Virus record (IMG/VR): IMGVR_UViG_3300025154_000052
Location: 64,001 to 128,000 of that record
Reading direction: 5' to 3' (one strand)
From: a virus
Length of the DNA stretch: 64,000 nt
Shown piece by piece: positions 1 to 64,000 of this stretch. Below the pieces are notes generated by a model. That model made no database searches, was not told the origin of the DNA, and saw nothing but the letters and a program-made list of their open reading frames with translations. The position numbers and the translations under genes were made by a program. How positions within the stretch are numbered: the first letter of the stretch is position 1; each line of letters starts with the position of its first letter.

Positions 1-30
1 ACATTGGGCACTTGCCCCACGGTGGTAAAA

Positions 31-396
31 TCATTTTTCCTCCCGGGTCGATTCGATCCGATCACAGGTTCGGCAGAGCGCCAGCCCGTCATAGCGCTCA
101 TGAGTCTTGACCGTACTGTCCACATTGAGCGGGACGGTACGAGCCGTGATGGGACGGTTACAACGAGGGCAATGATCGTTGGGTACCGGGCCCACCCAGC
201 GACAGCCGATGAAGTCCATGTAGATGGGGACGACGGCCTGGAGCGCATCGTCCATGGGCTCACCCGGGCACTCAGTAGGCAGACTGAAGTCCTCCAGCCC
301 GTCACACACCCTGCAATGGTGGACGTGCCCATCACAGTACGGGCAGTTCCCGGGACTGCAACACTGGCCCTCACATTTGTGCCAAATGTGGTTCAC
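31..396 (-). CDS. Cys-rich hypothetical phage protein
   Basis: ORF 31..444; GTG at 396 overlaps the upstream stop (GTGA coupling); multiple CxxC motifs. Confidence 0.6.
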   Translation of the reverse strand: MNHIWHKCEGQCCSPGNCPYCDGHVHHCRVCDGLEDFSLPTECPGEPMDDALQAVVPIYMDFIGCRWVGPVPNDHCPRCNRPITARTVPLNVDSTVKTHERYDGLALCRTCDRIESTREEK

Positions 397-1208
397 GCCA
401 GCACCTCCACCACGATAAGTGTGAGATTGTCGGAGGGGTCGCATTCGGCCAGCCGCATGCTGGAATCAGCAACCGAATGACCTACCAGTCGACGACCGAT
501 CTCGTCGTCGTCGAGTTTCCCATGCAGTCCATCGCTGCACAGAAGGAACCGGTCGTGTGGCTCAACGCGGATAGTGGAGACGTCGGGAATCCCGTCGCCA
601 CTACTGCAACCGATGAGCCGCCCGAGCCGGTGCCCGATGCCGTGGTCGATGGTCAGCCTGTGCAGTTTTCCCCACCGCGCCAGGTAGCAGCGGGAGTCCC
701 CGATGTGAGCGATAGTGGCCTTGTAGCGACCGTCAAAAAGCGACAGTCGCAGTGCTACGGCTGTCGTGCCCGGTGCCTTGGACCATCCCTCACGGGGAAT
801 CGCCTTGACCGCTTCGTTTGCCCGGCGAAAACCGAACCGCAGATTGGGCGCGCCGGAGATATGCTCGACCGCTACTCGGGAAGCCTCCTCCCCTTTGGCA
901 TGTCCTCCCATCCCATCGGCCACAATGAATAAGCCGGTAGTACTGTCAGTGTGAAAAGCGTCTTCCTGGTTCTCACGCTCGCCAAGAAGATTCTCCGTCG
1001 ACACATCCAGGAACATAGTGTTGGGATTTCTCAGGGCGTAGACATTGTCCTTCACCCCGAGAACTCCCTGCGATGCCAGGGAGTCGATGGTCTTGGTGTC
1101 GACCCAGCACCGCTCGTCTGGGCTAGAGAGAAGGACAAGGTTTGCCTTGACCAGCCGACAAGGTCCGCGTCGGATCAACTGCAAGGCCGCGGCAGCATTC
1201 GAGTGCAT
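393..1208 (-). CDS. PP2C/PPM-family Ser/Thr protein phosphatase with ~60-aa N-terminal extension
   Basis: Motifs RENQEDA, VADGMGGH, GTT, HIGDSR, LLCSDGL, DNLT; GGAGG RBS and promoter upstream. Confidence 0.92.
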   Translation of the reverse strand: MHSNAAAALQLIRRGPCRLVKANLVLLSSPDERCWVDTKTIDSLASQGVLGVKDNVYALRNPNTMFLDVSTENLLGERENQEDAFHTDSTTGLFIVADGMGGHAKGEEASRVAVEHISGAPNLRFGFRRANEAVKAIPREGWSKAPGTTAVALRLSLFDGRYKATIAHIGDSRCYLARWGKLHRLTIDHGIGHRLGRLIGCSSGDGIPDVSTIRVEPHDRFLLCSDGLHGKLDDDEIGRRLVGHSVADSSMRLAECDPSDNLTLIVVEVLA

Positions 1209-1235
1209 GTTTCACCTCCAGATAAGTCTGAGGTA

Positions 1236-1278
1236 AGAATAACATGACCGTGCATACTGATCAACTAGTATTTTAATC
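1236..1278 (-). promoter_or_regulatory. sigma70-type promoter with GATTAAAAT upstream motif
   Basis: GATTAAAAT-N5-TTGATC-N17-TATTCT on minus strand. Confidence 0.7.
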
Positions 1279-1287
1279 AATACGCAA

Positions 1288-1734
1288 TCAGAACAAGGAA
1301 AGTTGAACGACAGCAATAGATGGTAGTGCGGGCATGGGAAGAGGAAGGATGTTCGGTGACTGCTCTTGTCCAGATATATGCTGCTGGCACAAATCCCACG
1401 ATTCGTCATCCAAGGGAATTACGCCAGCCAGCGCAGCGACACAGATGAAGTGGGCCACCGCGCGTTGTGACTCCATGCCTGGCATTCGTCGTGACATGAT
1501 AACGCAACATGACCCTCGCCCTGGGGTTACCTGCCTGACGACTTCCCCTCCTTCAGAAGCCGCTATCACGTCCAGCGCCTCCCAGGAGACGAGAGGTTGC
1601 ACCGTGTTCCATCTGTCGATTGCCTCCCGTGCCCTGTCTCGGCTTCTGCCACTGTAAAGGATGGGGCGATAATTCTCGTTCGGGTACGCTCCGAAGTGTC
1701 CCGGCGCCAGTTCATGAATGATGTAGTCGCTCAT
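1288..1734 (-). CDS. hypothetical protein
   Basis: 148-aa ORF co-oriented in array. Confidence 0.6.
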   Translation of the reverse strand: MSDYIIHELAPGHFGAYPNENYRPILYSGRSRDRAREAIDRWNTVQPLVSWEALDVIAASEGGEVVRQVTPGRGSCCVIMSRRMPGMESQRAVAHFICVAALAGVIPLDDESWDLCQQHISGQEQSPNILPLPMPALPSIAVVQLSLF

Positions 1735-1736
1735 CG

Positions 1737-1922
1737 CTAATCCTTGATCTTGGGCACTCGCTCAGCGGGGAGTGTATCGGCTGGGATGATGGCCATGCGC
1801 TCGATGGAGACGTAGTTGTCACCCTGGCTGCTGTTGTGGATCAACTCGTACAGCGCCCGTGAGAGCGACATCCGGCAGGCGTGATCTGGCCGGTTGTACC
1901 ACTCGCCATGCCTGAACCACAT
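1737..1922 (-). CDS. small hypothetical protein
   Basis: 61-aa ORF abutting neighbours. Confidence 0.5.
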   Translation of the reverse strand: MWFRHGEWYNRPDHACRMSLSRALYELIHNSSQGDNYVSIERMAIIPADTLPAERVPKIKD

Positions 1923-1940
1923 GTTGAGTAGTCCATTCGT

Positions 1941-1999
1941 CGCTCAAGAAGGCCGATACTTCTCCTGTGAAGCCGGCGCAGTATCGGCCTTCTTGAGCG
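1941..1999. repeat. perfect 20-bp inverted repeat, 19-nt spacer
   Basis: cgctcaagaaggccgatact (1941-1960) / agtatcggccttcttgagcg (1980-1999). Confidence 0.9.
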
Positions 2000-2037
2000 C
2001 TACCAGTGCTGCTTCAGCGGTTTGGAACTGGATGATC

Positions 2038-3558
2038 TCACGCCTCTTCATACTCCTCAACCTCGTGAATGTTTGTGCCGAGCAGACCCAGTTGGGCCTG
2101 CTCGCGAATCTGGTTCACCTCTCTCAGATACGCGAGTGCGTCTTCTTCGTTCACGTACTTGGTGCGCACGAGTACGTTCTCAAGTGCGTCATACAGGCCC
2201 GCACGTCGGACGGAAGTTCTGTACGACGCTTCAACGTGAAGCAGGTTCCGAATTCGCTCGTACTCCATGGGGTCGCTGCAGCACTCCTTGAGAAGCCCCA
2301 GCGCGTCTTTCTCAAAAGGAATGTCTACAGGTCCGAGAATGTCTCGGTCTGGATAGGGATGTCCAATCTCTTGCTCGTAGATACCGGGTAGGAGGTCTTC
2401 TATCTCGTGTTTGTCGAGCACCCAGATACGGCGGATTTCCCGAAGTTCATCCATGGAGATCAACTCGAGCCGTTCGCCGGCCGGTGCGTATTCGCTCACC
2501 TCGCGTTGAGTGCGCAGGAGTTTCCGTAGCCAGTCGGCTCGAGCCTGTTGAGTATATGGACCGGGGATCGTTCGGTCGTGGAAGAGTTGCACGCGGCCAT
2601 TCATGCGCCTGAAGTCGCGCAGATGGCGATCCTTCTGCATGGCCAGATCGTCACGCAAGCCAAGCAGTGGTTCCATCCACTCCTTTTCCGTGTCGTGCTG
2701 GATCATGGCAGCCATCGACTTGTCTTTTTCGACCAGCGTGCAGACCCAGCACCCGAACCGGCTCGAGCCGCATGACGGCGTTCCCGTATCGACTACCAGT
2801 GGACACTCTCCGGAGTCAGATCCCGCCGCGTACATCCTGAACAGTGCCCGGTTGTGCCACCCCCACGGGTTCGGCACCTGGAAGAGGAACGTCCACACAT
2901 CGTCGTTAGACCAGTCCTCGATGGGCGAGTAGACCCATGAGCCGGGTAGCGACTTGTTCGGGCTCAGGCGGTCACGTATACGCCCTTTCTCGGCTGCCTC
3001 CATGGTACGCCGGCGACTCGCACTCTCAGCCTTGCGAGTACCCAGGCACAGGATGGCCTCACCATGACGGCTGACGACGTTGGTGATGAACTTGTTGGAT
3101 GGCTTGATCTTCAGCCGTTCGGTACACCAGCGCATACCGGGCATGCGAGGGGAGCAATAGCCCTTGCCGATCAGGCATACCCAGAAGCTATCAAGCAGCT
3201 CCGGAGTGAGTTTGTGTGGCTTGATGGGCATTCCCTGCTTGTCAGCAGCAACGCCCATCTGCTCGAGCGACTTACCAACCCAGGCAGCGACCACCGGGTT
3301 CTCGACAAGCGTGTCTGTGCTGATGACGTGGACTGGCTTCTTGATGTCGGCTCGAGGCAGTTTGGCCAGCGCCGTCCAGACGAGTTGTAGTGTCGCAGAG
3401 CTGTCCTTGCCTCCGCTATAGCCCAACACCCATGGAGTGCCATCCTCGAGGTACAGGGTGCGGATCTCCTCCTGCAGGTCAGCGATGGACTGGGCCAGGC
3501 TTACCTTGTCAGACGATTCTTCTTGTTGCAGAAGCGATAACTGACTCATCGATCCCAT
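2038..3558 (-). CDS. dndC: DNA phosphorothioation sulfurtransferase DndC (PAPS-reductase family)
   Basis: PWVLGYSGGKDS, VISTDTLVENP, RWCTERLKIKP, LGTRKAES, ECPLVVDTGTPSCGSSRFGCWVCT, GPYT: all DndC hallmarks; probable start 3549. Confidence 0.92.
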   Translation of the reverse strand: MGSMSQLSLLQQEESSDKVSLAQSIADLQEEIRTLYLEDGTPWVLGYSGGKDSSATLQLVWTALAKLPRADIKKPVHVISTDTLVENPVVAAWVGKSLEQMGVAADKQGMPIKPHKLTPELLDSFWVCLIGKGYCSPRMPGMRWCTERLKIKPSNKFITNVVSRHGEAILCLGTRKAESASRRRTMEAAEKGRIRDRLSPNKSLPGSWVYSPIEDWSNDDVWTFLFQVPNPWGWHNRALFRMYAAGSDSGECPLVVDTGTPSCGSSRFGCWVCTLVEKDKSMAAMIQHDTEKEWMEPLLGLRDDLAMQKDRHLRDFRRMNGRVQLFHDRTIPGPYTQQARADWLRKLLRTQREVSEYAPAGERLELISMDELREIRRIWVLDKHEIEDLLPGIYEQEIGHPYPDRDILGPVDIPFEKDALGLLKECCSDPMEYERIRNLLHVEASYRTSVRRAGLYDALENVLVRTKYVNEEDALAYLREVNQIREQAQLGLLGTNIHEVEEYEEA

Positions 3559-3839
3559 GGCTCCGAGCCAGCCCGCTCCGCGAGTTCTGCCTGGTAGGTT
3601 CCGTATACGTCCCGGCTCACCATGATATAGGCGCGGAGTATGTCGACAATGGCCACCTGTGCTTCTGTAAGGCCTGTCAGAGCGTTATCAACTAATATCT
3701 CGATCAATGTGTCGGGTGTTATGCTCAGCGACGACGCCAGGGCGTCTAGGTGCGCTTTGAGCCGCGCTACGAACGCGGTCTCGAGCGGCTCCAGTGATTG
3801 GGATGGCTTGTTGCGAATGTGGTGGAGTAGAGTGGTCAC
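3546..3839 (-). CDS. small protein, possibly ribbon-helix-helix-like, translationally coupled to dndC
   Basis: GTGA/ATGA overlaps on both sides; LDALASSLSITPDTLIEILVDNAL helix pattern. Confidence 0.55.
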   Translation of the reverse strand: MTTLLHHIRNKPSQSLEPLETAFVARLKAHLDALASSLSITPDTLIEILVDNALTGLTEAQVAIVDILRAYIMVSRDVYGTYQAELAERAGSEPWDR

Positions 3840-4666
3840 GGGTTGGTTCCTTTCGCCAGATTCGCACTGATGGCCGGTCGTGCCCAGAGTCGTTGAAAAC
3901 GAGCCCATTCTTGAGAGACGTTCCCATGTCTGTTACGCCAAACCATGGCCATGGGCCAGAAGCCTGCGTCAACCACCTGTCTCATCCGTTTCTCGGCCGC
4001 TTCAAACGTATCCTTGGCATACCCGCAGAGCACGTATGCTCTCAGGTGATGATTGTTGCGACCATAGCCCGCCTGTTGGAACAGACGACCAGCATCCACC
4101 AATGGCTCGAGGTCGTCGGGCGTGTCGTAAGCGAAGAAGACAGATTCGGGAGCCAGCTTTCGGATCTCTTCCACATGCCAGGGCTGAAGTTTCGCAGCCT
4201 CGAGCCCGCCCGTAAACTCGGCACGGTGACCGACCCGCTTCTGTCGGTGAAGCATGGCGAACACCGCCCTGATGTGCTCCTCAGGGCATGCCAGTAGGTT
4301 GTCGTCGAGGATATTCCAGCCATCGGTGATGGCGAGTTCCCGTAGAGCGCCCTCTCGTTTTGGGACCGAACAGAACCAGCAGCGATTCGGGCAGCCGCGA
4401 GACGTGATGACGTAGCCTGGCTTGAGGTACATACCGGGTGTGAAGTTTCCGCCACGCTCACCAGTCGCTGGCCCACCTATTCTGACCGGTGCGACGTGCC
4501 GCCAGAGATTCTCGAGTCGCTCGGCCACCGGGAGATCCCAGATAAACGCCACGCTGATGTGAACCTCGTCGGCTTCGTCGAACAGGCCTGGCGGGCAATC
4601 GACGCGCACAAGGGCGTCATTCGGTGTGGCTGTGGTTCGTCTCGGGAAGAGTCGGATGATTTTCAT
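3836..4666 (-). CDS. radical SAM domain protein
   Basis: SRGCPNRCWFC CxxxCxxC motif, LDDNLLA, FTGGLEA. Confidence 0.85.
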   Translation of the reverse strand: MKIIRLFPRRTTATPNDALVRVDCPPGLFDEADEVHISVAFIWDLPVAERLENLWRHVAPVRIGGPATGERGGNFTPGMYLKPGYVITSRGCPNRCWFCSVPKREGALRELAITDGWNILDDNLLACPEEHIRAVFAMLHRQKRVGHRAEFTGGLEAAKLQPWHVEEIRKLAPESVFFAYDTPDDLEPLVDAGRLFQQAGYGRNNHHLRAYVLCGYAKDTFEAAEKRMRQVVDAGFWPMAMVWRNRHGNVSQEWARFQRLWARPAISANLAKGTNP

Positions 4667-4681
4667 GCTACTGCACCGAGT

Positions 4682-5191
4682 TCAGCGACCTTCGCCGTCA
4701 ATCTTCGCCTTCCACTCCCACATCTCCATCTGCGTGGGCAGTGGAGCGAGTGGGCGAAGACGGGATCGAGTCGATGTGTAGTTCACGGCGTGCTGGACAC
4801 GTTCGAGAATGGTCAACTCCCAGCGGCGGTCAGACCGGCAGTCCTCGGGCTTGATGATGAGACAATCATCACTCTTTCGCTCGAGGATCGACCACGCATG
4901 CTGGTTGATGACCACGATGAGCGGGTCCTGCCACACCTCGCCCGTGAAGGTGAGCCCATCCATCCCGGCTTCAAAGAACGCGTAGCAGGGACGAGAATAG
5001 GACTTCGGTGGAGGCTCGGACCACGCCTTCTTCCCCTCCAGCAGATAGCCAAGCAGGCCACCTCGAGCGCTATGGCTGGCATCCATGGCAAAGAAGATGG
5101 GGTTGACTGGCTTGCCTTCAGCCTGCCGCACCATGAGCCACGTCTGGATCTTCTCGTACTCGGCGCTCATTGCAGTCTCCGCACTGGACAC
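4682..5191 (-). CDS. hypothetical protein
   Basis: 169-aa co-oriented ORF. Confidence 0.6.
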   Translation of the reverse strand: MSSAETAMSAEYEKIQTWLMVRQAEGKPVNPIFFAMDASHSARGGLLGYLLEGKKAWSEPPPKSYSRPCYAFFEAGMDGLTFTGEVWQDPLIVVINQHAWSILERKSDDCLIIKPEDCRSDRRWELTILERVQHAVNYTSTRSRLRPLAPLPTQMEMWEWKAKIDGEGR

Positions 5192-5424
5192 CTTGGCTTG
5201 AGGTCACAGTTTCCGCACCGGCCCGTCTCGGCCAGTTCTTGACATGATGGCTCGCTGTCGTCGTCCATCAGCATGTCGATGTCAGGCACATCATAGCCAC
5301 GCTCCTTCAACGCCTGGGTGACGGCGTCCACACCCAGTATCTCGATGATCCGATTGGCGAGCTCCACGCGGGCATGGTGGGCCTCGAGCATGACGGCGAC
5401 TGACTCAGTGGTGATGGGCTTCAC
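5167..5424 (-). CDS. hypothetical protein
   Basis: 85-aa ORF, GTGA-coupled to upstream gene. Confidence 0.6.
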   Translation of the reverse strand: MKPITTESVAVMLEAHHARVELANRIIEILGVDAVTQALKERGYDVPDIDMLMDDDSEPSCQELAETGRCGNCDLKPRCPVRRLQ

Positions 5425-5846
5425 TTCCCCTCCACGACGGCGAGGAAGGCTTCGGTCTCTGAGAAGCGTGAAAAATTGGCCCGGGTCGCTCGAGATATAA
5501 CCTCCTTCCGTCGCTGCTCTGGTGTGAACGTGCCGACGTAGATACGATCAATCTCTTCCTGGGAGAGAGCGCGCCAGTCAATGGAGCGTAGACGGTGGCG
5601 CACATCCTGTTCGTACTTTTCCTGTTGACGTATTCGCTCGAGCCGCTCCAGGTTTTCATGATAGCGCTTCGTCGTCGATTCATTGATCGGCTCGAGGGAT
5701 TCCCCTCCACCGTAGCGCCTACCCATCGACGTGAACCGTTTACCGTCTACGTACATCTGGCCCGATGGTGTGATGCGCTCGATAGTGCCGACACTCTCGG
5801 GGTCGCCATGACCCATGTAGACCTTGTCACCGACTTTCCAACTCAC
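5421..5846 (-). CDS. hypothetical phage protein (KOW/SH3-like N-terminus)
   Basis: WKVGDKVYMGH...GTIERITPSGQ pattern. Confidence 0.6.
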   Translation of the reverse strand: MSWKVGDKVYMGHGDPESVGTIERITPSGQMYVDGKRFTSMGRRYGGGESLEPINESTTKRYHENLERLERIRQQEKYEQDVRHRLRSIDWRALSQEEIDRIYVGTFTPEQRRKEVISRATRANFSRFSETEAFLAVVEGK

Positions 5847-6144
5847 TAGTTTCCTCCTTTCTCATCTCCTGCCATCGCAACAACGTGTCGATGGCATCCT
5901 GAATGTCTCGGGTGATGTCTTTGCCCCCACCACGTCCACCGGCCACCAGCAACTTCTTGATGGCGTGCTGAAGGCATGGGTCAGTCACGCCGAGCAGAAG
6001 CAGCACGCAAGCAGTCGAGTCCTTACCACCGGAGAACGCGACGATGATCCGGTCGTAATCGTCAAACAACCACGGCGGCATTACTTCGGGCGGTTCTGTT
6101 ATCAGCGACAACTGCTTCGGCTTCACGTCAGCCCCCATACACAA
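5827..6144 (-). pseudogene. chimeric ORF: PAPS-reductase N-terminus fused to the C-terminus of an unrelated phage protein
   Basis: IIVAFSGGKDSTACVLLLLG joined directly to VTDPCLQHAIKKLLVAGGRGGGKD...WQEM. Confidence 0.7.
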
Positions 6145-6152
6145 CTGAGCTG

Positions 6153-6195
6153 AGTATAGCAGGCTGGTAGCAACAATTCAACGGGTATTTGATTG
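6153..6195 (-). promoter_or_regulatory. sigma70-type promoter with CAATCAAAT variant motif
   Basis: CAATCAAAT-N5-TTGAAT-N17-TATACT. Confidence 0.65.
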
Positions 6196-6236
6196 ATTCT
6201 TGAGAGTTGAAGGCGGGCCGGACGTGTAGTAGCCGT

Positions 6237-6467
6237 TCATGGCTGCTTCGGGCGGGTGGACCATCGCCGCGTTCGTCGGCTTTGTGTCAACTGCTTGCGG
6301 GCACAGTCGCTACACTGCCTGGAACGGCCCTGCCGCAGGCTATCCCCTCGCACGAGGTGGATGGTTGCGCATGCCAGGCAGCGGCATTGGAATGTTTGTT
6401 CGCCAATGTATCGGAGAACGTCCCAGCCAGCAATACTGGTTCCTTCGAGTTTACGGCGATGGTTCAC
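6237..6467 (-). CDS. small Zn-ribbon hypothetical protein
   Basis: CRCLAC...CSDC motifs. Confidence 0.5.
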   Translation of the reverse strand: MNHRRKLEGTSIAGWDVLRYIGEQTFQCRCLACATIHLVRGDSLRQGRSRQCSDCARKQLTQSRRTRRWSTRPKQP

Positions 6468-6469
6468 AG

Positions 6470-6733
6470 TTACTCCACGTTGGTTTTGGTACAGTCGGCG
6501 ATGACCTCGCCCTTCTCATCGAAGTACCGGATACGCCATGTGGGATGACAGTTCATCGGGTGTTTGCCATGTTTGAGTCGGTTAGCAAACATCACGTCAA
6601 GGTTGGCGCTTTGATTCATCCCGATGATGGTTCCCACATCCCCATCGACTTCGACCATCATTCCAAGCCGGGCGAAGTCGATGCCCCGGCATCGTTTCAT
6701 GTCGTCGATGAATTGTTTTTCCTTCTGAGTCAT
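6470..6733 (-). CDS. conserved phage hypothetical protein
   Basis: GMMVEVDGDVGTIIGMNQSANLDV...CHPTWRIRYFD; start reassigned to ATG 6733 with GGAG RBS. Confidence 0.65.
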   Translation of the reverse strand: MTQKEKQFIDDMKRCRGIDFARLGMMVEVDGDVGTIIGMNQSANLDVMFANRLKHGKHPMNCHPTWRIRYFDEKGEVIADCTKTNVE

Positions 6734-6776
6734 GAGATCTCCAAGGAGGCAAGGTTTATCCGGCCAGGGAAGACGG

Positions 6777-7103
6777 TTACCAGATATGAATGCCAATGTG
6801 CCACGACGGCTTGACGTCCAGTCCGAGCACATCGGCGCACTTGGCCAGGGCGTCCAGATGCTCAGGCTTGATCGGGCTCGGATCTGCCGTCATCTCGACG
6901 TGTGGACCGAATACCGTGTCTTCATCGCCTTGGTACGCGGAGCCGATTTCCGCGTACCACCAGTTGACCTCGAACGTAGCTTTCAGGAAGTCATCAAGCG
7001 AGTCTGGGCCGTCGTCGATGTCGAGCTTCGCGCAGATCTCATTCAGTTGCTCAGCCGTGAAGCGGAAGCCATACTTCACCACTGCCGTGTAATCGATGCT
7101 CAT
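6777..7103 (-). CDS. hypothetical protein
   Basis: 108-aa co-oriented ORF. Confidence 0.6.
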   Translation of the reverse strand: MSIDYTAVVKYGFRFTAEQLNEICAKLDIDDGPDSLDDFLKATFEVNWWYAEIGSAYQGDEDTVFGPHVEMTADPSPIKPEHLDALAKCADVLGLDVKPSWHIGIHIW

Positions 7104-7113
7104 CTGATTCCCC

Positions 7114-7311
7114 CTACTGGTCCACGCCGATGATGCTCATCATCTCGGCAACGAGGTCTCGAGCCGCCCGTTCGACGTCCGCGGATGACGGCTTGTCGAG
7201 TTCGCCGTCGTTGTCTACATCAACGGCGTCGATCATCTCCTGAATGGCTGACTCGGCCGCGTGGCGAAGCGCCTGATCTTCCGTACTCGTCGTCTGTGCT
7301 TTGAAGTCCAT
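7114..7311 (-). CDS. small acidic hypothetical protein
   Basis: 65-aa ORF with AAGGAG RBS. Confidence 0.6.
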   Translation of the reverse strand: MDFKAQTTSTEDQALRHAAESAIQEMIDAVDVDNDGELDKPSSADVERAARDLVAEMMSIIGVDQ

Positions 7312-7411
7312 AGGCTCCTTTCGCTGTTGGTAGGTTCAAGGGATGCTCCGTAGCGCCAGAGCATCCGGTTGAGCCTGCCTTTGTACCATTCTCCCGACGC
7401 CGGGAAGATGG

Positions 7412-8152
7412 TCAGTCGTTGTGGCTGTAGTAGGTGTCGTAGTCGTCCGGGTCGGTATCGGGAACGATCACGATGGTTCCGCCCGCGTACATCTGGAAGA
7501 GGCGCCGAGCGAAGCCGTACATGGCCGTGGGGAGGAAGTCCTTAGTGGACTTACTGGCATACCCGCCGAACCAGATGAACTGTAGGGAGTAGCCGCCATC
7601 GGACTTCTGCATGTGCAGATGGATCTCGCAGTCATTGACTTTGGTGATGGACTTCTTGCTACTTGAGTAACTGGAGATGTCGCGCTTGTGGGGAGCAGGA
7701 TTCAAACCGATGCTTAAATTTTTGTCTCCCTCGATCTCGATGAGCAGCCCGATGCATTCCGCATCGTCACGATTGGTGTCGTCCGCCTTATCTTCCTTGT
7801 AGGCGTCGATCAACTCCTGAAGGGCGATCGTCTTCGGGGGAGCCTTGAAGATTTCCTCCAGCCGCTTGGTGAGTACCGGGTGAGTCTGCTCGGTCACGTA
7901 CCGGTTGACGGCTCCCTCGACGAGATGTCCCATACCCAGCATGGCGGTCTGCAGGTTGACCTTGATGAGTTCGATGCCGATGGCCTCTTCGACCTTCTTG
8001 GTGAGAGCCTTGCCCATGTCGCCGTAAGGGCGAAGTGACTCGACGATGACGCCCTCGATGGTCTTCTCCAGATGTTTGGCCACCAACTCGCGCACCTTAC
8101 CGGAGTCGACCATCTTTGCCAGTTCATCTGCCACTACTGCGTTGAAGTCCAT
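7412..8152 (-). CDS. hypothetical phage protein
   Basis: 246-aa helical ORF with GAGGA RBS. Confidence 0.7.
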   Translation of the reverse strand: MDFNAVVADELAKMVDSGKVRELVAKHLEKTIEGVIVESLRPYGDMGKALTKKVEEAIGIELIKVNLQTAMLGMGHLVEGAVNRYVTEQTHPVLTKRLEEIFKAPPKTIALQELIDAYKEDKADDTNRDDAECIGLLIEIEGDKNLSIGLNPAPHKRDISSYSSSKKSITKVNDCEIHLHMQKSDGGYSLQFIWFGGYASKSTKDFLPTAMYGFARRLFQMYAGGTIVIVPDTDPDDYDTYYSHND

Positions 8153-8190
8153 GTGTTCCTCATAACTGAACTGTTTACTGGAAGTGTTGC

Positions 8191-8712
8191 CTACTTGGCG
8201 AAGTGCGCCGTGACGATATCGGTCATGGCCTTGGACACTGCCGCCTTGAACTCATCGCGAAGTGCGTTGATGATCCGCTGTATGTCGAGTTTGAACGTCT
8301 CGCTCACCACATCCGTCATGACCTTCTTGGCCACGTATTCGGCCCGGGGAATAGCCTTGCTGCCGTAGTTGTGGACGTCGGGATTACCTTTGCTATCCAC
8401 CTTCACCGCCCACCATTCCCTGGCAGCATCCACGAACATCTGCCGGATCGATGTGGGTTTGCCGTTCTCCTCGCCCCACGATGTGAGCGGTTGAAACCGC
8501 CCCTCAAGCGCTTTGGTCGCCTCGTCGTTGATGATGGCGGTAACCTTCTCACGAATGCCTTCGAGTGAGATACGCCGCACCTCGTCCCGGACGTCCCGAG
8601 CGCTATCATTTCGGTACTCTTCGACCAGAACAGTCACCGCGTTGTCTACAATTCGGTCGATGATGTCTTCCTTGGAGATCCCAAGTGCTTCAAAGTCCAT
8701 AATGTTCCTCAT
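8191..8712 (-). CDS. hypothetical phage protein
   Basis: 173-aa helical ORF. Confidence 0.7.
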   Translation of the reverse strand: MRNIMDFEALGISKEDIIDRIVDNAVTVLVEEYRNDSARDVRDEVRRISLEGIREKVTAIINDEATKALEGRFQPLTSWGEENGKPTSIRQMFVDAAREWWAVKVDSKGNPDVHNYGSKAIPRAEYVAKKVMTDVVSETFKLDIQRIINALRDEFKAAVSKAMTDIVTAHFAK

Positions 8713-9701
8713 TTCAGGTTAAATAGGCTGATCTGTTGAGCTTTTCGCGAATCAGGGATGGGTTCGCGTGAGCTGATAACTACTTGAGATAGGGATGGCT
8801 CCACCACCGGCTCGAGCCGGTGGATGGTGTCGAGAAGGTTGCGGAAGCGCCCTACCTGCTCGGTCAGGAGTCGTGTGTTGTCGAAGATGTCGTCAGGAAT
8901 AGGGACCAGCCCCCATGGCACATAGAGCGCCATGTTGATACGAGATGCCAGAAGCACCGTCGTGTCAATATCTGCCCCCGTAAGCCGCATAGTGTAGTTG
9001 GAGGCGGACAGAAGCATTCGCCCAGTGCCACAGCACGGGTCAAGCGTCCGTAACGCCCGGGTATCGCCTGCTTGCCGAGCGTCATGGAAGACCATTTCGG
9101 CCTTGGCATTGCACACGCCTTGGGGAGTCGGGAAGAATGCGTTCGGCCCGCCCCCGAACCGCTGGGAGATGAGTGTTCCCAGATAGTCGCCAGCGGCCAC
9201 CAGAAGATGACGCAGGTTCACCTCACGGTAGAGTGTTTCGCAGACGTTCTCTCGAAGTTCAGGAGGGCTGTCATGAACGCCCAGCGACCAGCCCAGCCAC
9301 TCGAGCAGCGATACCAGCGCCCGCCATCCGCCCCCGTCACGCTCAATAATGGACACCCATCGCTGAACCTGAGCGAAGGCAGGCTTAGCCGCTTCCTGGT
9401 AGGGTTGATGGAAGGTCACCCATGGGATGCCCTCAGACGGGAGCACCCCATGCATGAGCGTGTCAATGAGATAGCCCCATCGCTGCGGGATTGCCGGCGC
9501 ATTGCAGGTCTGGAGCAGAATGACGTAGTAGAGCGACCAGCCCTTGTACATCCATGGCCGTGGTGTGTCTTCAAAGGAAGGCATGCGCCCATGAGTGCGA
9601 CAGAACGCCAGCCATTCAGGAGATATAAGCCCAGTACCAGTCATAGCAGCGTCAGCGTCCACAATCCACCCAGCAAGATGGTCAGTCGATACGCGCACCA
9701 T
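8709..9701 (-). CDS. N-6 DNA methylase-like protein lacking an obvious motif IV
   Basis: FFPTP and LDPCCGTGRMLL...GADID (SAM-binding); no NPPY/F seen. Confidence 0.7.
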   Translation of the reverse strand: MVRVSTDHLAGWIVDADAAMTGTGLISPEWLAFCRTHGRMPSFEDTPRPWMYKGWSLYYVILLQTCNAPAIPQRWGYLIDTLMHGVLPSEGIPWVTFHQPYQEAAKPAFAQVQRWVSIIERDGGGWRALVSLLEWLGWSLGVHDSPPELRENVCETLYREVNLRHLLVAAGDYLGTLISQRFGGGPNAFFPTPQGVCNAKAEMVFHDARQAGDTRALRTLDPCCGTGRMLLSASNYTMRLTGADIDTTVLLASRINMALYVPWGLVPIPDDIFDNTRLLTEQVGRFRNLLDTIHRLEPVVEPSLSQVVISSREPIPDSRKAQQISLFNLK

Positions 9702-9927
9702 CTTCAGAGGAGTCGGAATGAGACTCCTCTGATTGAATCCAAGTGTTGAGTTGATCGCGGAGCGCTTTGGCCGTCTCGACGTCGAACGAACCGAGCAAAA
9801 AGAGGTCAGTGGTATGTTTGTGCGGCTTGATACACATCAGGGTAAGAAGTCCAGGGTACCAACGGCTTTCGCCGACGGCATAGGTGTTCTTTTCGTTGCT
9901 ATGGTCTCTGCAAATCTTGAATGGCAC
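9682..9927 (-). CDS. hypothetical protein
   Basis: 81-aa co-oriented ORF. Confidence 0.5.
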   Translation of the reverse strand: MPFKICRDHSNEKNTYAVGESRWYPGLLTLMCIKPHKHTTDLFLLGSFDVETAKALRDQLNTWIQSEESHSDSSEDGARID

Positions 9928-9937
9928 AACGCTCCTT

Positions 9938-10450
9938 TCAGCCTATACGCTCGAAGTATTCGCCCTCGACGTATACGGGCGAACAGATGAGGACGCCGTT
10001 GATGTCCTCGAAAAGTACATCCACGCCCTCAGATACGAATCGCCCGACGATGTAACTACCACCCACCGCTATGTGGTATATCCACCTTCCAGGATAAACC
10101 TTGTCGGGCCAGCAATGTAGCCGTGTCGGTTCCTCCCCGTGAACGCACTCCTCAAGGCTGGAGACGTCCAGTCCCCGATTCCGAAGAGCGTCAACTACAG
10201 CAGCCATCGGGATCGTACTCAGGAACCGCTCACACGCCCTGACCATGCTGTCGTGATGGCCGATCCACCCCTCGATGTCGCAGAGGTCGGAGGGCGCATC
10301 TTCGCCGTCGCGCAGGAGTAGTGCCAGAGCCAGCATATCGGACTGGCCAGCCGACAACACGTACTCATCCGTGTCGCAGTCGATGAGCACCTGGTCTTGC
10401 TCGGTAATGACGGTGAGCCGGTGCCCACGGGCGTCATTGATGGCTATCAT
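9938..10450 (-). CDS. hypothetical protein
   Basis: ORF 9938..10525; ATG 10450 overlaps upstream stop. Confidence 0.55.
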   Translation of the reverse strand: MIAINDARGHRLTVITEQDQVLIDCDTDEYVLSAGQSDMLALALLLRDGEDAPSDLCDIEGWIGHHDSMVRACERFLSTIPMAAVVDALRNRGLDVSSLEECVHGEEPTRLHCWPDKVYPGRWIYHIAVGGSYIVGRFVSEGVDVLFEDINGVLICSPVYVEGEYFERIG

Positions 10451-11241
10451 CGCTTCGCCCCTTTTGCCCGTCTGGCCTCGAGCGACCGCACACCGGCATG
10501 ACATCGTGCCCATTTGCCGTTGCACCGCTGGGACGCCGGCAATGTGGGATCACACTCACATGTGATCTGCCTGGCTTCGAGCTCGCCCACCCTGGCAGAC
10601 AGCGCCGCATTCTCACGCCGGAGACGGGCGATCATGGCCTGACTGTCGTCATCCACCACCGGGAGGACAACCCGGGCCGGTGCCAACTCCGGCCACCCAC
10701 GATTGATGATGTGACTAACGACGGTATGCCACCCGATGATCTCCACCACAGCGAGAAGACCGGGATCCCCGGGAGAGTCACCCTTCATCCATGTGGCCAG
10801 CGCCGCCTCGGGGTGTATGCCCCACGGCTCCTTCAGAGCGATGCTCCAGCCGTTGCTCCGAAGTCCACAGGTGTAGCCAGGCTCTACGTCAGAACTACCC
10901 ATACGATGTTTGATTTCGTAGGACCTCGGGTGCTCGAGCGCTCTGAACTGGTCGTAACTCAAAGAAGCAGGGTAGACCCGCCCCGCCGCCTTGACGATAC
11001 GGGTGTTGTGCGAGATGAATTGGTCATCGAAGGTGACCCGCCACCCAGTCTTGACGTCGATATGCCGGGTGGCATACTCCGATCGAAACACCGTCGCGCC
11101 CTCGTCCCGGTAGGGATTCCCCTGCTGGAGAGTGTCCCGCACCAGATACGGCCGATGATTCACGGTGTACACGAGCACACCGTCTCCCAGATCCGACCAG
11201 TCGTCGTCAGTCTGGAAGATCTCTCCCAATGGACCACTCAC
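10447..11241 (-). CDS. hypothetical multi-domain phage protein
   Basis: 264-aa ORF, coiled-coil C-terminus. Confidence 0.6.
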   Translation of the reverse strand: MSGPLGEIFQTDDDWSDLGDGVLVYTVNHRPYLVRDTLQQGNPYRDEGATVFRSEYATRHIDVKTGWRVTFDDQFISHNTRIVKAAGRVYPASLSYDQFRALEHPRSYEIKHRMGSSDVEPGYTCGLRSNGWSIALKEPWGIHPEAALATWMKGDSPGDPGLLAVVEIIGWHTVVSHIINRGWPELAPARVVLPVVDDDSQAMIARLRRENAALSARVGELEARQITCECDPTLPASQRCNGKWARCHAGVRSLEARRAKGAKR

Positions 11242-11555
11242 AGTCGCTCCTTTCCGAATCTGAGCGTCAGCATCAGCCGCTCGCCCAATCCACCGTTCTC
11301 ATCCGTAAACTGCTCACGAACGAACACCCGCCGTACATCGTTATCCAGCCGCAAAACCGCCGATCGAAGCGCCTGCTCTGTGACAGGAAGCGGATCAAGT
11401 ACCACCACCCGAATCATTCCCCGCCCCTGAACACGCACCGCCGCCTCGAGCGCAGGGGGAATCATCACCTGAAACTCCCCCGTAAACCGCGCCACGTCAG
11501 ACCATGTATCCCCGCCATCAGGAGACACCGATACCGTAGAGTCGAAGTCATGCAT
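11238..11555 (-). CDS. hypothetical protein, first gene of leftward arm
   Basis: 105-aa ORF with GGAGG RBS. Confidence 0.6.
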   Translation of the reverse strand: MHDFDSTVSVSPDGGDTWSDVARFTGEFQVMIPPALEAAVRVQGRGMIRVVVLDPLPVTEQALRSAVLRLDNDVRRVFVREQFTDENGGLGERLMLTLRFGKERL

Positions 11556-11559
11556 AGCT

Positions 11560-13710
11560 CAATCCTCCGAACATCTTTCGGGAAAATATGTACCACCATC
11601 ACAACCCGATGGCGGCATCCACACAAGCACTCAAGTACATCGTCCAGAGTAATTCTATCACAGCTAACACAACTTTCAAATGTTATTTTACTGATTCCAG
11701 TATTTTCTCACTACGATATACCGCAAATACTGGAATGAAAGTACATAAATGCTGTACTACCGGCAGTTTTACACTTAAGGATCTGGCTACTAGCAAAATG
11801 GCGCAAGTCCTCAATATATCACTTTATGCTATATGACAAAAGTGCTCACGATTTTGGAAAAGACAAGCATTCCAATATGTTACAAGTTGGCGTTTATTCG
11901 ACAGTTTCTGACACGGTGTCAGCGATTGACAGCGTGTCAGAAACTCATGGGCGGGGTAGCGGATTCAAGGACGGGAAGAGCAAGGTTGAGCCGTGTGGTA
12001 GAACGCGATAGAGAGACTGGTGTAACGGCGAGAGTGAAGGGGAGGAGAGTAGGGACAGTAATGTAAGGGATCGGGAGAGCGATAAGGGGACAGACGAGGG
12101 AAAAGGGCAGAGATCGCGGGAGAAGTGACCCACCCGCCGCCCTCACCGAGCCACCTCTGGCCCAAAATTCACCCCATCCGCCACTCCACCATCTCAGCCA
12201 TCCAATTATACTTGACTGTTCACCCTGTTGATTCCGTAAAGTACCGTTTAAAGGAATGACGTAAAAAGCCGGGAAAACACCACTCTTCGCAAAAACACGA
12301 ACAGTCAACGCTATCTTGACGTACTGAAAAACACTGAAACCATCAATCCTGGCGTGATAATCTGGCATCTCACCCGGTGATATGGCCCCTGTTCTCCCTC
12401 TCCAGGAGGTCTCACCGTACCTGTCCATGCCCAGAATCAGCCTTAATTCGACTCTCCAGATAACTACTGACTAGTCGTATTGTTGAAATAGACAAACAAC
12501 GCTTTAAGGAATGACGCTTAAACCCGGGAAAATACAGCACTTTGCAAAAGGGCGAGATTCAGTAGCCTACTGGATGAGTGGATATTGCTGAGACATAGGC
12601 TGGTGCTCACCCCAGAACACGGCTCTGGAGCGTTGACAGCGGCGCTGGCTGCGTGATAATAGGAGTGTCCGGAGCTGATAAAACTGAGACACTAGCCTGG
12701 CTGCGATGTCTCCATCAAGGCCCAGTGTAGGGCGAGATACCCAGTGAGTTGAGGTTCCGATCGTTCATGGATTGTGAATCACCAGCTATTCAAAGGGAGT
12801 CTACAAGGACGTGTAAAACCGTACCACTCCGTAAGCCTCTGTACTTCAATGGCATTATTGCCAGGTGCCTACTCGCTGCAAAGGGTCATAAGTTGTCATA
12901 ATGTATGTTATCAGACGTAGGTTTGAGCCGTGTTTTCCCGATTATCGACGTAACTACTTGACAACACACATGTATCATAATGGTCAAGTGAAGCTTGATA
13001 TCCATGCGTAATCAAGAGTGAACATGCAACCCGCACCTGGAATTATCATGCCCAGGTTGTACCAGGAAGGGACGTCCATCAAGCGCTCGCCGTCTCCCCC
13101 TACCTGATGATGATGTGGTTTGCTCGGCCATAGAGGCTGCCCAGTGTCCGAGTTGCGTTATCACCGGCCCGACGATCGCCACACAGCAGCGCTGCATACG
13201 AGTTCGTCATTCTCCGAGGGTGTCTCATTCTCTGGCCTGGCTCTCCTCCTTCGTCACGCGTACCACGCTACGAACCAACCATCTCCTGGACGCCGGAGCA
13301 GTTCATACCTCACCCGGAAAGCGTAAGACAGACGTAAGTGCTCGCTATGATTAAAGATTGTACCATTTTGGGTAAGTGCCTGATTTTTCTACAGAAATTA
13401 GGATTTTCCACAGCGCCGGATGTTTACTCGACCCCTCTCGCAAATTTGTCCATTTTTCCTGGAAATCAGCCCACAGTCTAGTTACACCATACCGCCATAA
13501 GTTAACCATACCTCCCGTGTCCGAGATTCCCTCCCCTCGCGCATCCCCATTTCTTCAGAACCTGCCCCCGACTACTTGTACTTGTTCCTTGTATCATTGT
13601 CTCACCCGCATATACAAGCCGCTGCCCCTCACTCCACCCGATCACTGTTCCCCTGCCGAATCCTGATTCCGAATCGTCCAGAAAAATTTTCCCAGGTTCC
13701 GCTCAAAATC
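11560..13710. other. ~2.1-kb non-coding region between divergent gene arms
   Basis: No convincing ORF; AT-richer; degenerate ~50-bp direct repeat (12247-12294 / 12503-12550); 11-bp inverted repeat 11904-11914/11934-11944. Confidence 0.7.
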
Positions 13711-13711
13711 G

Positions 13712-13741
13712 TTGCAAACCATTAAAATAGTGTTGTATAAT
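13712..13741 (+). promoter_or_regulatory. promoter of rightward arm
   Basis: TTGCAA-N18-TATAAT with TG extension; CATTAAAAT lies in the spacer. Confidence 0.7.
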
Positions 13742-13768
13742 AATCACACCACGACGGAGGTGCTTCAC

Positions 13769-14155
13769 ATGACGACTTATCGGCGCCTGGGTATCAACGA
13801 CGACGTAGACTCCTGCGATTGCTGTGGGAAAACTGGCCTGAAGCGGGTGGTCTGGCTTGAGGACGAGCACGGGGCGGTAACCCATTTCGGTGTGAACTGT
13901 GCGGCTCGAGCCCTGGGGCTTTATGGAAGCTTCAAGACCAGTCAGGACCTGAAGGACGCGTTCGACCGTGCCCAGACGGATCGTCAGGCGTATGAAGCAA
14001 CTCGTACCCAGTGTACTGAGCAGACGGCCCGCACTGGTGAGGAGCATGTCATTCTGCGTAGCCGTAGCGGGCATGGGGTTCGCTACCTAGTCATCCGCGA
14101 GAAGGCGTTCAACGCCGCTCCTGAGCGGTACCGTAACTGTTCATTCATGAGGTGA
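13769..14155 (+). CDS. Zn-binding conserved phage protein
   Basis: CDCCGKTGLKRVV...HFGVNCAA; GGAGG RBS before ATG 13769. Confidence 0.7.
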   Translation: MTTYRRLGINDDVDSCDCCGKTGLKRVVWLEDEHGAVTHFGVNCAARALGLYGSFKTSQDLKDAFDRAQTDRQAYEATRTQCTEQTARTGEEHVILRSRSGHGVRYLVIREKAFNAAPERYRNCSFMR

Positions 14156-14688
14156 GTATGAACTACATCAATCCCGAGAGTACAGAGATCGGAATGGGAG
14201 AGCGTGTTCTTTACCAGGCGCTCGAGCACAACACGCGCCATGGGTTTTCACTGGCGCTCACACAGACACTCGAAATGCTACTGGGCGCACTGTCTATATT
14301 GCGCGGCCAGACGCGGCGACAGTTGGCCGATGATCTCAGGCGAGCGGGAAGTCAACTCGCTGATGAACTCGAGCGCATCGCCCGTTGCGGCCCGTGGATC
14401 GACGGGTACAGATGGCGGGCGGTTAAGGGCGCCGTCTATCGTGCCGACGTCGATCCCACGCCCGAAGAACGAAGCGAGTGGAACGTCGGGGCAGATGACG
14501 TGTTGCCTCTGCTTCGCATGGTTTACACCAGGCCGGTCATCCGGCGTATCCCTGCGGAAATTCAGGCTTACCTTGAGTCCGAGGGTCTGACTGCCAATCA
14601 GGCGACCGATGCGCCGTGGATTGGTTGGTTCAACTCTGCGGGTGAGATCGTGGCGGTGGTCGCGCCAATCGAGGAAGATGGCGAGTAA
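14152..14688 (+). CDS. hypothetical protein
   Basis: 178-aa co-oriented ORF. Confidence 0.6.
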   Translation: MSMNYINPESTEIGMGERVLYQALEHNTRHGFSLALTQTLEMLLGALSILRGQTRRQLADDLRRAGSQLADELERIARCGPWIDGYRWRAVKGAVYRADVDPTPEERSEWNVGADDVLPLLRMVYTRPVIRRIPAEIQAYLESEGLTANQATDAPWIGWFNSAGEIVAVVAPIEEDGE

Positions 14689-14768
14689 ACGGCGCAGTTA
14701 ACCATTCATGAGGTAACAGAGACATCTGTACCGAGCGTGGGATTGACTGGAAGACGGCGATCGCGTAG

Positions 14769-15236
14769 TTGGAGGCTGTAGTGGGAACCAAGGCACACCT
14801 GTTTATCTTCCGTGGGCTTCCTGCGAGTGGGAAGAGTTCGATCTCTCAGTCCATGCTCGACGCGGGATTGCTGGATGTGGTCGTTACCCGGGATGACATC
14901 CGGCAGGAGATCAAGCCGGGTCGGAAGTTTGTTGATCGGGATCTGCAGTCCGATGCCGATCGTGAATTCGAGCGGATCGTTCTTGAACGACGGAACACGC
15001 TGATTACGAGAGCGCTCTGCGCGGGCATGCGCGTAGCCTGTGCTGACACGAATCTCTCGGGGACTGCGTTGCGGGAGTTACATACTCTCGCCGGCAACAA
15101 TTGTGCCGAGGTGACCATCATCACAGTGGACACTCCTCATTGTATCTGCATCGAGCGGGACAGTGCCCGGGTACGCCCTGTCGGCGCGAAGACAATCCAG
15201 CGGATGTCCCGCGATTGGCACTGGCAGCGTAGGTGA
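14769..15236 (+). CDS. polynucleotide-kinase-type P-loop (AAA_33) domain protein
   Basis: RGLPASGKS, TRDDIR, DTNL, CIERDSAR: T4-Pnk-like kinase domain without phosphatase domain. Confidence 0.8.
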   Translation: MEAVVGTKAHLFIFRGLPASGKSSISQSMLDAGLLDVVVTRDDIRQEIKPGRKFVDRDLQSDADREFERIVLERRNTLITRALCAGMRVACADTNLSGTALRELHTLAGNNCAEVTIITVDTPHCICIERDSARVRPVGAKTIQRMSRDWHWQRR

Positions 15237-15694
15237 TCATGTCCCTGCTGGCTGACATCACCAGGATCATAGCGGTTCCGTGGTATTCGCCCGGCTTCCC
15301 GGAGGCGTGGCGCGAGTATGCCGACTCCGTGCAGCGGGCCAGGGCGTGTGATGTCTCCAACAGGGAGGTCCGCCAGTTGGTGGCGGTTTTTCTCAAGACG
15401 CCGACTGGATGCCGGGTCACGGAAGTGGTGCAGGACTGTGACGGGCTGGGGTTGTGTCTGAACTACTCGTGTCTGCTGGCCGATTGGCTGGTGGAGCGTG
15501 GCTACCCGGCGTTCGTTGAGTACATCGAGGTGCGACGACGGCCCCATTGGGTAGCGATATTGGGTGAAGTGCGGATCGATCTGACGATGCGTCAGTTTCG
15601 GCAGAATGCCGCATTCCCGTACTTCTCTCGGGTGGCTCGTTTTCAGAGTGCTGACATCACAGAATGCTTGAGCGGGCGTGTTACCGCATGCTGA
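15233..15694 (+). CDS. hypothetical protein
   Basis: 153-aa coupled ORF; CLNYS...HWVA...IDLT pattern, weakly transglutaminase-like. Confidence 0.55.
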   Translation: MIMSLLADITRIIAVPWYSPGFPEAWREYADSVQRARACDVSNREVRQLVAVFLKTPTGCRVTEVVQDCDGLGLCLNYSCLLADWLVERGYPAFVEYIEVRRRPHWVAILGEVRIDLTMRQFRQNAAFPYFSRVARFQSADITECLSGRVTAC

Positions 15695-15700
15695 CTTATC

Positions 15701-17116
15701 GTGGAGGCTGTTGTGAACGAGTTGATTCCCCGAACGACCGTGACCGAGATCTGCGCTCACCGTGGCGCTGCGATGTCCACCATGCGTGAAGCCGTGGCTG
15801 CTATGGTCCACGGTATTGAACTGGTTGAGAAGTCCGAATATCACGCTCAACATGCGTATGGAGCGGCGCACTTTACCCTTTCTGACCGGAGTGAGTTGAC
15901 AGCATACAAGCGCCTATTCGAGGGGATCGACGCTGTTGCATCTCTCAAGGCGTATCGCCAACAGGTCGACGCCCGGGTGTGGATGAATCTCCTCGCACTG
16001 ACCGGTATGGAGAGCATGATGGACCGGACGGCCAAGGATGAACTCTATAAGCAGCTCTGTGGCGACGTCCCCGAAGTCACCGAGGACACCGTCTGGTCGA
16101 CGTTCGATTCTCTCGCGGGCCAGGCGAAACTCATCTTCCAGCGTGGCCTGGCTCGAGCCTTCATCGACCTTGACCGGCGATTCCGATCACACGACGGCTT
16201 CAAGATTGGGAGCCGGATCATTCTGACCCGCGTCTTTGATGACTGGGGCAGTTGGTCCCACTGGAACGGGACGCGAGATACCATCTGCGACGTTGAGCGA
16301 GTGTTCGCGGTGCTGGACGGCAACAAGCCGAACCCGCGGGGACTGATTGCGGCCATTGATGACAGCAGGGGCGGCAGATACGGGAAACGCCAGTCATACA
16401 TGGAGAGCGAGTATTTCCGTATCCGCACGTTTCAGAACGGCAATGCTCACTTATGGTTCACCAGGGACGAACTCGTCGAGAAGGCCAACCTTCTCCTGGC
16501 CGAGTATTACGGCGAAGTGCTCCCGGACGGTGTCCCGGACGATGTCACCGCGAAGGACATCAAGCAGTGCACAGCGCTCTGCAAGGACCTGTCCTTCTAC
16601 GCCACCCAGGAACCGGTCGTATCGACCATTCTTGACGGTGTCTACTTCCCAGACGGTGCCCATGTGCTCGAGCCATCTGCCGGGACGGGGAATATCGTCC
16701 GTGAACTGCTCCATCGGGGCATGCGGGTTGACGCTGTCGAGGTTGACCCTGGCCGCGTCCGGGTGCTTCAGGAGATGGAGCGGCAGATTCACGGGTTGAC
16801 CGTCACACATGCCAACTTCCTGCAGATGGTTGCTCGGCCCATCTACACCCATGTCGTCATGAACCCGCCGTTCCACGGCACCCACTACATGCAGCATGTC
16901 ATGCATGCATTCGACTTCCTGGCACCTGGCGGGGTGCTCGTCTCCATTCTCCCCGCAACAGTCGAGTTTGGGGAGAGCAAGAAACATGAGGCGTTCCGCA
17001 AGTGGGTGGAGCAGCACAAGGACAACTACTCCGCGTTCCGGGATCTGCCGATCGAGTCGTTCGCGAGTTCGGGAACGCGGATCAACACCGTGTACGTCGT
17101 GCTGCACAAGAGGTGA
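15701..17116 (+). CDS. DUF4942-domain DNA methyltransferase (amino-MTase)
   Basis: N-terminal VDARVWMNLL...FQNGNAHLWF region typical of DUF4942; LEPSAGTG and MNPPF. Confidence 0.85.
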   Translation: MEAVVNELIPRTTVTEICAHRGAAMSTMREAVAAMVHGIELVEKSEYHAQHAYGAAHFTLSDRSELTAYKRLFEGIDAVASLKAYRQQVDARVWMNLLALTGMESMMDRTAKDELYKQLCGDVPEVTEDTVWSTFDSLAGQAKLIFQRGLARAFIDLDRRFRSHDGFKIGSRIILTRVFDDWGSWSHWNGTRDTICDVERVFAVLDGNKPNPRGLIAAIDDSRGGRYGKRQSYMESEYFRIRTFQNGNAHLWFTRDELVEKANLLLAEYYGEVLPDGVPDDVTAKDIKQCTALCKDLSFYATQEPVVSTILDGVYFPDGAHVLEPSAGTGNIVRELLHRGMRVDAVEVDPGRVRVLQEMERQIHGLTVTHANFLQMVARPIYTHVVMNPPFHGTHYMQHVMHAFDFLAPGGVLVSILPATVEFGESKKHEAFRKWVEQHKDNYSAFRDLPIESFASSGTRINTVYVVLHKR

Positions 17117-17118
17117 CA

Positions 17119-17490
17119 ATGGAAGACAACGAACTCGAGAAAATCGGGCGGGCGTTGCCCCCTGGCTGGCTGCTACAGATTCATGTTGGCCATGATGTAC
17201 TCGTCATGCTGCTCCCGCCCGGGAGCAAAAGGGACATGATTACGGGCTTCGAGGGAACGATCATCGAGCAACTTCAAGAGGCCGCCACAGAAGCGCACAA
17301 GATGCATCCCAATCCGTGGCCAATGGACTACGCGCATTGCGGCTCATGCCCTCACCAGTCTATCTATCGAGAGCATGAGAGCGGCACTTGCAAGTTGTTC
17401 GGTGAGAGTATCGACATCTTCCCGGTCACTGGCGGACGTGGCGCGATACGTAGCGCCCAGTGTATGAGACACCATGAAGATCCCTACTGA
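17119..17490 (+). CDS. hypothetical protein
   Basis: Part of ORF 17002..17490; ATG 17119 after GAGG. Confidence 0.5.
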   Translation: MEDNELEKIGRALPPGWLLQIHVGHDVLVMLLPPGSKRDMITGFEGTIIEQLQEAATEAHKMHPNPWPMDYAHCGSCPHQSIYREHESGTCKLFGESIDIFPVTGGRGAIRSAQCMRHHEDPY

Positions 17491-17839
17491 CAACTTCGAA
17501 CGCTTGGCTGATCGCCTCGAGCAGTGGGCGACTGAGTACGAAGCCCTTGCGGCGAAAGCGGACGCCGTGAAGGTTCACCCTCACAGTGCTACTCGCTGGC
17601 GTGGTCGTGCACAAGGCTACCGGAGCGCTGCACAACTCATCCGGGACGAGATCCGGCGCGAGAACGAGCGGATTCTATCCGCTGAATGCGGATGGTGTGG
17701 ACAGACTGCCGAGATGGACGCTACTGGTCGAATCCTCTCTCACCCGTTTCCGCCTGACTCTGGCCTTGATGGTCCATGCGACGGGGTGGGATTGACACTC
17801 GCTGAACAGTGGGAGCAGGCGACCTTTCGTGAGGAGTGA
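17474..17839 (+). CDS. hypothetical protein
   Basis: 121-aa co-oriented ORF. Confidence 0.55.
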   Translation: MKIPTDNFERLADRLEQWATEYEALAAKADAVKVHPHSATRWRGRAQGYRSAAQLIRDEIRRENERILSAECGWCGQTAEMDATGRILSHPFPPDSGLDGPCDGVGLTLAEQWEQATFREE

Positions 17840-17842
17840 CAC

Positions 17843-18307
17843 ATGAACGAAGCACTTCAACGTGCCGGTTATCGCCCGATGCCAGAAGGCGAGGCACAAG
17901 AGGATGAGATCCTGAGTCCGTGGGAGGCGGAGGGCGGATTGTGGCAGTTTGTCTGTCCGCGCTATCAACTGCCTGACATTCTCTATCGTGGTGATTGGAT
18001 CGAGTGGCGAGGTCATGGCGCGTGGTGTCGTCCTGTCAATGCCGTGACCGGCGACTACGATCCAGCAGGTTGGAATGAGCCGATCGTGCCGGCTGAACCG
18101 GGGTGGTGGCTCTGGGATGCCGACGACGGGCGGCGGATGATCTTCCGGATCGACATACCATCGATCGGACCACAAGCGCTCTTCGCTTGGGGTCCGGAAC
18201 CAGTCGAGGACTACGACCTGGACCTGAGTGCCTACGTAGAACGGTTCTGCGTGATCAATGGCGGGCGATGGATCGGCCCCTGTCGCAAGCCAGGGTGTAA
18301 ACCGTGA
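17843..18307 (+). CDS. hypothetical protein
   Basis: 154-aa ORF with GAGGAG RBS. Confidence 0.6.
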   Translation: MNEALQRAGYRPMPEGEAQEDEILSPWEAEGGLWQFVCPRYQLPDILYRGDWIEWRGHGAWCRPVNAVTGDYDPAGWNEPIVPAEPGWWLWDADDGRRMIFRIDIPSIGPQALFAWGPEPVEDYDLDLSAYVERFCVINGGRWIGPCRKPGCKP

Positions 18308-19059
18308 TCCCTTTCTGGTGTACATCAGAAGATAGTGACCGGTGCGCCCGATGGCGACGTGTTGATGCCGAGATGACTCGTGTACCCGCGCAACTCACCG
18401 GGCATGTACCCGGCACCGACGACAGAGACTCCGGTGCGACCGGTGCCCTATTGGCAGCAGATAGCTGCCCGAAAGCGGCGGAAGGGATGACGATGAGTAC
18501 CAGGCTAACCAAAGATGCGTTTAAAGCATTGGTGGATCAGGATCTTCAGTGGCTCAAGTCCATGCCTTCTTCGCTGGAGCGTCAGCACATCCTGATGATA
18601 CTGCTCGACGCCGTGGAACATTACTATCCGGATGCGCCCGACATCCGCCCGGCATCGGAGTTGACGCCCGAAAAACTGAAGGCGTGGCAGTGGTGGACCA
18701 TCGTGGGTCAATTCGGTACGGATACCCGGAGTGACCTGTCCATCATCGACGACAGCGACCCGGATGGACCGGCGCTGCATGATGGCGGGTTCGAGCGGTG
18801 GTATCTGGACCGCGTCAGAGTGTATCCCTGTCATGATGGCAAGCCGTGGCGCCCGGCTTCGTGGCCCGAAGTCGATCAGGCGATACACGCAGCGGAAGCC
18901 TCGAAGCGCGAGGAGGATACTACCGGAGAGTGTCTTTCCTGCTCTGATGCGCGGGAGGAAGAGGTCTGCCCGAAGTCGAAGCGGGCATGTAAGCACCACT
19001 GCAATCATTCGTGGTCCCATGACGAGTGTTGCTGGTGTGGACAGACGTGGGACGAGTAA
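18304..19059 (+). CDS. mosaic hypothetical protein with Cys/His-rich C-terminus
   Basis: 251-aa ORF; CPKSKRACKHHCNHSWSHDECCWC. Confidence 0.55.
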   Translation: MIPFWCTSEDSDRCARWRRVDAEMTRVPAQLTGHVPGTDDRDSGATGALLAADSCPKAAEGMTMSTRLTKDAFKALVDQDLQWLKSMPSSLERQHILMILLDAVEHYYPDAPDIRPASELTPEKLKAWQWWTIVGQFGTDTRSDLSIIDDSDPDGPALHDGGFERWYLDRVRVYPCHDGKPWRPASWPEVDQAIHAAEASKREEDTTGECLSCSDAREEEVCPKSKRACKHHCNHSWSHDECCWCGQTWDE

Positions 19060-19586
19060 TCGTGCAGTATCAAGATGCCGTCTCCCAGTGGCTCGAGGAA
19101 GTGCGGGCTGTTGGAGCTCACGGAACACGACTCATTGACTACCTGGTCTGGACGTATCCCGGCAACGGAGCAGCAACGGACAGCGCTGACGGGCTACTCC
19201 GGGACCTTGTAGACATGGGCGCTGTAGTACCTGCCCGATGGAGTCCCACGACGTCACAGCGGGCGTTTATGGGCCTTGTTTATCCGGGTGGACTCCAGCA
19301 GGGTTTCGAAGCCGGTAAGCGTGCCTGCTGGTGGTATGAGGCTGTGAGTGAAGCGTAGATCGAACTGTCTCATCGCTGTCCTGATTCTTCGACGACGGCT
19401 GAAATGTGGTCGTGTCAAGATGCGGTGGTGGCCACGTCGCCTATTACCTCACTTCTTTCTTGAACTCTCTGACGGCTGGTCCATCCATTACACCTGGCCG
19501 ACAGAGAAGACTAAAAGTATCGGTTCGTGTTTGTGGTTTCGGGGCGAGTTTCGACTGGACAGATTCAGTTGAACGCAGGAGCAGTC

Positions 19587-19822
19587 ATGAACTGGCTCGA
19601 GTACCTGAAGACGTGGTTCGTTCTCCCGGATGGGAGTAAGCGACGAGCCAGGTAGTCGGCGGTCCCTGGCTCGTGGTCCAGGTGGACGGCGGCGAGTGGC
19701 GGAATGTGGACTTCAAGTCGTCGCTAAAACTCAGGGCGACGATCTCAGCGTGCGATAACCTGGCGGAGATCGAGGCGTGGGTGGTCCATGGCTCGCAGTG
19801 GAGCCCGTTTGTGAAGGAGTGA
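19587..19822 (+). pseudogene. probable frameshifted small gene
   Basis: AGGAG RBS + MNWLEYLKTWFVLPDGSKRRA stops near 19653; protein-like reading continues in another frame (VVGGPWLVVQVDGGEWRN...FVKE*). Confidence 0.45.
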
Positions 19823-20051
19823 GGAGATCATGGGCGAAAAGAAACGTCGATTCAAACTGAGTGCCGAGTTGGTGGACGGTGACCATTGGACGATCCTGGA
19901 CCGTCCTGAAGATGTCCTGCAGATGGTGCAGGCATGGTGTGAGGAACGGCTCACGTACGGCGGAGCAGGCGAATCCTGCTCTATTGACGTAGTCGAGATG
20001 ATTGACGAAGAGGTCGCGGCACTGCCGGAAATCTGAAGGGATGAGGGGATT

Positions 20052-20597
20052 ATGCGAAAAGGTGACTGGTGCCAAACGTTCACGGGCCTGCAGTTCTGGC
20101 CGTTGGACCCGAGACCTGAGGAGATCTGTATCGAGGATATCGCCCATGCCTTGGCGCTCACATGCCGATTCAACGGGCACTGCCGGTGTTTCTATTCCGT
20201 CGCTCAACATTCTTACCTCGTAAGCCAGGAGTGCGGAGTTCTTGATCCTGATTGGTCCCCGATCGTGCAGTTGTGGGGACTCCTGCACGATGCGGCTGAG
20301 GCATACATTGGTGATATGGTGCGTCCTTTGAAACGGGACATGCCCGCCTTTAAGGACGCGGAGAGAGCGATCATGCGCGCCGTCTGCACGCGATTCGATT
20401 TGCCGATGGATGAGCCAGCGATTGTAAAACACGCCGACAACATTCTTCTGGCTACCGAAGCCAGGGATCTGATGGGTGCGCCTCCGGTCCCGTGGATGCC
20501 TCTGCCCGAACCGCTGCCGTTTCACATCGCGCCCGCGTCGCCCGACATGGCTGAGCGCATGTTTCTGAGCATGTTTAAGGGACTGAGGGAGGAGTGA
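20052..20597 (+). CDS. HD-domain phosphohydrolase (YfbR/YfdR-like 5'-deoxynucleotidase)
   Basis: EDIAHAL...RFNGH...YSVAQHS...LLHDAAEAYIGD. Confidence 0.88.
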   Translation: MRKGDWCQTFTGLQFWPLDPRPEEICIEDIAHALALTCRFNGHCRCFYSVAQHSYLVSQECGVLDPDWSPIVQLWGLLHDAAEAYIGDMVRPLKRDMPAFKDAERAIMRAVCTRFDLPMDEPAIVKHADNILLATEARDLMGAPPVPWMPLPEPLPFHIAPASPDMAERMFLSMFKGLREE

Positions 20598-20818
20598 GAT
20601 GCCTGACGGTCTCTACCGCTGCGTCATCTACTACGCCGTAGCGGCGTTTGTGGTCGAAGGTGGCACCGTGACCCGGTGCGCGCCGATCCTGCGGCGATGG
20701 ACAAGAACGGCTCCAACGTGGTCCGAGCGACGAGGCGGGAGATCCGGGAGACACGGGAGCAGATCCGCTCAGCGATTCTGCGGGCGGGAGGTGTGCGTGG
20801 ATTCTGTGGGAGGTAAGC

Positions 20819-21280
20819 GTGAGAAACCGACGTTCGTCCGCTCAACCTGATCCCGATCTTCCACCGGTGGACCCCGTGCTCGAGTCGGTATTGCCCTGGG
20901 GATGGACACGGATCGAGCCAGAGGGGGGAGGCCCCGCATTCTGGATCGGGTTCGAGCCGCAGACAGGGGATGTCTGGTATGTGGACCCTGGTACCCGTGG
21001 ACAGCGTGAGGGATGGTGGATGGTACACGGCGCGGCAGGAGGGATCTCGTATACGTGGGGACGATCACCTGTGCAAGCGCTTCAGAGGGGGAAACGGCGG
21101 ATCGAGGTAGAAGCCCGGCAAGAGGCAGTGAGGGCGGAGCGGAATAAGCGGGCATGGCGTATCGGAGGAAGAGATCCGCTTGTGTCGACCTGGTGGCAAG
21201 CGCGATATGGTAGTAGGAAGCGCATGTACCGAGAGAGGGCGGCTATATGGCGCAAACTCCCTCGACGGAGGCTCCCGTGA
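20819..21280 (+). CDS. hypothetical protein
   Basis: 153-aa co-oriented ORF. Confidence 0.5.
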   Translation: MRNRRSSAQPDPDLPPVDPVLESVLPWGWTRIEPEGGGPAFWIGFEPQTGDVWYVDPGTRGQREGWWMVHGAAGGISYTWGRSPVQALQRGKRRIEVEARQEAVRAERNKRAWRIGGRDPLVSTWWQARYGSRKRMYRERAAIWRKLPRRRLP

Positions 21281-22349
21281 CAACAGTCGCATTCTGGCTG
21301 TTCAACCTGCTCGCGCTCGTCTGGTCGCGGGACCACCGGGCATGGCTCGCGGTACCTGCGGGCACCCTGTCGCTCTTCGCGTGGGCGGCGGTAGTAATGG
21401 GTAGCCTCGAGCCGGTGCTATTTGCGGTAATGATGATCGGGATCGGGGCGATAATAGCGACAATGGGAGGTGAACGATGAGTAGGCACCTTTGGACCGAC
21501 GTGGACGGCGACGAGGGGTATGTTGAGATCATCGGCAGGTCGATCTGGCTGTGGCTTGCGAACGAGGAGGATGACGCTGAGGCATTCCACCGACTGACCC
21601 CCAAGACTGCCCGACAGGTGGCGCGGTATCTGATCGAGGCTGCGAGTTCGATCGATGGAAAGGGCGGAGATGAGTGACGATACCTTGATCAACCGGCTGC
21701 GATGTCGGTATCCTATTGGACCCATCGGAGCCGACAGCGAGCCGGAGCAGCGGGCGGCAGCGATGACACTGGGGGGGGAGGCACGGGTGAAAGTCCTGTT
21801 GATCGGTGACAGTGACAGCGCCCGCGTGCAAGCGCTGATCGACGCAGCAAGGCAGCACGGCATCGACCTCACCGTCGAGACCGCGATCAGCGGTGTACCT
21901 CCGCGTATCCCCGGCGAACCGCGACACACCGAAGCAGCCAAGGAATCGCTCCGCGACGTGGCAATGATACTCAGTCGGCAGCCGGTGGAAGCCGTCGAGC
22001 TGATCAAGCAGGTGCCGCACTGGCAGGAGATCGGTGCTCGGAAGCGCCGGAAGTCGTGGCGAAGGTGAAGCCAAGTATCCTGCTACCGCTGGCTTTCCTG
22101 GGGTTGGGCGACGTGTGGGCACGGTCTGATCAGCAGTCGACGCATCGACCGTCACAACCGTCATCTGCTCAGGTGATCGCGCGGAAAAAGCGCAAGAAGC
22201 GCAAGAAGCGCCGCGACCATGTGCGACGCAATCAAGGAAAGAAGCGATGACTGAACTTCTCATCCCCATCGCTCTGATGGTCGGGCTTCCTCTCGCAGCC
22301 GCACTGGTAGGCGAGATCATTCACCGGATCGCCACACGGAAGAGTAAGC

Positions 22350-23636
22350 ATGAATCTGAATGAGCAGCAGCAAGCAGCGCTCGAGCAGATGGGAACGTTC
22401 CTGAAGGGGAAGGAGCGTCACTTCCTGCTGGAAGGATTCGCCGGCACAGGGAAGACGTTCTCCGTCCAGCAATTCCTGCTGTCTGCCAGGGTGAAAAAAC
22501 TCGCCATAGCTGCACCCACCAACAAGGCGGTGAAGGTAATCCGCGACTTCGGCAAGACGACGGGACTGGATGGTGCTCACTACGCGACGGTTCACCGGCT
22601 ACTGGGCCTGAAGGCACAGGTGGACCCTGACACCGGGAAACAGGTGTTTGTACCCGATCCATGGAACAAGACCACGCTCGAGAACTTCGACCTCGTTGTC
22701 ATCGACGAGGCGTCGATGGTCGGGAAGCCGCTGTACGATCTCGTCTGCCGGTACATGGGCAAGAAGACGAAGATCGTCTGGATGGGTGACCCGGCGCAAC
22801 TTCCGCCAGTTGGGGAGAAACACTCGCCTGTGTTCTCGACGTCCAACAGAGTACTTCTGACTCAGATCATGCGACATGGTGGTTCCATCCAGGGTGCGGT
22901 GAACCTCGTTCGTGACCGCATCGGGAAGGGTGTGTTACCGGAGTTCCTGTCCTGCAACGACGGGAATGAGGGCGTCTGGTCTATCTCGAAGCGACAATGG
23001 CTTCAGCGGCTGGAAACCGACTTCACGAGCCAATCGTTCAAGGCTGACAGCGACTTCGTGCGAGCTGTTGCATGGACGAATCGGGTAGTGGACTGGGGCA
23101 ACAACCGCATCCACCGTGCCATCTACGGCGACGATGCTAAGCCGTTCATGCCGGGACAACGAGTCGTCGCTCGAGACCCGGTCGTGGACGGTGAAGAGAT
23201 CCTGATGACCACGTCCGAAGAGGCGACGGTCATCACCGCAGAACCGACTACGGCGAAGGGACTGGCCGCCTGGGAACTCAAACTGGAGATCGAGACGGGC
23301 ACCGGCTCATCCATCATCTACGTTCATGCACTGGACCCATCCGCTGAGATGTCGTTCCAGAACGAACTCGAGCGACTCAGAGCGCGGGCACTGTCCGCTA
23401 CCCCGCGTGACAAGTCCAGTGCATGGAGGGCCTATTACGCCTACCTGCAATACTTCGCCCCGCTGGGCCCAATCTATTGGAGCACGGTACATAAGGCCCA
23501 GGGGAGTACCTTTACCCGGTGCTATGTCGCGTTGGGAGACGTGAAGCGTAACCCGAACCGACTCGAGCGAGACCGGTGCATCTACACGGCATACACCAGA
23601 GCGGCGAAGCAGTTGGTGATCCCGAGTGGAAGTTGA
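22350..23636 (+). CDS. SF1B helicase, Dda/RecD-like
   Basis: GFAGTGKT, APTNKA, VIDEASMV, GDPAQLPPV, TVHKAQGSTF, YTAYTRA. Confidence 0.92.
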   Translation: MNLNEQQQAALEQMGTFLKGKERHFLLEGFAGTGKTFSVQQFLLSARVKKLAIAAPTNKAVKVIRDFGKTTGLDGAHYATVHRLLGLKAQVDPDTGKQVFVPDPWNKTTLENFDLVVIDEASMVGKPLYDLVCRYMGKKTKIVWMGDPAQLPPVGEKHSPVFSTSNRVLLTQIMRHGGSIQGAVNLVRDRIGKGVLPEFLSCNDGNEGVWSISKRQWLQRLETDFTSQSFKADSDFVRAVAWTNRVVDWGNNRIHRAIYGDDAKPFMPGQRVVARDPVVDGEEILMTTSEEATVITAEPTTAKGLAAWELKLEIETGTGSSIIYVHALDPSAEMSFQNELERLRARALSATPRDKSSAWRAYYAYLQYFAPLGPIYWSTVHKAQGSTFTRCYVALGDVKRNPNRLERDRCIYTAYTRAAKQLVIPSGS

Positions 23637-23663
23637 AGTGAAGCAACCAGAACAGGAGCAGTC

Positions 23664-24377
23664 ATGCAAGCACAACTGATAGCAGATGAAGCAACAATGG
23701 ATTGCCAGCGGGCATTCGTGCAGTTGGTACAGGTGGTTCAGCAGCAGACCGGTGAGCCGATGCGCTTTTCCGTCGAGCGATTGGCCAGACTTTCGCTTGA
23801 CAACGAACAGATCAACGAAGCGTTCTTGGTGCTCCGGCACTTCATGTACGTGAAAGGATGGACCGCCCAGGGGTTCTCCCAACGGTTCAAGAACGGTATC
23901 ACCTTGGATGGCGTATCTGTCGCGCTCGTTCCTTACGCAGCCGACAGGGATAAGCGGTGGCGCGTCGTCGACACCGTCCCCGAAGTGACACGGTGTCCCG
24001 ATGAGAAGCAGGATGTTCGTCACCTGCTCGATCGCATTGAGCAGGTGACGAACCAGTACGGGCGGGATGGCGCGGACATTGTCGAGTGGCTGAAGTTTGC
24101 ACTGGACGATCGGCTCGACTTCAGAGCGTCAGTTGGTGTCCTGGAAAACGAATTGCAGAGCCTGTGGACAAGGGCGCAAGACCTCGGTCTGCCCGTCGAA
24201 AGTGATGCCGGGAAGGTCGTGGACCAGATCATCAGTGAGATCGGCAGACTGCAGAAGAGCGCCGGCGTCGTCCGGAAGATCCGCAACCTCGTTCTGGACG
24301 TCGAAAGCGACGAACGGCCGCGAAGTCTCGCCACGGATGTGATCTCCGACATGTCAGACTCAGAGTGCCGTGTCTGA
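23664..24377 (+). CDS. hypothetical protein
   Basis: 237-aa ORF, AGGAG RBS. Confidence 0.65.
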   Translation: MQAQLIADEATMDCQRAFVQLVQVVQQQTGEPMRFSVERLARLSLDNEQINEAFLVLRHFMYVKGWTAQGFSQRFKNGITLDGVSVALVPYAADRDKRWRVVDTVPEVTRCPDEKQDVRHLLDRIEQVTNQYGRDGADIVEWLKFALDDRLDFRASVGVLENELQSLWTRAQDLGLPVESDAGKVVDQIISEIGRLQKSAGVVRKIRNLVLDVESDERPRSLATDVISDMSDSECRV

Positions 24378-24387
24378 TCTTTCCTCC

Positions 24388-24522
24388 TTGACCCGTTGCT
24401 TTCGCCTCGGTACAATCTCACCCAGCGACACCAGAGTTGAACCGGGAGCCCTGAACCGGGGTCCCCTCCAAAGTTAACTGGTGAAGCTATGCCCTTGGGT
24501 CGCGAGGCTCAGGGGCTTTTTT
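24388..24522 (+). ncRNA. candidate ~100-nt small RNA with own promoter and intrinsic terminator
   Basis: TTGACC-N17-TACAAT (24388-24416); 11-bp GCGA-loop stem 24491-24516 + T6. Confidence 0.6.
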
Positions 24523-24540
24523 GTTTACACCCCACGGAAA

Positions 24541-24583
24541 CATTAAAATGAGGATTGACTGATTCTCTAGCGTCGGCTATGAT
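24541..24583 (+). promoter_or_regulatory. CATTAAAAT-type promoter
   Basis: CATTAAAAT-N5-TTGACT-N17-TATGAT. Confidence 0.75.
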
Positions 24584-24617
24584 CTCAGGTAGCTGTATAA
24601 CACAGGGAGGACATAGC

Positions 24618-24914
24618 ATGCGTAAGAATTTCGTTCCCTCAGATTGCATTCACTACGAAGAGCCGGGGCAGATCGAGCGGTTGACCTACCGCGAAATCGA
24701 CAACAGACGCCTATATCTGGAGCATCCCGCACGGATGACCCGGGCCGATATGCTGGCGGGCAAAGCCGCTGACTGGACCGATGAGCGGGTGGATGCATAC
24801 GCCGCCCAGTTCACCCTACCGGCGCCTTTCCGCATGCACTGCACGGTCCAGGGCCCGGCGAGCGCTGCGCCCAATGCCCCTATGATCGTCATCTGCGACA
24901 TCCGGAGAAACTAA
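24618..24914 (+). CDS. hypothetical protein
   Basis: GGGAGG RBS before ATG 24618. Confidence 0.55.
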   Translation: MRKNFVPSDCIHYEEPGQIERLTYREIDNRRLYLEHPARMTRADMLAGKAADWTDERVDAYAAQFTLPAPFRMHCTVQGPASAAPNAPMIVICDIRRN

Positions 24915-24916
24915 CC

Positions 24917-26107
24917 ATGCCACGGGTGGAGGGCTACTGTCATCGGTGCGGAACGTGGCTTCGTATGGAGAAGGTTCCCGACCGTCGCACTGCCGACTGG
25001 CGATCTGCGAACCGCACCTTCACCTGTGATCCGTGCAAGGAGTTCATCAGACGAGAGCGTACGCGGATGGCAGCCAAAATCAATGCCGCTCGAGGCCGCC
25101 CTCCACTGGTAGGAAGCCAGTCCCAAATTGACTGGGCCGAGACAATCCGGCTCGAGGTTCTTCAGAAGGTGGAGGACGCCATCAATCGCATCTACATGGT
25201 GGACCCGGTGGCGAGTGCAGCAGACATATTCATGTGCCGCTCGCTTGGTGTGCAGGCGTGGGATCGGCTGCTGGTCGCCATCGAGGCGCTCGAGCAGCAG
25301 GACGATGCTCACTGGTGGATCGACAACCGAGAGTCCTTTCATGTCGGCATCATCGGTGAGATGGCTCGAGCCGTCCTGTCACCTGAGCAGGTGGAAGCCA
25401 AGGAGGCTCAAGAGGCGAACACCCAGGCCGCTATTGAGGATAGTACAATCGGTCCACCGATCGGTATCGCGCTTCAGTCTCCACTCCCCGTGGAGATTCG
25501 TGTTGGTTCGTCGATGGTGACCGCCCTTCTGCCTGACCGCCACGAGTCGTTCCGTGTACTGGTTCGGTCGCTCGGATACCGATGGAATCCAGACGTTCGT
25601 GTCTGGCAACGTCTAATCGATGATCGCAATGGTCCAAGCGATGACCGGGCCGTTGAACTTGCACATAGATTGCTGACGGCAGGCTTTCGGGTTTGTATCC
25701 ACGACTCGGTTCTGCGCCGACGAGTTGCCGCTGCCGAATTTATGCCTGAGCATACTCGGTGGATCATGCGCCGGGGCGAGGGCAAATATACCGGGTGGTT
25801 CGCCATCCAGTGGGCGCGTGGGGAGGATTACTACCAGCGCGCCAAGCGGCTGCCAGGCTCGAGATATGACAAGCCCTACGTTGTTGTGCCTTCGTCGGCT
25901 TACGAGTCGGTGGCAGATTTCGCGGAGTTGTATGACTTCAGATTCTCGGCTGTTGCCAATCAACTCCTTGAGCAGGCCGAGAAGGCGGTCCAGGCTACTC
26001 GCCTAGAGAAACTGGCCAAACGACTCGAGAAGCCAAAGCCGAAGGACGGGCTGAGAGAGATCCTGTCCACAACATCCGGAATCCCAGCCGAGTTACTTGA
26101 TGACTAA
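24917..26107 (+). CDS. conserved hypothetical protein preceding SNF2 helicase
   Basis: 396-aa ORF overlapping helicase start; N-terminal CxxC...CxxC. Confidence 0.7.
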   Translation: MPRVEGYCHRCGTWLRMEKVPDRRTADWRSANRTFTCDPCKEFIRRERTRMAAKINAARGRPPLVGSQSQIDWAETIRLEVLQKVEDAINRIYMVDPVASAADIFMCRSLGVQAWDRLLVAIEALEQQDDAHWWIDNRESFHVGIIGEMARAVLSPEQVEAKEAQEANTQAAIEDSTIGPPIGIALQSPLPVEIRVGSSMVTALLPDRHESFRVLVRSLGYRWNPDVRVWQRLIDDRNGPSDDRAVELAHRLLTAGFRVCIHDSVLRRRVAAAEFMPEHTRWIMRRGEGKYTGWFAIQWARGEDYYQRAKRLPGSRYDKPYVVVPSSAYESVADFAELYDFRFSAVANQLLEQAEKAVQATRLEKLAKRLEKPKPKDGLREILSTTSGIPAELLDD

Positions 26108-27533
26108 GACTGATCTCCTACCATTTCAGATTCCTGCCGTGGAAAAGCTTCAGCCGTTGCGTGTTGGGGCGCTCTTTATGGACATGGGGCTTGGCAAGAG
26201 CAGGGCCGCCATCGAACTCGTTGCGCGGCGGCAAGAGAAGATCAGTCGAGTCGTCTGGTTCTGTCCAGTCAGTCTGAAGGAGACGATTGAGTTTGAGATC
26301 CACAAGCATGTGGACACGGAGTCGCACCCGGTTTACGTCTTCGACGACAAGACACATCAGGGCGCAATCCCACGAGCGTTCTGGTACGTGATCGGGCTCG
26401 AGTCGATGGGTTCCAGCAGTCGAGTTATCCTGGCCGCTCGAGATCTGATGGACGAGAGCACATGTGTCATCGTGGACGAGTCGGACTTCATCAAGGGCCA
26501 CCGTTCGCAGCGGACCTGGTGGGTCACTGAGATCAGCAAAAACACTCGATATCGCCTCATCCTGAGTGGCACATCGGTTACCCAGGGTATCGTGGACCTT
26601 TACGCCCAGTTTCGCTTCCTATCCCCTCTCATCCTCGGGTATCGGTCATTCTACAGCTTTGCCGCGAATCATCTTGAGTACAGTGAGAAGTACCCGGGTT
26701 TGATCGTTCGGTCGCTCAACACCGGATACATCGCGGCGAAGATTGCGCCGTTCACCTATCAGGTGACGAAGGACGAATGTCTGACCTTGCCCAAGAAATT
26801 GTACGAGACGAGATATTTCGGAATGACACCACAACAGGAGATGACGTATCAGCAGGCGAAGTATGAACTCCTGATGGACGTGGACCCGGACGAGATGAAC
26901 TCGTGGGTCATCTTCCGGCTGTTCACGGCGCTCCAGCAGATCGTCTGTGGCTTCTGGAATCGACGGCCACCGCGAGAGAACCGGCGCGACCGTCCCGAAA
27001 TGGAGCACATCGATCTGCCACACTATCGTCTGGAGGTGCTTCAGGACGTGCTGGCGCGGATTCCAGGCGATGAGAAGGTGATCATCTGGGCCAAGTTCGA
27101 CTACGACGTACAGGGGATTATGGGCGCCTTAAACGCTCACTACGGAGCAAGCCAGGTCTCTCTGTTCTGCGGTAAGAACGCGGCGACACGAGATGAAGAA
27201 CTCGAGCGCTTCCGTGGTCCTGCCCGGTTCCTCGTTGCTACCCCGTCCAGTGGCGGGCGCGGTCTTACAGTCAACGATGCCCGATTCATGGTGTTCTACA
27301 ACAACGGGTTCAAATACAGCGAGAGGAAGCAAGCCGCTGATCGCAACTACCGGATCGGGCAGGATATGCCGGTCACGATTATCGACATCATCTGCAACGC
27401 TGGCATTGATCTCCGAATCATGGATGCACTGGCCACCAAACAAGGTGTGGTCCAGTCATTCCGACGTGAGGTCAAGAAACTTCGCGAGATGAAGGACGAA
27501 AAAAAATTCGCTGAGTTGGTCGCTTCGGTGTGA
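26097..27533 (+). CDS. SNF2-family (SF2) helicase
   Basis: LFMDMGLGKS, IVDESDFIK, RLILSGT, GGRGLT, QAADRNYRIGQ. Confidence 0.9.
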   Translation: MMTKTDLLPFQIPAVEKLQPLRVGALFMDMGLGKSRAAIELVARRQEKISRVVWFCPVSLKETIEFEIHKHVDTESHPVYVFDDKTHQGAIPRAFWYVIGLESMGSSSRVILAARDLMDESTCVIVDESDFIKGHRSQRTWWVTEISKNTRYRLILSGTSVTQGIVDLYAQFRFLSPLILGYRSFYSFAANHLEYSEKYPGLIVRSLNTGYIAAKIAPFTYQVTKDECLTLPKKLYETRYFGMTPQQEMTYQQAKYELLMDVDPDEMNSWVIFRLFTALQQIVCGFWNRRPPRENRRDRPEMEHIDLPHYRLEVLQDVLARIPGDEKVIIWAKFDYDVQGIMGALNAHYGASQVSLFCGKNAATRDEELERFRGPARFLVATPSSGGRGLTVNDARFMVFYNNGFKYSERKQAADRNYRIGQDMPVTIIDIICNAGIDLRIMDALATKQGVVQSFRREVKKLREMKDEKKFAELVASV

Positions 27534-27540
27534 TTTCCTG

Positions 27541-27569
27541 TTGACGCCGAATATACGTAAGCGTATATT
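27541..27569 (+). promoter_or_regulatory. promoter with palindromic operator in spacer
   Basis: TTGACG-N17-TATATT; aatatacg-taag-cgtatatt inverted repeat. Confidence 0.75.
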
Positions 27570-27601
27570 TAAGCCATACCACATCACATCGGAGATACAT
27601 C

Positions 27602-28018
27602 ATGGCCACCCAGATTAAGATTGAGCGCTTCGAAGGTCGGTCCCCTCGGTTCTGGTCCTTGATGGGACCGGTCTTTGCAGGTCGTGCGTACCGGAAGGAG
27701 TTCCCCCATCTGCACGACGATGAGGGCTATATCTGGTTCCTCGGTCTGGATGGTGACAAGGTGGCCGGTGGAGGCGCCTGTCACATAGTCGGCACGACCG
27801 GTCACCTTCACGGGATCTTCGTCATGCAGCCGTATGCCGGTGCCGGGCTGTATAGTCGACTGGTGAGCGAGCGGATCGATTTCATGCGCTCCAAGGGCGT
27901 CAAGGTAATCCGGATCAAGGCGTTCGCCTCGAGTGTTCCGGTGCTCGAGGCGCTGGGGTTCAAGGCCACAGGGAAGTTTGGGACGGTGGTCCCGATGGAA
28001 CTCAAACTGGAGGAATGA
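27602..28018 (+). CDS. GNAT-family acetyltransferase
   Basis: LHGIFVMQPYAGAGLYSRL acetyl-CoA motif; EALGF. Confidence 0.8.
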   Translation: MATQIKIERFEGRSPRFWSLMGPVFAGRAYRKEFPHLHDDEGYIWFLGLDGDKVAGGGACHIVGTTGHLHGIFVMQPYAGAGLYSRLVSERIDFMRSKGVKVIRIKAFASSVPVLEALGFKATGKFGTVVPMELKLEE

Positions 28019-28183
28019 ATGATGTTGTCACAGGAACAGCATGCGGCCAGGTTCGCCTATGTCGCGAAGTATCCTCACCTTAATTCTATCCGCGACTGGA
28101 GGACATTCTGTCTCAATGCCAGCAGGTTGAGTTGCGCGGGTATCCCGGTTCGTCACTTGTTGGTGATTACGAGAGACTAGGCC

Positions 28184-28384
28184 ATGACGGTTCAAGAAGT
28201 TGCGGCACGACTCGGGACGTCGATCCGAGTCGTGCAGGACATGTGTAAACGCGGCGTGCTCGGTGCCGTTCCCCCTCGGGACTGGGATGTGTGCCCCTTG
28301 TGCCTCGAAGAGTATGTGCTGAGACCTCGGGGCAAGGGACGCCGGCAGCCGAAACAGGTATGCAGTCACAGGAAGGAAACGTGA
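28184..28384 (+). CDS. HTH DNA-binding protein (excisionase/MerR-like)
   Basis: MTVQEVAARLGTSIRVVQDMCKRG. Confidence 0.75.
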   Translation: MTVQEVAARLGTSIRVVQDMCKRGVLGAVPPRDWDVCPLCLEEYVLRPRGKGRRQPKQVCSHRKET

Positions 28385-28551
28385 TGAGAGAAAAAGGAGC
28401 ATGGTACATCGAGACGTCGTCGGGGAGCATATATTACTACCACGTCAAGTTTGACGTGGCCGAACGGATGGCTCGTAAGATCGAGCGTGAGAGGGGTCTA
28501 CCTGAGTTCTCCCTGATGGTCCGGTGGTACGATGACTGGCAGAGGTGAGGT

Positions 28552-28845
28552 ATGCGTTTTCTTGTTGTACGCGCAGTGGCCCTTCTGCCGGATAATCTTC
28601 GGTTGGAGATTGAGGAGACCATCGAAGCGATTGGTTTCCATGGGATCGTCGAGCAGGTTGACGGGGTCGACTTCGATTACTCGACCATCCCAGGATTGGG
28701 CGATGGGTGCGTCATTCCGATTCCCGGCTTTCCGTTTGCGGATGCCGAGAACACTGAAGAGGCGATCACAGAGTACCGGCAGGGGCATAATGCCGGCGTG
28801 TTTGAGACCAGAGAGATGGCTGAGCGATTTACGAGGGATGAGTGA
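28552..28845 (+). CDS. hypothetical protein
   Basis: 97-aa coupled ORF. Confidence 0.55.
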   Translation: MRFLVVRAVALLPDNLRLEIEETIEAIGFHGIVEQVDGVDFDYSTIPGLGDGCVIPIPGFPFADAENTEEAITEYRQGHNAGVFETREMAERFTRDE

Positions 28846-29495
28846 TGTATTACAGATGCACGTTCCGCGACTGCACGCAGATCCTGATGTGTCGGGATCT
28901 GGAGGACCCGCAGACGATAGAGGATTACCGCAGGTTGATGCCGCCTCGGGTACGACTGGTATACTCGGACCCGCCGTGGAATCCCGGAAATGCCACCTAC
29001 TGGCGCACGCATGCGCAGATGGCCCCTTGCCCGTCATACGACCGGTTTCTCGATGCATTCATCTCTGTGGTCGGGCTCGCGGTGGAGCGCGGCGCCTTTG
29101 ACCTACTCATTGAGCAGTCGATCAATGAGGCGCACAGCGATTACCTGCTACGGGCGCTCGAGCGCAATGTGGTGCTCATGCCTCTTCGTCGCAGATACGA
29201 GGTCATCTATTCGGGAAGACCGAATGCCCTGTTCCACTTCGGTATGCGTGACCTGCATACCGACCCGACCGGGATGTCGGAGGATGAGATGACTCTGCGC
29301 GCATGCGTAGGTGTATGGGCACCTGTCGGCTCGTGGGTCGTCGAACCATGCGTCGGCAAGGGCATGACAAGCCGGGCCGCTCACGCTCTCGGGTGGAATC
29401 TGATTGGCAGCGAGTTGGCCCAACACAGGCTCGATATCACGCTGAAATGGCTCGAGCGGCGTGGGTATCGTGTTGAGGAGCGGTATGATCCATGA
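28842..29495 (+). CDS. beta-class N4/N6 methyltransferase-like protein
   Basis: VYSDPPW followed by VVEPCVGKG...IGSEL. Confidence 0.75.
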   Translation: MMYYRCTFRDCTQILMCRDLEDPQTIEDYRRLMPPRVRLVYSDPPWNPGNATYWRTHAQMAPCPSYDRFLDAFISVVGLAVERGAFDLLIEQSINEAHSDYLLRALERNVVLMPLRRRYEVIYSGRPNALFHFGMRDLHTDPTGMSEDEMTLRACVGVWAPVGSWVVEPCVGKGMTSRAAHALGWNLIGSELAQHRLDITLKWLERRGYRVEERYDP

Positions 29496-29835
29496 CGCTT
29501 GGATGGTCTTGATAAGGCGCGAGTATTTTTTGAGGTCCTTCGCCCGCAAGATCGCCCAAGTGGACATAGTTTTTGAGTTCAACGGGGGCCCGATAGGTGT
29601 TTACTGCCCACATGTGGATAAGTCTGGCTTTTTCCGCGTCGGTCCGATATGGGTTCATCCGGACTATCGCGGCAAGGGCTATTGCAGCGCCTTTGTCGCA
29701 TCAGTGACGAAAGGTAAAAAGGCGCGCGCCCTGATCGAGGACACCAACGAGGCTTCTCAGCGGGCGTTCTCTGCCGCCGGATTCATACTCCAGGGAAGAG
29801 GGAATAGAATCAGTTCCTGGTGGGTGAAGCCGTGA
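29461..29835 (+). CDS. GNAT-family acetyltransferase
   Basis: IWVHPDYRGKGYC, NEASQRAFSAAGF. Confidence 0.85.
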   Translation: MGIVLRSGMIHDAWMVLIRREYFLRSFARKIAQVDIVFEFNGGPIGVYCPHVDKSGFFRVGPIWVHPDYRGKGYCSAFVASVTKGKKARALIEDTNEASQRAFSAAGFILQGRGNRISSWWVKP

Positions 29836-30698
29836 TCCACATCGGACTCGACACCGCCTCGAAATCTCGCGTGGTCGGGGAACTCTGCCAGCGCGAGGAT
29901 ATCAACCGCGTGGTTATCATCTCGACGATTGGCAGAGAGTTTCCCTGCGCTCACAGTCGCTACGAAGTGGTGACTTATGAACAAGTCATCCAATACGCTT
30001 ACTTCTATAGGCTTCTGCAGGAGATAGACAAACGGACGCTGGTTGTAGTCAACGAGTGCCTGCGGACGCAGAACCGGCACGACCTGACCTATAATTGCAT
30101 CCGCCACTTTTTGAACCAGGCCGGGCATGTACTGGTGTTCCAATACCTACCGCTGATCGACACCGCAGAGGACTTCAGTATCCTCTTCGACTTTGACACT
30201 CAGAGCCGGTGGAAGCGGTCGAAGTTCGCGGACCTGCCGCTCGAGGAAGCACGGCTGGAGGTGGCACCTCGACGGCTCGAGTTCAGCAACACCGACGTCC
30301 GCGTGTCGCCCTCGTTCCGTGCCCGCTACCTGGCCGAGAAGGAGCGGCTGTTCGCCAACCTGGGTGCCAGTGACCCCCACACGCTACCACGCAACCTGCA
30401 CCTGTTTACCGGCCGGCCCAAGTTGGGTGCTATGGATCCTTCGAGGCAGTACGTCTGTCGTAACGGGCGTTTCAACGAGCCCAGCCTGACCACCTATGAA
30501 AACGCCCAGCCCGGGCGGGAATACGCCATCTTCGAGTGGTGCCATCGATACATCGACTTCACCGACTTCCTTTGGACGACGGGCCAGGACCGATTTGATG
30601 TACTCAGCACGGACCTGCCGGTAGATCAGTGGTATCTGCAACGGTATACGGATTGGAGGGATAAGTTGGATGCCTGCTATTCAGCGATACAGCGATAA
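29820..30698 (+). CDS. hypothetical protein, possibly a degenerate SF2-helicase domain
   Basis: TLVVVNECLR resembles a degenerate DExx box; no Walker A. Confidence 0.55.
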   Translation: MGEAVIHIGLDTASKSRVVGELCQREDINRVVIISTIGREFPCAHSRYEVVTYEQVIQYAYFYRLLQEIDKRTLVVVNECLRTQNRHDLTYNCIRHFLNQAGHVLVFQYLPLIDTAEDFSILFDFDTQSRWKRSKFADLPLEEARLEVAPRRLEFSNTDVRVSPSFRARYLAEKERLFANLGASDPHTLPRNLHLFTGRPKLGAMDPSRQYVCRNGRFNEPSLTTYENAQPGREYAIFEWCHRYIDFTDFLWTTGQDRFDVLSTDLPVDQWYLQRYTDWRDKLDACYSAIQR

Positions 30699-31797
30699 GA
30701 CGGTTTTGGAAGCTGCCAGGGAGCGCATCGCCTTTCTCTTCGATCACTACGAGACAATCCACGTTTCTATCAGTGGAGGGAAGGACTCGACGGTGCTTGC
30801 TCATCTGGCGCTGCTCGAGGCATATCGACGCGGGCGCAAGGTGGGCCTGTTCCTACTCGACGAGGAGGCCATGTACCAGAGTTCTGTGGACCAGGTCGAA
30901 TACCTGATGAGCCTGTTCCCGGAGAACTGTAATCGCCTATGGCTTCAGGTGCCGTTCTACCTGACCAATGCCACCAGTTTGACAGAGAGCCAGTTACAGG
31001 CATGGGAGCCAGGCAAACACAAGATCTGGATGCGTTCCAAAGGGGAGGGGAATATTAAGGCTCCTCCATGGGCTGGGCCTCCTAAATTCCGAACAGGTTA
31101 TTCCTGGCTGGATTTCTACGGCGTGATCGACAACTTCGAAGCCTGCTATGAGAACACAGTTTTTCTGGTCGGCCTACGAGCTGCTGGCGAGTCCCCCAAC
31201 CGGTGGCGCGCCGTCACCAAGAACCCGGTCACGGTGGCAGGTCAGGATGTCTACTGGGGCACTCAGAAGGGGCGAAATATCGCCTTCTACCCCATCTACG
31301 ACTGGAACTTCAGCGACGTGTGGAAGTACATTGCGATCAACGGATTGCGTTACTCCCGCGTCTATGACTGGCAGTTCAAGAAGGGATTCGGCATTTCAGA
31401 GATGCGCGTTTCGAGCCTCATTCACGAGCGCTCCTTCAAAAGTCTTGTAGAACTCCCGGAGTTTGAGCCGAAGACCTACGACCGGCTGTGCAAACGCATC
31501 AAGGGCATCCAGTTCGCTCAGGAGACCGGCAAGAACGCCAAGATGATGAAGTGTCGGAAGTTGCCGAAGAACTTCACATCCTGGCGCGTTTACCGGAACT
31601 TCCTGCTTGAAACCTACCCGGTAGCCGACCACAAGCCGACCTTCGAGCGGCGTTTTGCCCGACAACTAGATAACGAGTACGTGGCCAGGCAGCAGTGCCG
31701 ACAACTGGTACTCAACGACTACGAAAACAACCTTCATGTGGACAACAAGCCAGACCCACGTGAAGAGTTGATCGAATACTATCGGAGGGTGCTGTGA
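30670..31797 (+). CDS. IbrA/YbdN-like PAPS-reductase family protein (copy 1)
   Basis: VLEAARERI, SISGGKDS, LVGLRAAGESPNR, YPIYDWNFSDVW, MRVSSLIH. Confidence 0.9.
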   Translation: MPAIQRYSDKTVLEAARERIAFLFDHYETIHVSISGGKDSTVLAHLALLEAYRRGRKVGLFLLDEEAMYQSSVDQVEYLMSLFPENCNRLWLQVPFYLTNATSLTESQLQAWEPGKHKIWMRSKGEGNIKAPPWAGPPKFRTGYSWLDFYGVIDNFEACYENTVFLVGLRAAGESPNRWRAVTKNPVTVAGQDVYWGTQKGRNIAFYPIYDWNFSDVWKYIAINGLRYSRVYDWQFKKGFGISEMRVSSLIHERSFKSLVELPEFEPKTYDRLCKRIKGIQFAQETGKNAKMMKCRKLPKNFTSWRVYRNFLLETYPVADHKPTFERRFARQLDNEYVARQQCRQLVLNDYENNLHVDNKPDPREELIEYYRRVL

Positions 31798-32300
31798 AGA
31801 TTCTCTTCCCGTGTCTCAATACCTTCATGGTGCCACGTGTCCGCGTCGTGGCTAACAACTGGAATCCCAACCACGTGAGTTCGGACAAGATGCGGCTACT
31901 CATGCAGTCCATCATCGATAATGGTTGGTGTTTCCCTATTGTGACGGTTCATGATTCGGACGAAGACGTTTATCGTGTGGTCGATGGCTTCCACCGTTGG
32001 ACGATTGCCGGCCCCGAATGGCTAGACTTGCCGGAGGTTCCGATCGTAGTCATCGCTGTGTCTGTTGCCCAGCGGATGGCCGCGACAGTCCAATTCAACA
32101 AGGCACGTGGGGTCCACCAGGTAGATCTTGACGCCGACCTGATCCGGGCGCTCATCGAACAGGGCATGAGCGAGGAAGAGATCTCTTTGCATCTCAGTAT
32201 CGAGATGGAAACCATCCACCGCTACAAGTCACTGACCGGAATAGCGGCTCTCTTTGCCAATGCCACATGGTCCACGGCATGGACCATGGAGGAGACGTGA
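31794..32300 (+). CDS. IbrB/YbdM-like ParB/Srx domain protein (copy 1)
   Basis: ANNWNPN, SIIDNGWCFPIV, VVDGFHR, FNKARG. Confidence 0.9.
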   Translation: MKILFPCLNTFMVPRVRVVANNWNPNHVSSDKMRLLMQSIIDNGWCFPIVTVHDSDEDVYRVVDGFHRWTIAGPEWLDLPEVPIVVIAVSVAQRMAATVQFNKARGVHQVDLDADLIRALIEQGMSEEEISLHLSIEMETIHRYKSLTGIAALFANATWSTAWTMEET

Positions 32301-33376
32301 TCCCGAATGGGTGCAAACTCTACCTACCCAAGAACGTTCTCGAGGCCGCTATTGAGCGTATAGCCTGGATATTCGACCATTACGAGAACGTCTGTGTCTC
32401 CGTCTCGGGAGGAAAGGATAGTTCCGTGCTGGTCGAACTGGCACGGCGTGAGGCCGAGAGACGTGGACGGGTGATTCACGTTTTCTTTCTCGACCAGGAA
32501 GTTGAGTACCGTTCCACGGTTGAAGTCATGCGGTACATCATGACTCGCCCGGCTGTAAAGGCACACTGGGTACAGGTCCCCATCCGAATGACGAACGCCA
32601 CATCCTATGAGGACGAGTTCTTGTATGCCTGGGGACCGGGTGAGGAATGGGTCAGGCCGAAGGAGCCCGACTCCATCCATGAACTCCCGGATGCACCAGA
32701 TCGATTCTACTCGTTCTTCGACTGGTGGGAAGCCCAGTGGCCTGAGAACACAGCGTGTCTTGTCGGTCTTCGGGCCGAAGAGAGTCTAAATCGGTTTGGC
32801 GCTGTGACCCGTCATCCTGCCATTCCAGGCATCAACTGGTCGTCTCCTGGCGGCGGGAAGAGCATTAAGTTCTACCCTCTCTACGACTGGACGTTCGAGG
32901 ACATCTGGACGTTCATCGGCAACGAGGGACCGGTCTACAACCGCGTCTATGACTGGATGTGGGCCAAGGGGCGAAACATCGGAGATCTTCGGGTCTCCAA
33001 CCTCATTCATGAGCGTGCGTTCAAGAGCCTGGCTGACCTTCAGGAGTTCGAGCCCGATACATACGATGCGCTCATTCGCAGGCTAAAGGGTGTGCACACA
33101 GCTGCTCTGTACAGTCGAGAGCAGATGGTGTTCAGCACGAAGAAACGGCCAGCGCAGTTCTCATCCTGGCGAGCGTACCGAGACTTTTTACTCGAGACGC
33201 TTCCGAACGAGAGACGACAACAATTTCTCGAGCGGTTCGGAAATCAACTCCAGAGCGAATCCGTGTTCCGGCAGCAGGTCCGCCAGCTCCTGCTGAACGA
33301 TTGGGAGAACAACATCCCGGTGGTCCAGCAGCCGGATCGGCCGAACCCATTACTGAAGTGGATGGACATCCTATGA
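32267..33376 (+). CDS. IbrA/YbdN-like PAPS-reductase family protein (copy 2)
   Basis: NVLEAAIERI, SVSGGKDS, VGLRAEESLNR, YPLYDW, RVSNLIH. Confidence 0.9.
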   Translation: MVHGMDHGGDVIPNGCKLYLPKNVLEAAIERIAWIFDHYENVCVSVSGGKDSSVLVELARREAERRGRVIHVFFLDQEVEYRSTVEVMRYIMTRPAVKAHWVQVPIRMTNATSYEDEFLYAWGPGEEWVRPKEPDSIHELPDAPDRFYSFFDWWEAQWPENTACLVGLRAEESLNRFGAVTRHPAIPGINWSSPGGGKSIKFYPLYDWTFEDIWTFIGNEGPVYNRVYDWMWAKGRNIGDLRVSNLIHERAFKSLADLQEFEPDTYDALIRRLKGVHTAALYSREQMVFSTKKRPAQFSSWRAYRDFLLETLPNERRQQFLERFGNQLQSESVFRQQVRQLLLNDWENNIPVVQQPDRPNPLLKWMDIL

Positions 33377-33933
33377 GCCAGATCACATTCCCTTGTTGCC
33401 ATGTGCAGATGGTTACTGCTGTTAAGGTGGTATCCAACGACTACAACCCTAACAACGTGGCAACGCCAGAGATGGACCTGCTTGCCCTCTCCATCGAAGA
33501 GGATGGAGTTACTCAGCCCATCGTTGTTGTTTATGATCCGGTCCTGGATCTGTATGTGGTGGTGGATGGCTTCCACCGGTACACCATCCTGACAAAGAGG
33601 TTCAAGTGTCCAGAGATCCCGGTGGTGGTGATCGACAAGTCCATCAATGACCGCATGGCCTCCACCATTCGGCATAATCGAGCTCGTGGCAAGCACAAGG
33701 TAGACATGATGTCTGTCCTTGTCGAGAAGCTTCTCAAACTCGGCTGGAGCGACACCGACATCGCGAAGCAGTTGGGGATGGAGGCAGAGGAGGTGCTTCG
33801 GCTCAAGCAGATGACCGGGTTGGCGGGCCTGTTCAAGGGCCAGGGTTACAGCCGATCATGGACACGCCCGGAAGGGGCGCCGCTATTCCAGGACGAGCCC
33901 ACCAATGATGACGACCGGGAAGACTCCGAGTAG
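33373..33933 (+). CDS. IbrB/YbdM-like ParB/Srx domain protein (copy 2)
   Basis: SNDYNPN, SIEEDGVTQPIV, VVDGFHR, TIRHNRARG. Confidence 0.9.
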   Translation: MSQITFPCCHVQMVTAVKVVSNDYNPNNVATPEMDLLALSIEEDGVTQPIVVVYDPVLDLYVVVDGFHRYTILTKRFKCPEIPVVVIDKSINDRMASTIRHNRARGKHKVDMMSVLVEKLLKLGWSDTDIAKQLGMEAEEVLRLKQMTGLAGLFKGQGYSRSWTRPEGAPLFQDEPTNDDDREDSE

Positions 33934-33943
33934 TCCAGCGATA

Positions 33944-33986
33944 CATTAAAATACCTGTTGATTAGTACGTCGATCACCTATATACT
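33944..33986 (+). promoter_or_regulatory. CATTAAAAT-type promoter
   Basis: CATTAAAAT-N5-TTGATT-N17-TATACT. Confidence 0.75.
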
Positions 33987-33991
33987 GAGTC

Positions 33992-34651
33992 ATGGCTACT
34001 GTGGAGGCTGTGACGAGTATGCATGTCCTGACTACCCCCAATTACCCACCCGGCTATGTCGCGATAGACAACCCTGGCGACATAGCCGTCCTTGACCTCG
34101 AACATTGCTCCATCAAAGACCCCGTCACCCTTGTCATTATGAAGGACTGGAGACCGCGCGCCCAGTACTGCACTCAATTAGAGTACGGCTGGACGGCTCG
34201 ACTATCACAGCCTCGAGGGCCGGGTAACGAGAGGACCCCTACCTATTTTGAGATTTATGCCGAGCGTGACGACTTCGACCGTACACAGGCATGCTGGACG
34301 CTCACAGGTTTGACCATCCAACAGGCTATCCATGAGATTCAGGAGATGGCGCCCATCGTTAAAGACTGGTTCGATCAACGGGAAGGCGTGAACGCTGCAC
34401 AGTCGCTCGAGGACCTGTTGACGCTCATCAAGGAGAACCATCCATCTACACGCCTTCCCAGTGGTGGTCGCAGGGTGCGCTGGCCCAAGTTCGGAGGACC
34501 AGTCATTCCACATCCGTGGGTAATCTCATGGGATGAAGAGCGCGCACTGGTGTGTAATTTCGATTACGCCGACATCGTGACCAGGGGCGATGTCGAAGAC
34601 ATGTGGCAGGAGTGGAAACGTGGTGAACCGTCACGATGCCCCAAAGACTGA
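33992..34651 (+). CDS. hypothetical protein
   Basis: 219-aa co-oriented ORF. Confidence 0.55.
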   Translation: MATVEAVTSMHVLTTPNYPPGYVAIDNPGDIAVLDLEHCSIKDPVTLVIMKDWRPRAQYCTQLEYGWTARLSQPRGPGNERTPTYFEIYAERDDFDRTQACWTLTGLTIQQAIHEIQEMAPIVKDWFDQREGVNAAQSLEDLLTLIKENHPSTRLPSGGRRVRWPKFGGPVIPHPWVISWDEERALVCNFDYADIVTRGDVEDMWQEWKRGEPSRCPKD

Positions 34652-35096
34652 GGCTGAGCTACTTCAGAAGCGTGAACGGGTAGCCCGACAAGTCAGGGCT
34701 GTCTTTCGCGGTGAACCTGTCCGGTGTGGGTGTGGCTGGGTCCCTCCTACTCTATCCATCTATCGGTGCTACTACTGCGCCGAGTGGTACTGCGAGCGGT
34801 GCGCCCCCGATCACTTCGGGGGCAAGCGTGAAGCGATTGCGAGCGTCACTCAAAGTGGAGGACATCATGAGACTCGGAACGAAGCATGTGGAGATTGAGC
34901 CAGGTGTCTCGCCGCGTCAGCGTGGTGCAAGTTGGCCCGTGATGGACGGCAGCAACCTCATTGGCACGGTCAGGCGTGAACGTCATCGCCAGCAGGGATA
35001 TCAAGCGGTCGTCACAGTCTGTGGGCAAGAAATTCATGTGAGCGGTCACCGTCGTAAGGATGTCTTGTCTCGTCTTCGTCGCCGTGTGGCGAGTCT

Positions 35097-35678
35097 TTGA
35101 GTGAGGAGTATTGGCATGAAGGTGTTAGCCAAGAAGGAGTGGGCTTCTCATCTACGAGTGGTCCGCCTGTCGATGGAGTGGAAGTTGGAGGACTTTTGGG
35201 TCGGTGCATCCTGGCGACGTCAGCCAGGGCATCTTCAAGTCTGGGCCTGTTTGGTTCCGTGCCTCCCGATTCATCTCAGTTGGACGCGGCTGTAATCGAA
35301 GACCCCAGGATCATGAGGCATGCAGTGAAGACCGTTCTTGACCAGTGGCTCGAGCGTGTGAAGCGCAATGCAGAACCGTTCATCTCGGCAGAAGAGCAGG
35401 GACAGATCCTGCGGTGTATTGATGACCTTGACGACGCCTGTACGCCTCGACCGCCACAACCGGAGTGGTTCGGTACGGGTCCGGGGCAGTGGGATTCGTG
35501 GACAATACTTGGACTAGGCCAGCCTGGCAAGTGGCGACCCATTCAAAGGTCGAAGCACTGGCAATACTACGTCGAGTTGATGTTGGTGACGGGCGGGTGC
35601 CTCGTTGTCCCTGTTCGTCGTCCGCCCGATCCGCCTGCGATGGATGTTGGGTGGGGAGTTATAGATGGGAGTAAATAG
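35097..35678 (+). CDS. hypothetical protein
   Basis: 193-aa co-oriented ORF. Confidence 0.5.
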   Translation: MSEEYWHEGVSQEGVGFSSTSGPPVDGVEVGGLLGRCILATSARASSSLGLFGSVPPDSSQLDAAVIEDPRIMRHAVKTVLDQWLERVKRNAEPFISAEEQGQILRCIDDLDDACTPRPPQPEWFGTGPGQWDSWTILGLGQPGKWRPIQRSKHWQYYVELMLVTGGCLVVPVRRPPDPPAMDVGWGVIDGSK

Positions 35679-35680
35679 AA

Positions 35681-36310
35681 ATGATGTATCTCGATGATTT
35701 CACTGACGGTATTGATGTGCTGGCAAAGGCGTGTGAGCGTGCAGGCATTTCAGACCCCGGATATGGTCCGGATGGAGTGGAGTGTGACCCTGACTTGACG
35801 CCAGAAGAGATGACACTTTTACGGCGATGCGGATGGATCAGAATCCAACTCAATGGGCGAGTGCTTTGGACAACCCATATGCAGATCGACCATGAGAAAA
35901 CCACGCTGGCCGGCATTCCCAACAGCGAGTTGGGCACAAAGGTTTTATCCTGGTATCGCAGTGGTGATCACGGCATCTCCTCTGAGTATCTGGCTGCCAC
36001 TGCACTGGACGATACGGCGTGGGTTGCGAGACTTCGCCTGAGTGCGCCATGGCCTCACGATGCCAGCGACTTCGGGCGATGTTATCGACTGGTGGAGCAG
36101 ATTCCAAAAGTAAAGGAACTCGCTTTTGCCAGACTGGCCGATCATCCGGTGTGGGGCAAGCTCGTCGCCGCGTGGGACGATCTTTCTGCACAATACCTGA
36201 AGGCGTTGCAGGAGAGTAAGGACCAGGAAAGCCTTCTAAAAGGGCAGCGGCGCTATCCGATCTCCACACGCCTTCACAACCGTATCAAGAGGTGTGGTCA
36301 TCATCAATAG
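35681..36310 (+). CDS. hypothetical phage protein
   Basis: W...GDHGISS...PHDASDFGRCYRLVEQIP motif common in phage proteins. Confidence 0.65.
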   Translation: MMYLDDFTDGIDVLAKACERAGISDPGYGPDGVECDPDLTPEEMTLLRRCGWIRIQLNGRVLWTTHMQIDHEKTTLAGIPNSELGTKVLSWYRSGDHGISSEYLAATALDDTAWVARLRLSAPWPHDASDFGRCYRLVEQIPKVKELAFARLADHPVWGKLVAAWDDLSAQYLKALQESKDQESLLKGQRRYPISTRLHNRIKRCGHHQ

Positions 36311-36732
36311 GTCTATGCACGCCACATGAAGGGAGGCAACAATTGAAGGGTGACAGGCTGTTCAAATGGTTCGGTAACTACATCGTTGCGCCGTCGATTG
36401 ACGCGGCGTGGCAGGGCCTTCAGGAACAATTCGTCGATGAACCTGATGTGAAAGGCGGGTTCCATTCGATGGAGGAAGTCGCTGAACACTACTACACTGA
36501 TCGTCAGGATCTCTGGCCATTGTATCAGAGTGTCAACGCTCGAGAGTATCTGGCTGCCGTCGATCCGTGCGAGTATGTGGAACTGGTGGAATATGAACTT
36601 CCGTCGTCGCATGTGCGCGTGTCGGGCACCGTTACTGAAGGATTGGAACCTCCAGTGTTTCTGGCCCGCGCCGAGGCTCGTGTGTGGGCTGAACTGCTTC
36701 CCACCGGGTTCATCTACAAGGCTGACTATTGA
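36292..36732 (+). CDS. hypothetical protein
   Basis: 146-aa co-oriented ORF. Confidence 0.5.
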   Translation: MWSSSIGLCTPHEGRQQLKGDRLFKWFGNYIVAPSIDAAWQGLQEQFVDEPDVKGGFHSMEEVAEHYYTDRQDLWPLYQSVNAREYLAAVDPCEYVELVEYELPSSHVRVSGTVTEGLEPPVFLARAEARVWAELLPTGFIYKADY

Positions 36733-36873
36733 TGGATATGCAAGCGATTGTGGACGAGTTGCAGCGGGTGCTGGCGCTACTTGTGTCGATAGAGATGATC
36801 GCAGGTGACGGCAGGATGTCACCCGACTGGCGGCTGATCAGGATAGCGGACTTGGCGCGGAAGGTGGTGAGGG

Positions 36874-37821
36874 ATGAGGTTTTACCTGGGGACTCATCAG
36901 ACGGGATGGCTGTTCGACCAACGACTGATTGGTGTTCCCTTGTTCGTCAGCCGGAGAACACTGAATCCGTTGCGACTTTCTAAATTAAAAGGCCCACAAG
37001 CACCTGACTCCCGAGTCATCCGTATTGATATGCGCCTCGACGCATCGGGGCGATGGGTTCCCGTTGCAGTAGATGGGGACGGGTGCGTCTTGCCGGTCAA
37101 AAGTCGCAAGCCGTGGCGGCGTGCTGTCACTCGCTGGGCGCTGGACTCTGGTGGATTTCAGGAACTTGATCTGCACGGTAAATGGACGGTACCCGCTCGA
37201 CAGTACGTGGAAGAAGTCCGGATCTGTGCAGAGGAGATTGGCGGTCTTGACTGGGCTGCTATTCAGGACTGGATGTGTGAGCCTCGAATCAGAGAGAAGA
37301 CAGGTCTGTCCACGGAAGAACACCAGAAGCGGACGATTGCATCGTACCTTGAACTTTCCTCCATGGCACCAGATCTGCCGTGGGCACCGGTCATCCAAGG
37401 GTGGTCCCTCTGGTCGTATTTCCGACATCTTGAGATGTACGACAAGGCTGGAATCGATCTGAGGAAGTTCAAAGTGGTGGGTGTGGGAAGTGTTTGCCGG
37501 CGCCAGGGAACGTATGAAGCAGCCGGGATTATGGAGTCCCTTGCTCGAGAAGGCATACGTCTTCACGGCTTCGGCTTCAAGCAACTGGGCTTGAAGATGG
37601 CAGCGGCTTCTATGACTAGTGCCGACAGTCTGGCGTGGTCGTTCGAAGCTCGACGGGCAGCTATCGCCAACGGACAGGCGTTTACTCATCGGCTGTGCCA
37701 TGACCCAATAGCCACTCATCAGAACTGCGCGAATTGTCTTGAGTGGGCGCTGATGTGGCGGCGGTATGTGCTGGATTCAATTGAGCATGGTGAGAGCCAG
37801 GTTCAGATGGGGCTGTTCTAA
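36874..37821 (+). CDS. DpdA-like (tRNA-guanine-transglycosylase fold) deazapurine DNA-modification protein
   Basis: FYLGTH, WALDSGGF, QDWMCEP, PVIQG, GVGSVCRRQ, LHGFG, SADSLAWS. Confidence 0.82.
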   Translation: MRFYLGTHQTGWLFDQRLIGVPLFVSRRTLNPLRLSKLKGPQAPDSRVIRIDMRLDASGRWVPVAVDGDGCVLPVKSRKPWRRAVTRWALDSGGFQELDLHGKWTVPARQYVEEVRICAEEIGGLDWAAIQDWMCEPRIREKTGLSTEEHQKRTIASYLELSSMAPDLPWAPVIQGWSLWSYFRHLEMYDKAGIDLRKFKVVGVGSVCRRQGTYEAAGIMESLAREGIRLHGFGFKQLGLKMAAASMTSADSLAWSFEARRAAIANGQAFTHRLCHDPIATHQNCANCLEWALMWRRYVLDSIEHGESQVQMGLF

Positions 37822-38891
37822 TGGGAGATGTGGCAAGGCTTATTGTGGAGTCAGACGGAGTCTACTACTACGGATCGCGGAAGGTGGCTTTTATCGAGCG
37901 CAGACGGGGTGATATGCGGGTCTGTCGGATAGATGGCTCTCCTGTCAGCACTTCGGTTGACTCGCCTGCTGCTGCCCTCTCTATCGTCCGCGAATGGGTT
38001 GAAGAAGTGCAGTCTCATGAGGACGCCAGGGCGGTCAGAAACCCGGTGTTCGCTGAGCCCGATCCTCTGGACAAAATTCCCCAGGAAGAACGAGAGCAGC
38101 CTGATACAACTGTAGCCGAAAAACTTCGGGCTGGTGTAGCAAAAAAGCGCGCCGAGCTCGACAAGAAGGTGAAGATTCTTGATGTGGAGGAGTGCAAAGC
38201 CGAGTGTGAACCCACGCGGCTGGCATTCAAGCGTGAACGTGATGAGCAGAAGCAGAAAAGGAGAGTAGTGATGGCAGGAAATCCCAAAGTGACACAGGCG
38301 ATGAAGGAACACGGTATCGCGACATGGCGAGGACTCTCGGAGTGTCTCGATATCCCGATCAAAACACTGTCCGGGATGAACACAAGCCGGAGCCTTCGTA
38401 CCGCACGTCGGAAGGTGGCCGAATTCCTCGGTGAGCAGCCCCAGTACCTCTGGCCCCACATGTACACGCCCGATGGTCAAGATCTGCCGACGTCGACCGG
38501 CGTAATCAACGCTGTGGCTGAACTCGAGCCCGACATGTCGATAATTCAGTCCGAACCAGAGTATGTGGAGTTGACGCCGGTCCAAGACTCCCCGGTGGTC
38601 GCCGTCCCCAATAAGCCGGTCAACGTGCATGATCTGAATGTACCCGTTCTGAGAGAATTATCCGTTCTGACGGAGCAGTTCGTCACTCGAGCACTCCATC
38701 GTGCCGAACTGCTGCACGAGGTTCATATCCTGACGGCGGGTGTTCAACTCGGGCGGCTGGGCTGGTGTCTGGAAATGAACGTGCCCGTCGAGCCGGACCC
38801 GGCGCTGTGGCTGCTCAAGAATCACATGCCGGAAACCATTGCCATTTTGAAGCGATGGCACCCGGACAACGAGATCTTGGCCCGCTGGTAG
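37821..38891 (+). CDS. protein with Ner-like HTH domain
   Basis: LSECLDIPIKTLS...RKVAEFLGEQPQYLWPHMY. Confidence 0.6.
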   Translation: MGDVARLIVESDGVYYYGSRKVAFIERRRGDMRVCRIDGSPVSTSVDSPAAALSIVREWVEEVQSHEDARAVRNPVFAEPDPLDKIPQEEREQPDTTVAEKLRAGVAKKRAELDKKVKILDVEECKAECEPTRLAFKRERDEQKQKRRVVMAGNPKVTQAMKEHGIATWRGLSECLDIPIKTLSGMNTSRSLRTARRKVAEFLGEQPQYLWPHMYTPDGQDLPTSTGVINAVAELEPDMSIIQSEPEYVELTPVQDSPVVAVPNKPVNVHDLNVPVLRELSVLTEQFVTRALHRAELLHEVHILTAGVQLGRLGWCLEMNVPVEPDPALWLLKNHMPETIAILKRWHPDNEILARW

Positions 38892-38893
38892 AC

Positions 38894-39376
38894 CTACGAC
38901 CGCCACCCCGCTTGCATACCTACCCGCTCCAGCCACTTTCCGCCCACCCATAGATGGACGTCCAGCGAAAAGATGCGGTCGATTGCGGCCTGGAAGCGCT
39001 GTAGTAGCGTGGGATCGGCTAGGAAGTCACGTATACCAGGCTCAGGGACCAAAAGGTGAAGATCGGTCAGGATGGCCTGCACGGAGTCGTTAACGGCTTC
39101 TACCGTAGCATCCTCGGTCGCGAAGCCCTGCTTACAGGTGTGCAACACGTCCGCCTCGACAGTGGTCCACCAGCGATGCTCAAACGAGTAATGCCGGTGA
39201 GTCGTCGTCAGTTTCAGGTGTACGGTCGGACGTGACGACCAGCACCGGGGACATCTGGGCGAGTCCTCGAACGAACGACGGGCGCTATTGCTGGTGAACT
39301 CGACATGATGACCACATTCGAAGGTGTGGCTGGTGGCAGTAGGGGAAGGGACCTCGAGCGAACCTGGCTTGAACAT
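38894..39376 (-). CDS. hypothetical protein
   Basis: 160-aa ORF with GGAGG RBS. Confidence 0.55.
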   Translation of the reverse strand: MFKPGSLEVPSPTATSHTFECGHHVEFTSNSARRSFEDSPRCPRCWSSRPTVHLKLTTTHRHYSFEHRWWTTVEADVLHTCKQGFATEDATVEAVNDSVQAILTDLHLLVPEPGIRDFLADPTLLQRFQAAIDRIFSLDVHLWVGGKWLERVGMQAGWRS

Positions 39377-39417
39377 GATACCTCCGTTTACCCACCGTCA
39401 GGTGGGTGTCTAGTGTG

Positions 39418-39651
39418 TTACCAGCGTGCAATCATGCGCCGTCCATCCGTCGCCATCGTCTCGTCATGGACGCGATATCCCAGAGCGGATTCGGCGCGTT
39501 CCCGGATCTCCCGAACCGCATACTTTGCATGGGGTGACCACGCCATCGTCCGGGATTGGTAAACCAGCGCTTCCAGGTGACGCTTGTCGCCTGTGGCGAT
39601 TGCTGCGTCCACATGGGATCTCAAGTCAGCCACGTTCTTAATCATTGGCAT
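39418..39651 (-). CDS. small hypothetical protein
   Basis: 77-aa ORF in leftward block. Confidence 0.55.
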   Translation of the reverse strand: MPMIKNVADLRSHVDAAIATGDKRHLEALVYQSRTMAWSPHAKYAVREIRERAESALGYRVHDETMATDGRRMIARW

Positions 39652-39850
39652 CCTCCATCTCCCATTTCAGTGGGATGTCGCTCACTCGCCGGTATCCGTC
39701 CGGCGTCGGTCCCCGATAGACCACATTGCCGGTGTCGTCGCACCAGTCGTTGGAAAGAGGGTGCTGCTTGTACAGTGTTTCAGGGAGGTTTCGCTGTGCC
39801 TCTCTGATATGGCGTGCGTAGTCGCTGAGAAAATGTTTCACGTCGTCCAT
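39638..39850 (-). CDS. small hypothetical protein
   Basis: 70-aa ORF, AGGAGG RBS, hairpin leader. Confidence 0.6.
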   Translation of the reverse strand: MDDVKHFLSDYARHIREAQRNLPETLYKQHPLSNDWCDDTGNVVYRGPTPDGYRRVSDIPLKWEMEDAND

Positions 39851-39988
39851 AAAACCTCCTGTTGTTACTCTCCGTCATTCGTCCCGCCGTCCGACAGTGC
39901 CGGGCGGCGATTCGAAGGGCGGTTACCGGAAATTGGTGCATCCCCATGCCCAGTTTTGCCGGGGGATCAAGAGGCGGCCCCCAACCGA

Positions 39989-40789
39989 TTACAGCGGCCA
40001 GATGGCCGCCACCAGTTGCCGGAACGGCCCGTGCCCGTAGTGGGACACGCCGTCATGCGCGTCATATGCCGCCACCGCATCAGGTCGCACGCTCCGTAGA
40101 TACGCCCGGACATTGGGCCGGGTCATCACCGTAGGTCCCGCGTCAAGCAGGTCCTCGGGTACGGTCTGGCGACTCCCGGGAAACATCGCCCGAGTCTCAT
40201 CGGTATGCTCCATCGGTACCGGCGGCGGCGCGACGACAACGCTCGATCCGAACTGCTCGACGAGCCGGGCAACGACGGGCGGGCGGGTCTTCCACTCCGC
40301 CCACTCGGTGCGGCGACGGAAGAGTATGGCACCGTCCGATGCCCGGGTCCCGATAAGGTAGTGTGTCTCGATCCACGTCCGCGCCTGCTGGGCGGTCTGG
40401 ATATGGAGATAACCGGCGTCGGCAGGGCCGCCGTACAACTCGAGGGCGACGACGGTCAGAACCTTTTCAGGGTCCGCTTCGGCGGTCACAATCACCTCTG
40501 AGATGTGCCGCCACTGCGAGCCGTTCAGGTGCTTCCCGTCCGCGAGGACGAGAAGCCACGTCCACGATGTCACGGTGACGGTCTTGTGCCCGCCGCCGGT
40601 AAAGTGGTCATTCGGCTGGTGAGTGTATTCCCGGGCGCTGTAGGCAATGCGCCCATCAGTCTGGATTGTCTGATTCAGTCTGCCGTTGGGGCAGTGGCTA
40701 TTGTCGTAAAATGAAATCTGCCGCGTCCACTTACGCCAGATTTCCGTTGTGGTCAGGGCGATACCGAGCTGCTTCAGGATTGCTTCCAT
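39989..40789 (-). CDS. hypothetical protein
   Basis: Within ORF 39989..40903; ATG 40789 after hairpin and purine-rich leader. Confidence 0.6.
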   Translation of the reverse strand: MEAILKQLGIALTTTEIWRKWTRQISFYDNSHCPNGRLNQTIQTDGRIAYSAREYTHQPNDHFTGGGHKTVTVTSWTWLLVLADGKHLNGSQWRHISEVIVTAEADPEKVLTVVALELYGGPADAGYLHIQTAQQARTWIETHYLIGTRASDGAILFRRRTEWAEWKTRPPVVARLVEQFGSSVVVAPPPVPMEHTDETRAMFPGSRQTVPEDLLDAGPTVMTRPNVRAYLRSVRPDAVAAYDAHDGVSHYGHGPFRQLVAAIWPL

Positions 40790-40869
40790 TCCACTCTCCC
40801 CTTCTTCGTTTTCGTTTTCGTTGTTGTCCACGATGCCCGCCTCACATCGGGCATCGGTGTCAGGCGTAG

Positions 40870-41169
40870 TCAGAGCGCAGTGACACCGAGAATCTGCGCC
40901 CATTCCTCACGGTAGCGGCGGCGCCCTTCCGCCTCCTGGTTTTCCATCGCGATCCGGTCGGCGTGGGTGCCGAACCGGGCGAGGTGCTCCGCCTGCTCAA
41001 CGGTCACATCTACGTGCCGATACTCCAAAGGGATGTATCCGTGTCCCGGGCTTACCACCTTCACCAGTTCCCCCACCTTTTCGGTGGAGGGGTCCCACGA
41101 TACGACTATCCGCCGCCCCTGGATCGGATTGCGGCCATAACCACACCCGGCTTTCCACTGAACCTGCAT
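40870..41169 (-). CDS. small hypothetical protein
   Basis: MQVQWKAGCGYG...; AAGGAG RBS, hairpin leader. Confidence 0.55.
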   Translation of the reverse strand: MQVQWKAGCGYGRNPIQGRRIVVSWDPSTEKVGELVKVVSPGHGYIPLEYRHVDVTVEQAEHLARFGTHADRIAMENQEAEGRRRYREEWAQILGVTAL

Positions 41170-41233
41170 CTCATACTCCTTTGCAACTTCGTTCTCCTCT
41201 GCCTCCGGACATCGGGGGCAGGAGAAAACGGCA

Positions 41234-41980
41234 TCACCGGACCTGAAACAGCCCGGTCCGCTGTCCCGACCTCGTGACGTCGGTGACAAGAATCGCGACC
41301 CCGGGATATGTGACATGGACGGCATCGATGATCCGCCCGTCCTGCGGCACCAGGATCGCGTCGTACCCCTCGCACCCGGGGGGCACCTGCACCGTCCCGC
41401 CCGGCAACCGGAGTGTCTGTAACTCGACGGGGACCTGCGCCAGATCCGGACCGTCGGCGACCTCCACCGCGAACGACCCGGGGATCGCCCGGTGAAGGTG
41501 GTAGGCCATGAGCGGGAGGGTGGGACACTTGATAAACCCCGCCGCCTGCCACGTCGGAGTGTCGTCCATACACTCGTCTTCCGAGTCCTCGGGCCACTCG
41601 CCCGGGTCGAGGAATTCCACCTCGAGCCCCTCCGGAGCAGGCTCAAGGACGTCGCAGACAAACGACCCGTTCTGCTGCCGCTGGCCGGAAAGCGGGACGC
41701 AGAACGGGATGAGCCCGGCAGCGCGAACCCACCGGACCGCAGGGGCAAATCGGGGCACGATGACTACGCCATCGTGACTCTCAACACCGCCGTCGAGTCC
41801 GACGGAAGAGCCGTCCGTCGACCTCCATAAGCGCACATCGGGGCCGTTAAACCCCAACAGCACCGGGAACGCCGGATGACTGCCCGGCGCGGTGACCGGA
41901 GTGAAAACGAGCGGAGCAGGGACCGCCGCGGGGTACGTGACACCCGCGACGGCGACGGCGAAATGACACAGATTCAGCAT
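41234..41980 (-). CDS. hypothetical protein
   Basis: 248-aa ORF, AAGGAG RBS, hairpin leader. Confidence 0.6.
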   Translation of the reverse strand: MLNLCHFAVAVAGVTYPAAVPAPLVFTPVTAPGSHPAFPVLLGFNGPDVRLWRSTDGSSVGLDGGVESHDGVVIVPRFAPAVRWVRAAGLIPFCVPLSGQRQQNGSFVCDVLEPAPEGLEVEFLDPGEWPEDSEDECMDDTPTWQAAGFIKCPTLPLMAYHLHRAIPGSFAVEVADGPDLAQVPVELQTLRLPGGTVQVPPGCEGYDAILVPQDGRIIDAVHVTYPGVAILVTDVTRSGQRTGLFQVR

Positions 41981-42044
41981 GATCGTTCTCCTTCGTCTCC
42001 TTTGCCCGGTATTCCGGGCGTCTCACGTCTCCGAAAGGACGGGG

Positions 42045-42242
42045 TCAACCCTCATCAGTCTCTTTCCAGGCGGTTACGTCGCACACCTCTTCGGGGTGAA
42101 CACGGGAGTATTCTCTCGCTGCCTCCCGCCTCCTCCGCAACTCCAGTGCGGCTGCCATGTCCGTTACACTGCTTCGCGGGTAGATACAACCGTCCGGGCG
42201 GACGGCGTATCCAGGTGGAACCACTACGTTTTTCAGATCCAT
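42045..42242 (-). CDS. small hypothetical protein
   Basis: MDLKNVV...; AAGGAG RBS, hairpin leader. Confidence 0.55.
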   Translation of the reverse strand: MDLKNVVVPPGYAVRPDGCIYPRSSVTDMAAALELRRRREAAREYSRVHPEEVCDVTAWKETDEG

Positions 42243-42394
42243 CTCGTTCTCCTTCTGCCCGGTCTTGCCGGGCTGTTGTTTCGCCACTTCATCCGATCGT
42301 CCGTCTGGCAGTCGGGCGATCGATCAAGGGACGGTGGGCGTCCAAATCGATTACAGCGGCCAGCTAGCCGCGACCAACTGTCTGAACTGCGCGT

Positions 42395-42658
42395 TTATTC
42401 CACGCGAGCGGCGGATGCACCGCCCGCCCTCCACAATATCGCCCCGGAAACGACCTCGCCATCCTTGAGCCACAGGATGTGCTCGGCGAGTACGGCACCG
42501 TCGATGCCGTCCGGCACGACGGCGGACGCTGTGCCCTGCCGGGAGAATACACGTTCGCCGGGCGTGACCGGCCGGACATGCCAGCCGCAGGGGCTTGCTA
42601 TGACTACCTTGGGCTTGAGTTGGTAGTCAGTGGCGTGGAGAGTGTATCGGTGCTTCAT
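42395..42658 (-). CDS. small hypothetical protein
   Basis: MKHRYTL...; AGGAGG RBS, hairpin leader. Confidence 0.55.
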   Translation of the reverse strand: MKHRYTLHATDYQLKPKVVIASPCGWHVRPVTPGERVFSRQGTASAVVPDGIDGAVLAEHILWLKDGEVVSGAILWRAGGASAARVE

Positions 42659-42795
42659 CTCGTCCTCCTGCCCTCTCGGGCTGTTTCGTCCGTTTTCCTC
42701 TGCCTCCGATCGTCGGGGGCAGGAGAAAACGGCCCGCCGAAGCGGGCCCGGTGCTATTCGTCGTCCCCCCCCAGACGACGGGGAGGACGGGCAAA

Positions 42796-43128
42796 TCAGG
42801 TGGTCTGAGGCGGTAGCACGATAGCCGCCTCGTCCCACCTGGAGTGCAGCCGGTGGCGCGTATCCCACGCCTCGTCGGTGGGCGGCCAGTCCCGCTCCGC
42901 ATCCAGCAGGGACCACCCATCCTCCGATACCGTTACGCGGCCGTGTGCCGCCGCGTGGGCCGTCTGACCTGGACGGGGAGCGATACCCGCCGCCGACAAT
43001 CTACGGACCGGGACGGCCGCCCCGGTCGGACCGAACGGCTCAACTTCCTGCCCGTTACGGTCCTGATATTTATGCCGGCCCCACAGAGCCTGCCATAACT
43101 GCCCATGGCTATCGAAAAAGTAACTCAC
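42796..43128 (-). CDS. small hypothetical protein
   Basis: 110-aa ORF; AAGGAG RBS, hairpin leader. Confidence 0.55.
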   Translation of the reverse strand: MSYFFDSHGQLWQALWGRHKYQDRNGQEVEPFGPTGAAVPVRRLSAAGIAPRPGQTAHAAAHGRVTVSEDGWSLLDAERDWPPTDEAWDTRHRLHSRWDEAAIVLPPQTT

Positions 43129-43222
43129 TTCATCTCCTTGCTGTGCCCGGTCTCCCGGGCTGTTGTCGTCCGTTCATCCGATCGTCCGTCTGGCAGTCGG
43201 GCGATCGATCAAGGGGCGGAGG

Positions 43223-43417
43223 CTATAGCGAAGCGTCCAATTTCCGGCAGCGGGCGGTCACCCGTGCCTCGAAGTCGGTATTGGACTCGCCCTCCTGCTG
43301 GTCGATGGTCTCAACCACACCCGACCAGTTGCCGGCGGGGATCTCCTCGTCGGGCTCGAAGGCGTGGACGCCAGGGGTGTATACGCCGGTGTTCTGGATG
43401 AGTTGGTACGATTTCAT
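43223..43417 (-). CDS. small hypothetical protein
   Basis: MKSYQLIQ...; AAGGAG RBS; promoter at 43476-43504. Confidence 0.55.
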   Translation of the reverse strand: MKSYQLIQNTGVYTPGVHAFEPDEEIPAGNWSGVVETIDQQEGESNTDFEARVTARCRKLDASL

Positions 43418-43475
43418 TTCTATTCTCCTTCTCGTCTTAATCTCCGGCCGCCTCATTGCGACCGTTGATGATATA

Positions 43476-43504
43476 AGTATATCCCCAGCGGGTATGCGTG
43501 TCAA
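43476..43504 (-). promoter_or_regulatory. sigma70 promoter with operator-like spacer
   Basis: TTGACA-N17-TATACT. Confidence 0.8.
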
Positions 43505-43532
43505 CAGAAAAAGATACCCATTGGGGATTATT

Positions 43533-43733
43533 TTACTTCGCCCGCTCCGCCCGAATCCGGGCAATCTCCGCCTCCGAAACCAGGGGCTGCCTGGGCTCCA
43601 GGGGCTGGCCCTCTGGGTCCCGGGCATAGTCCAGTTGCAGCGGCGCCCGTTTCCGGTCCGCCAATTGGCGGATTGAGTTTTTGTCGGCGAACCCGAGTTC
43701 TCGGGCCGCCGCACGAACTGAGTACCATTTCAT
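43533..43733 (-). CDS. small HTH DNA-binding protein
   Basis: YSVRAAARELGFADKNSIRQL; GGAGG RBS; promoter TTGACT-N17-TATATC at 43763-43791. Confidence 0.7.
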   Translation of the reverse strand: MKWYSVRAAARELGFADKNSIRQLADRKRAPLQLDYARDPEGQPLEPRQPLVSEAEIARIRAERAK

Positions 43734-43866
43734 CGTGTATCCTCCGGTTATCCCCCTCTGGAGATATACCCGGCGGGGAGAGGGAAGTCAAGGGTCGTTC
43801 CTCTCTGCCCCCGGTCATCGGGGACACGGAGGAGCGAGCCGGGATAGGCTCCCGGCGGGCTCGGGG

Positions 43867-44082
43867 TCAGTAGTCGGGGTGAGCGTACACGTGCCCTCGG
43901 CGCCACTCCCAACCAGGATACGCAGCCTCGAGCGCAGCATCCGCCTCGGCCTCGGTGGCGTACCTGCCGAGTTCGGAATCGCGTTCGTCCCCTGCGGTTC
44001 CGCCAACCGGGACGGGCAGGGACCGACCGACACCCCCACTCGCGTCCACCACCGCCGCCCACTCGATCCGTGTCTCGTCCAT
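43867..44082 (-). CDS. small hypothetical protein
   Basis: 71-aa ORF. Confidence 0.45.
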   Translation of the reverse strand: MDETRIEWAAVVDASGGVGRSLPVPVGGTAGDERDSELGRYATEAEADAALEAAYPGWEWRRGHVYAHPDY

Positions 44083-44194
44083 CTCCCATCTCCCTTGCGG
44101 CTTCCCGCCGCTCTCGGCCCCACCGTCTCGGTATCGGGGCCAGGGTTGGACTCCGGCACAATGCCGGGGTCGGGCTGAGGGCGCCCGCTGAAAA

Positions 44195-44443
44195 CTACAA
44201 CTTCACATTTCGATACTTGTAGGGCGGCTTTATTGGCTGCCCCACTGCGTCAGTACCCCGGGCCAACTCCCGGATGTCGTACTGCTCGAATGCCAGCATC
44301 CACTCATCAGACTTCGACTCCATATCCAACGCTTGAAGCGCCTCCATCATCTTGCGACTGCTGGCGGTGTTCCGCTGAGTCTGCCGCTCGATCTGCTCGG
44401 CCTTCTCTGAATTTCGCCTTGTCCTGATCTGGGCTGCTGTCAT
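44195..44443 (-). CDS. small hypothetical protein
   Basis: GGGAGG RBS; consensus promoter upstream. Confidence 0.6.
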   Translation of the reverse strand: MTAAQIRTRRNSEKAEQIERQTQRNTASSRKMMEALQALDMESKSDEWMLAFEQYDIRELARGTDAVGQPIKPPYKYRNVKL

Positions 44444-44477
44444 TAGTTGTCCTCCCAACCTCGATTATCTGATTAGG

Positions 44478-44506
44478 ATTATATGTCCCGGCTGGACATA
44501 TGTCAA
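44478..44506 (-). promoter_or_regulatory. consensus sigma70 promoter with palindromic spacer
   Basis: TTGACA-N17-TATAAT; atatgtcc-cggct-ggacatat inverted repeat. Confidence 0.85.
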
Positions 44507-44533
44507 CAGGTAAAATTCACTTTCGTAAAAAAA

Positions 44534-44782
44534 TCACGATTTTTTTCGAGACGGCGGAATCGGGTTCGGATTCCGCTTTTTCGGCAAGATGAACCCGTCT
44601 ACCGCATCGTGGGGAATACGGTAACGGCGGACGGTTAGATCTTTAGCCTGGTCAGCGGGTACCCACCCCTGCTCATCGGTAAGTGCATCACCGGCGAGCA
44701 ACCCGTCACTGAGCCATCGACGCACCGCCCGTGTACTACGGCCATATCGCTCAGCAATCTCGTCTTGAGTAAGATAGTTCAT
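44534..44782 (-). CDS. MerR/excisionase-like HTH protein
   Basis: LTQDEIAERYGRSTRAVRRWLSDG; promoter TTGCAT-N17-TATAAT at 44810-44838. Confidence 0.75.
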   Translation of the reverse strand: MNYLTQDEIAERYGRSTRAVRRWLSDGLLAGDALTDEQGWVPADQAKDLTVRRYRIPHDAVDGFILPKKRNPNPIPPSRKKS

Positions 44783-44845
44783 GTTGTCCTCGGCAAAAGG
44801 GTACGCTGTATTATACGACCAGCCGGGACGTAATGCAAGAGGAGA

Positions 44846-45946
44846 TTACTTGGAGGGGAACTTCTCAGCCATGCGGTCCACGATCTCCTGCTTGTGCGCG
44901 TTTAACAGATGGGAGTAGCGCATGGTCATCTGGAGGGACTTGTGACCCAGAATAGCAGCCACGTCGGCGAGGCTGGCGCCGGACATGATCAGGTAGCTGG
45001 CGGCTGTGTGTCTGAGCGTGTGCCGGGTGACGCCCTGTAACCCAGTCTCGCGGATGCATGCGTCCCAAGCTCGCTTTAGGTCCAGGGGTTTACAGGTGTC
45101 GATCGTACTAGGGAAGAGCAGATCCACACCGAGTAGCCGGTGATGGTTCGTCCAGTCTCGGATTGCGCCCAGCGCAGGTGCAGCTAGGGGGACGTAGCGA
45201 GGTTCGCTGTTCTTAGTCGTCCCCTCGCGCAGTACCAGGTGACGGTGCTCGATATCCACCTGTTCCCAGCGCAGGCCCATGATCTCGGACAGCCGGCAAC
45301 CGGTGTAGATGAGCAGGACTGCTACCGGGTACATAGCCGGGTTCTGACGCTTCGCCGCCTCGAGTAACTGTGCCCGCTCGGAGTCGGTCAAAAACCGGGT
45401 TCGGCCTCGAGGTTCACGCTGCTTTCGGACCTTGACCATCGGGTTGGCATCCATCCATCCCCAGTCCTTGACTGCAGCGGTGAACGCGGTACTGAGTGCA
45501 GCCAGGTACCGGTTGACCGTGGCAGGTGTCCGGACCTGACCGCGGGGAGTCAGTCCTCGTGCAAGATCGTCTCGAGCCTGGGTAAGCATGGTGGCAGCGA
45601 CATCTGGCAACGCTACATCTCCCAGTTGCGCCTTCCACCAGAAGAGCTCTCGCTCAGTGTCCCGGGCGCTCTTCGGCCTATTGGGAAGCACCTCGTCTAT
45701 ATACCGGTCGATCAGGTCTGCCACGGTGCGACTCTGGGCCACAACATCGGGTCTGAGCCTCTCTTCTCTAATGACCGCCTTGGTCGTGTCCTGCCAGTAT
45801 TTAGCGTCCTGGAGGCGGTCGAAGGTTTTCACCTGGGGTGCATACCCCTTGATCCGGACTTCGACCCGGTAGACCTTCCGTCCGGTAGGGTAGACTCGCT
45901 CGATTATCCCCGGTGGGAGTCGCTTACCCTGCTTGGTAGTGCCCAT
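44846..45946 (-). CDS. int: tyrosine recombinase (phage integrase)
   Basis: YTGCRLSEI (R), HTLRH (HxxR), LGHK, MTMRYSH (Y); ATVNRYLAAL core-binding motif. Confidence 0.95.
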   Translation of the reverse strand: MGTTKQGKRLPPGIIERVYPTGRKVYRVEVRIKGYAPQVKTFDRLQDAKYWQDTTKAVIREERLRPDVVAQSRTVADLIDRYIDEVLPNRPKSARDTERELFWWKAQLGDVALPDVAATMLTQARDDLARGLTPRGQVRTPATVNRYLAALSTAFTAAVKDWGWMDANPMVKVRKQREPRGRTRFLTDSERAQLLEAAKRQNPAMYPVAVLLIYTGCRLSEIMGLRWEQVDIEHRHLVLREGTTKNSEPRYVPLAAPALGAIRDWTNHHRLLGVDLLFPSTIDTCKPLDLKRAWDACIRETGLQGVTRHTLRHTAASYLIMSGASLADVAAILGHKSLQMTMRYSHLLNAHKQEIVDRMAEKFPSK

Positions 45947-46036
45947 GGATACCTCCCGATGCGACTGCTACGGATTCGCGACCGGAACGAAAAAAGGGGC
46001 TGCACCAGTCAGGCACAACCCCTTGATTTCGTTGAA

Positions 46037-46080
46037 AGCCGAAGGCCGGATTCGAACCGGCGACCTGCTGATTACGAATC
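46037..46080 (-). mobile_element. attP core = 3' half of tRNA-Thr(CGT)
   Basis: Reverse complement GATTCGTAATC-AGCAGGTCGCCGGTTCGAATCCGGCCTTCGGCT runs from anticodon loop to acceptor; 5' half absent; TGCTACGG/GCTACTG repeats flank it (~45966, 46154, 46188, 46200, 46265). Confidence 0.85.
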
Positions 46081-46437
46081 GGGAAAGCACACTGGACTAT
46101 TACAGCACTTGTTTCGATCTTTCGCAGGCTTACAAGTGAGTCGCGTTAGCGTATTGCTACTGATTACTGTCCCGAATCAGGTGTCACTGCTACGGGAAAT
46201 GCTACGGGTGCGGGCGAGTATTGTTGGTGCTAGAGCGGCATGAGCGGCAGCGTCTGCAGGAAATGGCTACTGCGTTTGATCATGCCATAGTGGTATCTGG
46301 CTGTCCATTAGATTTCGCTATCTCGAATATCTCCACCCAGTTGGTAGATAATTCTCTGCTTAAAAGTAAAAGAGTATTTTAAAAGTCCTTGACGACCGGT
46401 TGCGCCTCGTCCATACTCCTAGCAGTGCCTTGCTGGA

Positions 46438-46842
46438 GTGAATATGAACGTGCGTGACCTGACGATAGGCGAATTGATAGATCTACTGGGGCAATTAGCG
46501 GTGATGGCGCCTCAACTTCAGGCGCAGTTGGAGCAGGTACAGCGCTCGCAGGGCGCTCGTCAGCCTCCTATCATTCAGACGGAGAATGGCCTTGACGACT
46601 GGATTCCGCTGAAGGAATGGTGCCAGCGCATGCCATGGCCCGAAAAGGAAAGTCAACTTCGATGGTGGGTGTTCAACGCTGAGCACAACGGATTCAACCG
46701 TGTTTTCAGTAAGGTGGGGAATCGAATCCTCATCTCAAAAAAGGCGTTTGGCGAGTGGATAGCGTCCAATGGCCGGGTTGACATTCCAGCGGCAGCCAAA
46801 CCCGCTGCGCGTCCACAGCGCAAGACTATCAAGCACCGTTGA
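46438..46842 (+). CDS. excisionase-like winged-HTH DNA-binding protein
   Basis: WIPLKEWC...QLRWWVFNAEHNGF...KVGNRILIS...FGEWI; adjacent to attP; promoter TTGACG-N17-CATACT at 46389-46417. Confidence 0.65.
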   Translation: MNMNVRDLTIGELIDLLGQLAVMAPQLQAQLEQVQRSQGARQPPIIQTENGLDDWIPLKEWCQRMPWPEKESQLRWWVFNAEHNGFNRVFSKVGNRILISKKAFGEWIASNGRVDIPAAAKPAARPQRKTIKHR

Positions 46843-47430
46843 TACTTTTAAGTAGTATTTTAGTGTTACGTGTGATACGCTCTGTCTTGTACCGGGTGAC
46901 CGGGACCATAACCCAAACAACGGGGAGTCAATGCTTTTCCTCCTCATCCTGATGGTCGCACTCGTCAGTGTCGCCGTATTCCTGTCACACCAGGAGCCCG
47001 TCGCACGAGAGTGGACCCGCCAGACCCGCGGCGTAATGGCGGGCATTCTAGCGCTCGAGGGCGCGTTCCCGGAGCTGGCGATCTGGGAGCCACCGAATTA
47101 TGACTGTCCAGCCGTGCCGGGGCGAGCCCGGCCACTCCGTAGTCTTCGGTTCACCAGATACGTCCGGAATGGTAGAACCGAGTTACCGGAGTGGCGCACG
47201 CCGGGGCGAGCCCGGCTCAATCTCCACTTCGCCCAGTGGGTGTGACACCGGACGGAGCGTCAGATTCTGATCGATTCGTCTTTTCTTGCGATTTTGCTGC
47301 TCCTGCTCTTTTCCGCTGTTCATCTTCCATAGCCGCTGCCGCCGATCCAGATGCCGATACATTAAATAATCCTTGATAATATCAAAACTGCGGGCATATA
47401 CTGGCCCCAATCCACACAAGGAGGTCAATC

Positions 47431-47820
47431 GTGCAAAAGGACAAGGTAGTCGAACAGTTGGAAGCAGATGAACAAGAGTTGCGAAAAAAAGCAGAGGAGA
47501 TAATCAAGGAGGGGCAAGAACTCATTAAAAAGGCCAACTTGTTGCGTAGTGCTCGAGAGGTTTACCTCGGACAGCCCATTGCCGAGACTGGTGCTGTTCG
47601 CAAGATCTCGAAACGATCTGGAACCGACAGTCCCACCCGTGGCAGAGTGGTAGCATACGTAATCGAGCGCAATGCTGTTCTCACGATATCGGAGGTAGCG
47701 GACGCTTTAGGCATCAAATCAGGCCAGGTTGGCAATGTCGTGAAGCGGGCCGTCTATCTGGGTATGCTCTCCCAACCCGCTCGAGGTCAGGTCGCCCCGC
47801 CAAGATGGGGGCAGGAGTAG
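47431..47820 (+). CDS. coiled-coil + winged-HTH protein
   Basis: LTISEVADALGIKSGQVGNVVKR; GGAGG RBS. Confidence 0.6.
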   Translation: MQKDKVVEQLEADEQELRKKAEEIIKEGQELIKKANLLRSAREVYLGQPIAETGAVRKISKRSGTDSPTRGRVVAYVIERNAVLTISEVADALGIKSGQVGNVVKRAVYLGMLSQPARGQVAPPRWGQE

Positions 47821-47880
47821 CAACAGAATACCGTTCACAACCTCGCCAACATACCTGCCCTTCTGTTTACTTTAGTGAAT

Positions 47881-47923
47881 GATTAAAATAGTATTTGACT
47901 GTCGTGCATCTCCCGCGCATAGT
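47881..47923 (+). promoter_or_regulatory. CATTAAAAT-type promoter
   Basis: GATTAAAAT-N5-TTGACT-N17-CATAGT. Confidence 0.7.
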
Positions 47924-47974
47924 TGATCATGTGGTGGCCGGGCTGTCCGGGCGGCTACGGAGATCGAAGCAGAC

Positions 47975-48373
47975 GTGGAGGTGCTTATGCGGTTTGATCT
48001 CTATCGCGACACGATGTACGTTCGCTCGTTGGATTTCGGCTCCAAGGAACGGGCTGATAAGTACGCTCAACTCAGGTATGGGACTCAGGGCCGCGCCGAA
48101 GTGGCCATCCAGTCGAAACACTCGCCGGATTTCGTTATAATCGAGGAACATGCGAGCGTCGTGAAGTTGGAACCGACGTTCAACCGGTACAACTGTCTAC
48201 CAGCGCTGTGCCCGCCGCCCCCACTCCCCATGCGCGGCACTCCCAACCCACTTCCTGGGCGTACAGTTCCCCCGGTGAGGCGCCTCCCCAGGACGGTTCT
48301 TGCCACTGTCCTTGGTGCTGTATCAGCGGTGGCTGCTGTGATTGCCATCGCAACAGCCACCGGAGTGTGGTGA
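47975..48373 (+). CDS. hypothetical protein with C-terminal TM helix
   Basis: Pro-rich linker then hydrophobic tail. Confidence 0.55.
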   Translation: MEVLMRFDLYRDTMYVRSLDFGSKERADKYAQLRYGTQGRAEVAIQSKHSPDFVIIEEHASVVKLEPTFNRYNCLPALCPPPPLPMRGTPNPLPGRTVPPVRRLPRTVLATVLGAVSAVAAVIAIATATGVW

Positions 48374-48669
48374 GCGCCTACTTCTTGTGAGGGGTCTTCT
48401 CCATCAGCGCATCGACGATCTGTTCTAGTAGCGTTTGTGGTGGCTGGATCTGCTTCTGAACCTTCTCTCCCTTACCCTTCTGCATCTGCCAGTGCTGCTG
48501 AATGGCGGCCTTGATCGACTCAATGATCATGCCACCAGCATAAGCCTCCTGAGAAACCAAACATCCTGCCAGAATTACGGACACAGCGATTCTTTTCATT
48601 ACGACCTCGGTAGTTGGGGTTTTATACAGCCCCACTCAGCAATACTCGCCCAGCTCCGCAGTGGAGATA

Positions 48670-49416
48670 CTAGTCGCTTTTCTTGTCTACTGCAAGTCCT
48701 AACACAACCGACACGGTTGTGTTGCCATGGTTAGCCATTGCTGCCTTGCTGTAACGTCGGGTCTCAACGCGAAGCCGATGAATCAGATCGCGCCCTACAT
48801 CGTCGGGGACCTCTGCTGTCATCGTCAACAGGTGCCCGGTGCTGTCCTGGCGTTCAATAGCTGGGATTACATGGCCAAACAAGGCATCGAGCGCCACCTT
48901 GACATGCTGGCCGATGTCGCCCAACTGTCGAGCTTCGTACTCGGGGACGTTGTCACCCAGGCGGTAGCCACCATTCGACTCGACCACGACGGACTTGATC
49001 CGCATGGCCAGTAGTGCGGCATGTAAGGTCTGCTCGCTCAGCGCCGGAAGTGCCGCTCGTAGTTCGTCAAAAGTGACCGCCCGGGGAATGTACTCGAGCA
49101 GCACCTTGGTAATCTGCCAGATAGGAGCCTGCGTGCCCAGACTCGCGAGTAGTGCCAGTTCGCCAAGACCGAATTCCTCGATAATTGCGTGATGATCAAC
49201 ATCCGGGCATTTCTTCCTTGGCTCGACTCCCGTTGTCAGGTAGTCTAGTGACACATCCAACGCATCGGCAATCCTGAGTGCGACATCCAGTCCCGGAGTT
49301 GCCCCTTGGGAATATTTCGTCAGTGCAGATGGGCTGATATGCACTGACCTGGCGAGATCACGCGACGAAAGCCCTTTCTCTTTAAGTAGTTGCGCCAGAA
49401 CTTCCTTAAACTTCAT
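48670..49416 (-). CDS. XRE/CI-like repressor
   Basis: LKEKGLSSRDLARSVHISPSALTKYSQG..PGLDVALRIADALDVSLDYL; divergent promoter TTGACA-N17-TAGAGT (49435-49463) and palindrome tttactatagtaaa (49483-49496). Confidence 0.85.
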   Translation of the reverse strand: MKFKEVLAQLLKEKGLSSRDLARSVHISPSALTKYSQGATPGLDVALRIADALDVSLDYLTTGVEPRKKCPDVDHHAIIEEFGLGELALLASLGTQAPIWQITKVLLEYIPRAVTFDELRAALPALSEQTLHAALLAMRIKSVVVESNGGYRLGDNVPEYEARQLGDIGQHVKVALDALFGHVIPAIERQDSTGHLLTMTAEVPDDVGRDLIHRLRVETRRYSKAAMANHGNTTVSVVLGLAVDKKSD

Positions 49417-49790
49417 GCCGCCCTCAAAAATACATTGACAGGGTTGTCCGCTGCGACTAGAGTGAACTCAACAGCTTGCTTGTTTACTATAGTAAATCGT
49501 TTACAGCAGTATAGCAGCTTTCCCAGTAGGCGACAAATGCAGATTTTATTTGCTGACGGTGTTTCCTTTCAAGGCTCCCCTATCGACATCGTGTCCCAGA
49601 TGCGTGACACGATGTTCACGCGGTCGGACCTCCCGACAATGCCTCTCGGGGACTTCATTGACTGGCTGCGCGGCGAGTTGAAAACCAGTCTCGGTGTGTT
49701 ACTCGACGTGCCACCGGGCAACGATAAATACAGATGTGTTGTGCTGCTGCGACGACTGTTGGATGCCGAAGTAATCAAGGAGGATTGAAC

Positions 49791-50042
49791 ATGGGACACG
49801 TTTGCTGTAAACATTGCGGGTGCACGGATGACGATCCGTGCACCATGGAGTTTGACACCCGGGAGGAGATGAGAGAGTTCTGCTCCGGGTTGAACATCAG
49901 TCCCGTGGAGACGGAGCGGCATATCCGTGTCGCGTTCGACCACGCGCCGGCCGGATTCAGTCCTTGCTGGTGGGCCGGAGATGTGTGCAGCAAGTGCGCT
50001 GCTCATCTGCACGTAGCCATTCCCGAAGCTTCTGCCGCTTAA
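49791..50042 (+). CDS. Cys-rich small phage protein
   Basis: CKHCGCTDDDPC...CWW...CSKC. Confidence 0.6.
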   Translation: MGHVCCKHCGCTDDDPCTMEFDTREEMREFCSGLNISPVETERHIRVAFDHAPAGFSPCWWAGDVCSKCAAHLHVAIPEASAA

Positions 50043-50052
50043 ACCTGCCCTT

Positions 50053-50166
50053 CATTAAAATACCAGTTGACTCTTTCTATTCCGCATGACATTCTATTAC
50101 ATACCGTCAAGACGTAATGACGTTCTCAGTATCTCCTTGTGTGGTGATGTCTTGACGGGTCTTTTT
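50053..50166 (+). promoter_or_regulatory. CATTAAAAT-type promoter followed by hairpin/T-tract (attenuator or sRNA)
   Basis: CATTAAAAT-N5-TTGACT-N17-CATTCT; stem ccgtcaagac (50104-50113)/gtcttgacgg (50149-50158) + T-run. Confidence 0.65.
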
Positions 50167-50170
50167 CGGA

Positions 50171-50926
50171 GTGTGCATGCGGAAGCAGGTAGGGCGGTGG
50201 AACGAAAAAGCTGAGTTGATACAAGGTCCGCCCGTGGGCGCTCCCCTCACGCCATTCTCAGGCCAACATGTCTGGCGTGACATGTTCCGCTACTACTCCT
50301 TACCTGATGGTCACCAGTTCGCAGGCGTGACTACCATCCTGGCCGCAACAAAGACTCCTCGGGACAAAGCAAAACTCGATGAGTGGCGTAAGCGTGTTGG
50401 CGAGTTCGAAGCCAACCTTATCAGCCACCGGGCGACTGATCGCGGGACGGGGATGCATGCCGCTGCTGAGGCGAGACTCACAACTCAACCCGTCGTCATC
50501 GCTGACGTGGCTGCTCCCTACTGGGAGTCGATCCAACACGTCTTCCCGATGATTATTCGTCCCTACCTTGTCGAGGGCGTCGTCTGGCACCCTTACGGGT
50601 TTGCCGGTAGCACCGACCTTGTTGCTCATGTCGAGTGGCCCGGGATTGTCGGCGGTGTGCCAGTTGTGCTCGACTGGAAGACGTCGGACAAGGTGAAGAA
50701 GGAAGGCTTCCTGGATGACTATCGGTGTCAGACGGCGGGCTACTGTGCGGCTGTGAACCGGTTATACGGTCATCCATACGGTGGTATCAAACACGGCATG
50801 ATCGTGATCGCCGTCCCTGGCCAGGAAGCCCAGATCATCCGGTTGGCTCCCTGGGAGATGAAACACTACTGGGACCTGTTTAAAAAACGAGTCGCCAAAT
50901 TTCACCAGATGATGAGGGAAGTATGA
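50171..50926 (+). CDS. PD-(D/E)xK exonuclease (phage Cas4/MGME1-like)
   Basis: GVTTIL, LDEWRKRVG, RGTGMH, FAGSTDL, LDWKTS, Q..GY. Confidence 0.85.
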   Translation: MCMRKQVGRWNEKAELIQGPPVGAPLTPFSGQHVWRDMFRYYSLPDGHQFAGVTTILAATKTPRDKAKLDEWRKRVGEFEANLISHRATDRGTGMHAAAEARLTTQPVVIADVAAPYWESIQHVFPMIIRPYLVEGVVWHPYGFAGSTDLVAHVEWPGIVGGVPVVLDWKTSDKVKKEGFLDDYRCQTAGYCAAVNRLYGHPYGGIKHGMIVIAVPGQEAQIIRLAPWEMKHYWDLFKKRVAKFHQMMREV

Positions 50927-51301
50927 CGTCGCTGTTGTTACTACACGGGCTGTTTCCGTGCTGGCTCGAGATTCAGCCGATTCTTGTCCTGCTTCCGTAC
51001 ATCGGGACGGTGGTTCTCATGGCTCGAGCGCTATGGATGCGGGTCCGGAGGTGGTGGTGAAGCGGCTTGATCTGGGGACGAATCCGATACGTGATGGAGC
51101 CGTTGTCGACGTCGTTTCTAAGTATTCATGCTTCGGCGGATGCTCGAAGACGTGGGCCGAAAACGATGGTGGCTGGCTCTGTTTTGAATCTGACGAGACC
51201 GGTGGCGCTCAACTCCGACCCGCTTGGTATTGCGACGAGTGCAACGGGAAACGCAGTGATGGCGGACTGAAAGCCGACACTGGCAACTGAGGAGCATAAC
51301 T

Positions 51302-52297
51302 ATGCACGGCATCGAGTATTTGAACCATCAGACTCACCCCGACACCGGCGCCGTACTCAAAGGCGAGACATGGAACGTCGGGTATGGATGCAGGGGATGC
51401 GAACAGGGTCGGAACTGCTGGGCGCTGGGGCAGATTCCGAGGCAAGCGAAGAACACCCCGGGCTCCCGGGAAACATGGGCACCGGACGGCGCAAACCGGA
51501 TTACATGGACCGGAGAATGGCTGAGTCTTCCCGAACGACTCCAACAACCCTTGTGCTGGCGAGATCCGCGCATGATCGCGGTGCAGTTCATGGGTGACAT
51601 CAGTCTGGCGCCGCCTGAATACTTCGCCGCCGTCATGGGAGTCATCGCCGCCACGCCTCAGCACATGTGCCTGATGCTGACCAAGTGGCCGGATGTGCTC
51701 CGGGAGCGGTTCGAGTGGATAGCACAAATCGGCGTACCTCTGGCGGACTGCTTTCGTCATCTCGACAACCATGGGATAGCAGCCACATTCCCTGACAATC
51801 CACGATGGCCCCTGCCCAACCTCATCCTCGGCGCCAGTGCATCGACGCAGGATCTGCTCGAGCGACGATGGCAGGACCTCGCACAGATCCCGGCTCGGTG
51901 GCGCGTCGTCAGCCTGACTCCGAAGGAGGGGTTAGATCTGTCGGTATGTCGCTATGAGATACCGACACCGAAGGATTTCCCGTGGGCGAGAGGTTGCTAT
52001 GGCTTCAAAAAGCCCAACCTTGTCATCTTCGACGGCTCGAACGGACGCGGGGCATGGCCCACGGATCTGTCGTGGGTCCGGTCGCTCCGGGACCAGTGCC
52101 GGGAGTTGGGCATCGGGTTCCGGCTGAAGCAGGTGGGGAGTAAGCCGTTCAGTGTTGCAGACCGGATATCAGCGCAGGGCGTCACGCTGCCCAAAGGGAA
52201 GCCCAACGGCTTCTACCGATTCCTGAATGACCCCGCCGGCGGCGACATGTCCGAGTGGCCCGATGACCTTCAGAACTGTCGTGAATGGCTGTGGTGA
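51302..52297 (+). CDS. DUF5131 (phage Gp37/Gp68-like, radical-SAM-related) protein
   Basis: TWN...GC..C...NCWA, FMGD, PQH...LTKWP, WPLPNLILG, WVRSLRDQC...F.LKQ.G. Confidence 0.85.
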   Translation: MHGIEYLNHQTHPDTGAVLKGETWNVGYGCRGCEQGRNCWALGQIPRQAKNTPGSRETWAPDGANRITWTGEWLSLPERLQQPLCWRDPRMIAVQFMGDISLAPPEYFAAVMGVIAATPQHMCLMLTKWPDVLRERFEWIAQIGVPLADCFRHLDNHGIAATFPDNPRWPLPNLILGASASTQDLLERRWQDLAQIPARWRVVSLTPKEGLDLSVCRYEIPTPKDFPWARGCYGFKKPNLVIFDGSNGRGAWPTDLSWVRSLRDQCRELGIGFRLKQVGSKPFSVADRISAQGVTLPKGKPNGFYRFLNDPAGGDMSEWPDDLQNCREWLW

Positions 52298-52305
52298 GGT
52301 GACTC

Positions 52306-52686
52306 ATGGCATGCGCGTGTATCTATGTAGACACAGATAACTGTTCACCTACGGTCCATCGTGTCTCATTCCGTTGCGCCAAGAAGCAGTATCGCTGTGG
52401 TGAGTGTGGCGGGACGATCAATCCCGGTGACCAGTACGAGTATGTGTTCGGCATATGGGGTGGAAGTCCAGACTATCACCGGACGTGCCTTGTCTGTCGT
52501 GAGATCAGAGATACACTGCTCTGTACCTGGATTTACACGGAGATGTGGGAAACTCTTATGAACCACTGGATCGAGAATCCATCGTCCATACCGTGGTCTG
52601 ACATTGGCGGGCTTTCCATTCCTGCTCGCGAGCGTGTCTGCGCTCAGATCGAAGAGTTGTGGGAAGACGAAGAAGACGACGATTGA
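52306..52686 (+). CDS. Zn-finger phage protein
   Basis: AKKQYRCGECGGTINPGDQYE...TCLVC. Confidence 0.65.
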   Translation: MACACIYVDTDNCSPTVHRVSFRCAKKQYRCGECGGTINPGDQYEYVFGIWGGSPDYHRTCLVCREIRDTLLCTWIYTEMWETLMNHWIENPSSIPWSDIGGLSIPARERVCAQIEELWEDEEDDD

Positions 52687-53605
52687 GAGGTGACTCATGG
52701 CCTTCGACTGTCAACATTCCTTCTGCCTCGTCTGCCCCTTCATGGTGGACAGGGCCTGCACCGCTCCTGAGACATGGATCGAGATCAATGCCGGTTCGGA
52801 TGTGGCTCGAGCCATGGGAGAACCAGAAGGCTACTCGTGTCCGAAAGAGGAGATGGCAGAACGTCAGGCACGGTATGAAGAGTGGCTTGAGGCGCGAAAG
52901 CTTAGCTACTATGCTCGGGACCATTCGGACTTCTCTGTGTACGAGGCGCGACGTGAAGCAATTAAGGCGGGTGCATACGGCCTGGTGCTGGAGGATCTGA
53001 GTTGAGTGGTGCAAAGATAGAGAACATGCTTCACCGACTACGGGCGGCCGGGTTCGTTCTGGAGCACCATGGCGCTCTAGGATACGTTGTCATCTACGAG
53101 CACAATCGTTTTGAGTCGGGCTCGACATTCTATGATCACATCTCTGCGCAACTTAACACGGATGGTGAGATCGAGATGGATGTCTGGGTGGATCTGGTTC
53201 TTGACGACGGGAAGGAATACCTTGGGCGAGTATTCCTCTGGGAATTGGCGTATCCGCCATGGCCTGAGTGGGTACGAAGAGCGGCTGGTGCGCTGGCTGT
53301 CTGCGGGTGGGAGTGATGATGTTCAAACGACTGTTCAAATGGCGACCTCGTTTCTACACGATGAACGTGTGGAAAGCATCGAACGCACGCCCAGTCTTTC
53401 CTGCTCTGATGTGGTCACCCGGTGGCTTCTGGGTGGAGAACAAGACACGACTTGTGCGGACGCCTTCCGTCCATCTTTGCTGGCTCTGGCGGGGATGCGG
53501 GGTCTGGCTCGAGGACCCGGAAGGTATGAAGGCGTGGAGTTGTGAGATGGCCGAGTTCCAGAGACAACTTCGTGACCGATACGGCTTCAAAGATATGGGT
53601 GCATA

Positions 53606-54073
53606 GTGGCCTGGCATCCGCATCTAAGCCTTGAAGTACAGGCCATGTTCCGTTCACTCTCTGGTCGTGCTGATGAACAGTACGAGGTCTATGTCCAGGC
53701 ACGTCGAGAGGCAAGACGAGAGCAATTTCGCCGATGGTATTGGCTTCACTCTAGAGAGCCGAGAGAGGTCCTGGCTACGTCTATCCACAATCAGACCATG
53801 TGTCAAGCCAGGAAAACGGACTCCGTCAAGTGGGAGGCTCACAAGGCCGATTCCAGACGGCGACATCGTGACAAGCAGAGTCAGGTAGTGGCTGAGCGGG
53901 GCGTCGAGCGTCGTACATGCCCGACCTGCAATGAATCGTATGTGGTGGACCCACGATCGAACGGGCGCGGACGTCGAGTGTACTGCACATCGAAGTGCAG
54001 GTTGAAGGCGAACAATAACAAGGCATACGCAAAGGTAAAGGCGAAGCGTCTAGCACTGGAGCGTGAACCATGA
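53606..54073 (+). CDS. Zn-finger-containing hypothetical protein
   Basis: CPTC...YCTSKCR. Confidence 0.55.
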   Translation: MAWHPHLSLEVQAMFRSLSGRADEQYEVYVQARREARREQFRRWYWLHSREPREVLATSIHNQTMCQARKTDSVKWEAHKADSRRRHRDKQSQVVAERGVERRTCPTCNESYVVDPRSNGRGRRVYCTSKCRLKANNNKAYAKVKAKRLALEREP

Positions 54074-54453
54074 TTCGTCTTGCTCACTATGCAGTAGCGA
54101 AGCAGTATTCTCGCCCATGGATCGCCATCTCGAACGGCGTTCCGAAATGGATCGACGTAGACGAACACCGCAGGGACCTTGCGCCTGAGTGGTCGGACGT
54201 TGAAGCGGCGAAGTCTGGACGTATGACAATACACGAGTTCACGCGTCGGTATTGGGCGCAGTTGAATGCGCTCTATGCGTTCGGCGGCATGTCACTGGAA
54301 TTGCCCGACGACTGCACGCTGTTCTGCTGGGAAAAGCCTGTCGAGTTCTGCCATCGGAGGATTCTCGCGGCATTTCTGGTGCGTCATGGTGTCGATGTGG
54401 AGTTGGACGGGCAGCCGGTTGGCAGCGACTTTCGGATCGGTGCTGGAATATGA
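54070..54453 (+). CDS. DUF488-family protein
   Basis: LAPEW..., FTRRY..QL, LFCWEKPVEFCHRR. Confidence 0.8.
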   Translation: MIRLAHYAVAKQYSRPWIAISNGVPKWIDVDEHRRDLAPEWSDVEAAKSGRMTIHEFTRRYWAQLNALYAFGGMSLELPDDCTLFCWEKPVEFCHRRILAAFLVRHGVDVELDGQPVGSDFRIGAGI

Positions 54454-55457
54454 CACGCCCTACTCGCTTCATTGAACTCTGTGGGGCCTCTCTCTGCACA
54501 ACTCTCCGGTTGGGATGGGAGGTCCACAAGATCACCATTCCGATGTGGGGGAGTAAGTTCAACTTCTTGGACGCGCTTCTTCCTGCTATGCGGGTTACGC
54601 CGGGGATGGGCGCTGACTCTTATCTGGCCGTTGAACCGGGACCGTATGGCGAGTTCTGGCAGGTTGTAAAAAACCACGACGACAGGGCAGCACTGGTATC
54701 GTGCCTCAAGTCGTGGCAGGACACCGATCCTTCTACTCTATGGGAGAGAATTGCAAAGTCGCCCGTTCCAGATGGGATTCTCGGACGTGTCTGCCACTGG
54801 TCCACACTGCAATTCTGGGGCTACGGTCGGAAAATCATTTATCCCGTGTGTGTCGCAGGCACTGCTCGAGATGGCCTTATCCAGACACATACTGGACACG
54901 CCCGGCGCTGGAAGACGCACGGCATGGATCAGACGGCGCCCTACAACCGGGAATACCGGGAGAAACGCGGTGAAGGGGTAGGCCGGCGCAACGTCCGTCT
55001 TCCAGATCTGATCGAGCGCATTGAAGCACTTCCGGAACTGTCATCACTGACTGTACTCCATTGCTCAGCGCTGGAAGTAGATCCTACCGTGTGGGGCGGG
55101 CCCGGTGTGCTGGTCCTGATTGACCCACCCTACGAGGGGACTGAGGGCTATGGAGAGTACGTCTTCTCGCGGGCGGACGTCGTCAGGGTGGCTCGAGTCT
55201 GGGCCACTACTGGCGCTCGAGTCGTCATCTGCGAGGCTGAACCGATCACCATGGGGACTGGCTGGCAGTATGTCGAGATCACTCAATACCTGAAGGGCAG
55301 AGGGCGGACAAACGGCTGCCGTGAATGGCTCACGATGAACTTCGCTCCCGGCGACTTACCGACACACCCAGCCGATAATCGTTCGCGATCAGATACCAGA
55401 CGACGCCGAACACAGCCAGCGTGCTCAACGCCTGAAGCACGTATCCGGCTGCTTTGA
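54450..55457 (+). CDS. divergent Dam/D12-like DNA adenine methyltransferase
   Basis: PMWGSKF N-terminal motif, LIDPPYEGT; start at ATG 54450 coupled to DUF488 gene. Confidence 0.65.
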   Translation: MTRPTRFIELCGASLCTTLRLGWEVHKITIPMWGSKFNFLDALLPAMRVTPGMGADSYLAVEPGPYGEFWQVVKNHDDRAALVSCLKSWQDTDPSTLWERIAKSPVPDGILGRVCHWSTLQFWGYGRKIIYPVCVAGTARDGLIQTHTGHARRWKTHGMDQTAPYNREYREKRGEGVGRRNVRLPDLIERIEALPELSSLTVLHCSALEVDPTVWGGPGVLVLIDPPYEGTEGYGEYVFSRADVVRVARVWATTGARVVICEAEPITMGTGWQYVEITQYLKGRGRTNGCREWLTMNFAPGDLPTHPADNRSRSDTRRRRTQPACSTPEARIRLL

Positions 55458-55656
55458 CCGGATCGACGAACAAACTGAACAGCGCCGGCCCGATCAGGTT
55501 CTTCTGTGCTTCAGGAACGCGCTCCTTCAGCAGATCGAAAAACAGTGGGCGGTGCTCGGCACATTCGGCCAGGGACAAGCCACAAGGGCAGGTAACGGAC
55601 ACGAGTTCAATCTTCACTTCACTGGGACGCATAGTCTCCTCCAAGGATTTGGTGGC

Positions 55657-56568
55657 ATGGTAGCAGCGATTACGGTTAGTGGCAAAAATGGGCTTGAGCC
55701 GCGGCCGTTCCTTCGGTGGGCGGGTGGTAAGGACCAACTACTCGAGCCGATCCTGAGTCTCGTCCCGAAGCGGTTCAACGCCTACCATGAGCCATTCATC
55801 GGTGGAGGTGCTGTCTACTTCGCCATGGTCCGGGAGAGACGGATCAAAGGAGCTGCTTATCTGTCCGACCTGAACCATAGGCTGGTCACCTGCTATCGAA
55901 TGGTCCGTAGCCGACCACAAGATGTGATCGATGAACTCGAGCGACTCATGCAGGAGCGAACGCTGGAGGGCTATCTGCGAGCTCGTACAGAGTTCAATCG
56001 TGGAGTACGCGAGAGACGGTCAGGTGTGTTTGGGCTGTTCACCGACTCAACGCCACCCAGCCCGATAAGGCTTGCGGCCCTGTTCGTCTTCCTGAACCGG
56101 ATATGCTTCAACGGGCTGTTCCGGGAGAACCAGAAGGGAGAGTTCAACGTCAGCTTCGATCCATCCAAGGTGACGGCTGATGTGGTGCGTGGAGATGTCC
56201 TCCTGGCCGCGTCATCGTCGCTCCAGGGTGCTGAAATACTCGAGGCCGACTTCCTTTCCAGTACATCTCTGGCCCGAGCCGGTGACTTCATCTTCTTCGA
56301 CCCACCCTACGTTCCTGTCTCTGTGACCGCCTCGTTCGACCAGTACACGGCTGATGGATTCGGAATGGATCACCAGGCAAGTCTGGCTGAAGCATGCCAA
56401 GACCTGGCGAAGCGCTCTATCAACTTCCTCCTATGCAACAGCGCTCACCCTGCCGTGCTCGAGTTGTACAAGGGCTTTGAGATCTCCCACGTCCGCGCCA
56501 TCCGTTCCGTCAACTGCAAGGGCACCGGGCGTGGAGCCGTCGACGAAGTCCTGATCAGGAATTATTGA
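55657..56568 (+). CDS. dam: Dam-family DNA adenine methyltransferase
   Basis: FLRWAGGK, YHEPFIGGGAV, FNGLFREN, FFDPPY. Confidence 0.92.
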   Translation: MVAAITVSGKNGLEPRPFLRWAGGKDQLLEPILSLVPKRFNAYHEPFIGGGAVYFAMVRERRIKGAAYLSDLNHRLVTCYRMVRSRPQDVIDELERLMQERTLEGYLRARTEFNRGVRERRSGVFGLFTDSTPPSPIRLAALFVFLNRICFNGLFRENQKGEFNVSFDPSKVTADVVRGDVLLAASSSLQGAEILEADFLSSTSLARAGDFIFFDPPYVPVSVTASFDQYTADGFGMDHQASLAEACQDLAKRSINFLLCNSAHPAVLELYKGFEISHVRAIRSVNCKGTGRGAVDEVLIRNY

Positions 56569-56582
56569 CCTAAACACAGAAA

Positions 56583-56626
56583 CATTAAAATAATAGTTGA
56601 CAGCTACGCTAACGAACATTATAAAT
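56583..56626 (+). promoter_or_regulatory. CATTAAAAT-type promoter
   Basis: CATTAAAAT-N5-TTGACA-N17-TATAAA(T). Confidence 0.75.
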
Positions 56627-56976
56627 TGAGTCATTGAATGTTCATCACACACTAGGAGCAAACATCATGTTGACTCAATCCGGTCTTCCCGTCGTTGGTT
56701 CCACCTGGATTCATGGCGCCATGTCCGTTCACGTCGTTGAGGTTGCCCAGTGCGTTCGCCCCATCGTGCGCGTCGTCACCGACGACGACGTCAAGGGGAC
56801 CATCTCTCTGGACAACTTCAGCAGGCACTTCCACCCGGCTGGGTCGAGTCTGTCCGAGCGCCTGTCCGTCGCACTCCACACGATCGCTGCTGCCCTGATT
56901 CCCGCTCTCTCCTGATTTTGTGATTCCCGCCCTTACAGGCTATCCTTTGCTCATACCCTTCAATGATGGAGATCGT

Positions 56977-57450
56977 ATGAGCAACACGCCTTTGGAAATA
57001 GCTATATCTGAGATCGGAATGCAGGAGGCTCCGGACGGCTCAAATCGTACCAAGTACGGAGAATGGTACGGGGAGACTGCTGGGCAGAACTGGGATGGCC
57101 AGCCCTGGTGCGGCATGTTCGTCTCGTGGTGTTTTGACGAGGCGGGCACACCCCTTCCTGAACTTCAAGCCCCTGGATATAACGGCTTTGCTTCCGTCGC
57201 CATCGGCCTCGAGGCGTTTCGCCAGCGCGGGTGGTTGGTCGACGACCCGGAACCCGGATACATCGCCTTCATGGATGTCCGGGGGAATGGCAAGCCCAAT
57301 CATGTGGGTATCGTCGAGATGTCCAACTCATGCTGTGTCGTCACGGTGGAGGGCAACACCGCGCCTCCCAGCGGTGGTAAATCTTCGCATGTCGCGCGTC
57401 GTCTCCGCAAGAGAGCGCTCTGCCTCGGGTTCGGTCGACCGAACCTTTAA
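56977..57450 (+). CDS. CHAP-domain peptidoglycan hydrolase (endolysin-like)
   Basis: N.TKYGEWYG, PWCGMFVSWC, HVGIVE, TVEGNT. Confidence 0.88.
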   Translation: MSNTPLEIAISEIGMQEAPDGSNRTKYGEWYGETAGQNWDGQPWCGMFVSWCFDEAGTPLPELQAPGYNGFASVAIGLEAFRQRGWLVDDPEPGYIAFMDVRGNGKPNHVGIVEMSNSCCVVTVEGNTAPPSGGKSSHVARRLRKRALCLGFGRPNL

Positions 57451-57457
57451 GACGAAT

Positions 57458-57501
57458 CATTAAAATAGTTGTTGACTGTATATCTAGGGTCATGGTACAG
57501 T
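57458..57501 (+). promoter_or_regulatory. CATTAAAAT-type promoter driving the RNA cluster
   Basis: CATTAAAAT-N5-TTGACT-N18-TACAGT. Confidence 0.75.
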
Positions 57502-57506
57502 CTGGT

Positions 57507-57620
57507 AAAGACTGGGCGGTTGATCCAGTGACTGAGTTGAGTGGCGTTCCTGCTGAGTTGTACATCCGGAGTGGAAGCAGCGCTGTCCTGAGTGGAACCA
57601 GTACCGTCAGCCCAGTCTTT
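57507..57620 (+). ncRNA. candidate structured ncRNA (11-bp closing stem)
   Basis: aaagactgggc (57507-57517) pairs with gcccagtcttt (57610-57620); starts at the predicted TSS. Confidence 0.55.
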
Positions 57621-57831
57621 TATTCTTTCGGCACCCGGGTGAAACTCCCGGCAGAGTAGCGCTCCCGACTCTCTGTGCATGAGTCATCGGGAGGCGGTAT
57701 GGTAACCGGCGCCCTGTAACCTCCGGGGCAAAGCAACCGACCTCAGATTGAGTGGTGGCGCACTCTCTGAGCCCATGCGGGCGTGAAGGCTCGACGAGAC
57801 AGAGCCAGGCAGCCGGGAAAGACGAGCATAC

Positions 57832-58491
57832 GGGGCTGTAGTTCAGTGGGGGAACGTCTGGCCTGCAGTATACAAGACGTTTGTATGTGGAGCGCACATA
57901 GCCTGACAGAGATTGGCACCAGAGGATAGCGGTTCAAGCAGAAAAGTACTTCAGTGGCGCAAGAAGAGTCAGAGTACATCACATCTGATAGCTATGATGG
58001 CTACTTCAGGAAACTGTATGCTAAGGTGTGTGCTCAATGTGGAGCAACGTTTTATTTGCCAAGGCACATACTTAATGGTGCAAAGTTTTGTAGCAAAAAG
58101 TGCCATGCTAAGACGAAGCAACGCCGCGAGACTCTCACATGCTCACAATGTGGAAAGCAATTCGTCAAACTAACAGGCAAGAAAAAGAATTCAAGACATG
58201 GTTTTTACTTTTGTACCAGAGCATGCAAGGATTTGGCTCAGAGAATTGGCGGGATTGAGGAAATACGGCCAGGACAATACAAAAACGGAAAGAGTTATTA
58301 CAGGGAACGTGCACTCCGGGAATACGGGCAGAAATGTTGTCAATGTGGATACGACAAGTATTCTGCAATGTTAGACGTTGATCATATCGATAATAACCGT
58401 GAACATAATTCACTGGAAAATCTGCAAGTATTATGCGTCTGGTGCCATGCTTTAAAAACGAGAAAGACGCCAGTTCACGACCGCTAGTCCA
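57832..58491 (+). pseudogene. tRNA(Ala-like) gene interrupted in the anticodon loop and in the T-loop
   Basis: GGGGCTG-TA-GTTC..GAAC D-arm; TCTGG/CCAGA anticodon stem 57 nt apart; AGCGG-TTCA at 57928 and CCGCT-AGTCC at 58481. Confidence 0.6.
57954..58487 (+). CDS. HNH endonuclease with N-terminal Zn fingers
   Basis: CCQCG...DVDHIDNNREHNSLENLQVLCVWCH; AT-rich relative to flanks. Confidence 0.9.
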   Translation: MAQEESEYITSDSYDGYFRKLYAKVCAQCGATFYLPRHILNGAKFCSKKCHAKTKQRRETLTCSQCGKQFVKLTGKKKNSRHGFYFCTRACKDLAQRIGGIEEIRPGQYKNGKSYYRERALREYGQKCCQCGYDKYSAMLDVDHIDNNREHNSLENLQVLCVWCHALKTRKTPVHDR

Positions 58492-58691
58492 AAATGGCGC
58501 CGACTCCATTTGAATCCTCACTGGCTCGGCTTTCCGCCCTTCGTCAGTGCCGTTGGCTTGACCAACGGAGACATGCACTAGGCTTAAGGCTGCGTGCGGC
58601 CGCATGTCTGCAAATTACCGCAGATAGGCACTATGGACTGGCCTCCTTGTGTTGAATGTTAGCCTGGCGGGCTGGAAAAGGCCCGCGTTAT

Positions 58692-58775
58692 GGGATCGTA
58701 GCTCAATCGGATAGAGCAACTACACGGCGCGCCAAGGTGTAGCAAGTGCCAGTTCGATCCTGGCCGATTCCACCA
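58692..58775 (+). tRNA. tRNA-like RNA with non-canonical anticodon arm (Arg-like body, encoded CCA)
   Basis: GGGATCG/CGATTCC acceptor, GCTC-AATCGGATA-GAGC D-arm, GCCAG-TTCGATC-CTGGC T-arm, ACCA; CTACAC/GTGTAG stem with 11-nt loop GGCGCGCCAAG. Confidence 0.75.
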
Positions 58776-59062
58776 GAGACGGTCATCCAAGACTCCCACG
58801 TCGTTAAATACTTGGAGTCTTCGGCATGTGCGTGAGGCATTTACGGGCATGCCTTCAGGAATCCCGAACCTGAAGTATTAGCGCAGCCCGAAGGGGACGG
58901 ACAGGGGAAGCTGCTCGTTCGATCCGAGCGCCGATGTAAGGTGTCTGAAACTGCCTTATCTGTGTAGGGCGTGACCCGGCACGTTAACCGGGAGTCTTTC
59001 ATGAGGCGCCCATACTACGGGCTTAATGGCGCTGCTTGTTGAACAGCGCCGCCTTATCTTTC

Positions 59063-59135
59063 ACCGCTGCAGCGTGGCTGGATCGCACGCCGGGACGCGC
59101 AACCGGAAGCCTGGGTTTGATTCTCAGCGGCGGTC
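59063..59135 (+). tRNA. degenerate tRNA-like RNA (GCG at the anticodon position, no U33)
   Basis: ACCGCTG/CGGCGGT acceptor, CTGGG-TTTGATT-CTCAG T-arm, CCGG/CCGG stem with ACGCGCA loop. Confidence 0.55.
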
Positions 59136-59141
59136 GTTAAC

Positions 59142-59660
59142 GTGAACATGGAGGCTGAAATGCAGTATCAACTTGGTGACATGGTCCAGTGGAGTAGTCA
59201 GGCTGCCGGTCATGTGAAGGTAAAGACCGGTGAAGCTCTAGCAGTCCTGCCCGCCAAGGTCGCTGTCCATAAGGTCGTCAAGCCGATATTGGCGGATGGT
59301 CAACATACCAGCGAGATACCGGGCAAGGCGCGCCCGAAGCTTTACTGGCCTCGAGTGTCGGCACTGTCTCTCGTGAGTCGTCCGGAGTTGTCGGTTGAGG
59401 AAGATGTTGATGACGAGTCGGACGTTGACTCAGTGACCCTGGCCACGTTCAAGCACAAGTCCGGCAGCAAGAAGCGAATGACCGGAACCGTGTTGACCAG
59501 CGGTGTGAGCGCTGAGACTGCCGCGTACCAATTCGCCCGCACTCACCGGATCTGTTTCAACACGAATTCCGAGGGCGATGTCTTCATCGAGATCCCCTCG
59601 TTGCACCGCAAGCCGCGTCTGTACTGTCGGCGCGGATGTCAGGTCAGTTACTCGATGTGA
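59142..59660 (+). CDS. hypothetical phage protein
   Basis: GDMVQWSSQAAG.VKVKTGE...KLYWPRVSAL pattern. Confidence 0.6.
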   Translation: MNMEAEMQYQLGDMVQWSSQAAGHVKVKTGEALAVLPAKVAVHKVVKPILADGQHTSEIPGKARPKLYWPRVSALSLVSRPELSVEEDVDDESDVDSVTLATFKHKSGSKKRMTGTVLTSGVSAETAAYQFARTHRICFNTNSEGDVFIEIPSLHRKPRLYCRRGCQVSYSM

Positions 59661-59748
59661 TCCTGTTCGATTGGCTACACGAGTCCTGCACATGCAGCCG
59701 GTAAGAGTCCGGAAGTTCAGTGCCGTTGAACACGACGGCGCTACCTTT

Positions 59749-59819
59749 GGTCCCATAGTCTAGTGGCAAGACACCGCTCTTTCACGGCGGAAGCCAGGGT
59801 TCAATTCCCTGTGGGATCA
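59749..59819 (+). tRNA. tRNA-Glu(TTC)
   Basis: Full cloverleaf; CCGCT-CT TTC AC-GGCGG; CAGGG-TTCAATT-CCCTG. Confidence 0.92.
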
Positions 59820-59824
59820 TTCAC

Positions 59825-60016
59825 ATGGAGATCGACGTGGATAAAGAAAGCGACTTCCTCAAGTCCATTCTGTTGACCAGTCCCGAGTCTGGTAAGGCAC
59901 TCCATGTCACGGATGTGAGAGGCAAAGAGGCAGGTCTTGACCATCTCGAGATCACAACCGAGTCTGACGACAAGATGGAGCGGTGGAAATACTCCATCAA
60001 GGTCGAAGAGGTCTAA
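59825..60016 (+). CDS. small acidic hypothetical protein
   Basis: 63-aa ORF between tRNAs. Confidence 0.45.
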   Translation: MEIDVDKESDFLKSILLTSPESGKALHVTDVRGKEAGLDHLEITTESDDKMERWKYSIKVEEV

Positions 60017-60017
60017 C

Positions 60018-60089
60018 GCTTCCATAGCTCAGTGGTAGAGCAGCCGGCTTTTAACCGGCAGGTCGTAGGTTCAAATCCTACTGGGGGCA
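60018..60089 (+). tRNA. tRNA-Lys(TTT)
   Basis: Full cloverleaf; GCCGG-CT TTT AA-CCGGC; GTAGG-TTCAAAT-CCTAC. Confidence 0.92.
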
Positions 60090-60106
60090 TTCCATTTTAC
60101 AGTTTC

Positions 60107-60462
60107 GGGGGCGAAATAGATTCGACGGGGGAACGGTAGATCAGGGCAGCGTGCAGAGGTGGGTCGCCTCGTTAAACAGGCTCAAAACCATAGTCGCAAA
60201 CAACACCGACTACTACGCCGACTACGACCGTCAGGCCGCTTAGTGGGCTGTTCGCCTGGTTCAGACTGCGGGGCCAGGTGGGCATAATGCCAGCAGTCAA
60301 AACCCTCGTGGAGCGCAGGACTAAACGAGGGAATATCACCTGCTAGCCCGGCAGACTGTGTGCCTGCAGATCTAGGGCGAAACTGATCAGAGCACTACGC
60401 ACGTAGACACCTTGAGTCGAGTTCTTTCGGACCCGATGGGCGGTACATCGGCGCCTCCACCA
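60107..60462 (+). ncRNA. ssrA: tmRNA, tag (A)ANNTDYYADYDRQAA*
   Basis: GGGGGCG/CGCCTCC-ACCA acceptor with G3.U70, ATTCGAC, TAGTC-GCA AAC resume site, tag ending AA-stop. Confidence 0.92.
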
Positions 60463-60484
60463 TTTCTGGCAAGCCCAGTTGACA

Positions 60485-60525
60485 AAAAGGGGCGATTCTA
60501 TCGCAGAGTCGCCCCTTTTTCTTTT
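60485..60525. terminator. bidirectional intrinsic terminator
   Basis: aaaaaggggcgattct...agagtcgccccttttt. Confidence 0.85.
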
Positions 60526-60684
60526 CTTCTACCAAACTCATCCATTTGACCCCTGAACGCTGCCCGATGGCATCAGATTTGCGCATGCCCACACGCTGGG
60601 GATAATAGAGTTAGGCACTCACGACGCGTGTTGATTTTTGTCAACACGCCGCATTTGGGATACTGTTGAGACAGGAGACGGGAC

Positions 60685-60996
60685 ATGACACCGGGAACCA
60701 CGGTGGGCTTGGGTGAGGTCATCAAGACCTTTGCAAACTCGAGTCCAAACTACATCCCCTACATCGTGATTCTGATCTCCATCATCCTGGGGGTGCGGGC
60801 AGTCTGGGCACGGTTTGCCCCGCATATCTCAAAGACAATGGAACTCTTGAACAGATCCCTTGAGCACTCCCTGCAGATGGGCATGGAGGAAAGGAGACTG
60901 CTTCAGGAGGTGAAAGAGGAGATCCGTCGTGAGAAATCAACTCGCAAGCGTGGTGGGCGCGTATCAGGACCCCGGGGATCCGACGACAGCGAGTGA
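60685..60996 (+). CDS. small membrane protein, holin-like
   Basis: One strong TM helix (YIPYIVILISIILGVRAVW), basic tail; near lysin and terminase. Confidence 0.5.
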   Translation: MTPGTTVGLGEVIKTFANSSPNYIPYIVILISIILGVRAVWARFAPHISKTMELLNRSLEHSLQMGMEERRLLQEVKEEIRREKSTRKRGGRVSGPRGSDDSE

Positions 60997-61143
60997 TGTT
61001 GCATTCGAGATCCACCGGCACCGTCACAGTCGGGCGATCAAGCGGTATGCCAAGATTGCCGGACTGTACCTGGCTATCAATGTCTTGCGGGGGTCGGTTC
61101 TGAGTTATTCACTGATGGTAGGCATGGGGGCGATGCTTACCAC

Positions 61144-62940
61144 ATGCACGATCGCGGATGCCCCGGCGCAGAAAGCGGAATGGAAACACGTTGGGAAAAG
61201 ATAGCAAAGCTTCAGGAACTCGAGAAGATCAGCGCAGTCGCGCGGGCCAGAAAGGTCAAGCAGGCGCGACATGACACCAACGTCTTCGTCGAGTATTGCT
61301 TTTCCGACTCCCGGCGCAAGAACCCGGACGGAACCCCGCATCAGGTCCGCCAGTCGCAAGTTCATCGCGATTTCCAGTCCGCCATAGATACCCAGGAATA
61401 CATCTTTGGCGAACTTCCTCGAGACACCGGCAAGACGACACAGTGTGTGGCCAGAGTGTTGTTCTGGCTGGGCAATAACCCGGATGAACTCATCAAGATC
61501 ATCTGCGTGAGTGATGCGGAAGCCAAGAAGCGTGTCCGCGAGATCACAGAGCACATTCTGCACAACCCACGAGTGCATGAAGTCTTCCCCCACCTGAAGC
61601 CAGCGAACATGGCAGGGTGGACTCAACACGCAATCTATTGCCAGCGTAAGATCATCTCGAAGGACGCCAGCGTCGAAGCTTACGGCCTGGACAGCTCTGG
61701 TATTGGTGGTCGTGCCACACGACTGCTATTCGATGACGTGGTCAATCCCAAATCCGTCCGCTCCGAGGCTATGCGTGAGGCGACAAAGGAGACCTTCTTC
61801 GGTGTCTGGCTCCCGATGGTCGAAGAGGACGACGACGGGGAAGCAGCGGGCTCACCAGTCAACGACGACGGGGAGGAGACCGACTTCAACTCTCTTCCCG
61901 ACACGCTACCGGACAGACGCGCTCGAGGCGGACAACTGGCCGAGTTACCTGAACGAGAATGCGCAGACGGGGCCAAAGTCGTCTGGATCGGGACGCCATG
62001 GCACAAAGCGGACCTCCATAGCGAGTTGAAGGCCAAGGCCCCTGAGATGGGCTGGTTTCTGTTCAGTCGTCCGGTGGGTGGCGAGTGGGCCAGGCAGCAG
62101 GCAGAAGCACGCGGCGAGGTCGCTGATGAGTTCAGTCCGGTGTGGCCTGAACAATGGGGACGAGTACGGCTTCAGAAACGCTTCGCGCGCCTCCCTCGCA
62201 TCCACTTCGCTCGAGCCTACTTGCTTCAGCCGATGTCTGACGATGATCGGATCTGGGATACAACGAAATTCCAGTTTACGACATGGGAAGTTATCGAAAA
62301 CGTGGAGATGGCGGGGGCGGTCGGAGCGTGGGACTTCGCCTTCACAGAGAAGAGCCGGAACGACCGTAACGGCTATGTATCGGTGGCTCTGGGCGAAGAT
62401 CTGAATATCTACGTCTTCAGGTCTTCAGCCTTCCGTGGAGGGCTCCAGAAGACGGCCAGGGCGATTGTCGACTGGGCCATCCGCGATCAACTCCAACACG
62501 TCGGTATGGAGGAGGTGGCGGCCCAGACATGGATGCGCCAGTACGTGAAAGAGATGGCGCTGCTGCCGCTCCGTCCGCTCCGTCCCCAGAAGGTGGGTGG
62601 GGACAAGATCAGCCGAGCCATCCGCACTCAGCCATACGTGGACCAGTGCCGAGTCTACTTTCTTCCCGGGACAGAAGATCTACAGGCCGAGATGGGGGAC
62701 TTCCCGTTCGGTGTCCATGACGACCTCGTTGACGCCTTCGTCTACTGCATCATCCTACTCATCGAATACTACCTGATGAACGAGGACATGCTCGAGGAAG
62801 GTGTACGATCACATGACACGTATGACGACGGGGCGCTACGAGTCCGAAGCATGGGCTTACAGATGACGACAGACAGCGATGATGTGGATGTGGAGTACGA
62901 GCGACCAGTGAGCGTTTTCGATCAGGTGAGGTGGATGTAA
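61144..62940 (+). CDS. terL: terminase large subunit
   Basis: PRDTGKTT Walker A, LLFDDVV Walker B, VWIGTPWH, AWDFA, HDDLVDAF nuclease motif. Confidence 0.9.
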   Translation: MHDRGCPGAESGMETRWEKIAKLQELEKISAVARARKVKQARHDTNVFVEYCFSDSRRKNPDGTPHQVRQSQVHRDFQSAIDTQEYIFGELPRDTGKTTQCVARVLFWLGNNPDELIKIICVSDAEAKKRVREITEHILHNPRVHEVFPHLKPANMAGWTQHAIYCQRKIISKDASVEAYGLDSSGIGGRATRLLFDDVVNPKSVRSEAMREATKETFFGVWLPMVEEDDDGEAAGSPVNDDGEETDFNSLPDTLPDRRARGGQLAELPERECADGAKVVWIGTPWHKADLHSELKAKAPEMGWFLFSRPVGGEWARQQAEARGEVADEFSPVWPEQWGRVRLQKRFARLPRIHFARAYLLQPMSDDDRIWDTTKFQFTTWEVIENVEMAGAVGAWDFAFTEKSRNDRNGYVSVALGEDLNIYVFRSSAFRGGLQKTARAIVDWAIRDQLQHVGMEEVAAQTWMRQYVKEMALLPLRPLRPQKVGGDKISRAIRTQPYVDQCRVYFLPGTEDLQAEMGDFPFGVHDDLVDAFVYCIILLIEYYLMNEDMLEEGVRSHDTYDDGALRVRSMGLQMTTDSDDVDVEYERPVSVFDQVRWM

Positions 62941-64000
62941 TGGAAGAGCAGGGATATAGCGGCTGGGAAATCAAGGTGTGCAGTCTGGGTGGGGCAGAGG
63001 ACCAACCGCAAGAGCGATGGGAAGACGCGATCGACAATGCTGATCGGGAGATCACCGCGAAAGATGCGGGAAACGCCACTGGGGACGCGTGGATCGACCG
63101 GCATGCACCGGCTCGAGCCAGCGTCCAGAAGTCAAGCATCCAGAAAAGTGACGACGGCGGGCCGCAGGACCTGGGCCGTATCGAGCCCGACATCATTCGG
63201 GTGGATGAGAACAAGCTCAACACGCTCTTCTCCGGTGTGGGCGTCATCCCGCCAGCGATCAGTTTTGCCTGGCTGGGCTTCATCGTTCGCAACTCCCCAT
63301 CCATCCGTCAGAACATCGAGGCGTACAATCACGGTATCGACGCGCACGGATACCAGCTCATGCCACGGGTGGATCTGGCATCTGAAAAGGTGGACGACGA
63401 GATCCGCGCCGTCATCTACATGGAGCGACTTCACGAGGCACGGGTGAAGCACTGGACGGATGGGGGAGACCCGCCCGAAGTGCAGTTGGAGATCGACGAC
63501 TCTGAGGTAGACGCCAGGAAGAAGCGGCTCAAACTCGAGATGGCGGCCGAGCAGGCACGGTTGCGGCTGTTCTTCGACAATCCGAATCCCAAGGAGACCC
63601 TGATCCGGATTCGCCGGCGCCTTCGCTGGGACCTGGAGACCTACGGCAACGGCTTCCTGGCCATCAATCGTAATCCATGGGGTGAGCCGCTTTCTCTGTG
63701 GTGGGTTCCCGCTCGCACGACTCGAGCCGTGAAGTTGTCTCCCGAGGACATGAACGTCGAGGTCAGCGACCGCGTGAAGATCAGCCCGGTTTCTTACGAC
63801 AAGGTGAAGGTAATCCGGTCGTTCCGGCGATACGTCCAGGGCATCGGTGAAGGAGACACACCGGCCGTGCCGAATGTGTACGGCGGCGGCATGATCTTCT
63901 TCAAGGAGATAGGCGACCCACGGCTGATCGGCAATCGCACCGGCCAGACGTACAAGACGAAGGCTGAACTGGACAAGGCGATCAAGATGGGGACCGAGAC
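62940..64000 (+). CDS. portal protein (5' part, runs off window)
   Basis: Open from ATG 62940 to the window end; RQNIEAYN.GIDAHGY, DLETYGNGFLAINRN..GEP.SLWWVP as in PBSX-type portals; directly after terL. Confidence 0.8.
   Translation, partial: MEEQGYSGWEIKVCSLGGAEDQPQERWEDAIDNADREITAKDAGNATGDAWIDRHAPARASVQKSSIQKSDDGGPQDLGRIEPDIIRVDENKLNTLFSGVGVIPPAISFAWLGFIVRNSPSIRQNIEAYNHGIDAHGYQLMPRVDLASEKVDDEIRAVIYMERLHEARVKHWTDGGDPPEVQLEIDDSEVDARKKRLKLEMAAEQARLRLFFDNPNPKETLIRIRRRLRWDLETYGNGFLAINRNPWGEPLSLWWVPARTTRAVKLSPEDMNVEVSDRVKISPVSYDKVKVIRSFRRYVQGIGEGDTPAVPNVYGGGMIFFKEIGDPRLIGNRTGQTYKTKAELDKAIKMGTE

Follow-up and report, generated by a model that had tools for sequence, protein, structure and literature searches.

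Introduction

How does a phage make use of DndC when it encodes this protein alone? According to reviews, phosphorothioation of DNA needs DndD and DndE besides DndC in every studied system, and DndC is normally part of a stoichiometric IscS–DndC–DndD–DndE complex. Since phages nevertheless keep an intact DndC without D and E, the protein either plugs into the host machinery as a counter-defence or has another route to DNA. Here, this question was addressed computationally for a phage from groundwater, using a stretch of 64,000 nucleotides (the window, to which all coordinates refer; positions 64,001–128,000 of IMG/VR record IMGVR_UViG_3300025154_000052) together with the remainder of the genome.

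Results

DndC lies in a string of overlapping phage genes

The phage genome spans approximately 137.6 kb and contains 191 ORFs totalling 43,299 residues; three phage tRNAs (Thr, Glu, and Lys) were also detected. Three independent assemblies (137,559–137,577 bp) had permuted ends and differed from one another by 0–1 SNPs over 9 kb. Their differing breakpoints at equal length indicated that the genome is probably complete and either circular or circularly permuted.

Independent gene callers returned the same three genes on all three assemblies, each on the minus strand: a radical-SAM protein of 276 aa (3836..4666), a 97-aa ORF with a GTG start (3546..3839), and a full-length DndC of 503 aa (2038..3549). 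Direct reading of the junctions bore out the predicted coordinates, strand, and GTGA/ATGA coupling of this trio. At the first junction (...CCGTGA...), the TGA stop of the radical-SAM gene at 3838–3836 overlaps the GTG start at 3839, and at the second (...CGATGA...), the stop of the small ORF at 3548–3546 overlaps the DndC ATG at 3549. With an alternative start at the in-frame ATG at 3558, DndC would have 506 aa. Because the three genes share one overlapping string, they are probably co-transcribed. Overlaps of 4 nt are the norm across the whole leftward gene block.

The same block contains four small genes upstream of the trio (4682..6138, minus strand; approximately 162, 85, 141, and 103 aa), and only the 141-aa product matched a family, the uncharacterised phrog_9662. 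A promoter-like site (TTGAAT, 17 nt spacer, TG-TATACT; 6153..6181, minus strand) sits in the gap of approximately 330 nt upstream of the block. It is considered a candidate only, since the promoter and terminator scan of the region gave site counts not above those of shuffled sequences. Two genes downstream of DndC lies ORF148 (1288..1734, minus strand; 148 aa), which had no family match in Pfam, NCBIfam, PHROGs, or PADLOC, and further down the block lies a PP2C-type Ser/Thr phosphatase (393..1208, minus strand) that matched PF13672 above cut-off (38.9 bits) and NF033484 in part.

The phage DndC retains the residues of bacterial DndC

The assignment of a full-length DndC with its hallmark motifs was confirmed by profile searches, in which the protein scored 597.5–597.8 bits against TIGR03183 (equivalog cut-off 290.4), 610 bits against NF005316, and 578.6 bits against the PADLOC DndC model. 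The SGGKDS PP-loop (S45–S50) and C142, C249, C260, C267, and C270 were invariant in an alignment with 19 bacterial DndC proteins, and the conserved cysteines thus retained comprise the iron–sulfur ligands and the DndC-specific cysteine dyad. Moreover, 165 columns are near-invariant (conservation of 97% or more) across 118 bacterial DndC proteins, and the phage protein keeps 158 of them. It is approximately 60% identical to operon-encoded DndC, and its closest bacterial homologue lies inside a canonical dndA–dndBCDE operon, indicating that the phage gene was derived from real Dnd systems. A quick tree grouped it with three viral proteins, P0113 (locus L126) and those of loci L089 and L093, with an SH-aLRT value of 88 but long branches and weak support. 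No solved DndC structure was found in the PDB by sequence. As judged from its residues, the phage protein is a genuine, catalytically intact orphan DndC.

Dnd partners were not detected in the phage genome

The absence of dndA, dndB, dndD, and dndE, originally noticed in the window, extended to the whole 137.6-kb genome. The DndD profiles TIGR03185 and PF13476 (AAA_23) gave no match; among 14 control genomes, PF13476 scored above cut-off in all 14, and TIGR03185 matched in 10 with none above cut-off. For DndE, neither TIGR03184 nor PF08870 matched at E ≤ 1, where DndE is small and divergent and the TIGR03184 control matched no genome. In addition, no PF00266 (Aminotran_5) match to a cysteine desulfurase (DndA) was obtained anywhere in the genome. 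The original prediction had set itself against an ordinary split operon with dndD or dndE elsewhere. With six family profile searches all negative in a probably complete genome, a split operon with dndD, dndE, or dndA at a distance was rejected.

A broader version of this explanation, in which the gene is part of a split operon, a mis-binned bacterial fragment, or a decaying passenger, could draw on the linear label of the record in IMG/VR, on its CheckV completeness estimate of 87%, and on the finding that some 'viral' DndC matches are in fact full dnd operons (L088, L095, and MT836308). However, besides the missing partner matches and the permuted assemblies of equal length, the identical dndC locus was found on 13 contigs, its flanks are phage genes, and the DndC protein is fully intact. 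This explanation is therefore largely refuted and retains hardly any credibility.

The radical-SAM protein belongs to a virus-specific family

Judging from its motif and its predicted partial TIM-barrel fold, the 276-aa protein clearly belongs to the radical SAM superfamily, with a Pfam score (24.2) below the gathering threshold (29.5). Its CPNRCWFC sequence provides a CX3CX2C motif at C92/C96/C99 that is invariant in 39 homologues, and C127 and H131 are also invariant in the homologue alignment. In the AlphaFold2 model (pLDDT 88.9), the partial barrel bearing the CX3CX2C motif comes after a small alpha/beta domain at the N-terminus, and the best Foldseek matches of the model were MgmA, MiaB, TokK, and RimO (probability 1.0, query-normalised TM-score 0.53–0.59). 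An assignment as QueE was rejected, as the fold matches MgmA, MiaB, and TokK instead. Residues 1–85 contain no cysteine conserved in the homologue alignment and hence no three-cysteine auxiliary cluster of the methylthiotransferase type, and the chain, which stops at residue 276, has no TRAM domain; these features place the protein outside the methylthiotransferases (MiaB/RimO).

The family, phrog_9298, is virus-specific and widespread, with 252 viral relatives and Atlas clusters that are 67–100% viral. Its members sit in phage modules for replication and DNA modification, and their neighbours across lineages include methyltransferases, primases, helicases, recombinases, and integrases.

The 97-aa ORF is unique to this phage

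The frame of the 97-aa ORF had the best codon-usage score among the six frames. No family match was obtained in Pfam, NCBIfam, PADLOC, or PHROGs, and searches of 5.8 billion proteins (word-based) and of 1.84 billion representatives (full HMMER) retrieved nothing beyond this protein and two long, repetitive ones. By these searches, it is an ORFan unique to this phage. The original prediction had described it as RHH-like with a weak resemblance to DndE. Neither label survived: profiles found nothing, BLASTP against operon-encoded DndE gave E = 0.36 over 11 residues, the single-sequence AlphaFold2 model predicted, with modest confidence (pLDDT 67), three helices and no strand instead of an RHH fold, and Foldseek with this model found no fold match.

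The gene string raises the possibility that DndC acts with its two neighbours, the radical-SAM enzyme and the 97-aa protein, in a DndDE-independent pathway whose product would be a DNA modification that contains sulfur or is novel in some other way. The 4-nt overlaps joining the three genes are in line with such a pathway, as are the resemblance of the radical-SAM model to methylthiotransferases (MiaB and RimO) and B12-type methylases and the radical-SAM-type step that has been claimed in the literature for DndC chemistry. Furthermore, a PAPS-reductase-fold gene directly abuts the radical-SAM gene, on either side, in 4 of 51 other lineages (three with a 4-nt overlap and one with a 2-nt gap), where it belongs to three mutually very divergent types. 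In the remaining 47 lineages, however, no PAPS-reductase-fold gene lies closer than 6 kb; neither DndC nor the small ORF was present in any of 80 related radical-SAM loci; and both the radical-SAM gene and the small ORF were absent from the flanks of the 34 other viral DndC-type loci searched (L088–L120 and L126). The overlaps, too, are ordinary in this block, the small ORF is confined to this phage, and the N-terminal domain of the radical-SAM protein lacks the three auxiliary-cluster cysteines. The radical-SAM protein was thus rejected as an obligate partner of DndC (0/80 loci), and new chemistry of this kind appears quite improbable. Of the originally proposed partnership, the physical linkage stands and the functional link is weak; what is established for the radical-SAM gene and the small ORF is that they adjoin dndC, not that their products are partners of DndC.

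Orphan DndC recurs amid DNA-modification genes

True DndC orthologues are rare in viral contigs: a pattern scan of IMG/VR confirmed 33 DndC loci, and many of these hold a truncated gene or belong to an operon. Among GenBank phages with full-length DndC, the sole informative record, MT836308, carries dndB–dndC–dndD and was set aside as an operon. Orphan full-length DndC nonetheless recurs in phage contigs, always amid DNA-modification genes such as DpdA and methyltransferases. It is flanked by DpdA and Dam in L089, by SSB, a DpdA-like protein, and a C5 methylase in L126, by an N6/N4 methylase in L093, and by two C5 methylases in L090. Neighbour clustering of 32 viral DndC loci (L088–L119) showed no shared flanking family except methyltransferases, and the idea that phages encode a conserved partner beside orphan DndC was rejected.

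The phage studied here also encodes a Mom-family gene, methyltransferases, and DpdA of the 7-deazaguanine DNA transglycosylase family (36874..37821, plus strand; PF23859, 231.8 bits). Two tandem pairs of an IbrA-like (PAPS_reduct plus DUF3440) and an IbrB-like (ParB_N) gene were identified by domain matches at 30670..33933 on the plus strand. The IbrA-like proteins are further PP-loop enzymes of the same phage.

The presence of DpdA suggests a different role, in which DndC would work in the 7-deazaguanine pathway, for example by tailoring the inserted base as a PP-loop enzyme, and no phosphorothioate would be made. QueC is also a PP-loop ATPase, and the phage genome lacks QueC and has no further radical-SAM gene as a possible QueE. 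Consistent with this role, DpdA adjoins the orphan DndC in L089 and a below-threshold DpdA-like match (26.2 bits vs. a 27-bit cut-off) lies close by in L126. On the other hand, DpdA lies 33 kb away from dndC in this phage and is absent within 8 kb of most viral orphan DndC loci, so that both genes may merely gather in modification islands. The identity of approximately 60% to operon-encoded DndC and the retained DndC-specific cysteines also argue against a role in this pathway, which we consider very unlikely.

DndC carries clamp-binding-like motifs at both termini

A motif scan identified a clamp-binding-like pentapeptide at each end of DndC, QLSLL at residues 3–7 (3529..3543, minus strand) and QLGLL in the C-terminal tail at residues 486–490 (2080..2094, minus strand). 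By sequence motif, DndC therefore has the QL[SD]LF-type terminal pentapeptide of beta-clamp clients. The strict motif occurs only four times in the 43,299 residues of the phage ORFs and always at a terminus: twice in DndC, once in DpdA (last five residues QMGLF), and once in ORF148 (last five residues QLSLF). In two ORFs, the motif forms the very end of the protein, compared with 0.008 expected. The phage also encodes its own DnaN (203.8 bits), whose best bacterial matches, in Bdellovibrionota, Oligoflexia, and others, reach only 32–35% identity and do not point to a host. Terminal clamp motifs are carried by bacterial Hda (QLSLPL), MutS (QMSLL), Pol IV, and others, and the eukaryotic counterpart is DNMT1–PCNA.

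Among 118 bacterial DndC proteins, none has the motif within the first 30 residues, and 17 (approximately 14%) have it within the last 30, where 0.53 would be expected from shuffled tails. In the sister phage L126, DndC starts with MQLELL and QMSLF is found near the end of the DpdA-like protein, whereas the DndC proteins of L089 and L093, from the same clade, have no N-terminal motif. In the literature collection searched, no paper linked DndC or DpdA to the sliding clamp. These motifs suggest that DndC may bind the sliding clamp through its termini. Since some operon-encoded bacterial DndC proteins carry the C-terminal motif, the motif alone is no substitute for DndDE.

Discussion

The original prediction held in part, in that an intact orphan DndC is present and the genome contains no dndD or dndE. 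With the terminal motifs, the phage DnaN, DpdA, the Mom-like gene, and the two IbrA/IbrB-like pairs, self-modification that is coupled to replication and belongs to a multi-layer anti-restriction arsenal becomes the most likely reading. In our best, still tentative, explanation, DndC is a replication-coupled phosphorothioation enzyme directed against restriction and would act as one cassette of an arsenal that also includes the Mom-family gene, DpdA, methyltransferases, and the IbrA/IbrB-like pairs. As the phage has no cysteine desulfurase of its own, persulfide sulfur would come from the housekeeping desulfurase of the host. DndC would then reach replicating phage DNA by binding the sliding clamp through QLSLL and QLGLL and install phosphorothioate links with or without DndD and DndE of a Dnd-positive host, which we assume for this phage. 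DNA marked in this way could be taken as 'self' by DndFGH-type restriction. Against this reading, the phage lacks both DndD and DndE, the N-terminal motif is absent from L089 and L093, and the support for the phage clade is weak.

Alternatively, DndC may leave DNA unmodified and interfere with Dnd, either by titrating host IscS/DndA, DndD, or DndE or by acting as a decoy for the restriction module. There is an experimental precedent, which serves the preferred reading as well, in a Vibrio phage fusion of a PAPS-reductase domain to Dam that gave resistance to a Dnd system (Piel et al., bioRxiv 10.1101/2021.05.05.442762). Because DndC works in a stoichiometric complex, an excess of this subunit could poison the IscS–DndC–DndD–DndE assembly, and the longer terminal branch of the phage protein in the quick tree (0.86 vs. 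a median of 0.35 in bacterial relatives) is in agreement with such a role. However, all catalytic and cluster-binding residues and 96% of the near-invariant columns are kept, which a pure decoy would not need, and phage DNA without the modification would stay exposed to DndFGH even if host phosphorothioation were lost. A DNA-acting enzyme also accounts more easily for the terminal motifs. Interference of this type is accordingly considered unlikely, and replication-coupled self-modification is preferred.

A more far-reaching proposal is that the solo phage DndC, tethered to the clamp, writes phosphorothioate with no need for DndDE and that, more generally, terminal beta-clamp motifs allow DNA-modification enzymes, including phage DpdA and the DndC of approximately 14% of sampled bacterial homologues, to link epigenetic marking with the replication fork. 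We regard this proposal as rather doubtful; if true, it would provide a prokaryotic and viral counterpart of DNMT1–PCNA. The motifs on DndC, DpdA, and a neighbouring ORF, together with the phage DnaN, offer a concrete hypothesis for the route to DNA, and the motif in some bacterial DndC tails could bear on the mechanism and timing by which Dnd systems leave most of their sites unmarked or mark just some of them. Moreover, engineered phages might be protected against phosphorothioate-based restriction in laboratory strains by phage DndC, a candidate portable module.

Comparison with known systems

The phage DndC shares with that of the bacterial DndABCDE/DptBCDE systems the full-length match to the TIGR03183 model, the PP-loop, the iron–sulfur and dyad cysteines, and the C-terminal helical region, as well as, with a subset of them, the clamp-like motif in the C-terminal tail. 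In contrast to the bacterial systems, the phage has no DndA, DndB, DndD, or DndE, its gene lies amid small early-type phage genes, and its DndC bears an extra N-terminal clamp-binding-like motif found in 0/118 bacterial proteins. The Vibrio phage fusion is likewise a phage-encoded member of the PAPS-reductase/DndC superfamily that occurs without DndDE, and its anti-Dnd role has been shown; it joins a PAPS-reductase domain of approximately 170 aa to a methylase, whereas the protein described here is a complete, unfused DndC orthologue. The common phage PAPS reductases (phrog_424, and IbrA-like proteins with ParB-like IbrB) have the same fold, PP-loop, and modification-island setting, but they are short, unlike DndC, and far below the TIGR03183 cut-off that the phage DndC exceeds. 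The radical-SAM neighbour resembles MiaB, RimO, MgmA, and TokK in predicted fold, with sequence similarity confined to the cluster loop, and differs from them in its length of 276 aa and its lack of a TRAM domain and an N-terminal cysteine triad. Finally, as judged by motif, the phage DndC resembles the clamp-tethered enzymes Hda, MutS, Pol IV, and DNMT1–PCNA, with which it would share the terminal Q-L-x-L-[FL] sequence and the logic of marking DNA at the fork.

An intact DndC in an overlapping gene trio

The minus strand carries three genes arranged head to tail: a radical-SAM protein of 276 aa (3836–4666), a small ORF of 97 aa with a GTG start (3546–3839), and a DndC of 503 aa with an ATG start (2038–3549), extended to 506 aa if translation starts instead at the in-frame ATG at 3558. 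The overlaps claimed in the original prediction could be read directly from the sequence, with CCGTGA containing the radical-SAM stop and the GTG of the small ORF, and CGATGA containing the small ORF stop and the ATG of DndC. GGAG is located ~11 nt upstream of this ATG. Gene callers returned exactly the same three genes in three independent metagenome assemblies, and the codon-usage score favored the frame of the small ORF over the other five.

The presence of a full-length DndC with its hallmark motifs was also confirmed. The protein scored 597.5 bits against TIGR03183 (cut-off 290.4), 610 bits against NF005316, and 578.6 bits against the PADLOC DndC profile. A search of 5.8 billion proteins revealed bacterial DndC as the closest relatives (57–63% identity), and the top-scoring relative resides in a textbook dndA/dndB-dndC-dndD-dndE locus. 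Alignment with bacterial DndC showed that the PP-loop (SGGKDS) and every conserved cysteine are retained. Of 165 columns with ≥97% conservation across 118 bacterial homologues, 158 are kept, and most of the seven changes are conservative. In a quick tree, the phage DndC had a longer terminal branch than its relatives from bacteria. By every sequence test applied, the gene is DndC, and the profile scores, the kept PP-loop and cysteines, and the retained columns indicate an intact enzyme under purifying selection.

The phage genome encodes no DndD, DndE, or cysteine desulfurase match

The 137,577-bp IMG/VR virus record, of which the window is bases 64001–128000, is also represented in ENA (137,572 bp) and JGI (137,559 bp) assemblies with different breakpoints, the JGI contig end falling within the PP2C gene that lies a short way downstream of dndC. 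Because the three assemblies are equal in length with permuted ends, they probably represent a complete genome that is either circular or circularly permuted. IMG/VR labels the record as linear, and the CheckV completeness estimate is 87%. Profile searches of the whole 137.6-kb genome gave no match to DndD (TIGR03185) or AAA_23, to DndE (TIGR03184, PF08870), or to class-V aminotransferase/cysteine desulfurase. The proposed absence of Dnd partners therefore extends to the whole genome. Since the dndD/E searches were empty, a split operon was not supported; this explanation or an artefact, ranked fourth among the alternatives, is largely excluded.

The small ORF had been suggested to be DndE-like or RHH-like. 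It showed no family match in Pfam, NCBIfam, PHROGs, or PADLOC, no homologue beyond itself in two very large protein searches, and no similarity to DndE from an operon. The proposed modelling for DndE likeness gave a single-sequence model with three helices and zero strands (pLDDT 67) and no fold match. Both identities were rejected on the basis of the missing family match, the missing DndE similarity, and the helical, strandless model; by sequence comparison, the small ORF is a lineage-specific ORFan.

A virus-specific radical-SAM family recurs beside PAPS-reductase-fold genes

The CX3CX2C motif of the radical-SAM protein is invariant, as are Cys127 and His131 in 39 homologues; these two residues of the protein (3836–4666, minus) are candidate catalytic residues. 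Its model was confident (pLDDT 88.9) and places a small alpha/beta domain N-terminal to the radical-SAM core; the closest solved folds were MgmA, MiaB, TokK, and RimO. Auxiliary-cluster cysteines and a TRAM domain are lacking in this protein. This virus-specific family is common: IMG/VR contains 252 relatives, and the Atlas clusters are 67–100% viral.

New chemistry performed jointly by DndC and the radical-SAM enzyme ranks second by weight among the alternatives. Within 6 kb of the gene, none of 80 fetched radical-SAM relatives carried DndC or a counterpart of the small ORF. Among the immediate neighbors in 51 other dereplicated lineages, PAPS-reductase-fold genes of three mutually divergent types adjoin the radical-SAM gene in four, on either side, with a 4-nt overlap in three and a 2-nt gap in one. 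DNA methyltransferases adjoin it in ~10 of the 51, and the remaining neighbors are primases, helicases, recombinases, or integrases. The pairing with PAPS-reductase genes is thus recurrent and noteworthy, yet short of an obligate partnership, and it is consistent with interchangeable cassettes at a hot spot for modification genes. Overall, the orphan status in the original prediction stands, a DndE-like identity of the small ORF is not supported, and evidence for a partnership with the radical-SAM enzyme is weak.

Four human-gut phage contigs (L034, L045, L051, and L073) belong to one radical-SAM sub-lineage, with radical-SAM proteins 74–85% identical. Their PAPS-reductase neighbors are only 24–25% identical or barely alignable across three of the lineages, with L045 and L051 sharing one type (83% identical), which suggests repeated gene replacement with adjacency preserved.

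Other modification genes accompany DndC in this and other phages

The window encodes a DpdA (36874–37821, plus; 232 bits) and two tandem PAPS_reduct+DUF3440/ParB_N pairs resembling IbrA/IbrB (30670–33933, plus), so that, together with DndC, the phage has three PAPS-reductase-fold PP-loop enzymes. A role of DndC in the deazaguanine pathway is third by weight among the alternatives. Besides DpdA, neither QueC nor a QueE-like radical-SAM gene was found in the phage genome, and the 7-deazaguanine precursor would therefore have to be host-supplied. Just before the window, at ~63.0–63.8 kb of the genome (L084:13734–14540, plus on L084), is the gene of a Mom-family protein (PF25680, 80 bits), which adds a third candidate activity for DNA modification; this gene and the PP2C phosphatase gene lie further along dndC's own leftward, same-strand block. 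ARAGORN called tRNA-Thr(CGU) (46037–46106, minus), tRNA-Glu(UUC) (59748–59820, plus), and tRNA-Lys(UUU) (60018–60089, plus), and called no tmRNA in the 57–60 kb RNA island of the window.

A profile-based IMG/VR scan for full-length DndC genes lacking DndD/E within 8 kb found DNA-modification gene surroundings in every case. The flanks were DpdA and Dam in locus L089, N6/N4 methylase and helicase in L093, and C5 methylases and DUF5131 in L090–L092, while L126, a metagenomic Mu-like phage contig, carries genes for DndC, SSB, a DpdA-like protein, and a C5 methylase one after another. The window DndC clustered with those of L126 (P0113), L089, and L093 in the quick tree, with modest support and long branches. 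Full dnd operons occurred in the "viral" matches L088, L095, and MT836308, which are probably bacterial or prophage-flank DNA.

In L089 (5976–11859), DpdA and a 147-aa ORF precede an orphan DndC 58% identical to that of the window, whose ORF overlaps the following one; the 846-aa product of the latter gave a weak PI3/PI4-kinase-like match. Dam methylase lies just upstream of this string.

Clamp-binding-like motifs at protein termini

DndC begins with MSQLSLL and carries QLGLL 13 residues before its C-terminal end. Known beta-clamp-binding sequences include Hda QLSLPL, MutS QMSLL, and QL[SD]LF, and the phage terminal pentapeptides resemble this consensus. The strict pattern Q[LM]xL[FLMI] occurred only four times in 191 phage ORFs (43,299 residues), always terminally: besides the two in DndC, it makes up the final five residues of DpdA (QMGLF) and of the 148-aa product of an ORF (1288–1734, minus) that lies downstream of dndC, two genes away. 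The QLSLF of this product is a perfect match to the consensus, and the protein may act as a clamp client, adaptor, or inhibitor. Two ORFs ending in the motif were observed versus 0.008 expected, and none of 3000 shuffles gave as many as two. In the sister phage L126, DndC starts with MQLELL and QMSLF lies near the end of the DpdA-like protein, and of nine distinct viral relatives of DpdA, three have QMKLPI or QMRLW as their C-terminal residues. A broad version occurred in the last 30 residues of 17 of 118 bacterial DndC, versus 0.53 in shuffled tails (2000 shuffles, maximum 4), as QLPLL, QLSLL, QMSLL, QLSFL, QMTLF, and similar motifs in the variable C-terminal tail; the N-terminal motif was present in 0 of the 118.

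The phage encodes its own DnaN sliding clamp outside the window (54593–55696 of the whole genome, L128:1426–2610, plus; TIGR00663, 203.8 bits), which shares only 32–35% identity with any match in GTDB genomes, the best matches being in Bdellovibrionota and Oligoflexia. A literature search found no paper connecting DndC or DpdA with a sliding clamp, and this putative connection of Dnd modification with the replisome may be new to the literature.

Interpretation

The solo DndC is most likely an active anti-restriction DNA-modification enzyme rather than a remnant. A host cysteine desulfurase would supply sulfur to DndC, the clamp would bring the enzyme to replicating DNA, DndDE of a Dnd-positive host might also be used, and DndC would place phosphorothioate on phage DNA; we infer these functional steps from gene content, conservation, and motifs. 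Such self-modification against restriction would be built from one piece of a Dnd system, and the clamp-like motifs offer an unexpected, testable lead to how DndC reaches DNA. Interference with the host Dnd complex carries the most weight among the alternatives to an active modification enzyme. A phage PAPS-reductase domain has been shown experimentally to defeat a Dnd system (Piel et al., bioRxiv 10.1101/2021.05.05.442762); that phage protein is a domain fusion.

Follow-up and report, generated by a model that had tools for sequence, protein, structure and literature searches.

The locus at positions 24917-33933 of the window (the whole 64,000-nucleotide stretch of viral DNA analysed here) raises a simple question: what does a phage do with a tightly packed run of genes that includes an SNF2-family ATPase, a methylase, two GNATs and two tandem IbrA/IbrB pairs? 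A preliminary description had listed these genes, and every one of them was recovered on the + strand at the same coordinates. Their order is u396, SNF2, GNAT1, a group of small ORFs that includes an HTH gene, methylase, GNAT2, u292 and then IbrA1-IbrB1-IbrA2-IbrB2.

24555..24583, + strand: sigma-70-like promoter candidate 5' of u396/SNF2 (TTGACT-17-TATGAT, 10/12 matches, by consensus only)
24917..26107, + strand: u396, previously listed as a "conserved protein"; homologues adjoin SNF2 genes in other loci
26097..27533, + strand: SNF2-family ATPase (PF00176 5.5e-14 and PF00271 1.9e-9, both above cut-offs; phrog_62 8e-89)
27541..27569, + strand: promoter candidate for the GNAT1-to-IbrB2 run (TTGACG-17-TATATT, 10/12, by consensus only)
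27602..28018, + strand: GNAT1 acetyltransferase (PF00583 1.6e-10)
28019..28180, + strand: small ORF u53, beginning 1 base past the GNAT1 stop
28184..28384, + strand: HTH_17 (MerR/excisionase-type) small DNA-binding protein (PF12728, E 9.9e-6; 26.2 bits, just below the Pfam cut-off of 27)
28384..28548, + strand: small ORF u54, its ATG overlapping the HTH stop by 1 nt
28552..28845, + strand: small ORF u97, with a GTGA overlap with the methylase start
28842..29495, + strand: small beta-class amino-methyltransferase (DPPW then CVGKG (VGKG), an order read from the sequence)
29461..29835, + strand: GNAT2 acetyltransferase (PF00583 1.4e-5, PF13508 ~1e-5)
29820..30698, + strand: u292 (292 aa), predicted inactive Snf2-like two-lobe protein (fold of AlphaFold model)
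30670..31797, + strand: IbrA1, PP-loop ATP pyrophosphatase-fold plus DUF3440 (PF01507, PF11922; phrog_2302 5e-80)
31794..32300, + strand: IbrB1, ParB N-domain plus C-terminal HTH-like segment (ParB_N 3.5e-5; phrog_2159 3e-43)
32267..33376, + strand: IbrA2, second, diverged IbrA (PF01507 8e-15, PF11922 6e-13; phrog_2302 5e-92)
33373..33933, + strand: IbrB2, second ParB-like partner (ParB_N 5.6e-6; phrog_2159 3e-63)

All of the cluster genes are co-oriented, with overlaps at most junctions: u396 and SNF2 share 11 nt, and from 27602 to 33933 neighbouring ORFs overlap or are separated by gaps of ≤3 nt, several through ATGA or GTGA junctions. The genes are translationally coupled by these overlapping stop and start codons. 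The likely start of u292 is GTG 29832, which creates a GTGA overlap, and the IbrB2 ATG at 33373 overlaps the IbrA2 stop (ATGA), with the TTG at 33301 proposed previously also open. The only sizeable gap (68 nt) holds the second promoter candidate; the regional count of such consensus sites is not above that in shuffled sequence. Among the small genes, u53 has no homologues in related loci, is specific to the window and may be non-coding; u54 and u97 gave no match in the family search, and the HTH gene is not kept in the other cassettes examined.

Recurrence of the gene order

The core of the cluster, (u396)-SNF2-u292-IbrA-IbrB-methylase, is found in the same order in many phages and prophages that are not related to one another. 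Among 16 clade-1 viral contigs, all carry u292-IbrA-IbrB flanked by the methylase, 9 carry SNF2 and 7 carry u396. Another 9 GTDB genome contigs share this order, again with methylase homologues; they come from Chloroflexota, Gammaproteobacteria, Acidobacteriota, Bacteroidota, Desulfobulbales and Myxococcota. Order and orientation are kept in more than 25 independent contigs across phyla, a recurrence that rules out chance juxtaposition; genes that travel together in such distant viral and bacterial contigs are therefore functionally linked. The co-occurrence on which the preliminary description's proposal turned is borne out by this homologue survey, and the functional coupling of SNF2, u292, IbrA, IbrB and methylase is well founded on conserved synteny.

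By its distribution, the methylase is a core member of the cassette rather than an extra, a point that had been overlooked. Its PF01555 match covers the C-terminal part only, at 19.8 bits and below the cut-off; residues conserved in its family include the DPP motif, E91, Y123 and the GxG motif. No homologue was found in isolate phages.

Beyond this core, GNATs and a second PP-loop enzyme turn up repeatedly. Relatives of GNAT1 lie between or beside IbrA and IbrB in four loci (L012, L057, L090, L092), and a GNAT is embedded between the two in L012, L051, L055 and L090. The methylase-GNAT-u292 order of the window is repeated in L016, and GNAT-u292 in L014 and L098. GNAT1 and GNAT2 show no relation by BLASTP; both matched ordinary acetyltransferase families, with no Mom-like match listed, which weakens the earlier comparison with Mom-like GNATs. 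Short PAPS_reduct paralogues adjoin the methylase in L004, L016, L018 and L100, the two genes overlapping in several cassettes, and doubled modules occur elsewhere (as a pair of u292-IbrA-IbrB triplets in L021).

SNF2 directly adjoins IbrA/IbrB in FCL-2 and Streptococcus PY4, both of them isolate phages. The Bergeyella cassette lies inside a prophage, between tail and lysin genes; this spot beside the lysis genes often holds genes of benefit to the lysogen and would also fit a defence role. No publication describing the cassette was found in the literature searched, and within that literature the earlier view of the system as undescribed holds.

The motor proteins and the Ibr pairs

The SNF2 protein is predicted to be an active dsDNA translocase: cassette homologues all keep its motif I (GLGKS) and motif II (DES) unchanged. 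Its neighbour u396, which adjoins SNF2 in 14 related loci, has no Pfam match. Its homologues share an invariant CxxC...CxxC pattern, as well as the motifs GSEKQ..WAE.IR and AHWWI. A profile of u396 compared with the PDB matched AcrIF23 (7FIA, E 2.8e-6), with which, and with AcrIE7, residues ~51-153 have in common a helical module (GSEKQ..WA..IR / A.WWI..R; Z 4.7). Structure comparison related residues 189-264 to the XPB N-domain (Z 5.8/5.4) and residues 279-348 to the T4 UvsW N-domain (Z 4.9), both of them reported as HARP-like; the HARP-like assignment rests on Z values of 5-6, which the comparison tool itself describes as common, and the Pfam HARP model was not detected in u396. The protein thus combines a Zn ribbon and an AcrIF23-like helical domain with a pair of small alpha/beta domains that bear a weak resemblance to those of XPB and UvsW.

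SMARCAL1, T4 UvsW and XPB-type SF2 motors (HARP, DRD) likewise pair a motor with small alpha/beta domains, but here the domains sit on a separate protein with a Zn ribbon and AcrIF23-like domain added, and we infer that u396 is an accessory subunit for the SNF2 motor on its own polypeptide. In contrast to AcrIF23, u396 is 396 aa long, carries further domains and has an SNF2 partner of its own, and the likeness is one of sequence and fold. Distant AcrIF23 homologues are reportedly associated with helicases (PMC13551039).

A second motor-like protein, u292, matched nothing in Pfam, PHROG, NCBIfam or PADLOC. Its AF2 model (pLDDT 88, pTM 0.84) resembles ISWI, Chd1, INO80 and Snf2h (Foldseek E 1e-7 to 1e-5). 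Motif I reads G..(3-residue insertion)..K and motif II reads NEC, aligned to the SNF2 DES; the direct sequence link to SNF2 is weak (hhalign probability 4.9%). In this model u292 has a Snf2-type two-lobe ATPase fold with degenerate ATP motifs and is predicted to be catalytically dead, in agreement with its first reading as a degenerate helicase-like ORF. It has 658 metagenomic homologues, all without Pfam matches, and always lies immediately 5' of a clade-1 IbrA.

Both IbrA and both IbrB proteins are, judged by their motifs, intact at catalytic and conserved positions: IbrA1 retains SGGKDS and 37/37 family-conserved residues, IbrA2 37/37, IbrB1 the DGFHR and N.ARG.H motifs with 29/31 conserved residues, and IbrB2 31/31. 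The two IbrAs are 49% identical and the two IbrBs 44%. IbrA1 falls in the u292-linked clade (support 100), while IbrA2 clusters with L026 and L027, within a grade adjacent to IbrA of the FCL-2 type. Since the copies occupy different clades, they are not a recent duplication, as had been noted before, and on this tree the two pairs are ancient paralogues. The PP-loop catalytic site is invariant in 87 IbrA sequences, none of whose Cys residues is conserved throughout; at four partly conserved Cys columns IbrA1 and IbrA2 read ASCN and ASVN, so that neither window copy has the set of four Cys seen in some family members. Among solved sequences, CysD and FAD synthase come closest.

The same two-gene unit, PAPS_reduct plus DUF3440 beside a ParB_N protein, occurs as IbrA/IbrB in E. 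coli (ECOR-9 island) and as YbdN/YbdM in K-12, and shares its PHROG families with phage pairs of the "PAPS reductase/ParB-like" kind. In the window, by contrast, the pair is doubled and set within a larger cassette (SNF2 and its helper, a predicted dead SNF2, methylase, GNATs). What is known of E. coli IbrAB is, to our knowledge, genetic and not biochemical: the pair activates prophage genes, the original genetics reportedly being those of Sandt et al. in 2002. The literature found treats IbrA and IbrB solely as co-activators or regulators acting on the expression of prophage genes.

Proposed marking of phage DNA and competing readings

Our preferred reading, held with moderate confidence, is that the cluster forms a composite "Ibr cassette" whose phage-encoded enzymes would work together on DNA as one machine and mark the phage's own DNA. 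DNA is proposed as the target because of precedents in which ParB-type partners serve DpdA and T-dioxygenases and a PAPS-domain::Dam fusion defeats Dnd. The phage T-dioxygenase 5mYOX176 depends on ParB176 (PMC13229309), and DpdB is a ParB-like ATPase for DpdA (PMC12839542). Like the Ibr pair, each has a small ParB-fold gene beside a modifying enzyme, the partner being needed there for action on dsDNA; the partner of IbrB is a PP-loop enzyme, not a transglycosylase or dioxygenase, and no DpdB match to IbrB was found in PADLOC. A Vibrio phage PAPS-domain::Dam fusion confers anti-Dnd activity (Piel et al., bioRxiv 10.1101/2021.05.05.442762); this counter-defence protein joins a PAPS-reductase domain to an adenine methylase, recalling the PAPS_reduct/methylase pairing in cassettes, but as one fusion protein rather than a multi-gene cassette.

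By analogy, IbrB would load or activate IbrA on double-stranded DNA, as in DpdB-DpdA and ParB176-thymine dioxygenase. IbrA would spend ATP adenylylating, and so activating, a group on DNA, to which a non-sulfur nucleophile would then be added. The SNF2 motor and its presumed dead paralogue u292 would provide duplex access and processivity, and the methylase and GNATs may add or complete further marks. Several considerations count against DNA modification: the usual substrates of PP-loop and PAPS-reductase-fold enzymes are small molecules or tRNA, GNATs and small methylases may also target proteins or RNA, and we know of no modified base or substrate for any IbrA family member.

Unlikely, in our judgement, is a phage-borne restriction-like defence or superinfection exclusion system in the manner of BREX or DISARM, in which the methylase (perhaps with IbrA) marks resident DNA while SNF2 and IbrB, as a ParB-fold "nuclease", attack unmarked incoming DNA. 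A methylase, helicases and a PAPS-reductase-fold protein do resemble BREX type 4 and DISARM, SNF2 has partial PADLOC matches to ZorD, DpdE and DrmD, the window's phage is temperate (its integrase adjoins tRNA-Thr), and the Bergeyella prophage cassette has lysis genes for neighbours. But PADLOC models matched none of u396, u292, the GNATs or the IbrBs, those for DndC and BrxP matched IbrA weakly and partially, and the scan of ten cluster proteins turned up no PglZ, BrxC or DrmA/B and no recognisable effector nuclease. In Flavobacterium phage FCL-2, SNF2-IbrB-IbrA lies between terminase and portal, an unexpected spot for defence cargo, and it occurs in other isolate phages as well.

Also unlikely is a role in regulation or remodelling without covalent modification: IbrB (ParB/HTH), bound to phage or host DNA, would with IbrA and SNF2 displace silencing or nucleoid proteins and switch genes on. 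SNF2 enzymes do strip proteins off DNA. This fits the original description of IbrAB, activation of prophage eib genes being the only reported family phenotype; E. coli ybdNM is under YbdO control, with ybdO reportedly H-NS-regulated, and the ParB homologue KorB works as a transcription clamp. Regulation leaves unexplained, however, the invariant PP-loop site, the fixed DNA methylase and recurrent GNATs, and the doubled modules with diverged paralogues.

Quite improbable is DNA phosphorothioation, whether performed by IbrA as a DndC/SspD-like sulfurtransferase or countered by IbrA as a decoy disarming host Dnd. IbrA has the DndC/SspD fold and PP-loop, DndBCDE and SspABCD similarly set a PP-loop, PAPS-reductase-fold enzyme to work on DNA beside a ParB-fold protein (DndB), and the Vibrio fusion gives resistance to host Dnd. 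Yet two findings make sulfur chemistry unlikely: IbrA lacks a conserved Cys, and the scan of ten cluster proteins found no cysteine desulfurase, DndA/D/E or SspB/C, with SNF2 and methylase in their place. On the DndC equivalog model the score is 22 bits where 290 are needed, the BrxP score is likewise far below its cut-off, and BLAST gave no link from the short cassette PAPS_reduct protein to any Vibrio phage record. Of the multi-step pathway first proposed, functional coupling is supported by synteny, while its sulfur or backbone chemistry is weakened. That unrelated early-region genes merely sit side by side is scarcely credible: other loci do not keep the GNAT1-HTH-small-ORF block (27602-28845), but the synteny and the overlapping stop and start codons contradict it.

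Returning to the proposed marking of phage DNA, the window's phage also encodes a bona fide DpdA 3 kb downstream of the cluster, previously overlooked, and several other methylases; it therefore invests heavily in DNA marking. Tblastn and HMM surveys of the related loci found no DpdA in any of them. Together, 24917-33933 is an expanded composite variant of a widespread cassette, in a large phage that also encodes DpdA. Coming from different clades, its two Ibr pairs probably have distinct targets or sequence contexts, just as phages combine several methylases, and the outcome would be post-replicative marks on phage DNA that blunt host restriction-type defences.

Gene content and layout of the cluster

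The cluster occupies 24917-33933 on the plus strand, in the rightward early/replication block of the phage, and every gene listed for it in the preliminary description was found there.

Genes of the cluster (window coordinates)
24917-26107, plus strand: u396, a 396-aa protein
26097-27533, plus strand: SNF2 protein with SNF2-rel_dom and Helicase_C domains and intact motifs I (GxGKS/T) and II (DExx)
27602-28018, plus strand: GNAT1 (Acetyltransf_1, 41.7 bits; cut-off 20.7)
28184-28384, plus strand: HTH_17 protein, one of three or four small ORFs on this strand
28842-29495, plus strand: methylase, with DPPW upstream of a VGKG AdoMet motif
29461-29835, plus strand: GNAT2 (Acetyltransf_1, 25.8 bits; cut-off 20.7)
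29820-30698, plus strand: u292, a 292-aa ORF
30670-31797, plus strand: IbrA1, with PAPS_reduct (PF01507) and DUF3440 (PF11922) above Pfam cut-offs
31794-32300, plus strand: IbrB1 (phrog_2159, 3e-43; ParB_N just below cut-off)
32267-33376, plus strand: IbrA2, with PF01507 and PF11922 above Pfam cut-offs
33373-33933, plus strand: IbrB2 (phrog_2159, 3e-63; ParB_N about at cut-off); a TTG at 33301 is also open

Across 27602-33933, adjacent ORFs overlap or lie at most 3 nt apart, with several ATGA or GTGA overlaps. The sole sizeable gap, the 68 nt before GNAT1, contains a 10/12 promoter-like site and a second such site lies upstream of u396, both being consensus matches only. We discounted a minus-strand ORF at 28028-28402 as spurious, since the HTH_17 match lies on the strand opposite to it. 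Just upstream of the cluster, 24388-24516 (plus strand) has a promoter-like TTGACC-17-TACAAT followed, about 75 nt on and with no ORF between, by a strong terminator-like hairpin and T-run; this segment is a candidate small RNA, and an Rfam search of 23600-39500 that included it returned no match. By megablast, none of 50,697 phage records matched the complete 9-kb region.

The methylase has its motifs in beta-class order (DPPW, then VGKG), an arrangement conserved in 14 homologues, and matches PF01555 at 19.8 bits (cut-off 26.7) over its C-terminal part only. GNAT1 and GNAT2 match only generic acetyltransferase families in Pfam and PHROG, none of them specific to the Mom enzyme of phage Mu, and are unrelated to each other by BLASTP.

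A conserved six-gene cassette and its doubling

Six IMG/VR contigs found with IbrA1 carry u396-SNF2-u292-IbrA-IbrB or u292-IbrA-IbrB, and a 137-kb Logan relative carries u396-SNF2-IbrA-GNAT-IbrB. We surveyed 80 further IbrA loci, together with ten GTDB genome loci containing u292, by scanning their ORFs with phmmer and with HMMs of the window families. All 16 distinct viral contigs of the u292-linked IbrA clade share the order u292-IbrA-IbrB, and every one has a homologue of the DPPW methylase next to it, either directly after IbrB or directly before u292; the methylase is thus a core member of the cassette. SNF2 lay inside the fetched flank in nine of these contigs and u396 in seven, counts in which absences are soft since the HMM surveys used our own ORF calls and flanks of 8-10 kb. 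A GNAT stood beside the methylase or u292 in three of the 16, one of which (L016) has the order methylase-GNAT-u292-IbrA-IbrB seen in the window. Nine genome contigs, from Caldilineaceae, Methylomonas/Methylomarinum, Acidobacteria, Bergeyella, Desulfobulbales, Myxococcota and others, carry SNF2-u292-IbrA-IbrB-methylase. In the Bergeyella porcorum isolate (L097:1-20867) a prophage holds the cassette, with tail/endolysin genes on one side and a second lysin on the other, a position typical of accessory cargo.

Across all clades IbrB stood beside IbrA in 86 of 87 loci (the exception is truncated), often as two ParB paralogues; some long 'IbrB' ORFs considered as fusions had only ParB_N or nothing in Pfam and are probably over-extended ORF calls. 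Outside the u292-linked clade, SNF2 was adjacent in 11 loci and a GNAT lay between or beside IbrA and IbrB in seven. Among isolates, Flavobacterium phage FCL-2 has an SNF2-like gp07, a ParB gp08 and an IbrA gp09 between terminase and portal, and Streptococcus phage PY4 has an SNF2-like helicase, IbrA and IbrB together. The functional linkage proposed in the preliminary description is therefore strongly supported, in viral and genome contigs alike, and chance juxtaposition of the genes is excluded. Full-text literature searches found no description of the cassette.

u292 has 658 metagenomic homologues that lack any Pfam domain, and itself has no match in Pfam, PHROG, NCBIfam or PADLOC. A model built from a 30-sequence alignment (pLDDT 88, pTM 0.84) matched the Snf2-family motors ISWI, Chd1, INO80 and Snf2h in Foldseek at E 1e-7 to 1e-5. 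An insertion interrupts motif I, which has an invariant G and K and no GxGKT, and motif II reads N-E-C where the cassette SNF2s have D-E-S. Fold and broken motifs together bear out the earlier reading of this ORF as 'degenerate helicase-like', and u292 is a conserved Snf2 paralogue, probably non-hydrolysing. An hhalign comparison with the cassette SNF2s placed motifs II and III in sensible register at a probability of 4.9% (E 0.008), which is not evidence by itself. ORFs between SNF2 and IbrA in two loci with an IbrA2-like protein (L027 and L024) showed no significant match to the u292 profile (E 0.13-0.14). Tblastn of u292 and of the methylase against the 50,697 phage records gave no match; among the data surveyed, both families are confined to a few genomes and to DNA that is metagenomic or from uncultivated viruses.

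The sole match of u396 in Pfam, PHROG, NCBIfam and PADLOC is the unannotated phrog_16123 (1e-13). Its model (pLDDT 85) has an N-terminal CxxC...CxxC ribbon and, at residues ~51-153, a helical module with the motifs GSEKQ..WAE.IR and AHWWI. Judged by profile search against the PDB (E 2.8e-6), this module is homologous to the anti-CRISPR AcrIF23 (PDB 7FIA; VIA Z 4.7), and the GSEKQ..WA..IR module is also weakly common to AcrIE7. Distant AcrIF23 homologues frequently adjoin helicases (NAR 2026, PMC13551039). The module may be a general binder of SF2 helicases that is not CRISPR-specific. The C-terminal end forms two small alpha/beta domains resembling the N-terminal domain of XPB (Z 5.8 and 5.4) and the N-domain of T4 UvsW (Z 4.9), weak matches in a range that the structure-comparison tool calls common. 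These N-domains are described as structural relatives of the SMARCAL1 HARP domain; Pfam HARP had no match in ten u396 homologues, and BLASTP detected no internal sequence repeat in the small domains. Structural neighbours of u396 in the Atlas include N-terminal parts of SNF2 proteins (TM 0.4-0.49). From these models, a split SMARCAL1-like arrangement of u396 and SNF2 is plausible, though not established.

The window contains all six cassette families, co-oriented, with u292 directly upstream of an IbrA of the u292-linked clade. Its order differs from that of the cassette in that the methylase lies upstream with GNAT2, as in L016, and a GNAT1-HTH block and a second Ibr pair have been added. IbrA1 and IbrA2 are 49% identical, and IbrB1 and IbrB2 44%. 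In a quick maximum-likelihood tree of 91 IbrA sequences, IbrA1 falls inside the u292-linked clade (support 100) and IbrA2 groups with two surveyed loci, L027 and L026 (support 95), as part of an adjacent grade whose cassettes are simpler and close to the FCL-2 type. Both IbrA copies keep SGGKDS and 37/37 of the residues conserved in at least 93% of 87 homologues; IbrB2 keeps 31/31 conserved residues and IbrB1 29/31, with the DGxHR and N.ARG.H motifs present. By residue conservation, then, both pairs look functional.

Among isolate phages, each of the 223 records with an IbrA homologue has just one copy. A surveyed metagenomic locus (L021:4799-9643) has the u292-IbrA-IbrB triplet twice in tandem, the copies being diverged, with a single methylase after them; doubling thus recurs in metagenomic viruses, with L021 a second natural example. 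Short stand-alone PAPS_reduct proteins (260-285 aa, without DUF3440) occur in several related loci, among them the following.

Short PAPS_reduct genes in surveyed loci
L004:8357-9139, abutting u292
L016:5405-6259, directly beside the cassette methylase, with a 4-nt overlap
L018:10292-11083, directly beside the cassette methylase, with a 4-nt overlap
L100:4071-4868, directly beside the cassette methylase

Since the two IbrA clades differ, doubling recurs and the GNAT types differ, the window seems to combine cassette types: the six-gene one with its GNAT2-type enzyme, IbrA2 and IbrB2 of the simpler type, and a GNAT1-type enzyme that elsewhere is sited between IbrA and IbrB. Particular to the window is this composite architecture, in which both pairs and both GNATs occur with a methylase that has moved and an HTH block that has been inserted.

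The phage and its other modification genes

The source is a large temperate phage, whose linear IMG/VR record of 137,577 bp is ~87% complete by CheckV estimate; the window covers bases 64001-128000 of it. It also encodes a Dda-like helicase, a dNMP phosphatase and several methylases, and its set of DNA-marking genes is unusually large.

Features around the cluster (window coordinates)
393-1208, minus strand: PP2C phosphatase
2038-3558, minus strand: third PAPS_reduct protein
3836-4666, minus strand: radical-SAM-like protein
15701-17116, 54252-55457 and 55552-56568, plus strand: three more methyltransferase genes (DUF4942+MTase fusion; phrog_56-type)
36874-37821, plus strand: DpdA (PF23859, E 1.1e-68; phrog_1279)
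44846-45946, minus strand: integrase, beside tRNA-Thr(CGU); the two together span 44846-46106
59748-60089: tRNA-Glu(UUC) and tRNA-Lys(UUU), just upstream of the large terminase
61144-62940: large terminase

Position 34 of tRNA-Glu(UUC) and tRNA-Lys(UUU) is normally a 2-thiouridine, and anticodon nucleases target both tRNAs. On the leftward side, adjoining the integrase, GC content is higher in 40001-44000 (63-64%, against ~57%).

The product of 36874-37821, encoded 3 kb downstream of the cassette and outside it, is a bona fide DpdA, a DNA 7-deazaguanine transglycosylase; the survey of related cassette loci found no DpdA. QueC was not detected in the 137.6-kb record (~87% complete), so preQ0 would come from the host or from genes in the missing ~13%. 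The phage further adds a third PAPS_reduct protein (506 aa; phrog_424/12882), which lacks DUF3440 and so is not of the IbrA type. Its gene adjoins the radical-SAM-like gene, with the PP2C phosphatase nearby, and this region may constitute a second, separate modification module.

Candidate chemistry and alternative readings

We consider the chances about even that the cluster is a putative post-replicative DNA-marking machine for phage counter-defence, in which the two Ibr pairs would differ in specificity. That DNA is the substrate is what the fixed company of the pairs points to, because it consists of a dsDNA translocase, a DNA amino-methylase and a ParB/HTH protein. Neither a solved structure nor a biochemical study was found for IbrA or IbrB in literature and PDB searches; among PDB sequences, IbrA comes closest to CysD and FAD synthase, and IbrB to Noc/Spo0J. 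IbrA has a loose placement in the PAPS-reductase/CysD/DndC superfamily, far under every cut-off in NCBIfam and PADLOC, and IbrB has faint similarity to the ParB-fold kinases SerK and SbnI.

A defence module resembling BREX or DISARM would fit the gene composition and the prophage-end position in Bergeyella. No PADLOC match supports it, however: IbrA matches are weak and partial, the one to BREX type 4 being that of IbrA2 to BrxP (2e-5), and no other BREX model (PglZ, BrxC, BrxL) matched among the ten cluster proteins. The siting of the trio between terminase and portal in FCL-2-type isolate phages also speaks against a defence module, which we regard as rather unlikely. A regulator or remodeller is suggested by the only phenotype reported for the IbrA/IbrB family, activation of prophage genes, and by the control of E. 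coli ybdNM by YbdO; such a role would leave the invariant catalytic site, the fixed methylase and the doubling unexplained, and we think it unlikely.

Sulfur chemistry of the Dnd type, or a decoy for Dnd, is very improbable. A Vibrio phage fusion of a PAPS domain to Dam gives escape from host Dnd (preprint, bioRxiv 10.1101/2021.05.05.442762), and the short PAPS_reduct protein and methylase of L016 have a combined size like that of this fusion. The likeness is in size only, and a search of Vibrio phage records with the short PAPS_reduct paralogue gave no match. Similarity of IbrA to DndC/SspD is limited to 22 bits for TIGR03183 (cut-off 290) and partial PADLOC DndC matches (E 3e-6 to 6e-5) with no independent stretch, and Pfam, NCBIfam and PADLOC detected none of the partners DndA/D/E or SspB/C among the ten cluster proteins. 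In 87 IbrA sequences the SGGKDS PP-loop and many Arg, Asp and Trp positions are invariant and no Cys column reaches 85%; a four-Cys pattern occurs in only 27 of the 87, and the window copies read ASCN and ASVN at those columns. The lack of a conserved Cys and of Dnd/Ssp partners argues against phosphorothioation or thiolation and in favour of a reaction in which a non-sulfur nucleophile attacks after adenylyl transfer or activation.

Two ties to the 7-deazaguanine pathway were considered and rejected. IbrB1 and IbrB2 have no PADLOC match to DpdB, and the surveyed related loci yielded no DpdA; as a QueC substitute, IbrA offers only a sub-threshold QueC match of 12.7 bits on the IbrA2 PP-loop.

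A fuller form of the DNA-marking reading is tentative, and we doubt it more readily than we accept it. The Ibr cassettes would install a new ATP-dependent, adenylylation-mediated, non-sulfur covalent mark on dsDNA, with IbrB as loader and the Snf2 motor and its dead paralogue as access machinery; the two diverged pairs would write two marks, the methylase and acyltransferases would decorate further, and the genome may also carry 7-deazaguanine. The division of labour supposed in the DNA-marking reading as a whole is made credible by three precedents: the PAPS::Dam fusion, the requirement of DpdA for a ParB-like DpdB in preQ0 insertion (summarised in PMC12839542), and a phage thymine dioxygenase that requires its cognate ParB specifically on dsDNA (PMC13229309).

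IbrA/IbrB-type pairs are common, occurring in the 223 isolate-phage records, in hundreds of metagenomic relatives and, as ybdNM, in E. coli K-12, and in phages such a pair lies at the core of a multi-gene machine of fixed make-up that includes a DNA motor and a DNA methylase. The labels 'PAPS reductase', 'partition protein' and 'co-activator' can thereby give way to a testable hypothesis of DNA-directed chemistry. The window makes a useful test case: because two intact, diverged pairs, two GNATs and DpdA reside in one genome, deleting the genes one at a time should show what each contributes. Were the cassette to write a new DNA mark, the PP-loop would be an added enzyme class in phage DNA modification, the ParB-fold activators of DNA-modifying enzymes would gain a further case, and the E. 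coli orphans would gain a role.

Follow-up and report, generated by a model that had tools for sequence, protein, structure and literature searches.

Organization of the Small-Gene Block

The window analysed here comprises 64,000 nucleotides (positions 64,001 to 128,000) of IMG/VR record IMGVR_UViG_3300025154_000052, a 137.6-kb contig of a groundwater phage. It contains a block of ten small genes, g1 to g10, all located on the minus strand and forming one operon (Table 1). A 15-bp palindrome resembling an operator is present twice, at 43481-43495 and 43514-43528, on either side of the sigma-70 promoter of this operon. No strong promoter was found in the spacers from g1 to g8, the only strong ones being that promoter and another at 44478-44506. 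At the distal end, a convergent rightward operon stops 2 nt from g10 (38891 vs 38894), with no terminator in between. Among the genes of the block, known relatives were found for g5 alone, and no RNA-binding domain was detected in the proteins of the block or of its neighbourhood. The g4 gene is matched perfectly (37/37) by a spacer from the CRISPR array that the phage itself carries.

The spacers of this operon contain two kinds of hairpin. Read in the mRNA sense, the full module consists of a long imperfect hairpin following the upstream stop codon, an A/C-rich linker bearing ACA, and a GC-stem hairpin (hereafter the clamp), usually with a GAGA loop, from which a strong Shine-Dalgarno (SD) sequence is separated by 0-7 nt. 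Every copy follows a stop codon and precedes the next SD sequence, on the coding strand of a single operon with a consensus promoter. The hairpin positions given in a preliminary description of this DNA all hold when read on the minus (coding) strand, as do the loops AAUA, CAAGA, GAGA and GAGA ahead of the SD sequences and the AACA found 5' of three clamps. Two further hairpins, H1c and Hf, can be added, the former outside the range then considered. That description also placed a two-hairpin module before each gene. The module is complete at g2, g3 and g4 (3 of 7); it is weak at g5, and g6, g7 and g8 have the long hairpin only, so that the title under which the module was first described was overstated.

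Table 1. Genes, hairpins and other features of the block (positions in the window).
Feature	Position	Strand	Description	Score or support
Leftward early operon	38894..43417	(-)	ten small genes	independent gene calls; functions unassigned
g1	43223-43417	(-)
g2	42796-43128	(-)
g3	42395-42658	(-)
g4	42045-42242	(-)
g5	41234-41980	(-)
g6	40870-41169	(-)
g7	39989-40789	(-)
g8	39638-39850	(-)
g9	39418-39651	(-)
g10	38894-39376	(-)
Sigma-70 promoter	43476..43504	(-)	consensus promoter for g1-g10	11/12 consensus matches
Terminator-like hairpin	42731..42748	(-)	GC hairpin, UUCG loop, U-rich tail; 3' of g2, operon-internal
g7-like remnant	42342..42394	(-)	terminus of a g7-like gene (3' part, stop codon, bases beyond it); adjoins g3 stop on its 3' side	79% identity to 39980-40032
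Clamp before g2	43145..43160	(-)	6-bp GC stem, GAGA loop; SD 7 nt downstream; AACA on 5' side	R1 E = 1.6e-10
Clamp before g3	42670..42681	(-)	short, 4-bp stem, GAGA loop; abuts SD	R1 E = 3e-6
Clamp before g4	42257..42273	(-)	6-bp stem, 5-nt loop CAAGA	R1 E = 1.9e-5
Clamp before g5	42004..42019	(-)	6-bp stem, loop AAUA	R1 E = 1e-7
Linker	42274..42290	(-)	A/C-rich, unpaired, ACA motifs; long hairpin to clamp	equivalents 43161-43175, 42682-42691
H2a	43166..43218	(-)	3' of g1 stop; ~19 pairs, conserved C.A and A.A mismatches	z = -2.0
H2b	42281..42333	(-)	g3/g4 gap; 91% identical to H2a	z = -2.65
He	39872..39922	(-)	g7/g8 gap; H2 homologue by its flanks	z = -2.5
H1b	42691..42733	(-)	g2/g3 gap	z = -4.35
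H1a	41190..41232	(-)	g5/g6 gap; 91% identical to H1b	z = -5.3
H1c	43796..43838	(-)	gm1/g0 gap; diverged third copy, 70% identity	z = -4.4
Hg	40831..40856	(-)	g6/g7 gap; perfect 9-bp hairpin, CCCG/CGGG core	z = -4.05
Hf	42030..42043	(-)	g4/g5 gap; weak, core only	dG -3.7

Long Hairpins

Seven long imperfect hairpins have in common a C-CCG-N5-9-CGG-R core, which reads C-CCG-N5-9-CGG-A in He, H1a, H2b, H1b and H2a. The H1 and H2 hairpins and He form 16-20 pairs with two internal mismatches, Hg forms 9-11 pairs and Hf about 4-6. Such cores with at least four outer pairs occur 10 times in the 137.6-kb contig, compared with 1.9 +/- 1.2 expected from Markov simulations, and 7 of the 10 are intergenic within about 4 kb (39884-43826). 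The long hairpins fold better than their dinucleotide shuffles (z between -2.0 and -5.3). A search of Rfam returned no match to the block at gathering score, only chance-level ones (E above 0.4).

Compensatory changes in the stems, also proposed in the preliminary description, do exist but are few. Three paired positions have changed in a compensatory manner between H2b and He, and three more do so among the three copies of the H1 family, a number that 27 of 500 shuffles also reach. This covariation is drawn from few, related copies, which are not independent since two pairs of them are near-identical duplicates. In addition, the antisense strand folds equally well or better (summed -193 vs -169 kcal/mol), since a G.U pair replaces the conserved C.A mismatch there. 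This is not what is expected of an RNA helix selected on the sense strand. Hairpin-templated mutation of the DNA could also change both arms in concert, selection playing no part.

The Clamp Hairpin Upstream of the Shine-Dalgarno Sequence

The second hairpin is more narrowly defined. Its GCCCGG-loop-CCGGGC form is confined to the block within the 137.6-kb contig, where it occurs three times, each 0-7 nt 5' of an SD sequence; a fourth, shorter copy likewise sits against an SD sequence. A search of the contig with a covariance model, R1, retrieves these four sites only. The ribosome sites downstream are of the ordinary AAGGAG type. Since clamps are missing upstream of g1, g6, g7, g8 and g9, this hairpin is not needed for expression. 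GNRA loops have their special character on the sense strand only. The GAGA loop is present in 7 of the 10 copies known from the lineage, and the loops of the other three (AAUA, AAGU and CAAGA) are not extra-stable tetraloops. The position of the hairpins, together with a GNRA loop on the sense strand, makes control at the RNA level, through processing or translation, plausible.

In the 40 nt upstream of seven start codons, ACA is found 10 times as against about 3.7 expected, and such motifs have been documented to enhance translation (PMC3879156). Containing no U, the linker that precedes the clamp is unlike an E. coli RNase E site.

Conservation in Other Phages

Two distant relatives, L044 and L046, have g5 as the sole block gene in common with the phage (42-52% amino-acid identity); L044 additionally has the IbrA/IbrB-like genes that the phage carries elsewhere. 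Together, these relatives contain six GC-stem clamps, five of them with GAGA, located 0-4 nt 5' of the SD sequences of unrelated small genes. In L044, positions 6707-6810 correspond to an entire two-hairpin module. The pre-SD hairpin is kept while the surrounding genes differ, and relatives showing neither conservation nor variation in gene content, the outcome that would speak against a cassette-like array, are not what is found.

Across 35 hits of the covariance model, 97% of the cells pair and the two inner pairs switch between CG and GC in 13 sequences, a result matched by none of 500 shuffles. A pattern search of IMG/VR points in the same direction: complementary inner pairs are found in 14 of 21 matches, vs 25% expected (P = 7e-5), and a start codon then follows in 11 of the 14 (the pattern prescribed the outer stem, a GAGA loop and an SD sequence, which are therefore invariant among these matches by construction). 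Several unrelated IMG/VR contigs contain clusters of 2-4 clamp copies, and clamps are also present in phages that have no detectable genes in common in the stretches compared. In bacterial genomes, by comparison, 34 of 121 pattern matches are complementary, which corresponds to chance.

Traces of Recombination

Between g3 and g4, 53 nt resemble the end of g7 and read FRQLVAASWPL-stop. This remnant is the scar of a gene replacement. Moreover, hairpin units are common to junctions whose flanking genes are unrelated on both sides. Both observations bear out the earlier proposal of a cassette-like array in which genes are shuffled.

Possible Roles of the Intergenic Modules

Several explanations of these spacers can be considered. 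The one that we prefer, at about even chances, is that they act in cis as intercistronic expression cassettes and double as recombination points. What the sequences show is the structures with their position, the fact that other phages conserve them with covarying pairs, and the recombination scar; all the functional steps that follow are inferred. The clamp would fix the structure beside the ribosome site, allowing a new gene to be translated independently of the sequence upstream, and it may stack on the SD/anti-SD helix. If the transcript were cut in the linker, the clamp would be left as a protective 5' stem-loop of the downstream message; stabilization of processed mRNAs by 5' stem-loops is exemplified by papA and ompA in the works cited as references 92-95 in PMC3997798. 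The long hairpin may guard the 3' end of the upstream message or serve as a site for a double-strand RNase, and it may also keep lengthy untranslated gaps folded. Units of 40-90 nt placed between unrelated genes would, in turn, supply short homologies for gene swapping.

It is unlikely, though worth weighing seriously, that the clamp is instead the operator of a phage or host RNA-binding protein acting in trans, by which all tagged genes would be repressed or activated jointly. T4 RegA and the coat proteins of RNA phages control translation in this manner, by binding operators near the SD sequence. The loop and the outer stem (GCC.../...GGC) of the clamp are conserved while the inner pairs covary, the clamp ends 0-7 nt from the SD sequence, a position at which binding of a protein would shut out the 30S subunit, and the motif is enriched in phages, not in bacteria. 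In the long hairpins, too, the lower stems vary while the apical core stays constant and retains its C.A mismatch, as is often the case in protein-binding hairpins. However, the proteins of the block and its surroundings lack an RNA-binding domain, the occurrence of the same clamp in phages without detectable common genes in the stretches compared argues against a dedicated phage protein, and no small hairpin is more stable than a GC stem closed by a GNRA loop. A related and slightly less probable proposal is that the clamp tags genes in a phage-specific way for recognition by a factor acting in trans, which could be a host protein or an arginine-rich one of the phage, gm2 being an example. 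If true, switching, protection or antitermination would affect the horizontally shuffled early genes jointly in many unrelated phages, and the clamp would be a widespread marker of a post-transcriptional regulon, hitherto undescribed. Only somewhat more doubtful is the idea that the repeats have no RNA function and are quasi-palindromic DNA that recombination or small mobile insertions leave behind and that in turn favours such events, being tolerated nowhere but between genes. The near-identical copy pairs (91%), the recombination scar and the lack of a sense-strand advantage in the long hairpins agree with it, and the H2/He changes, which affect three adjacent pairs, could be one hairpin-templated event. 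Nevertheless, the clamp maintains both its structure, through covarying pairs, and its position relative to the SD sequence in distant and unrelated phages; the copies have a single orientation throughout, none lies outside the block, and the flanks show no target-site duplications on reading.

Antitermination, suggested from the outset by the resemblance to lambda boxB, now seems improbable. Lambda boxB is a short GC stem with a GNRA-like pentaloop, and the clamps resemble it in their GCCC/GGGC stem and purine-rich, GNRA-type loop; in the lambda record, boxB of nutL is a GCCC-stem hairpin with a purine loop. The clamps would then be nut sites at which an arginine-rich, N-like protein allows read-through of the terminator after g2. 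There is indeed a terminator-like hairpin inside the operon, the first clamp comes after a small first gene, which recalls the order of cro and nutR, and gm2 (44195-44443), the first gene after the upstream promoter, encodes a protein with an arginine-rich N-terminus, whose structural model is of low confidence and probably disordered. Yet no boxA (CGCUCUUA-like) is found on the coding strand between 38800 and 44900, one mismatch being allowed, and no N-family protein is detectable: gm2 has no match in Pfam, PHROG, PDB or phages, and its BLASTP comparison with lambda N is not significant (E = 0.9), N proteins being short and divergent. Unlike in lambda nut sites, a single operon has four clamps, of which three lie beyond the terminator and all four adjoin an SD sequence, and the loops are mainly tetraloops, the pentaloop CAAGA occurring once. 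An action of the hairpins on the plus strand, where they would stop or structure antisense transcripts coming from the convergent operon, is a shade less credible still. That strand gives the more stable fold for six of the eight long hairpins, T-rich tails (the complement of AACA) follow the clamps, one being flagged as terminator-like, and a terminator is lacking between the two operons. Against this, the tails make poor U-tracts, 3 kb of the block precede the first such hairpin, and GNRA loops and a fixed distance to the SD sequence have meaning only on the minus strand; the relatives keep the SD adjacency. Finally, a tyrosine recombinase beside small promoterless genes in one orientation, with an imperfect, partly unpaired hairpin behind each gene, recalls an integron whose attC sites are read by the neighbouring integrase. 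This reading can be ruled out for practical purposes: the integrase scores far below cut-off (61.7 bits on TIGR02249, cut-off 265; 40.6 on NF011946, cut-off 435), adjoins tRNA-Thr like an ordinary phage integrase and has prophage integrases as closest relatives, and the seven spacers contain no RYYYAAC/GTTRRRY core site on either strand.

Phage early regions hold many small uncharacterised genes that are constantly exchanged, and how newcomers are reliably expressed is poorly understood. The locus offers a portable module, hairpin plus ribosome site, that is kept as neighbouring genes change and that forms clusters in unrelated uncultured phages, while remaining at chance level in bacterial genomes. 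If, as in the cis-acting cassette reading, the clamp insulates translation or stabilises messages, it would account for the continued expression of shuffled genes and would lend itself, as a compact part of natural origin, to operon construction; a protein that reads it would define a new phage regulon. The covariance model R1 also provides a signature with which plastic, accessory-gene-rich regions can be searched for in metagenomic phages.

Comparison With Known Systems

REP/BIME elements occur in many copies genome-wide, in both orientations and with a conserved head sequence; they can be rejected here, the copies being confined to one 4-kb block of the phage contig and to one orientation. 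RNase III sites of the T7 type are intercistronic hairpins that span roughly two turns of helix and are interrupted by an internal loop. The long hairpins resemble them as intercistronic structures of some 16-20 pairs with internal mismatches and, if the transcript is cut, would resemble papA and ompA in that a stem-loop starts the downstream message and a hairpin ends the upstream one (as described in references given in PMC3997798). Here, however, stems range from 9 to 20 pairs, the clamp is tied to an SD sequence and not to a mapped 5' end, and the hairpins are known from sequence.

Closer parallels exist among phage repeats. The promoter-early stem-loops (PeSLs) of T4-type phages associate a strong sigma-70 promoter with a terminator stem-loop, and recombination between them swaps, deletes and inserts genes in the plastic early region (PMC2839356, PMC4122927). 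Like PeSLs, the modules described here are small repeated regulatory cassettes placed between non-essential, uncharacterised genes; copies flank non-conserved genes, as illustrated by the replacement scar and the differences in gene content among relatives. Unlike PeSLs, they carry no promoter, their hairpins lack a coding-strand U-tract and are not terminators, and what stays constant is a hairpin joined to a ribosome-binding site; the sequences are not similar, and the phages belong to another group. The start-associated sequence (SAS) of Cluster K mycobacteriophages is a fixed, asymmetric 13-bp sequence that contains the SD sequence and lies 3-8 bp before the start codon, about half of the copies having imperfect inverted repeats upstream at a variable spacing; it is rare in host genomes and its role is thought to concern translation initiation (PMC3203893). 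As with SAS and the extended form ESAS, the motif is found at the ribosome site of some non-structural genes, in one orientation, and is kept before differing gene families. In contrast to SAS, whose 13-mer is absent from the ribosome sites of the block, what is conserved here is a hairpin that precedes an ordinary SD sequence and whose stem pairs covary; sequence, hosts and phage lineage all differ. The T4 PeSLs and the mycobacteriophage SAS/ESAS are thus the closest known kinds, and the modules of this operon are members of neither family.

Organization of the small-gene block

The window covers bases 64001-128000 of a 137.6-kb virus record whose overall GC content is 57%. Across 40-44 kb of the window, GC is 63-64%; for g1-g3 and g5-g7, GC3 values range from 0.73 to 0.83. 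The stretch 40001-44000 is a compositional island, which fits acquisition from elsewhere. Leftwards from the tyrosine integrase, all genes lie on the minus strand, in the order excisionase-like HTH protein, three small genes (gm2, gm1, g0) and the small genes g1-g10 (Table). From this same-strand layout and the consensus promoter before g1, it follows that g1-g10 form one operon. No Pfam or PHROG match was found for g1-g10, and no paralogy was detected within the block proteins. At the g1 promoter, two copies of a 15-bp operator-like palindrome lie on either side of the -35 box; a third overlaps a weaker promoter-like site before g0. These are probably operators of a repressor. A second operator-like inverted repeat (44482-44501) occupies the 17-bp spacer of the perfect promoter before gm2, and an inverted copy of it (44813-44832) is found within a promoter-like site, in the gap that separates the excisionase-like gene from the integrase. 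At 38891-38894, the leftward operon converges with a rightward DNA-modification operon, with 2 nt between the stop codons and no terminator, so that each operon should read antisense into the other.

Repeated hairpins and other features of the small-gene block (positions in the window)
Feature	Position	Strand	Remarks
H1, about 43 nt	41190-41232; 42691-42733	coding	91% identity
H1, further copy	43796-43838	coding	70% copy
H2, about 57 nt	42281-42337; 43166-43222	coding	91% identity
Single-copy long hairpins	39872-39922; 40831-40856; 42030-42043		core weak in the last
Small genes g1-g10	38894-43417	minus	confirmed by an independent gene-calling pipeline
Consensus sigma-70 promoter before g1	43476-43504		11/12 matches
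Consensus sigma-70 promoter before gm2	44478-44506		12/12 matches
Palindrome AT(A/C)CCC-N3-GGG(G/T)AT	43481-43495; 43514-43528; 43766-43780		operator-like, 15 bp, three copies
Tyrosine integrase	44846-45946		adjoins tRNA-Thr
tRNA-Thr	46037-46106		beside tyrosine integrase

Several individual genes deserve comment. In the public annotation, g7 begins with an ATG within the 40831-40856 hairpin (280 aa), without a Shine-Dalgarno (SD) motif. The ATG at 40789 (266 aa), with an SD 5 nt upstream, is more likely to be the true start. For g5 (41234-41980), the AlphaFold model is confident (pLDDT 88.9), and residues 1-117, the N-terminal domain, are similar to Crn4, a CRISPR-associated ring nuclease (98 residues aligned by VIA, Z = 5.8). 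The next unrelated VIA match had Z = 3.2 and Foldseek gave nothing significant; an anti-defence role of g5 may be taken as a weak lead. The gm2 gene (44195-44443), the first downstream of the perfect promoter, encodes 82 aa with an arginine-rich N-terminus. Its model is of low confidence and the protein is probably disordered; it is loosely like lambda N (E = 0.9, not significant), and no family match was found for it.

Mini CRISPR array 1 of the phage itself includes a 37-nt spacer (contig 32276-32312, 31.7 kb ahead of the window) that is 100% identical to 42058-42094 in g4; the matched 3' part of the gene encodes ...PEEVCDVTAWKE. None of the other six spacers matches the contig. Should the array be transcribed in the minus sense, the guide would have the sense of the g4 mRNA and the 5' flank of the target would end in TTCACC. 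Such a match may reflect self-targeting, self-regulation or protection by the phage DNA-modification genes.

Long hairpins

The seven intergenic spacers from g1 to g8 measure 64-152 nt each and give strong hairpin folds on the coding strand. Three repeat families are found in the block, namely the long hairpins H1 and H2 and a short "clamp" hairpin of the form GCCCGG-loop-CCGGGC. A core C-CCG-N5-9-CGG-R is common to all long hairpins, including the single-copy ones. When four or more additional pairs are required, the contig contains 10 loci with this core, as compared with 1.9 +/- 1.2 expected from Markov simulations, and seven of the ten are intergenic, on the minus strand, within 39884-43826. 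The hairpin array as such is a real feature.

Compensatory changes in the outer stems had been reported in the preliminary description. Because a MAFFT alignment of all long hairpins is not structure-aware, pairs were counted with a core-anchored script. The hairpin at 39872-39922 is homologous to H2, since the flanks align on both sides. Between the two, three double changes preserve pairing (UA>CG, AU>GC, GC>CG), and C.A and A.A mismatches are kept at identical positions. Among the three copies of H1, 3 of 18 pairs show a two-sided change, a pattern equalled by 27 of 500 shuffles. Covariation in the long hairpins is suggestive but thin, because the copies are few and related and because concerted changes in a DNA palindrome can occur without selection. 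Six of the eight long hairpins fold better on the antisense strand, where the conserved C.A turns into G.U.

The clamp hairpin and the complete module

The 6-bp clamp occurs three times in 137.6 kb, each time 2-7 nt upstream of an SD; at g3, a 4-bp form stands immediately against the SD. A covariance model built from the copies retrieved only these four sites in the whole record (E 1e-10 to 1e-5). The complete module, comprising in mRNA sense a long hairpin, an A/C-rich linker with ACA motifs, the clamp and the SD, is found upstream of g2, g3 and g4 and, weakly, g5, whereas g6, g7 and g8 are preceded by a long hairpin alone. The coordinates, loops and AACA prefixes described earlier were all correct on re-examination, but a two-hairpin leader does not precede each gene. 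ACA motifs before starts number 10, as compared with about 3.7 expected. At gm1 (44090-44112, with a GGGAA pentaloop), g0 (43742-43770) and g10 (39384-39408), short hairpins unrelated to the repeats end immediately before the SD as well; an SD-abutting stem-loop is therefore a general habit of the leftward region, beyond the repeated family. In about five junctions, uncontrolled folding predictions pair the SD with pyrimidine runs close to the preceding stop codon, as in translational coupling, and are given little weight here. CsrA-type GGA sites and a mini-ORF beginning in a hairpin loop were dropped on reading the sequence, neither being conserved between copies.

The repeats also bear on the history of the block. 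A 53-nt remnant directly 3' of the g3 stop codon matches the end of g7 at 79% identity. Its reading is still FRQLVAASWPL-stop; the post-stop bases are likewise those of g7, and the H2-type hairpin also seen at 39872-39922 comes next. This indicates that a g7-like gene once stood there and was replaced, with the break at the module. Moreover, the H2-linker-clamp unit is common to two junctions with different genes on both sides, and H1 alone is common to two others. Both the remnant and these junctions support the view, raised at the outset, of a cassette-like array subject to gene shuffling.

Occurrence outside the phage

The block gave no blastn match among 50,697 phage records. Look-ups of exact proteins and DNA returned this phage itself, in identical copies from further samples, and nothing else; the collections contain no close relative of it, only identical contigs, whose sample names place it in Rifle groundwater. 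Searches of 5.8 billion proteins with g7 and g10 gave self-matches only, and IMG/VR scans with g4, g5, g7 and a neighbouring 356-aa protein gave no relative. Integrase homologues, found in Nitrosospira-type betaproteobacteria and other bacteria, are at most 50% identical and thus offer no route to related phages. Exact-pattern scans for H1 yielded nothing in IMG/VR and unrelated hairpins only in metagenomes, and no Rfam family matched in the block.

A route was provided by g5, which has 24 metagenomic homologues. Of the contigs that carry them, L044 (19 kb) and L046 (6 kb) have g5 as the sole block gene in common with the phage; outside the block, IbrA/IbrB-like genes and one further gene of the phage have counterparts in L044. 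Clamp hairpins lie against the SD of unrelated small genes at 6433, 6782 and 9832 of L044 and at 3088, 3659 and 4585 of L046, with stems GCCCCG, GCCCG, GCCCCC or GCCGG and a GAGA loop in five of the six. A whole module (long hairpin with a CCCG/CGGG core, AACA-containing linker, clamp, SD) occupies 6707-6810 of L044. The module is therefore conserved while the surrounding genes differ, the reverse of the absence of conservation and gene-content variation named beforehand as evidence against it.

A clamp pattern allowing S at two inner stem positions and followed by an SD had 21 matches in IMG/VR, 14 of them with complementary inner pairs (25% expected; P = 7e-5), and a start codon lies downstream of 11 of these 14. 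With the covariance model, several of these contigs showed 2-4 clamps clustered within 1-1.5 kb, mostly before genes of 50-170 codons, and the compared stretches have essentially no proteins in common, either among themselves or with this phage. When this pattern was applied to 596 Gb of bacterial and archaeal genomes, complementarity was at chance level (34 of 121) and few matches had starts; an earlier pattern with an AACA prefix gave mostly chance-like matches. In 35 model matches, 97% of cells are paired and the two inner pairs switch between CG and GC in 13 sequences, a level reached by none of 500 shuffles. The constancy of outer stem and loop is partly by design, since the alignment is model-fitted and includes pattern-chosen matches.

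Possible functions and alternatives

A GNRA loop has its special fold on the sense strand only. Together with the position of the clamp, which ends 0-7 nt from the SD, and the enrichment of ACA before starts, this sense-strand fold leads us to favour modules acting as cis-acting expression cassettes, a reading to which we give roughly an even chance; control at the RNA level is plausible. Such a cassette would keep the ribosome site free of upstream pairing. The linker, if cut, would leave a 5' stem-loop on the downstream message. The long hairpins may protect upstream 3' ends, serve as sites for a double-strand RNase or keep the 64-152-nt untranslated gaps folded. ACA motifs enhance translation in enterobacteria (PMC3879156), and 5' stem-loops stabilize processed messages such as papA, according to references listed in PMC3997798.

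Compared with these cassettes, an operator for a trans-acting protein is unlikely, and DNA-level repeats devoid of RNA function are somewhat more so; REP-like elements can be set aside, since the copies are local and share one orientation. Antitermination of the N/boxB type would draw on the stem of lambda boxB, which is similar to that of the clamp, and on the arginine-rich gm2. However, boxA is absent, the likeness of gm2 to N is not significant and the clamp copies are located at SD sites, and the mechanism itself is improbable; the analogy proposed earlier holds for shape only. A function on the antisense strand appears slightly more improbable again. An integron, refuted by the features tested (integrase model score, attC core sites), has next to no likelihood.

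Comparison with known systems

In the incomplete literature covered, no account was found of an SD-linked, GNRA-capped hairpin as a recurrent phage motif, which does not prove novelty. The module belongs to neither of the two nearest systems, since its unit has no promoter or terminator, unlike PeSL cassettes, and no SAS consensus, unlike SAS/ESAS repeats. Its nearest counterparts are, for the effect on the genome, PeSL cassettes of T4-type phages (PMC2839356, PMC4122927) and, for anatomy, SAS/ESAS repeats of Cluster K mycobacteriophages (PMC3203893).
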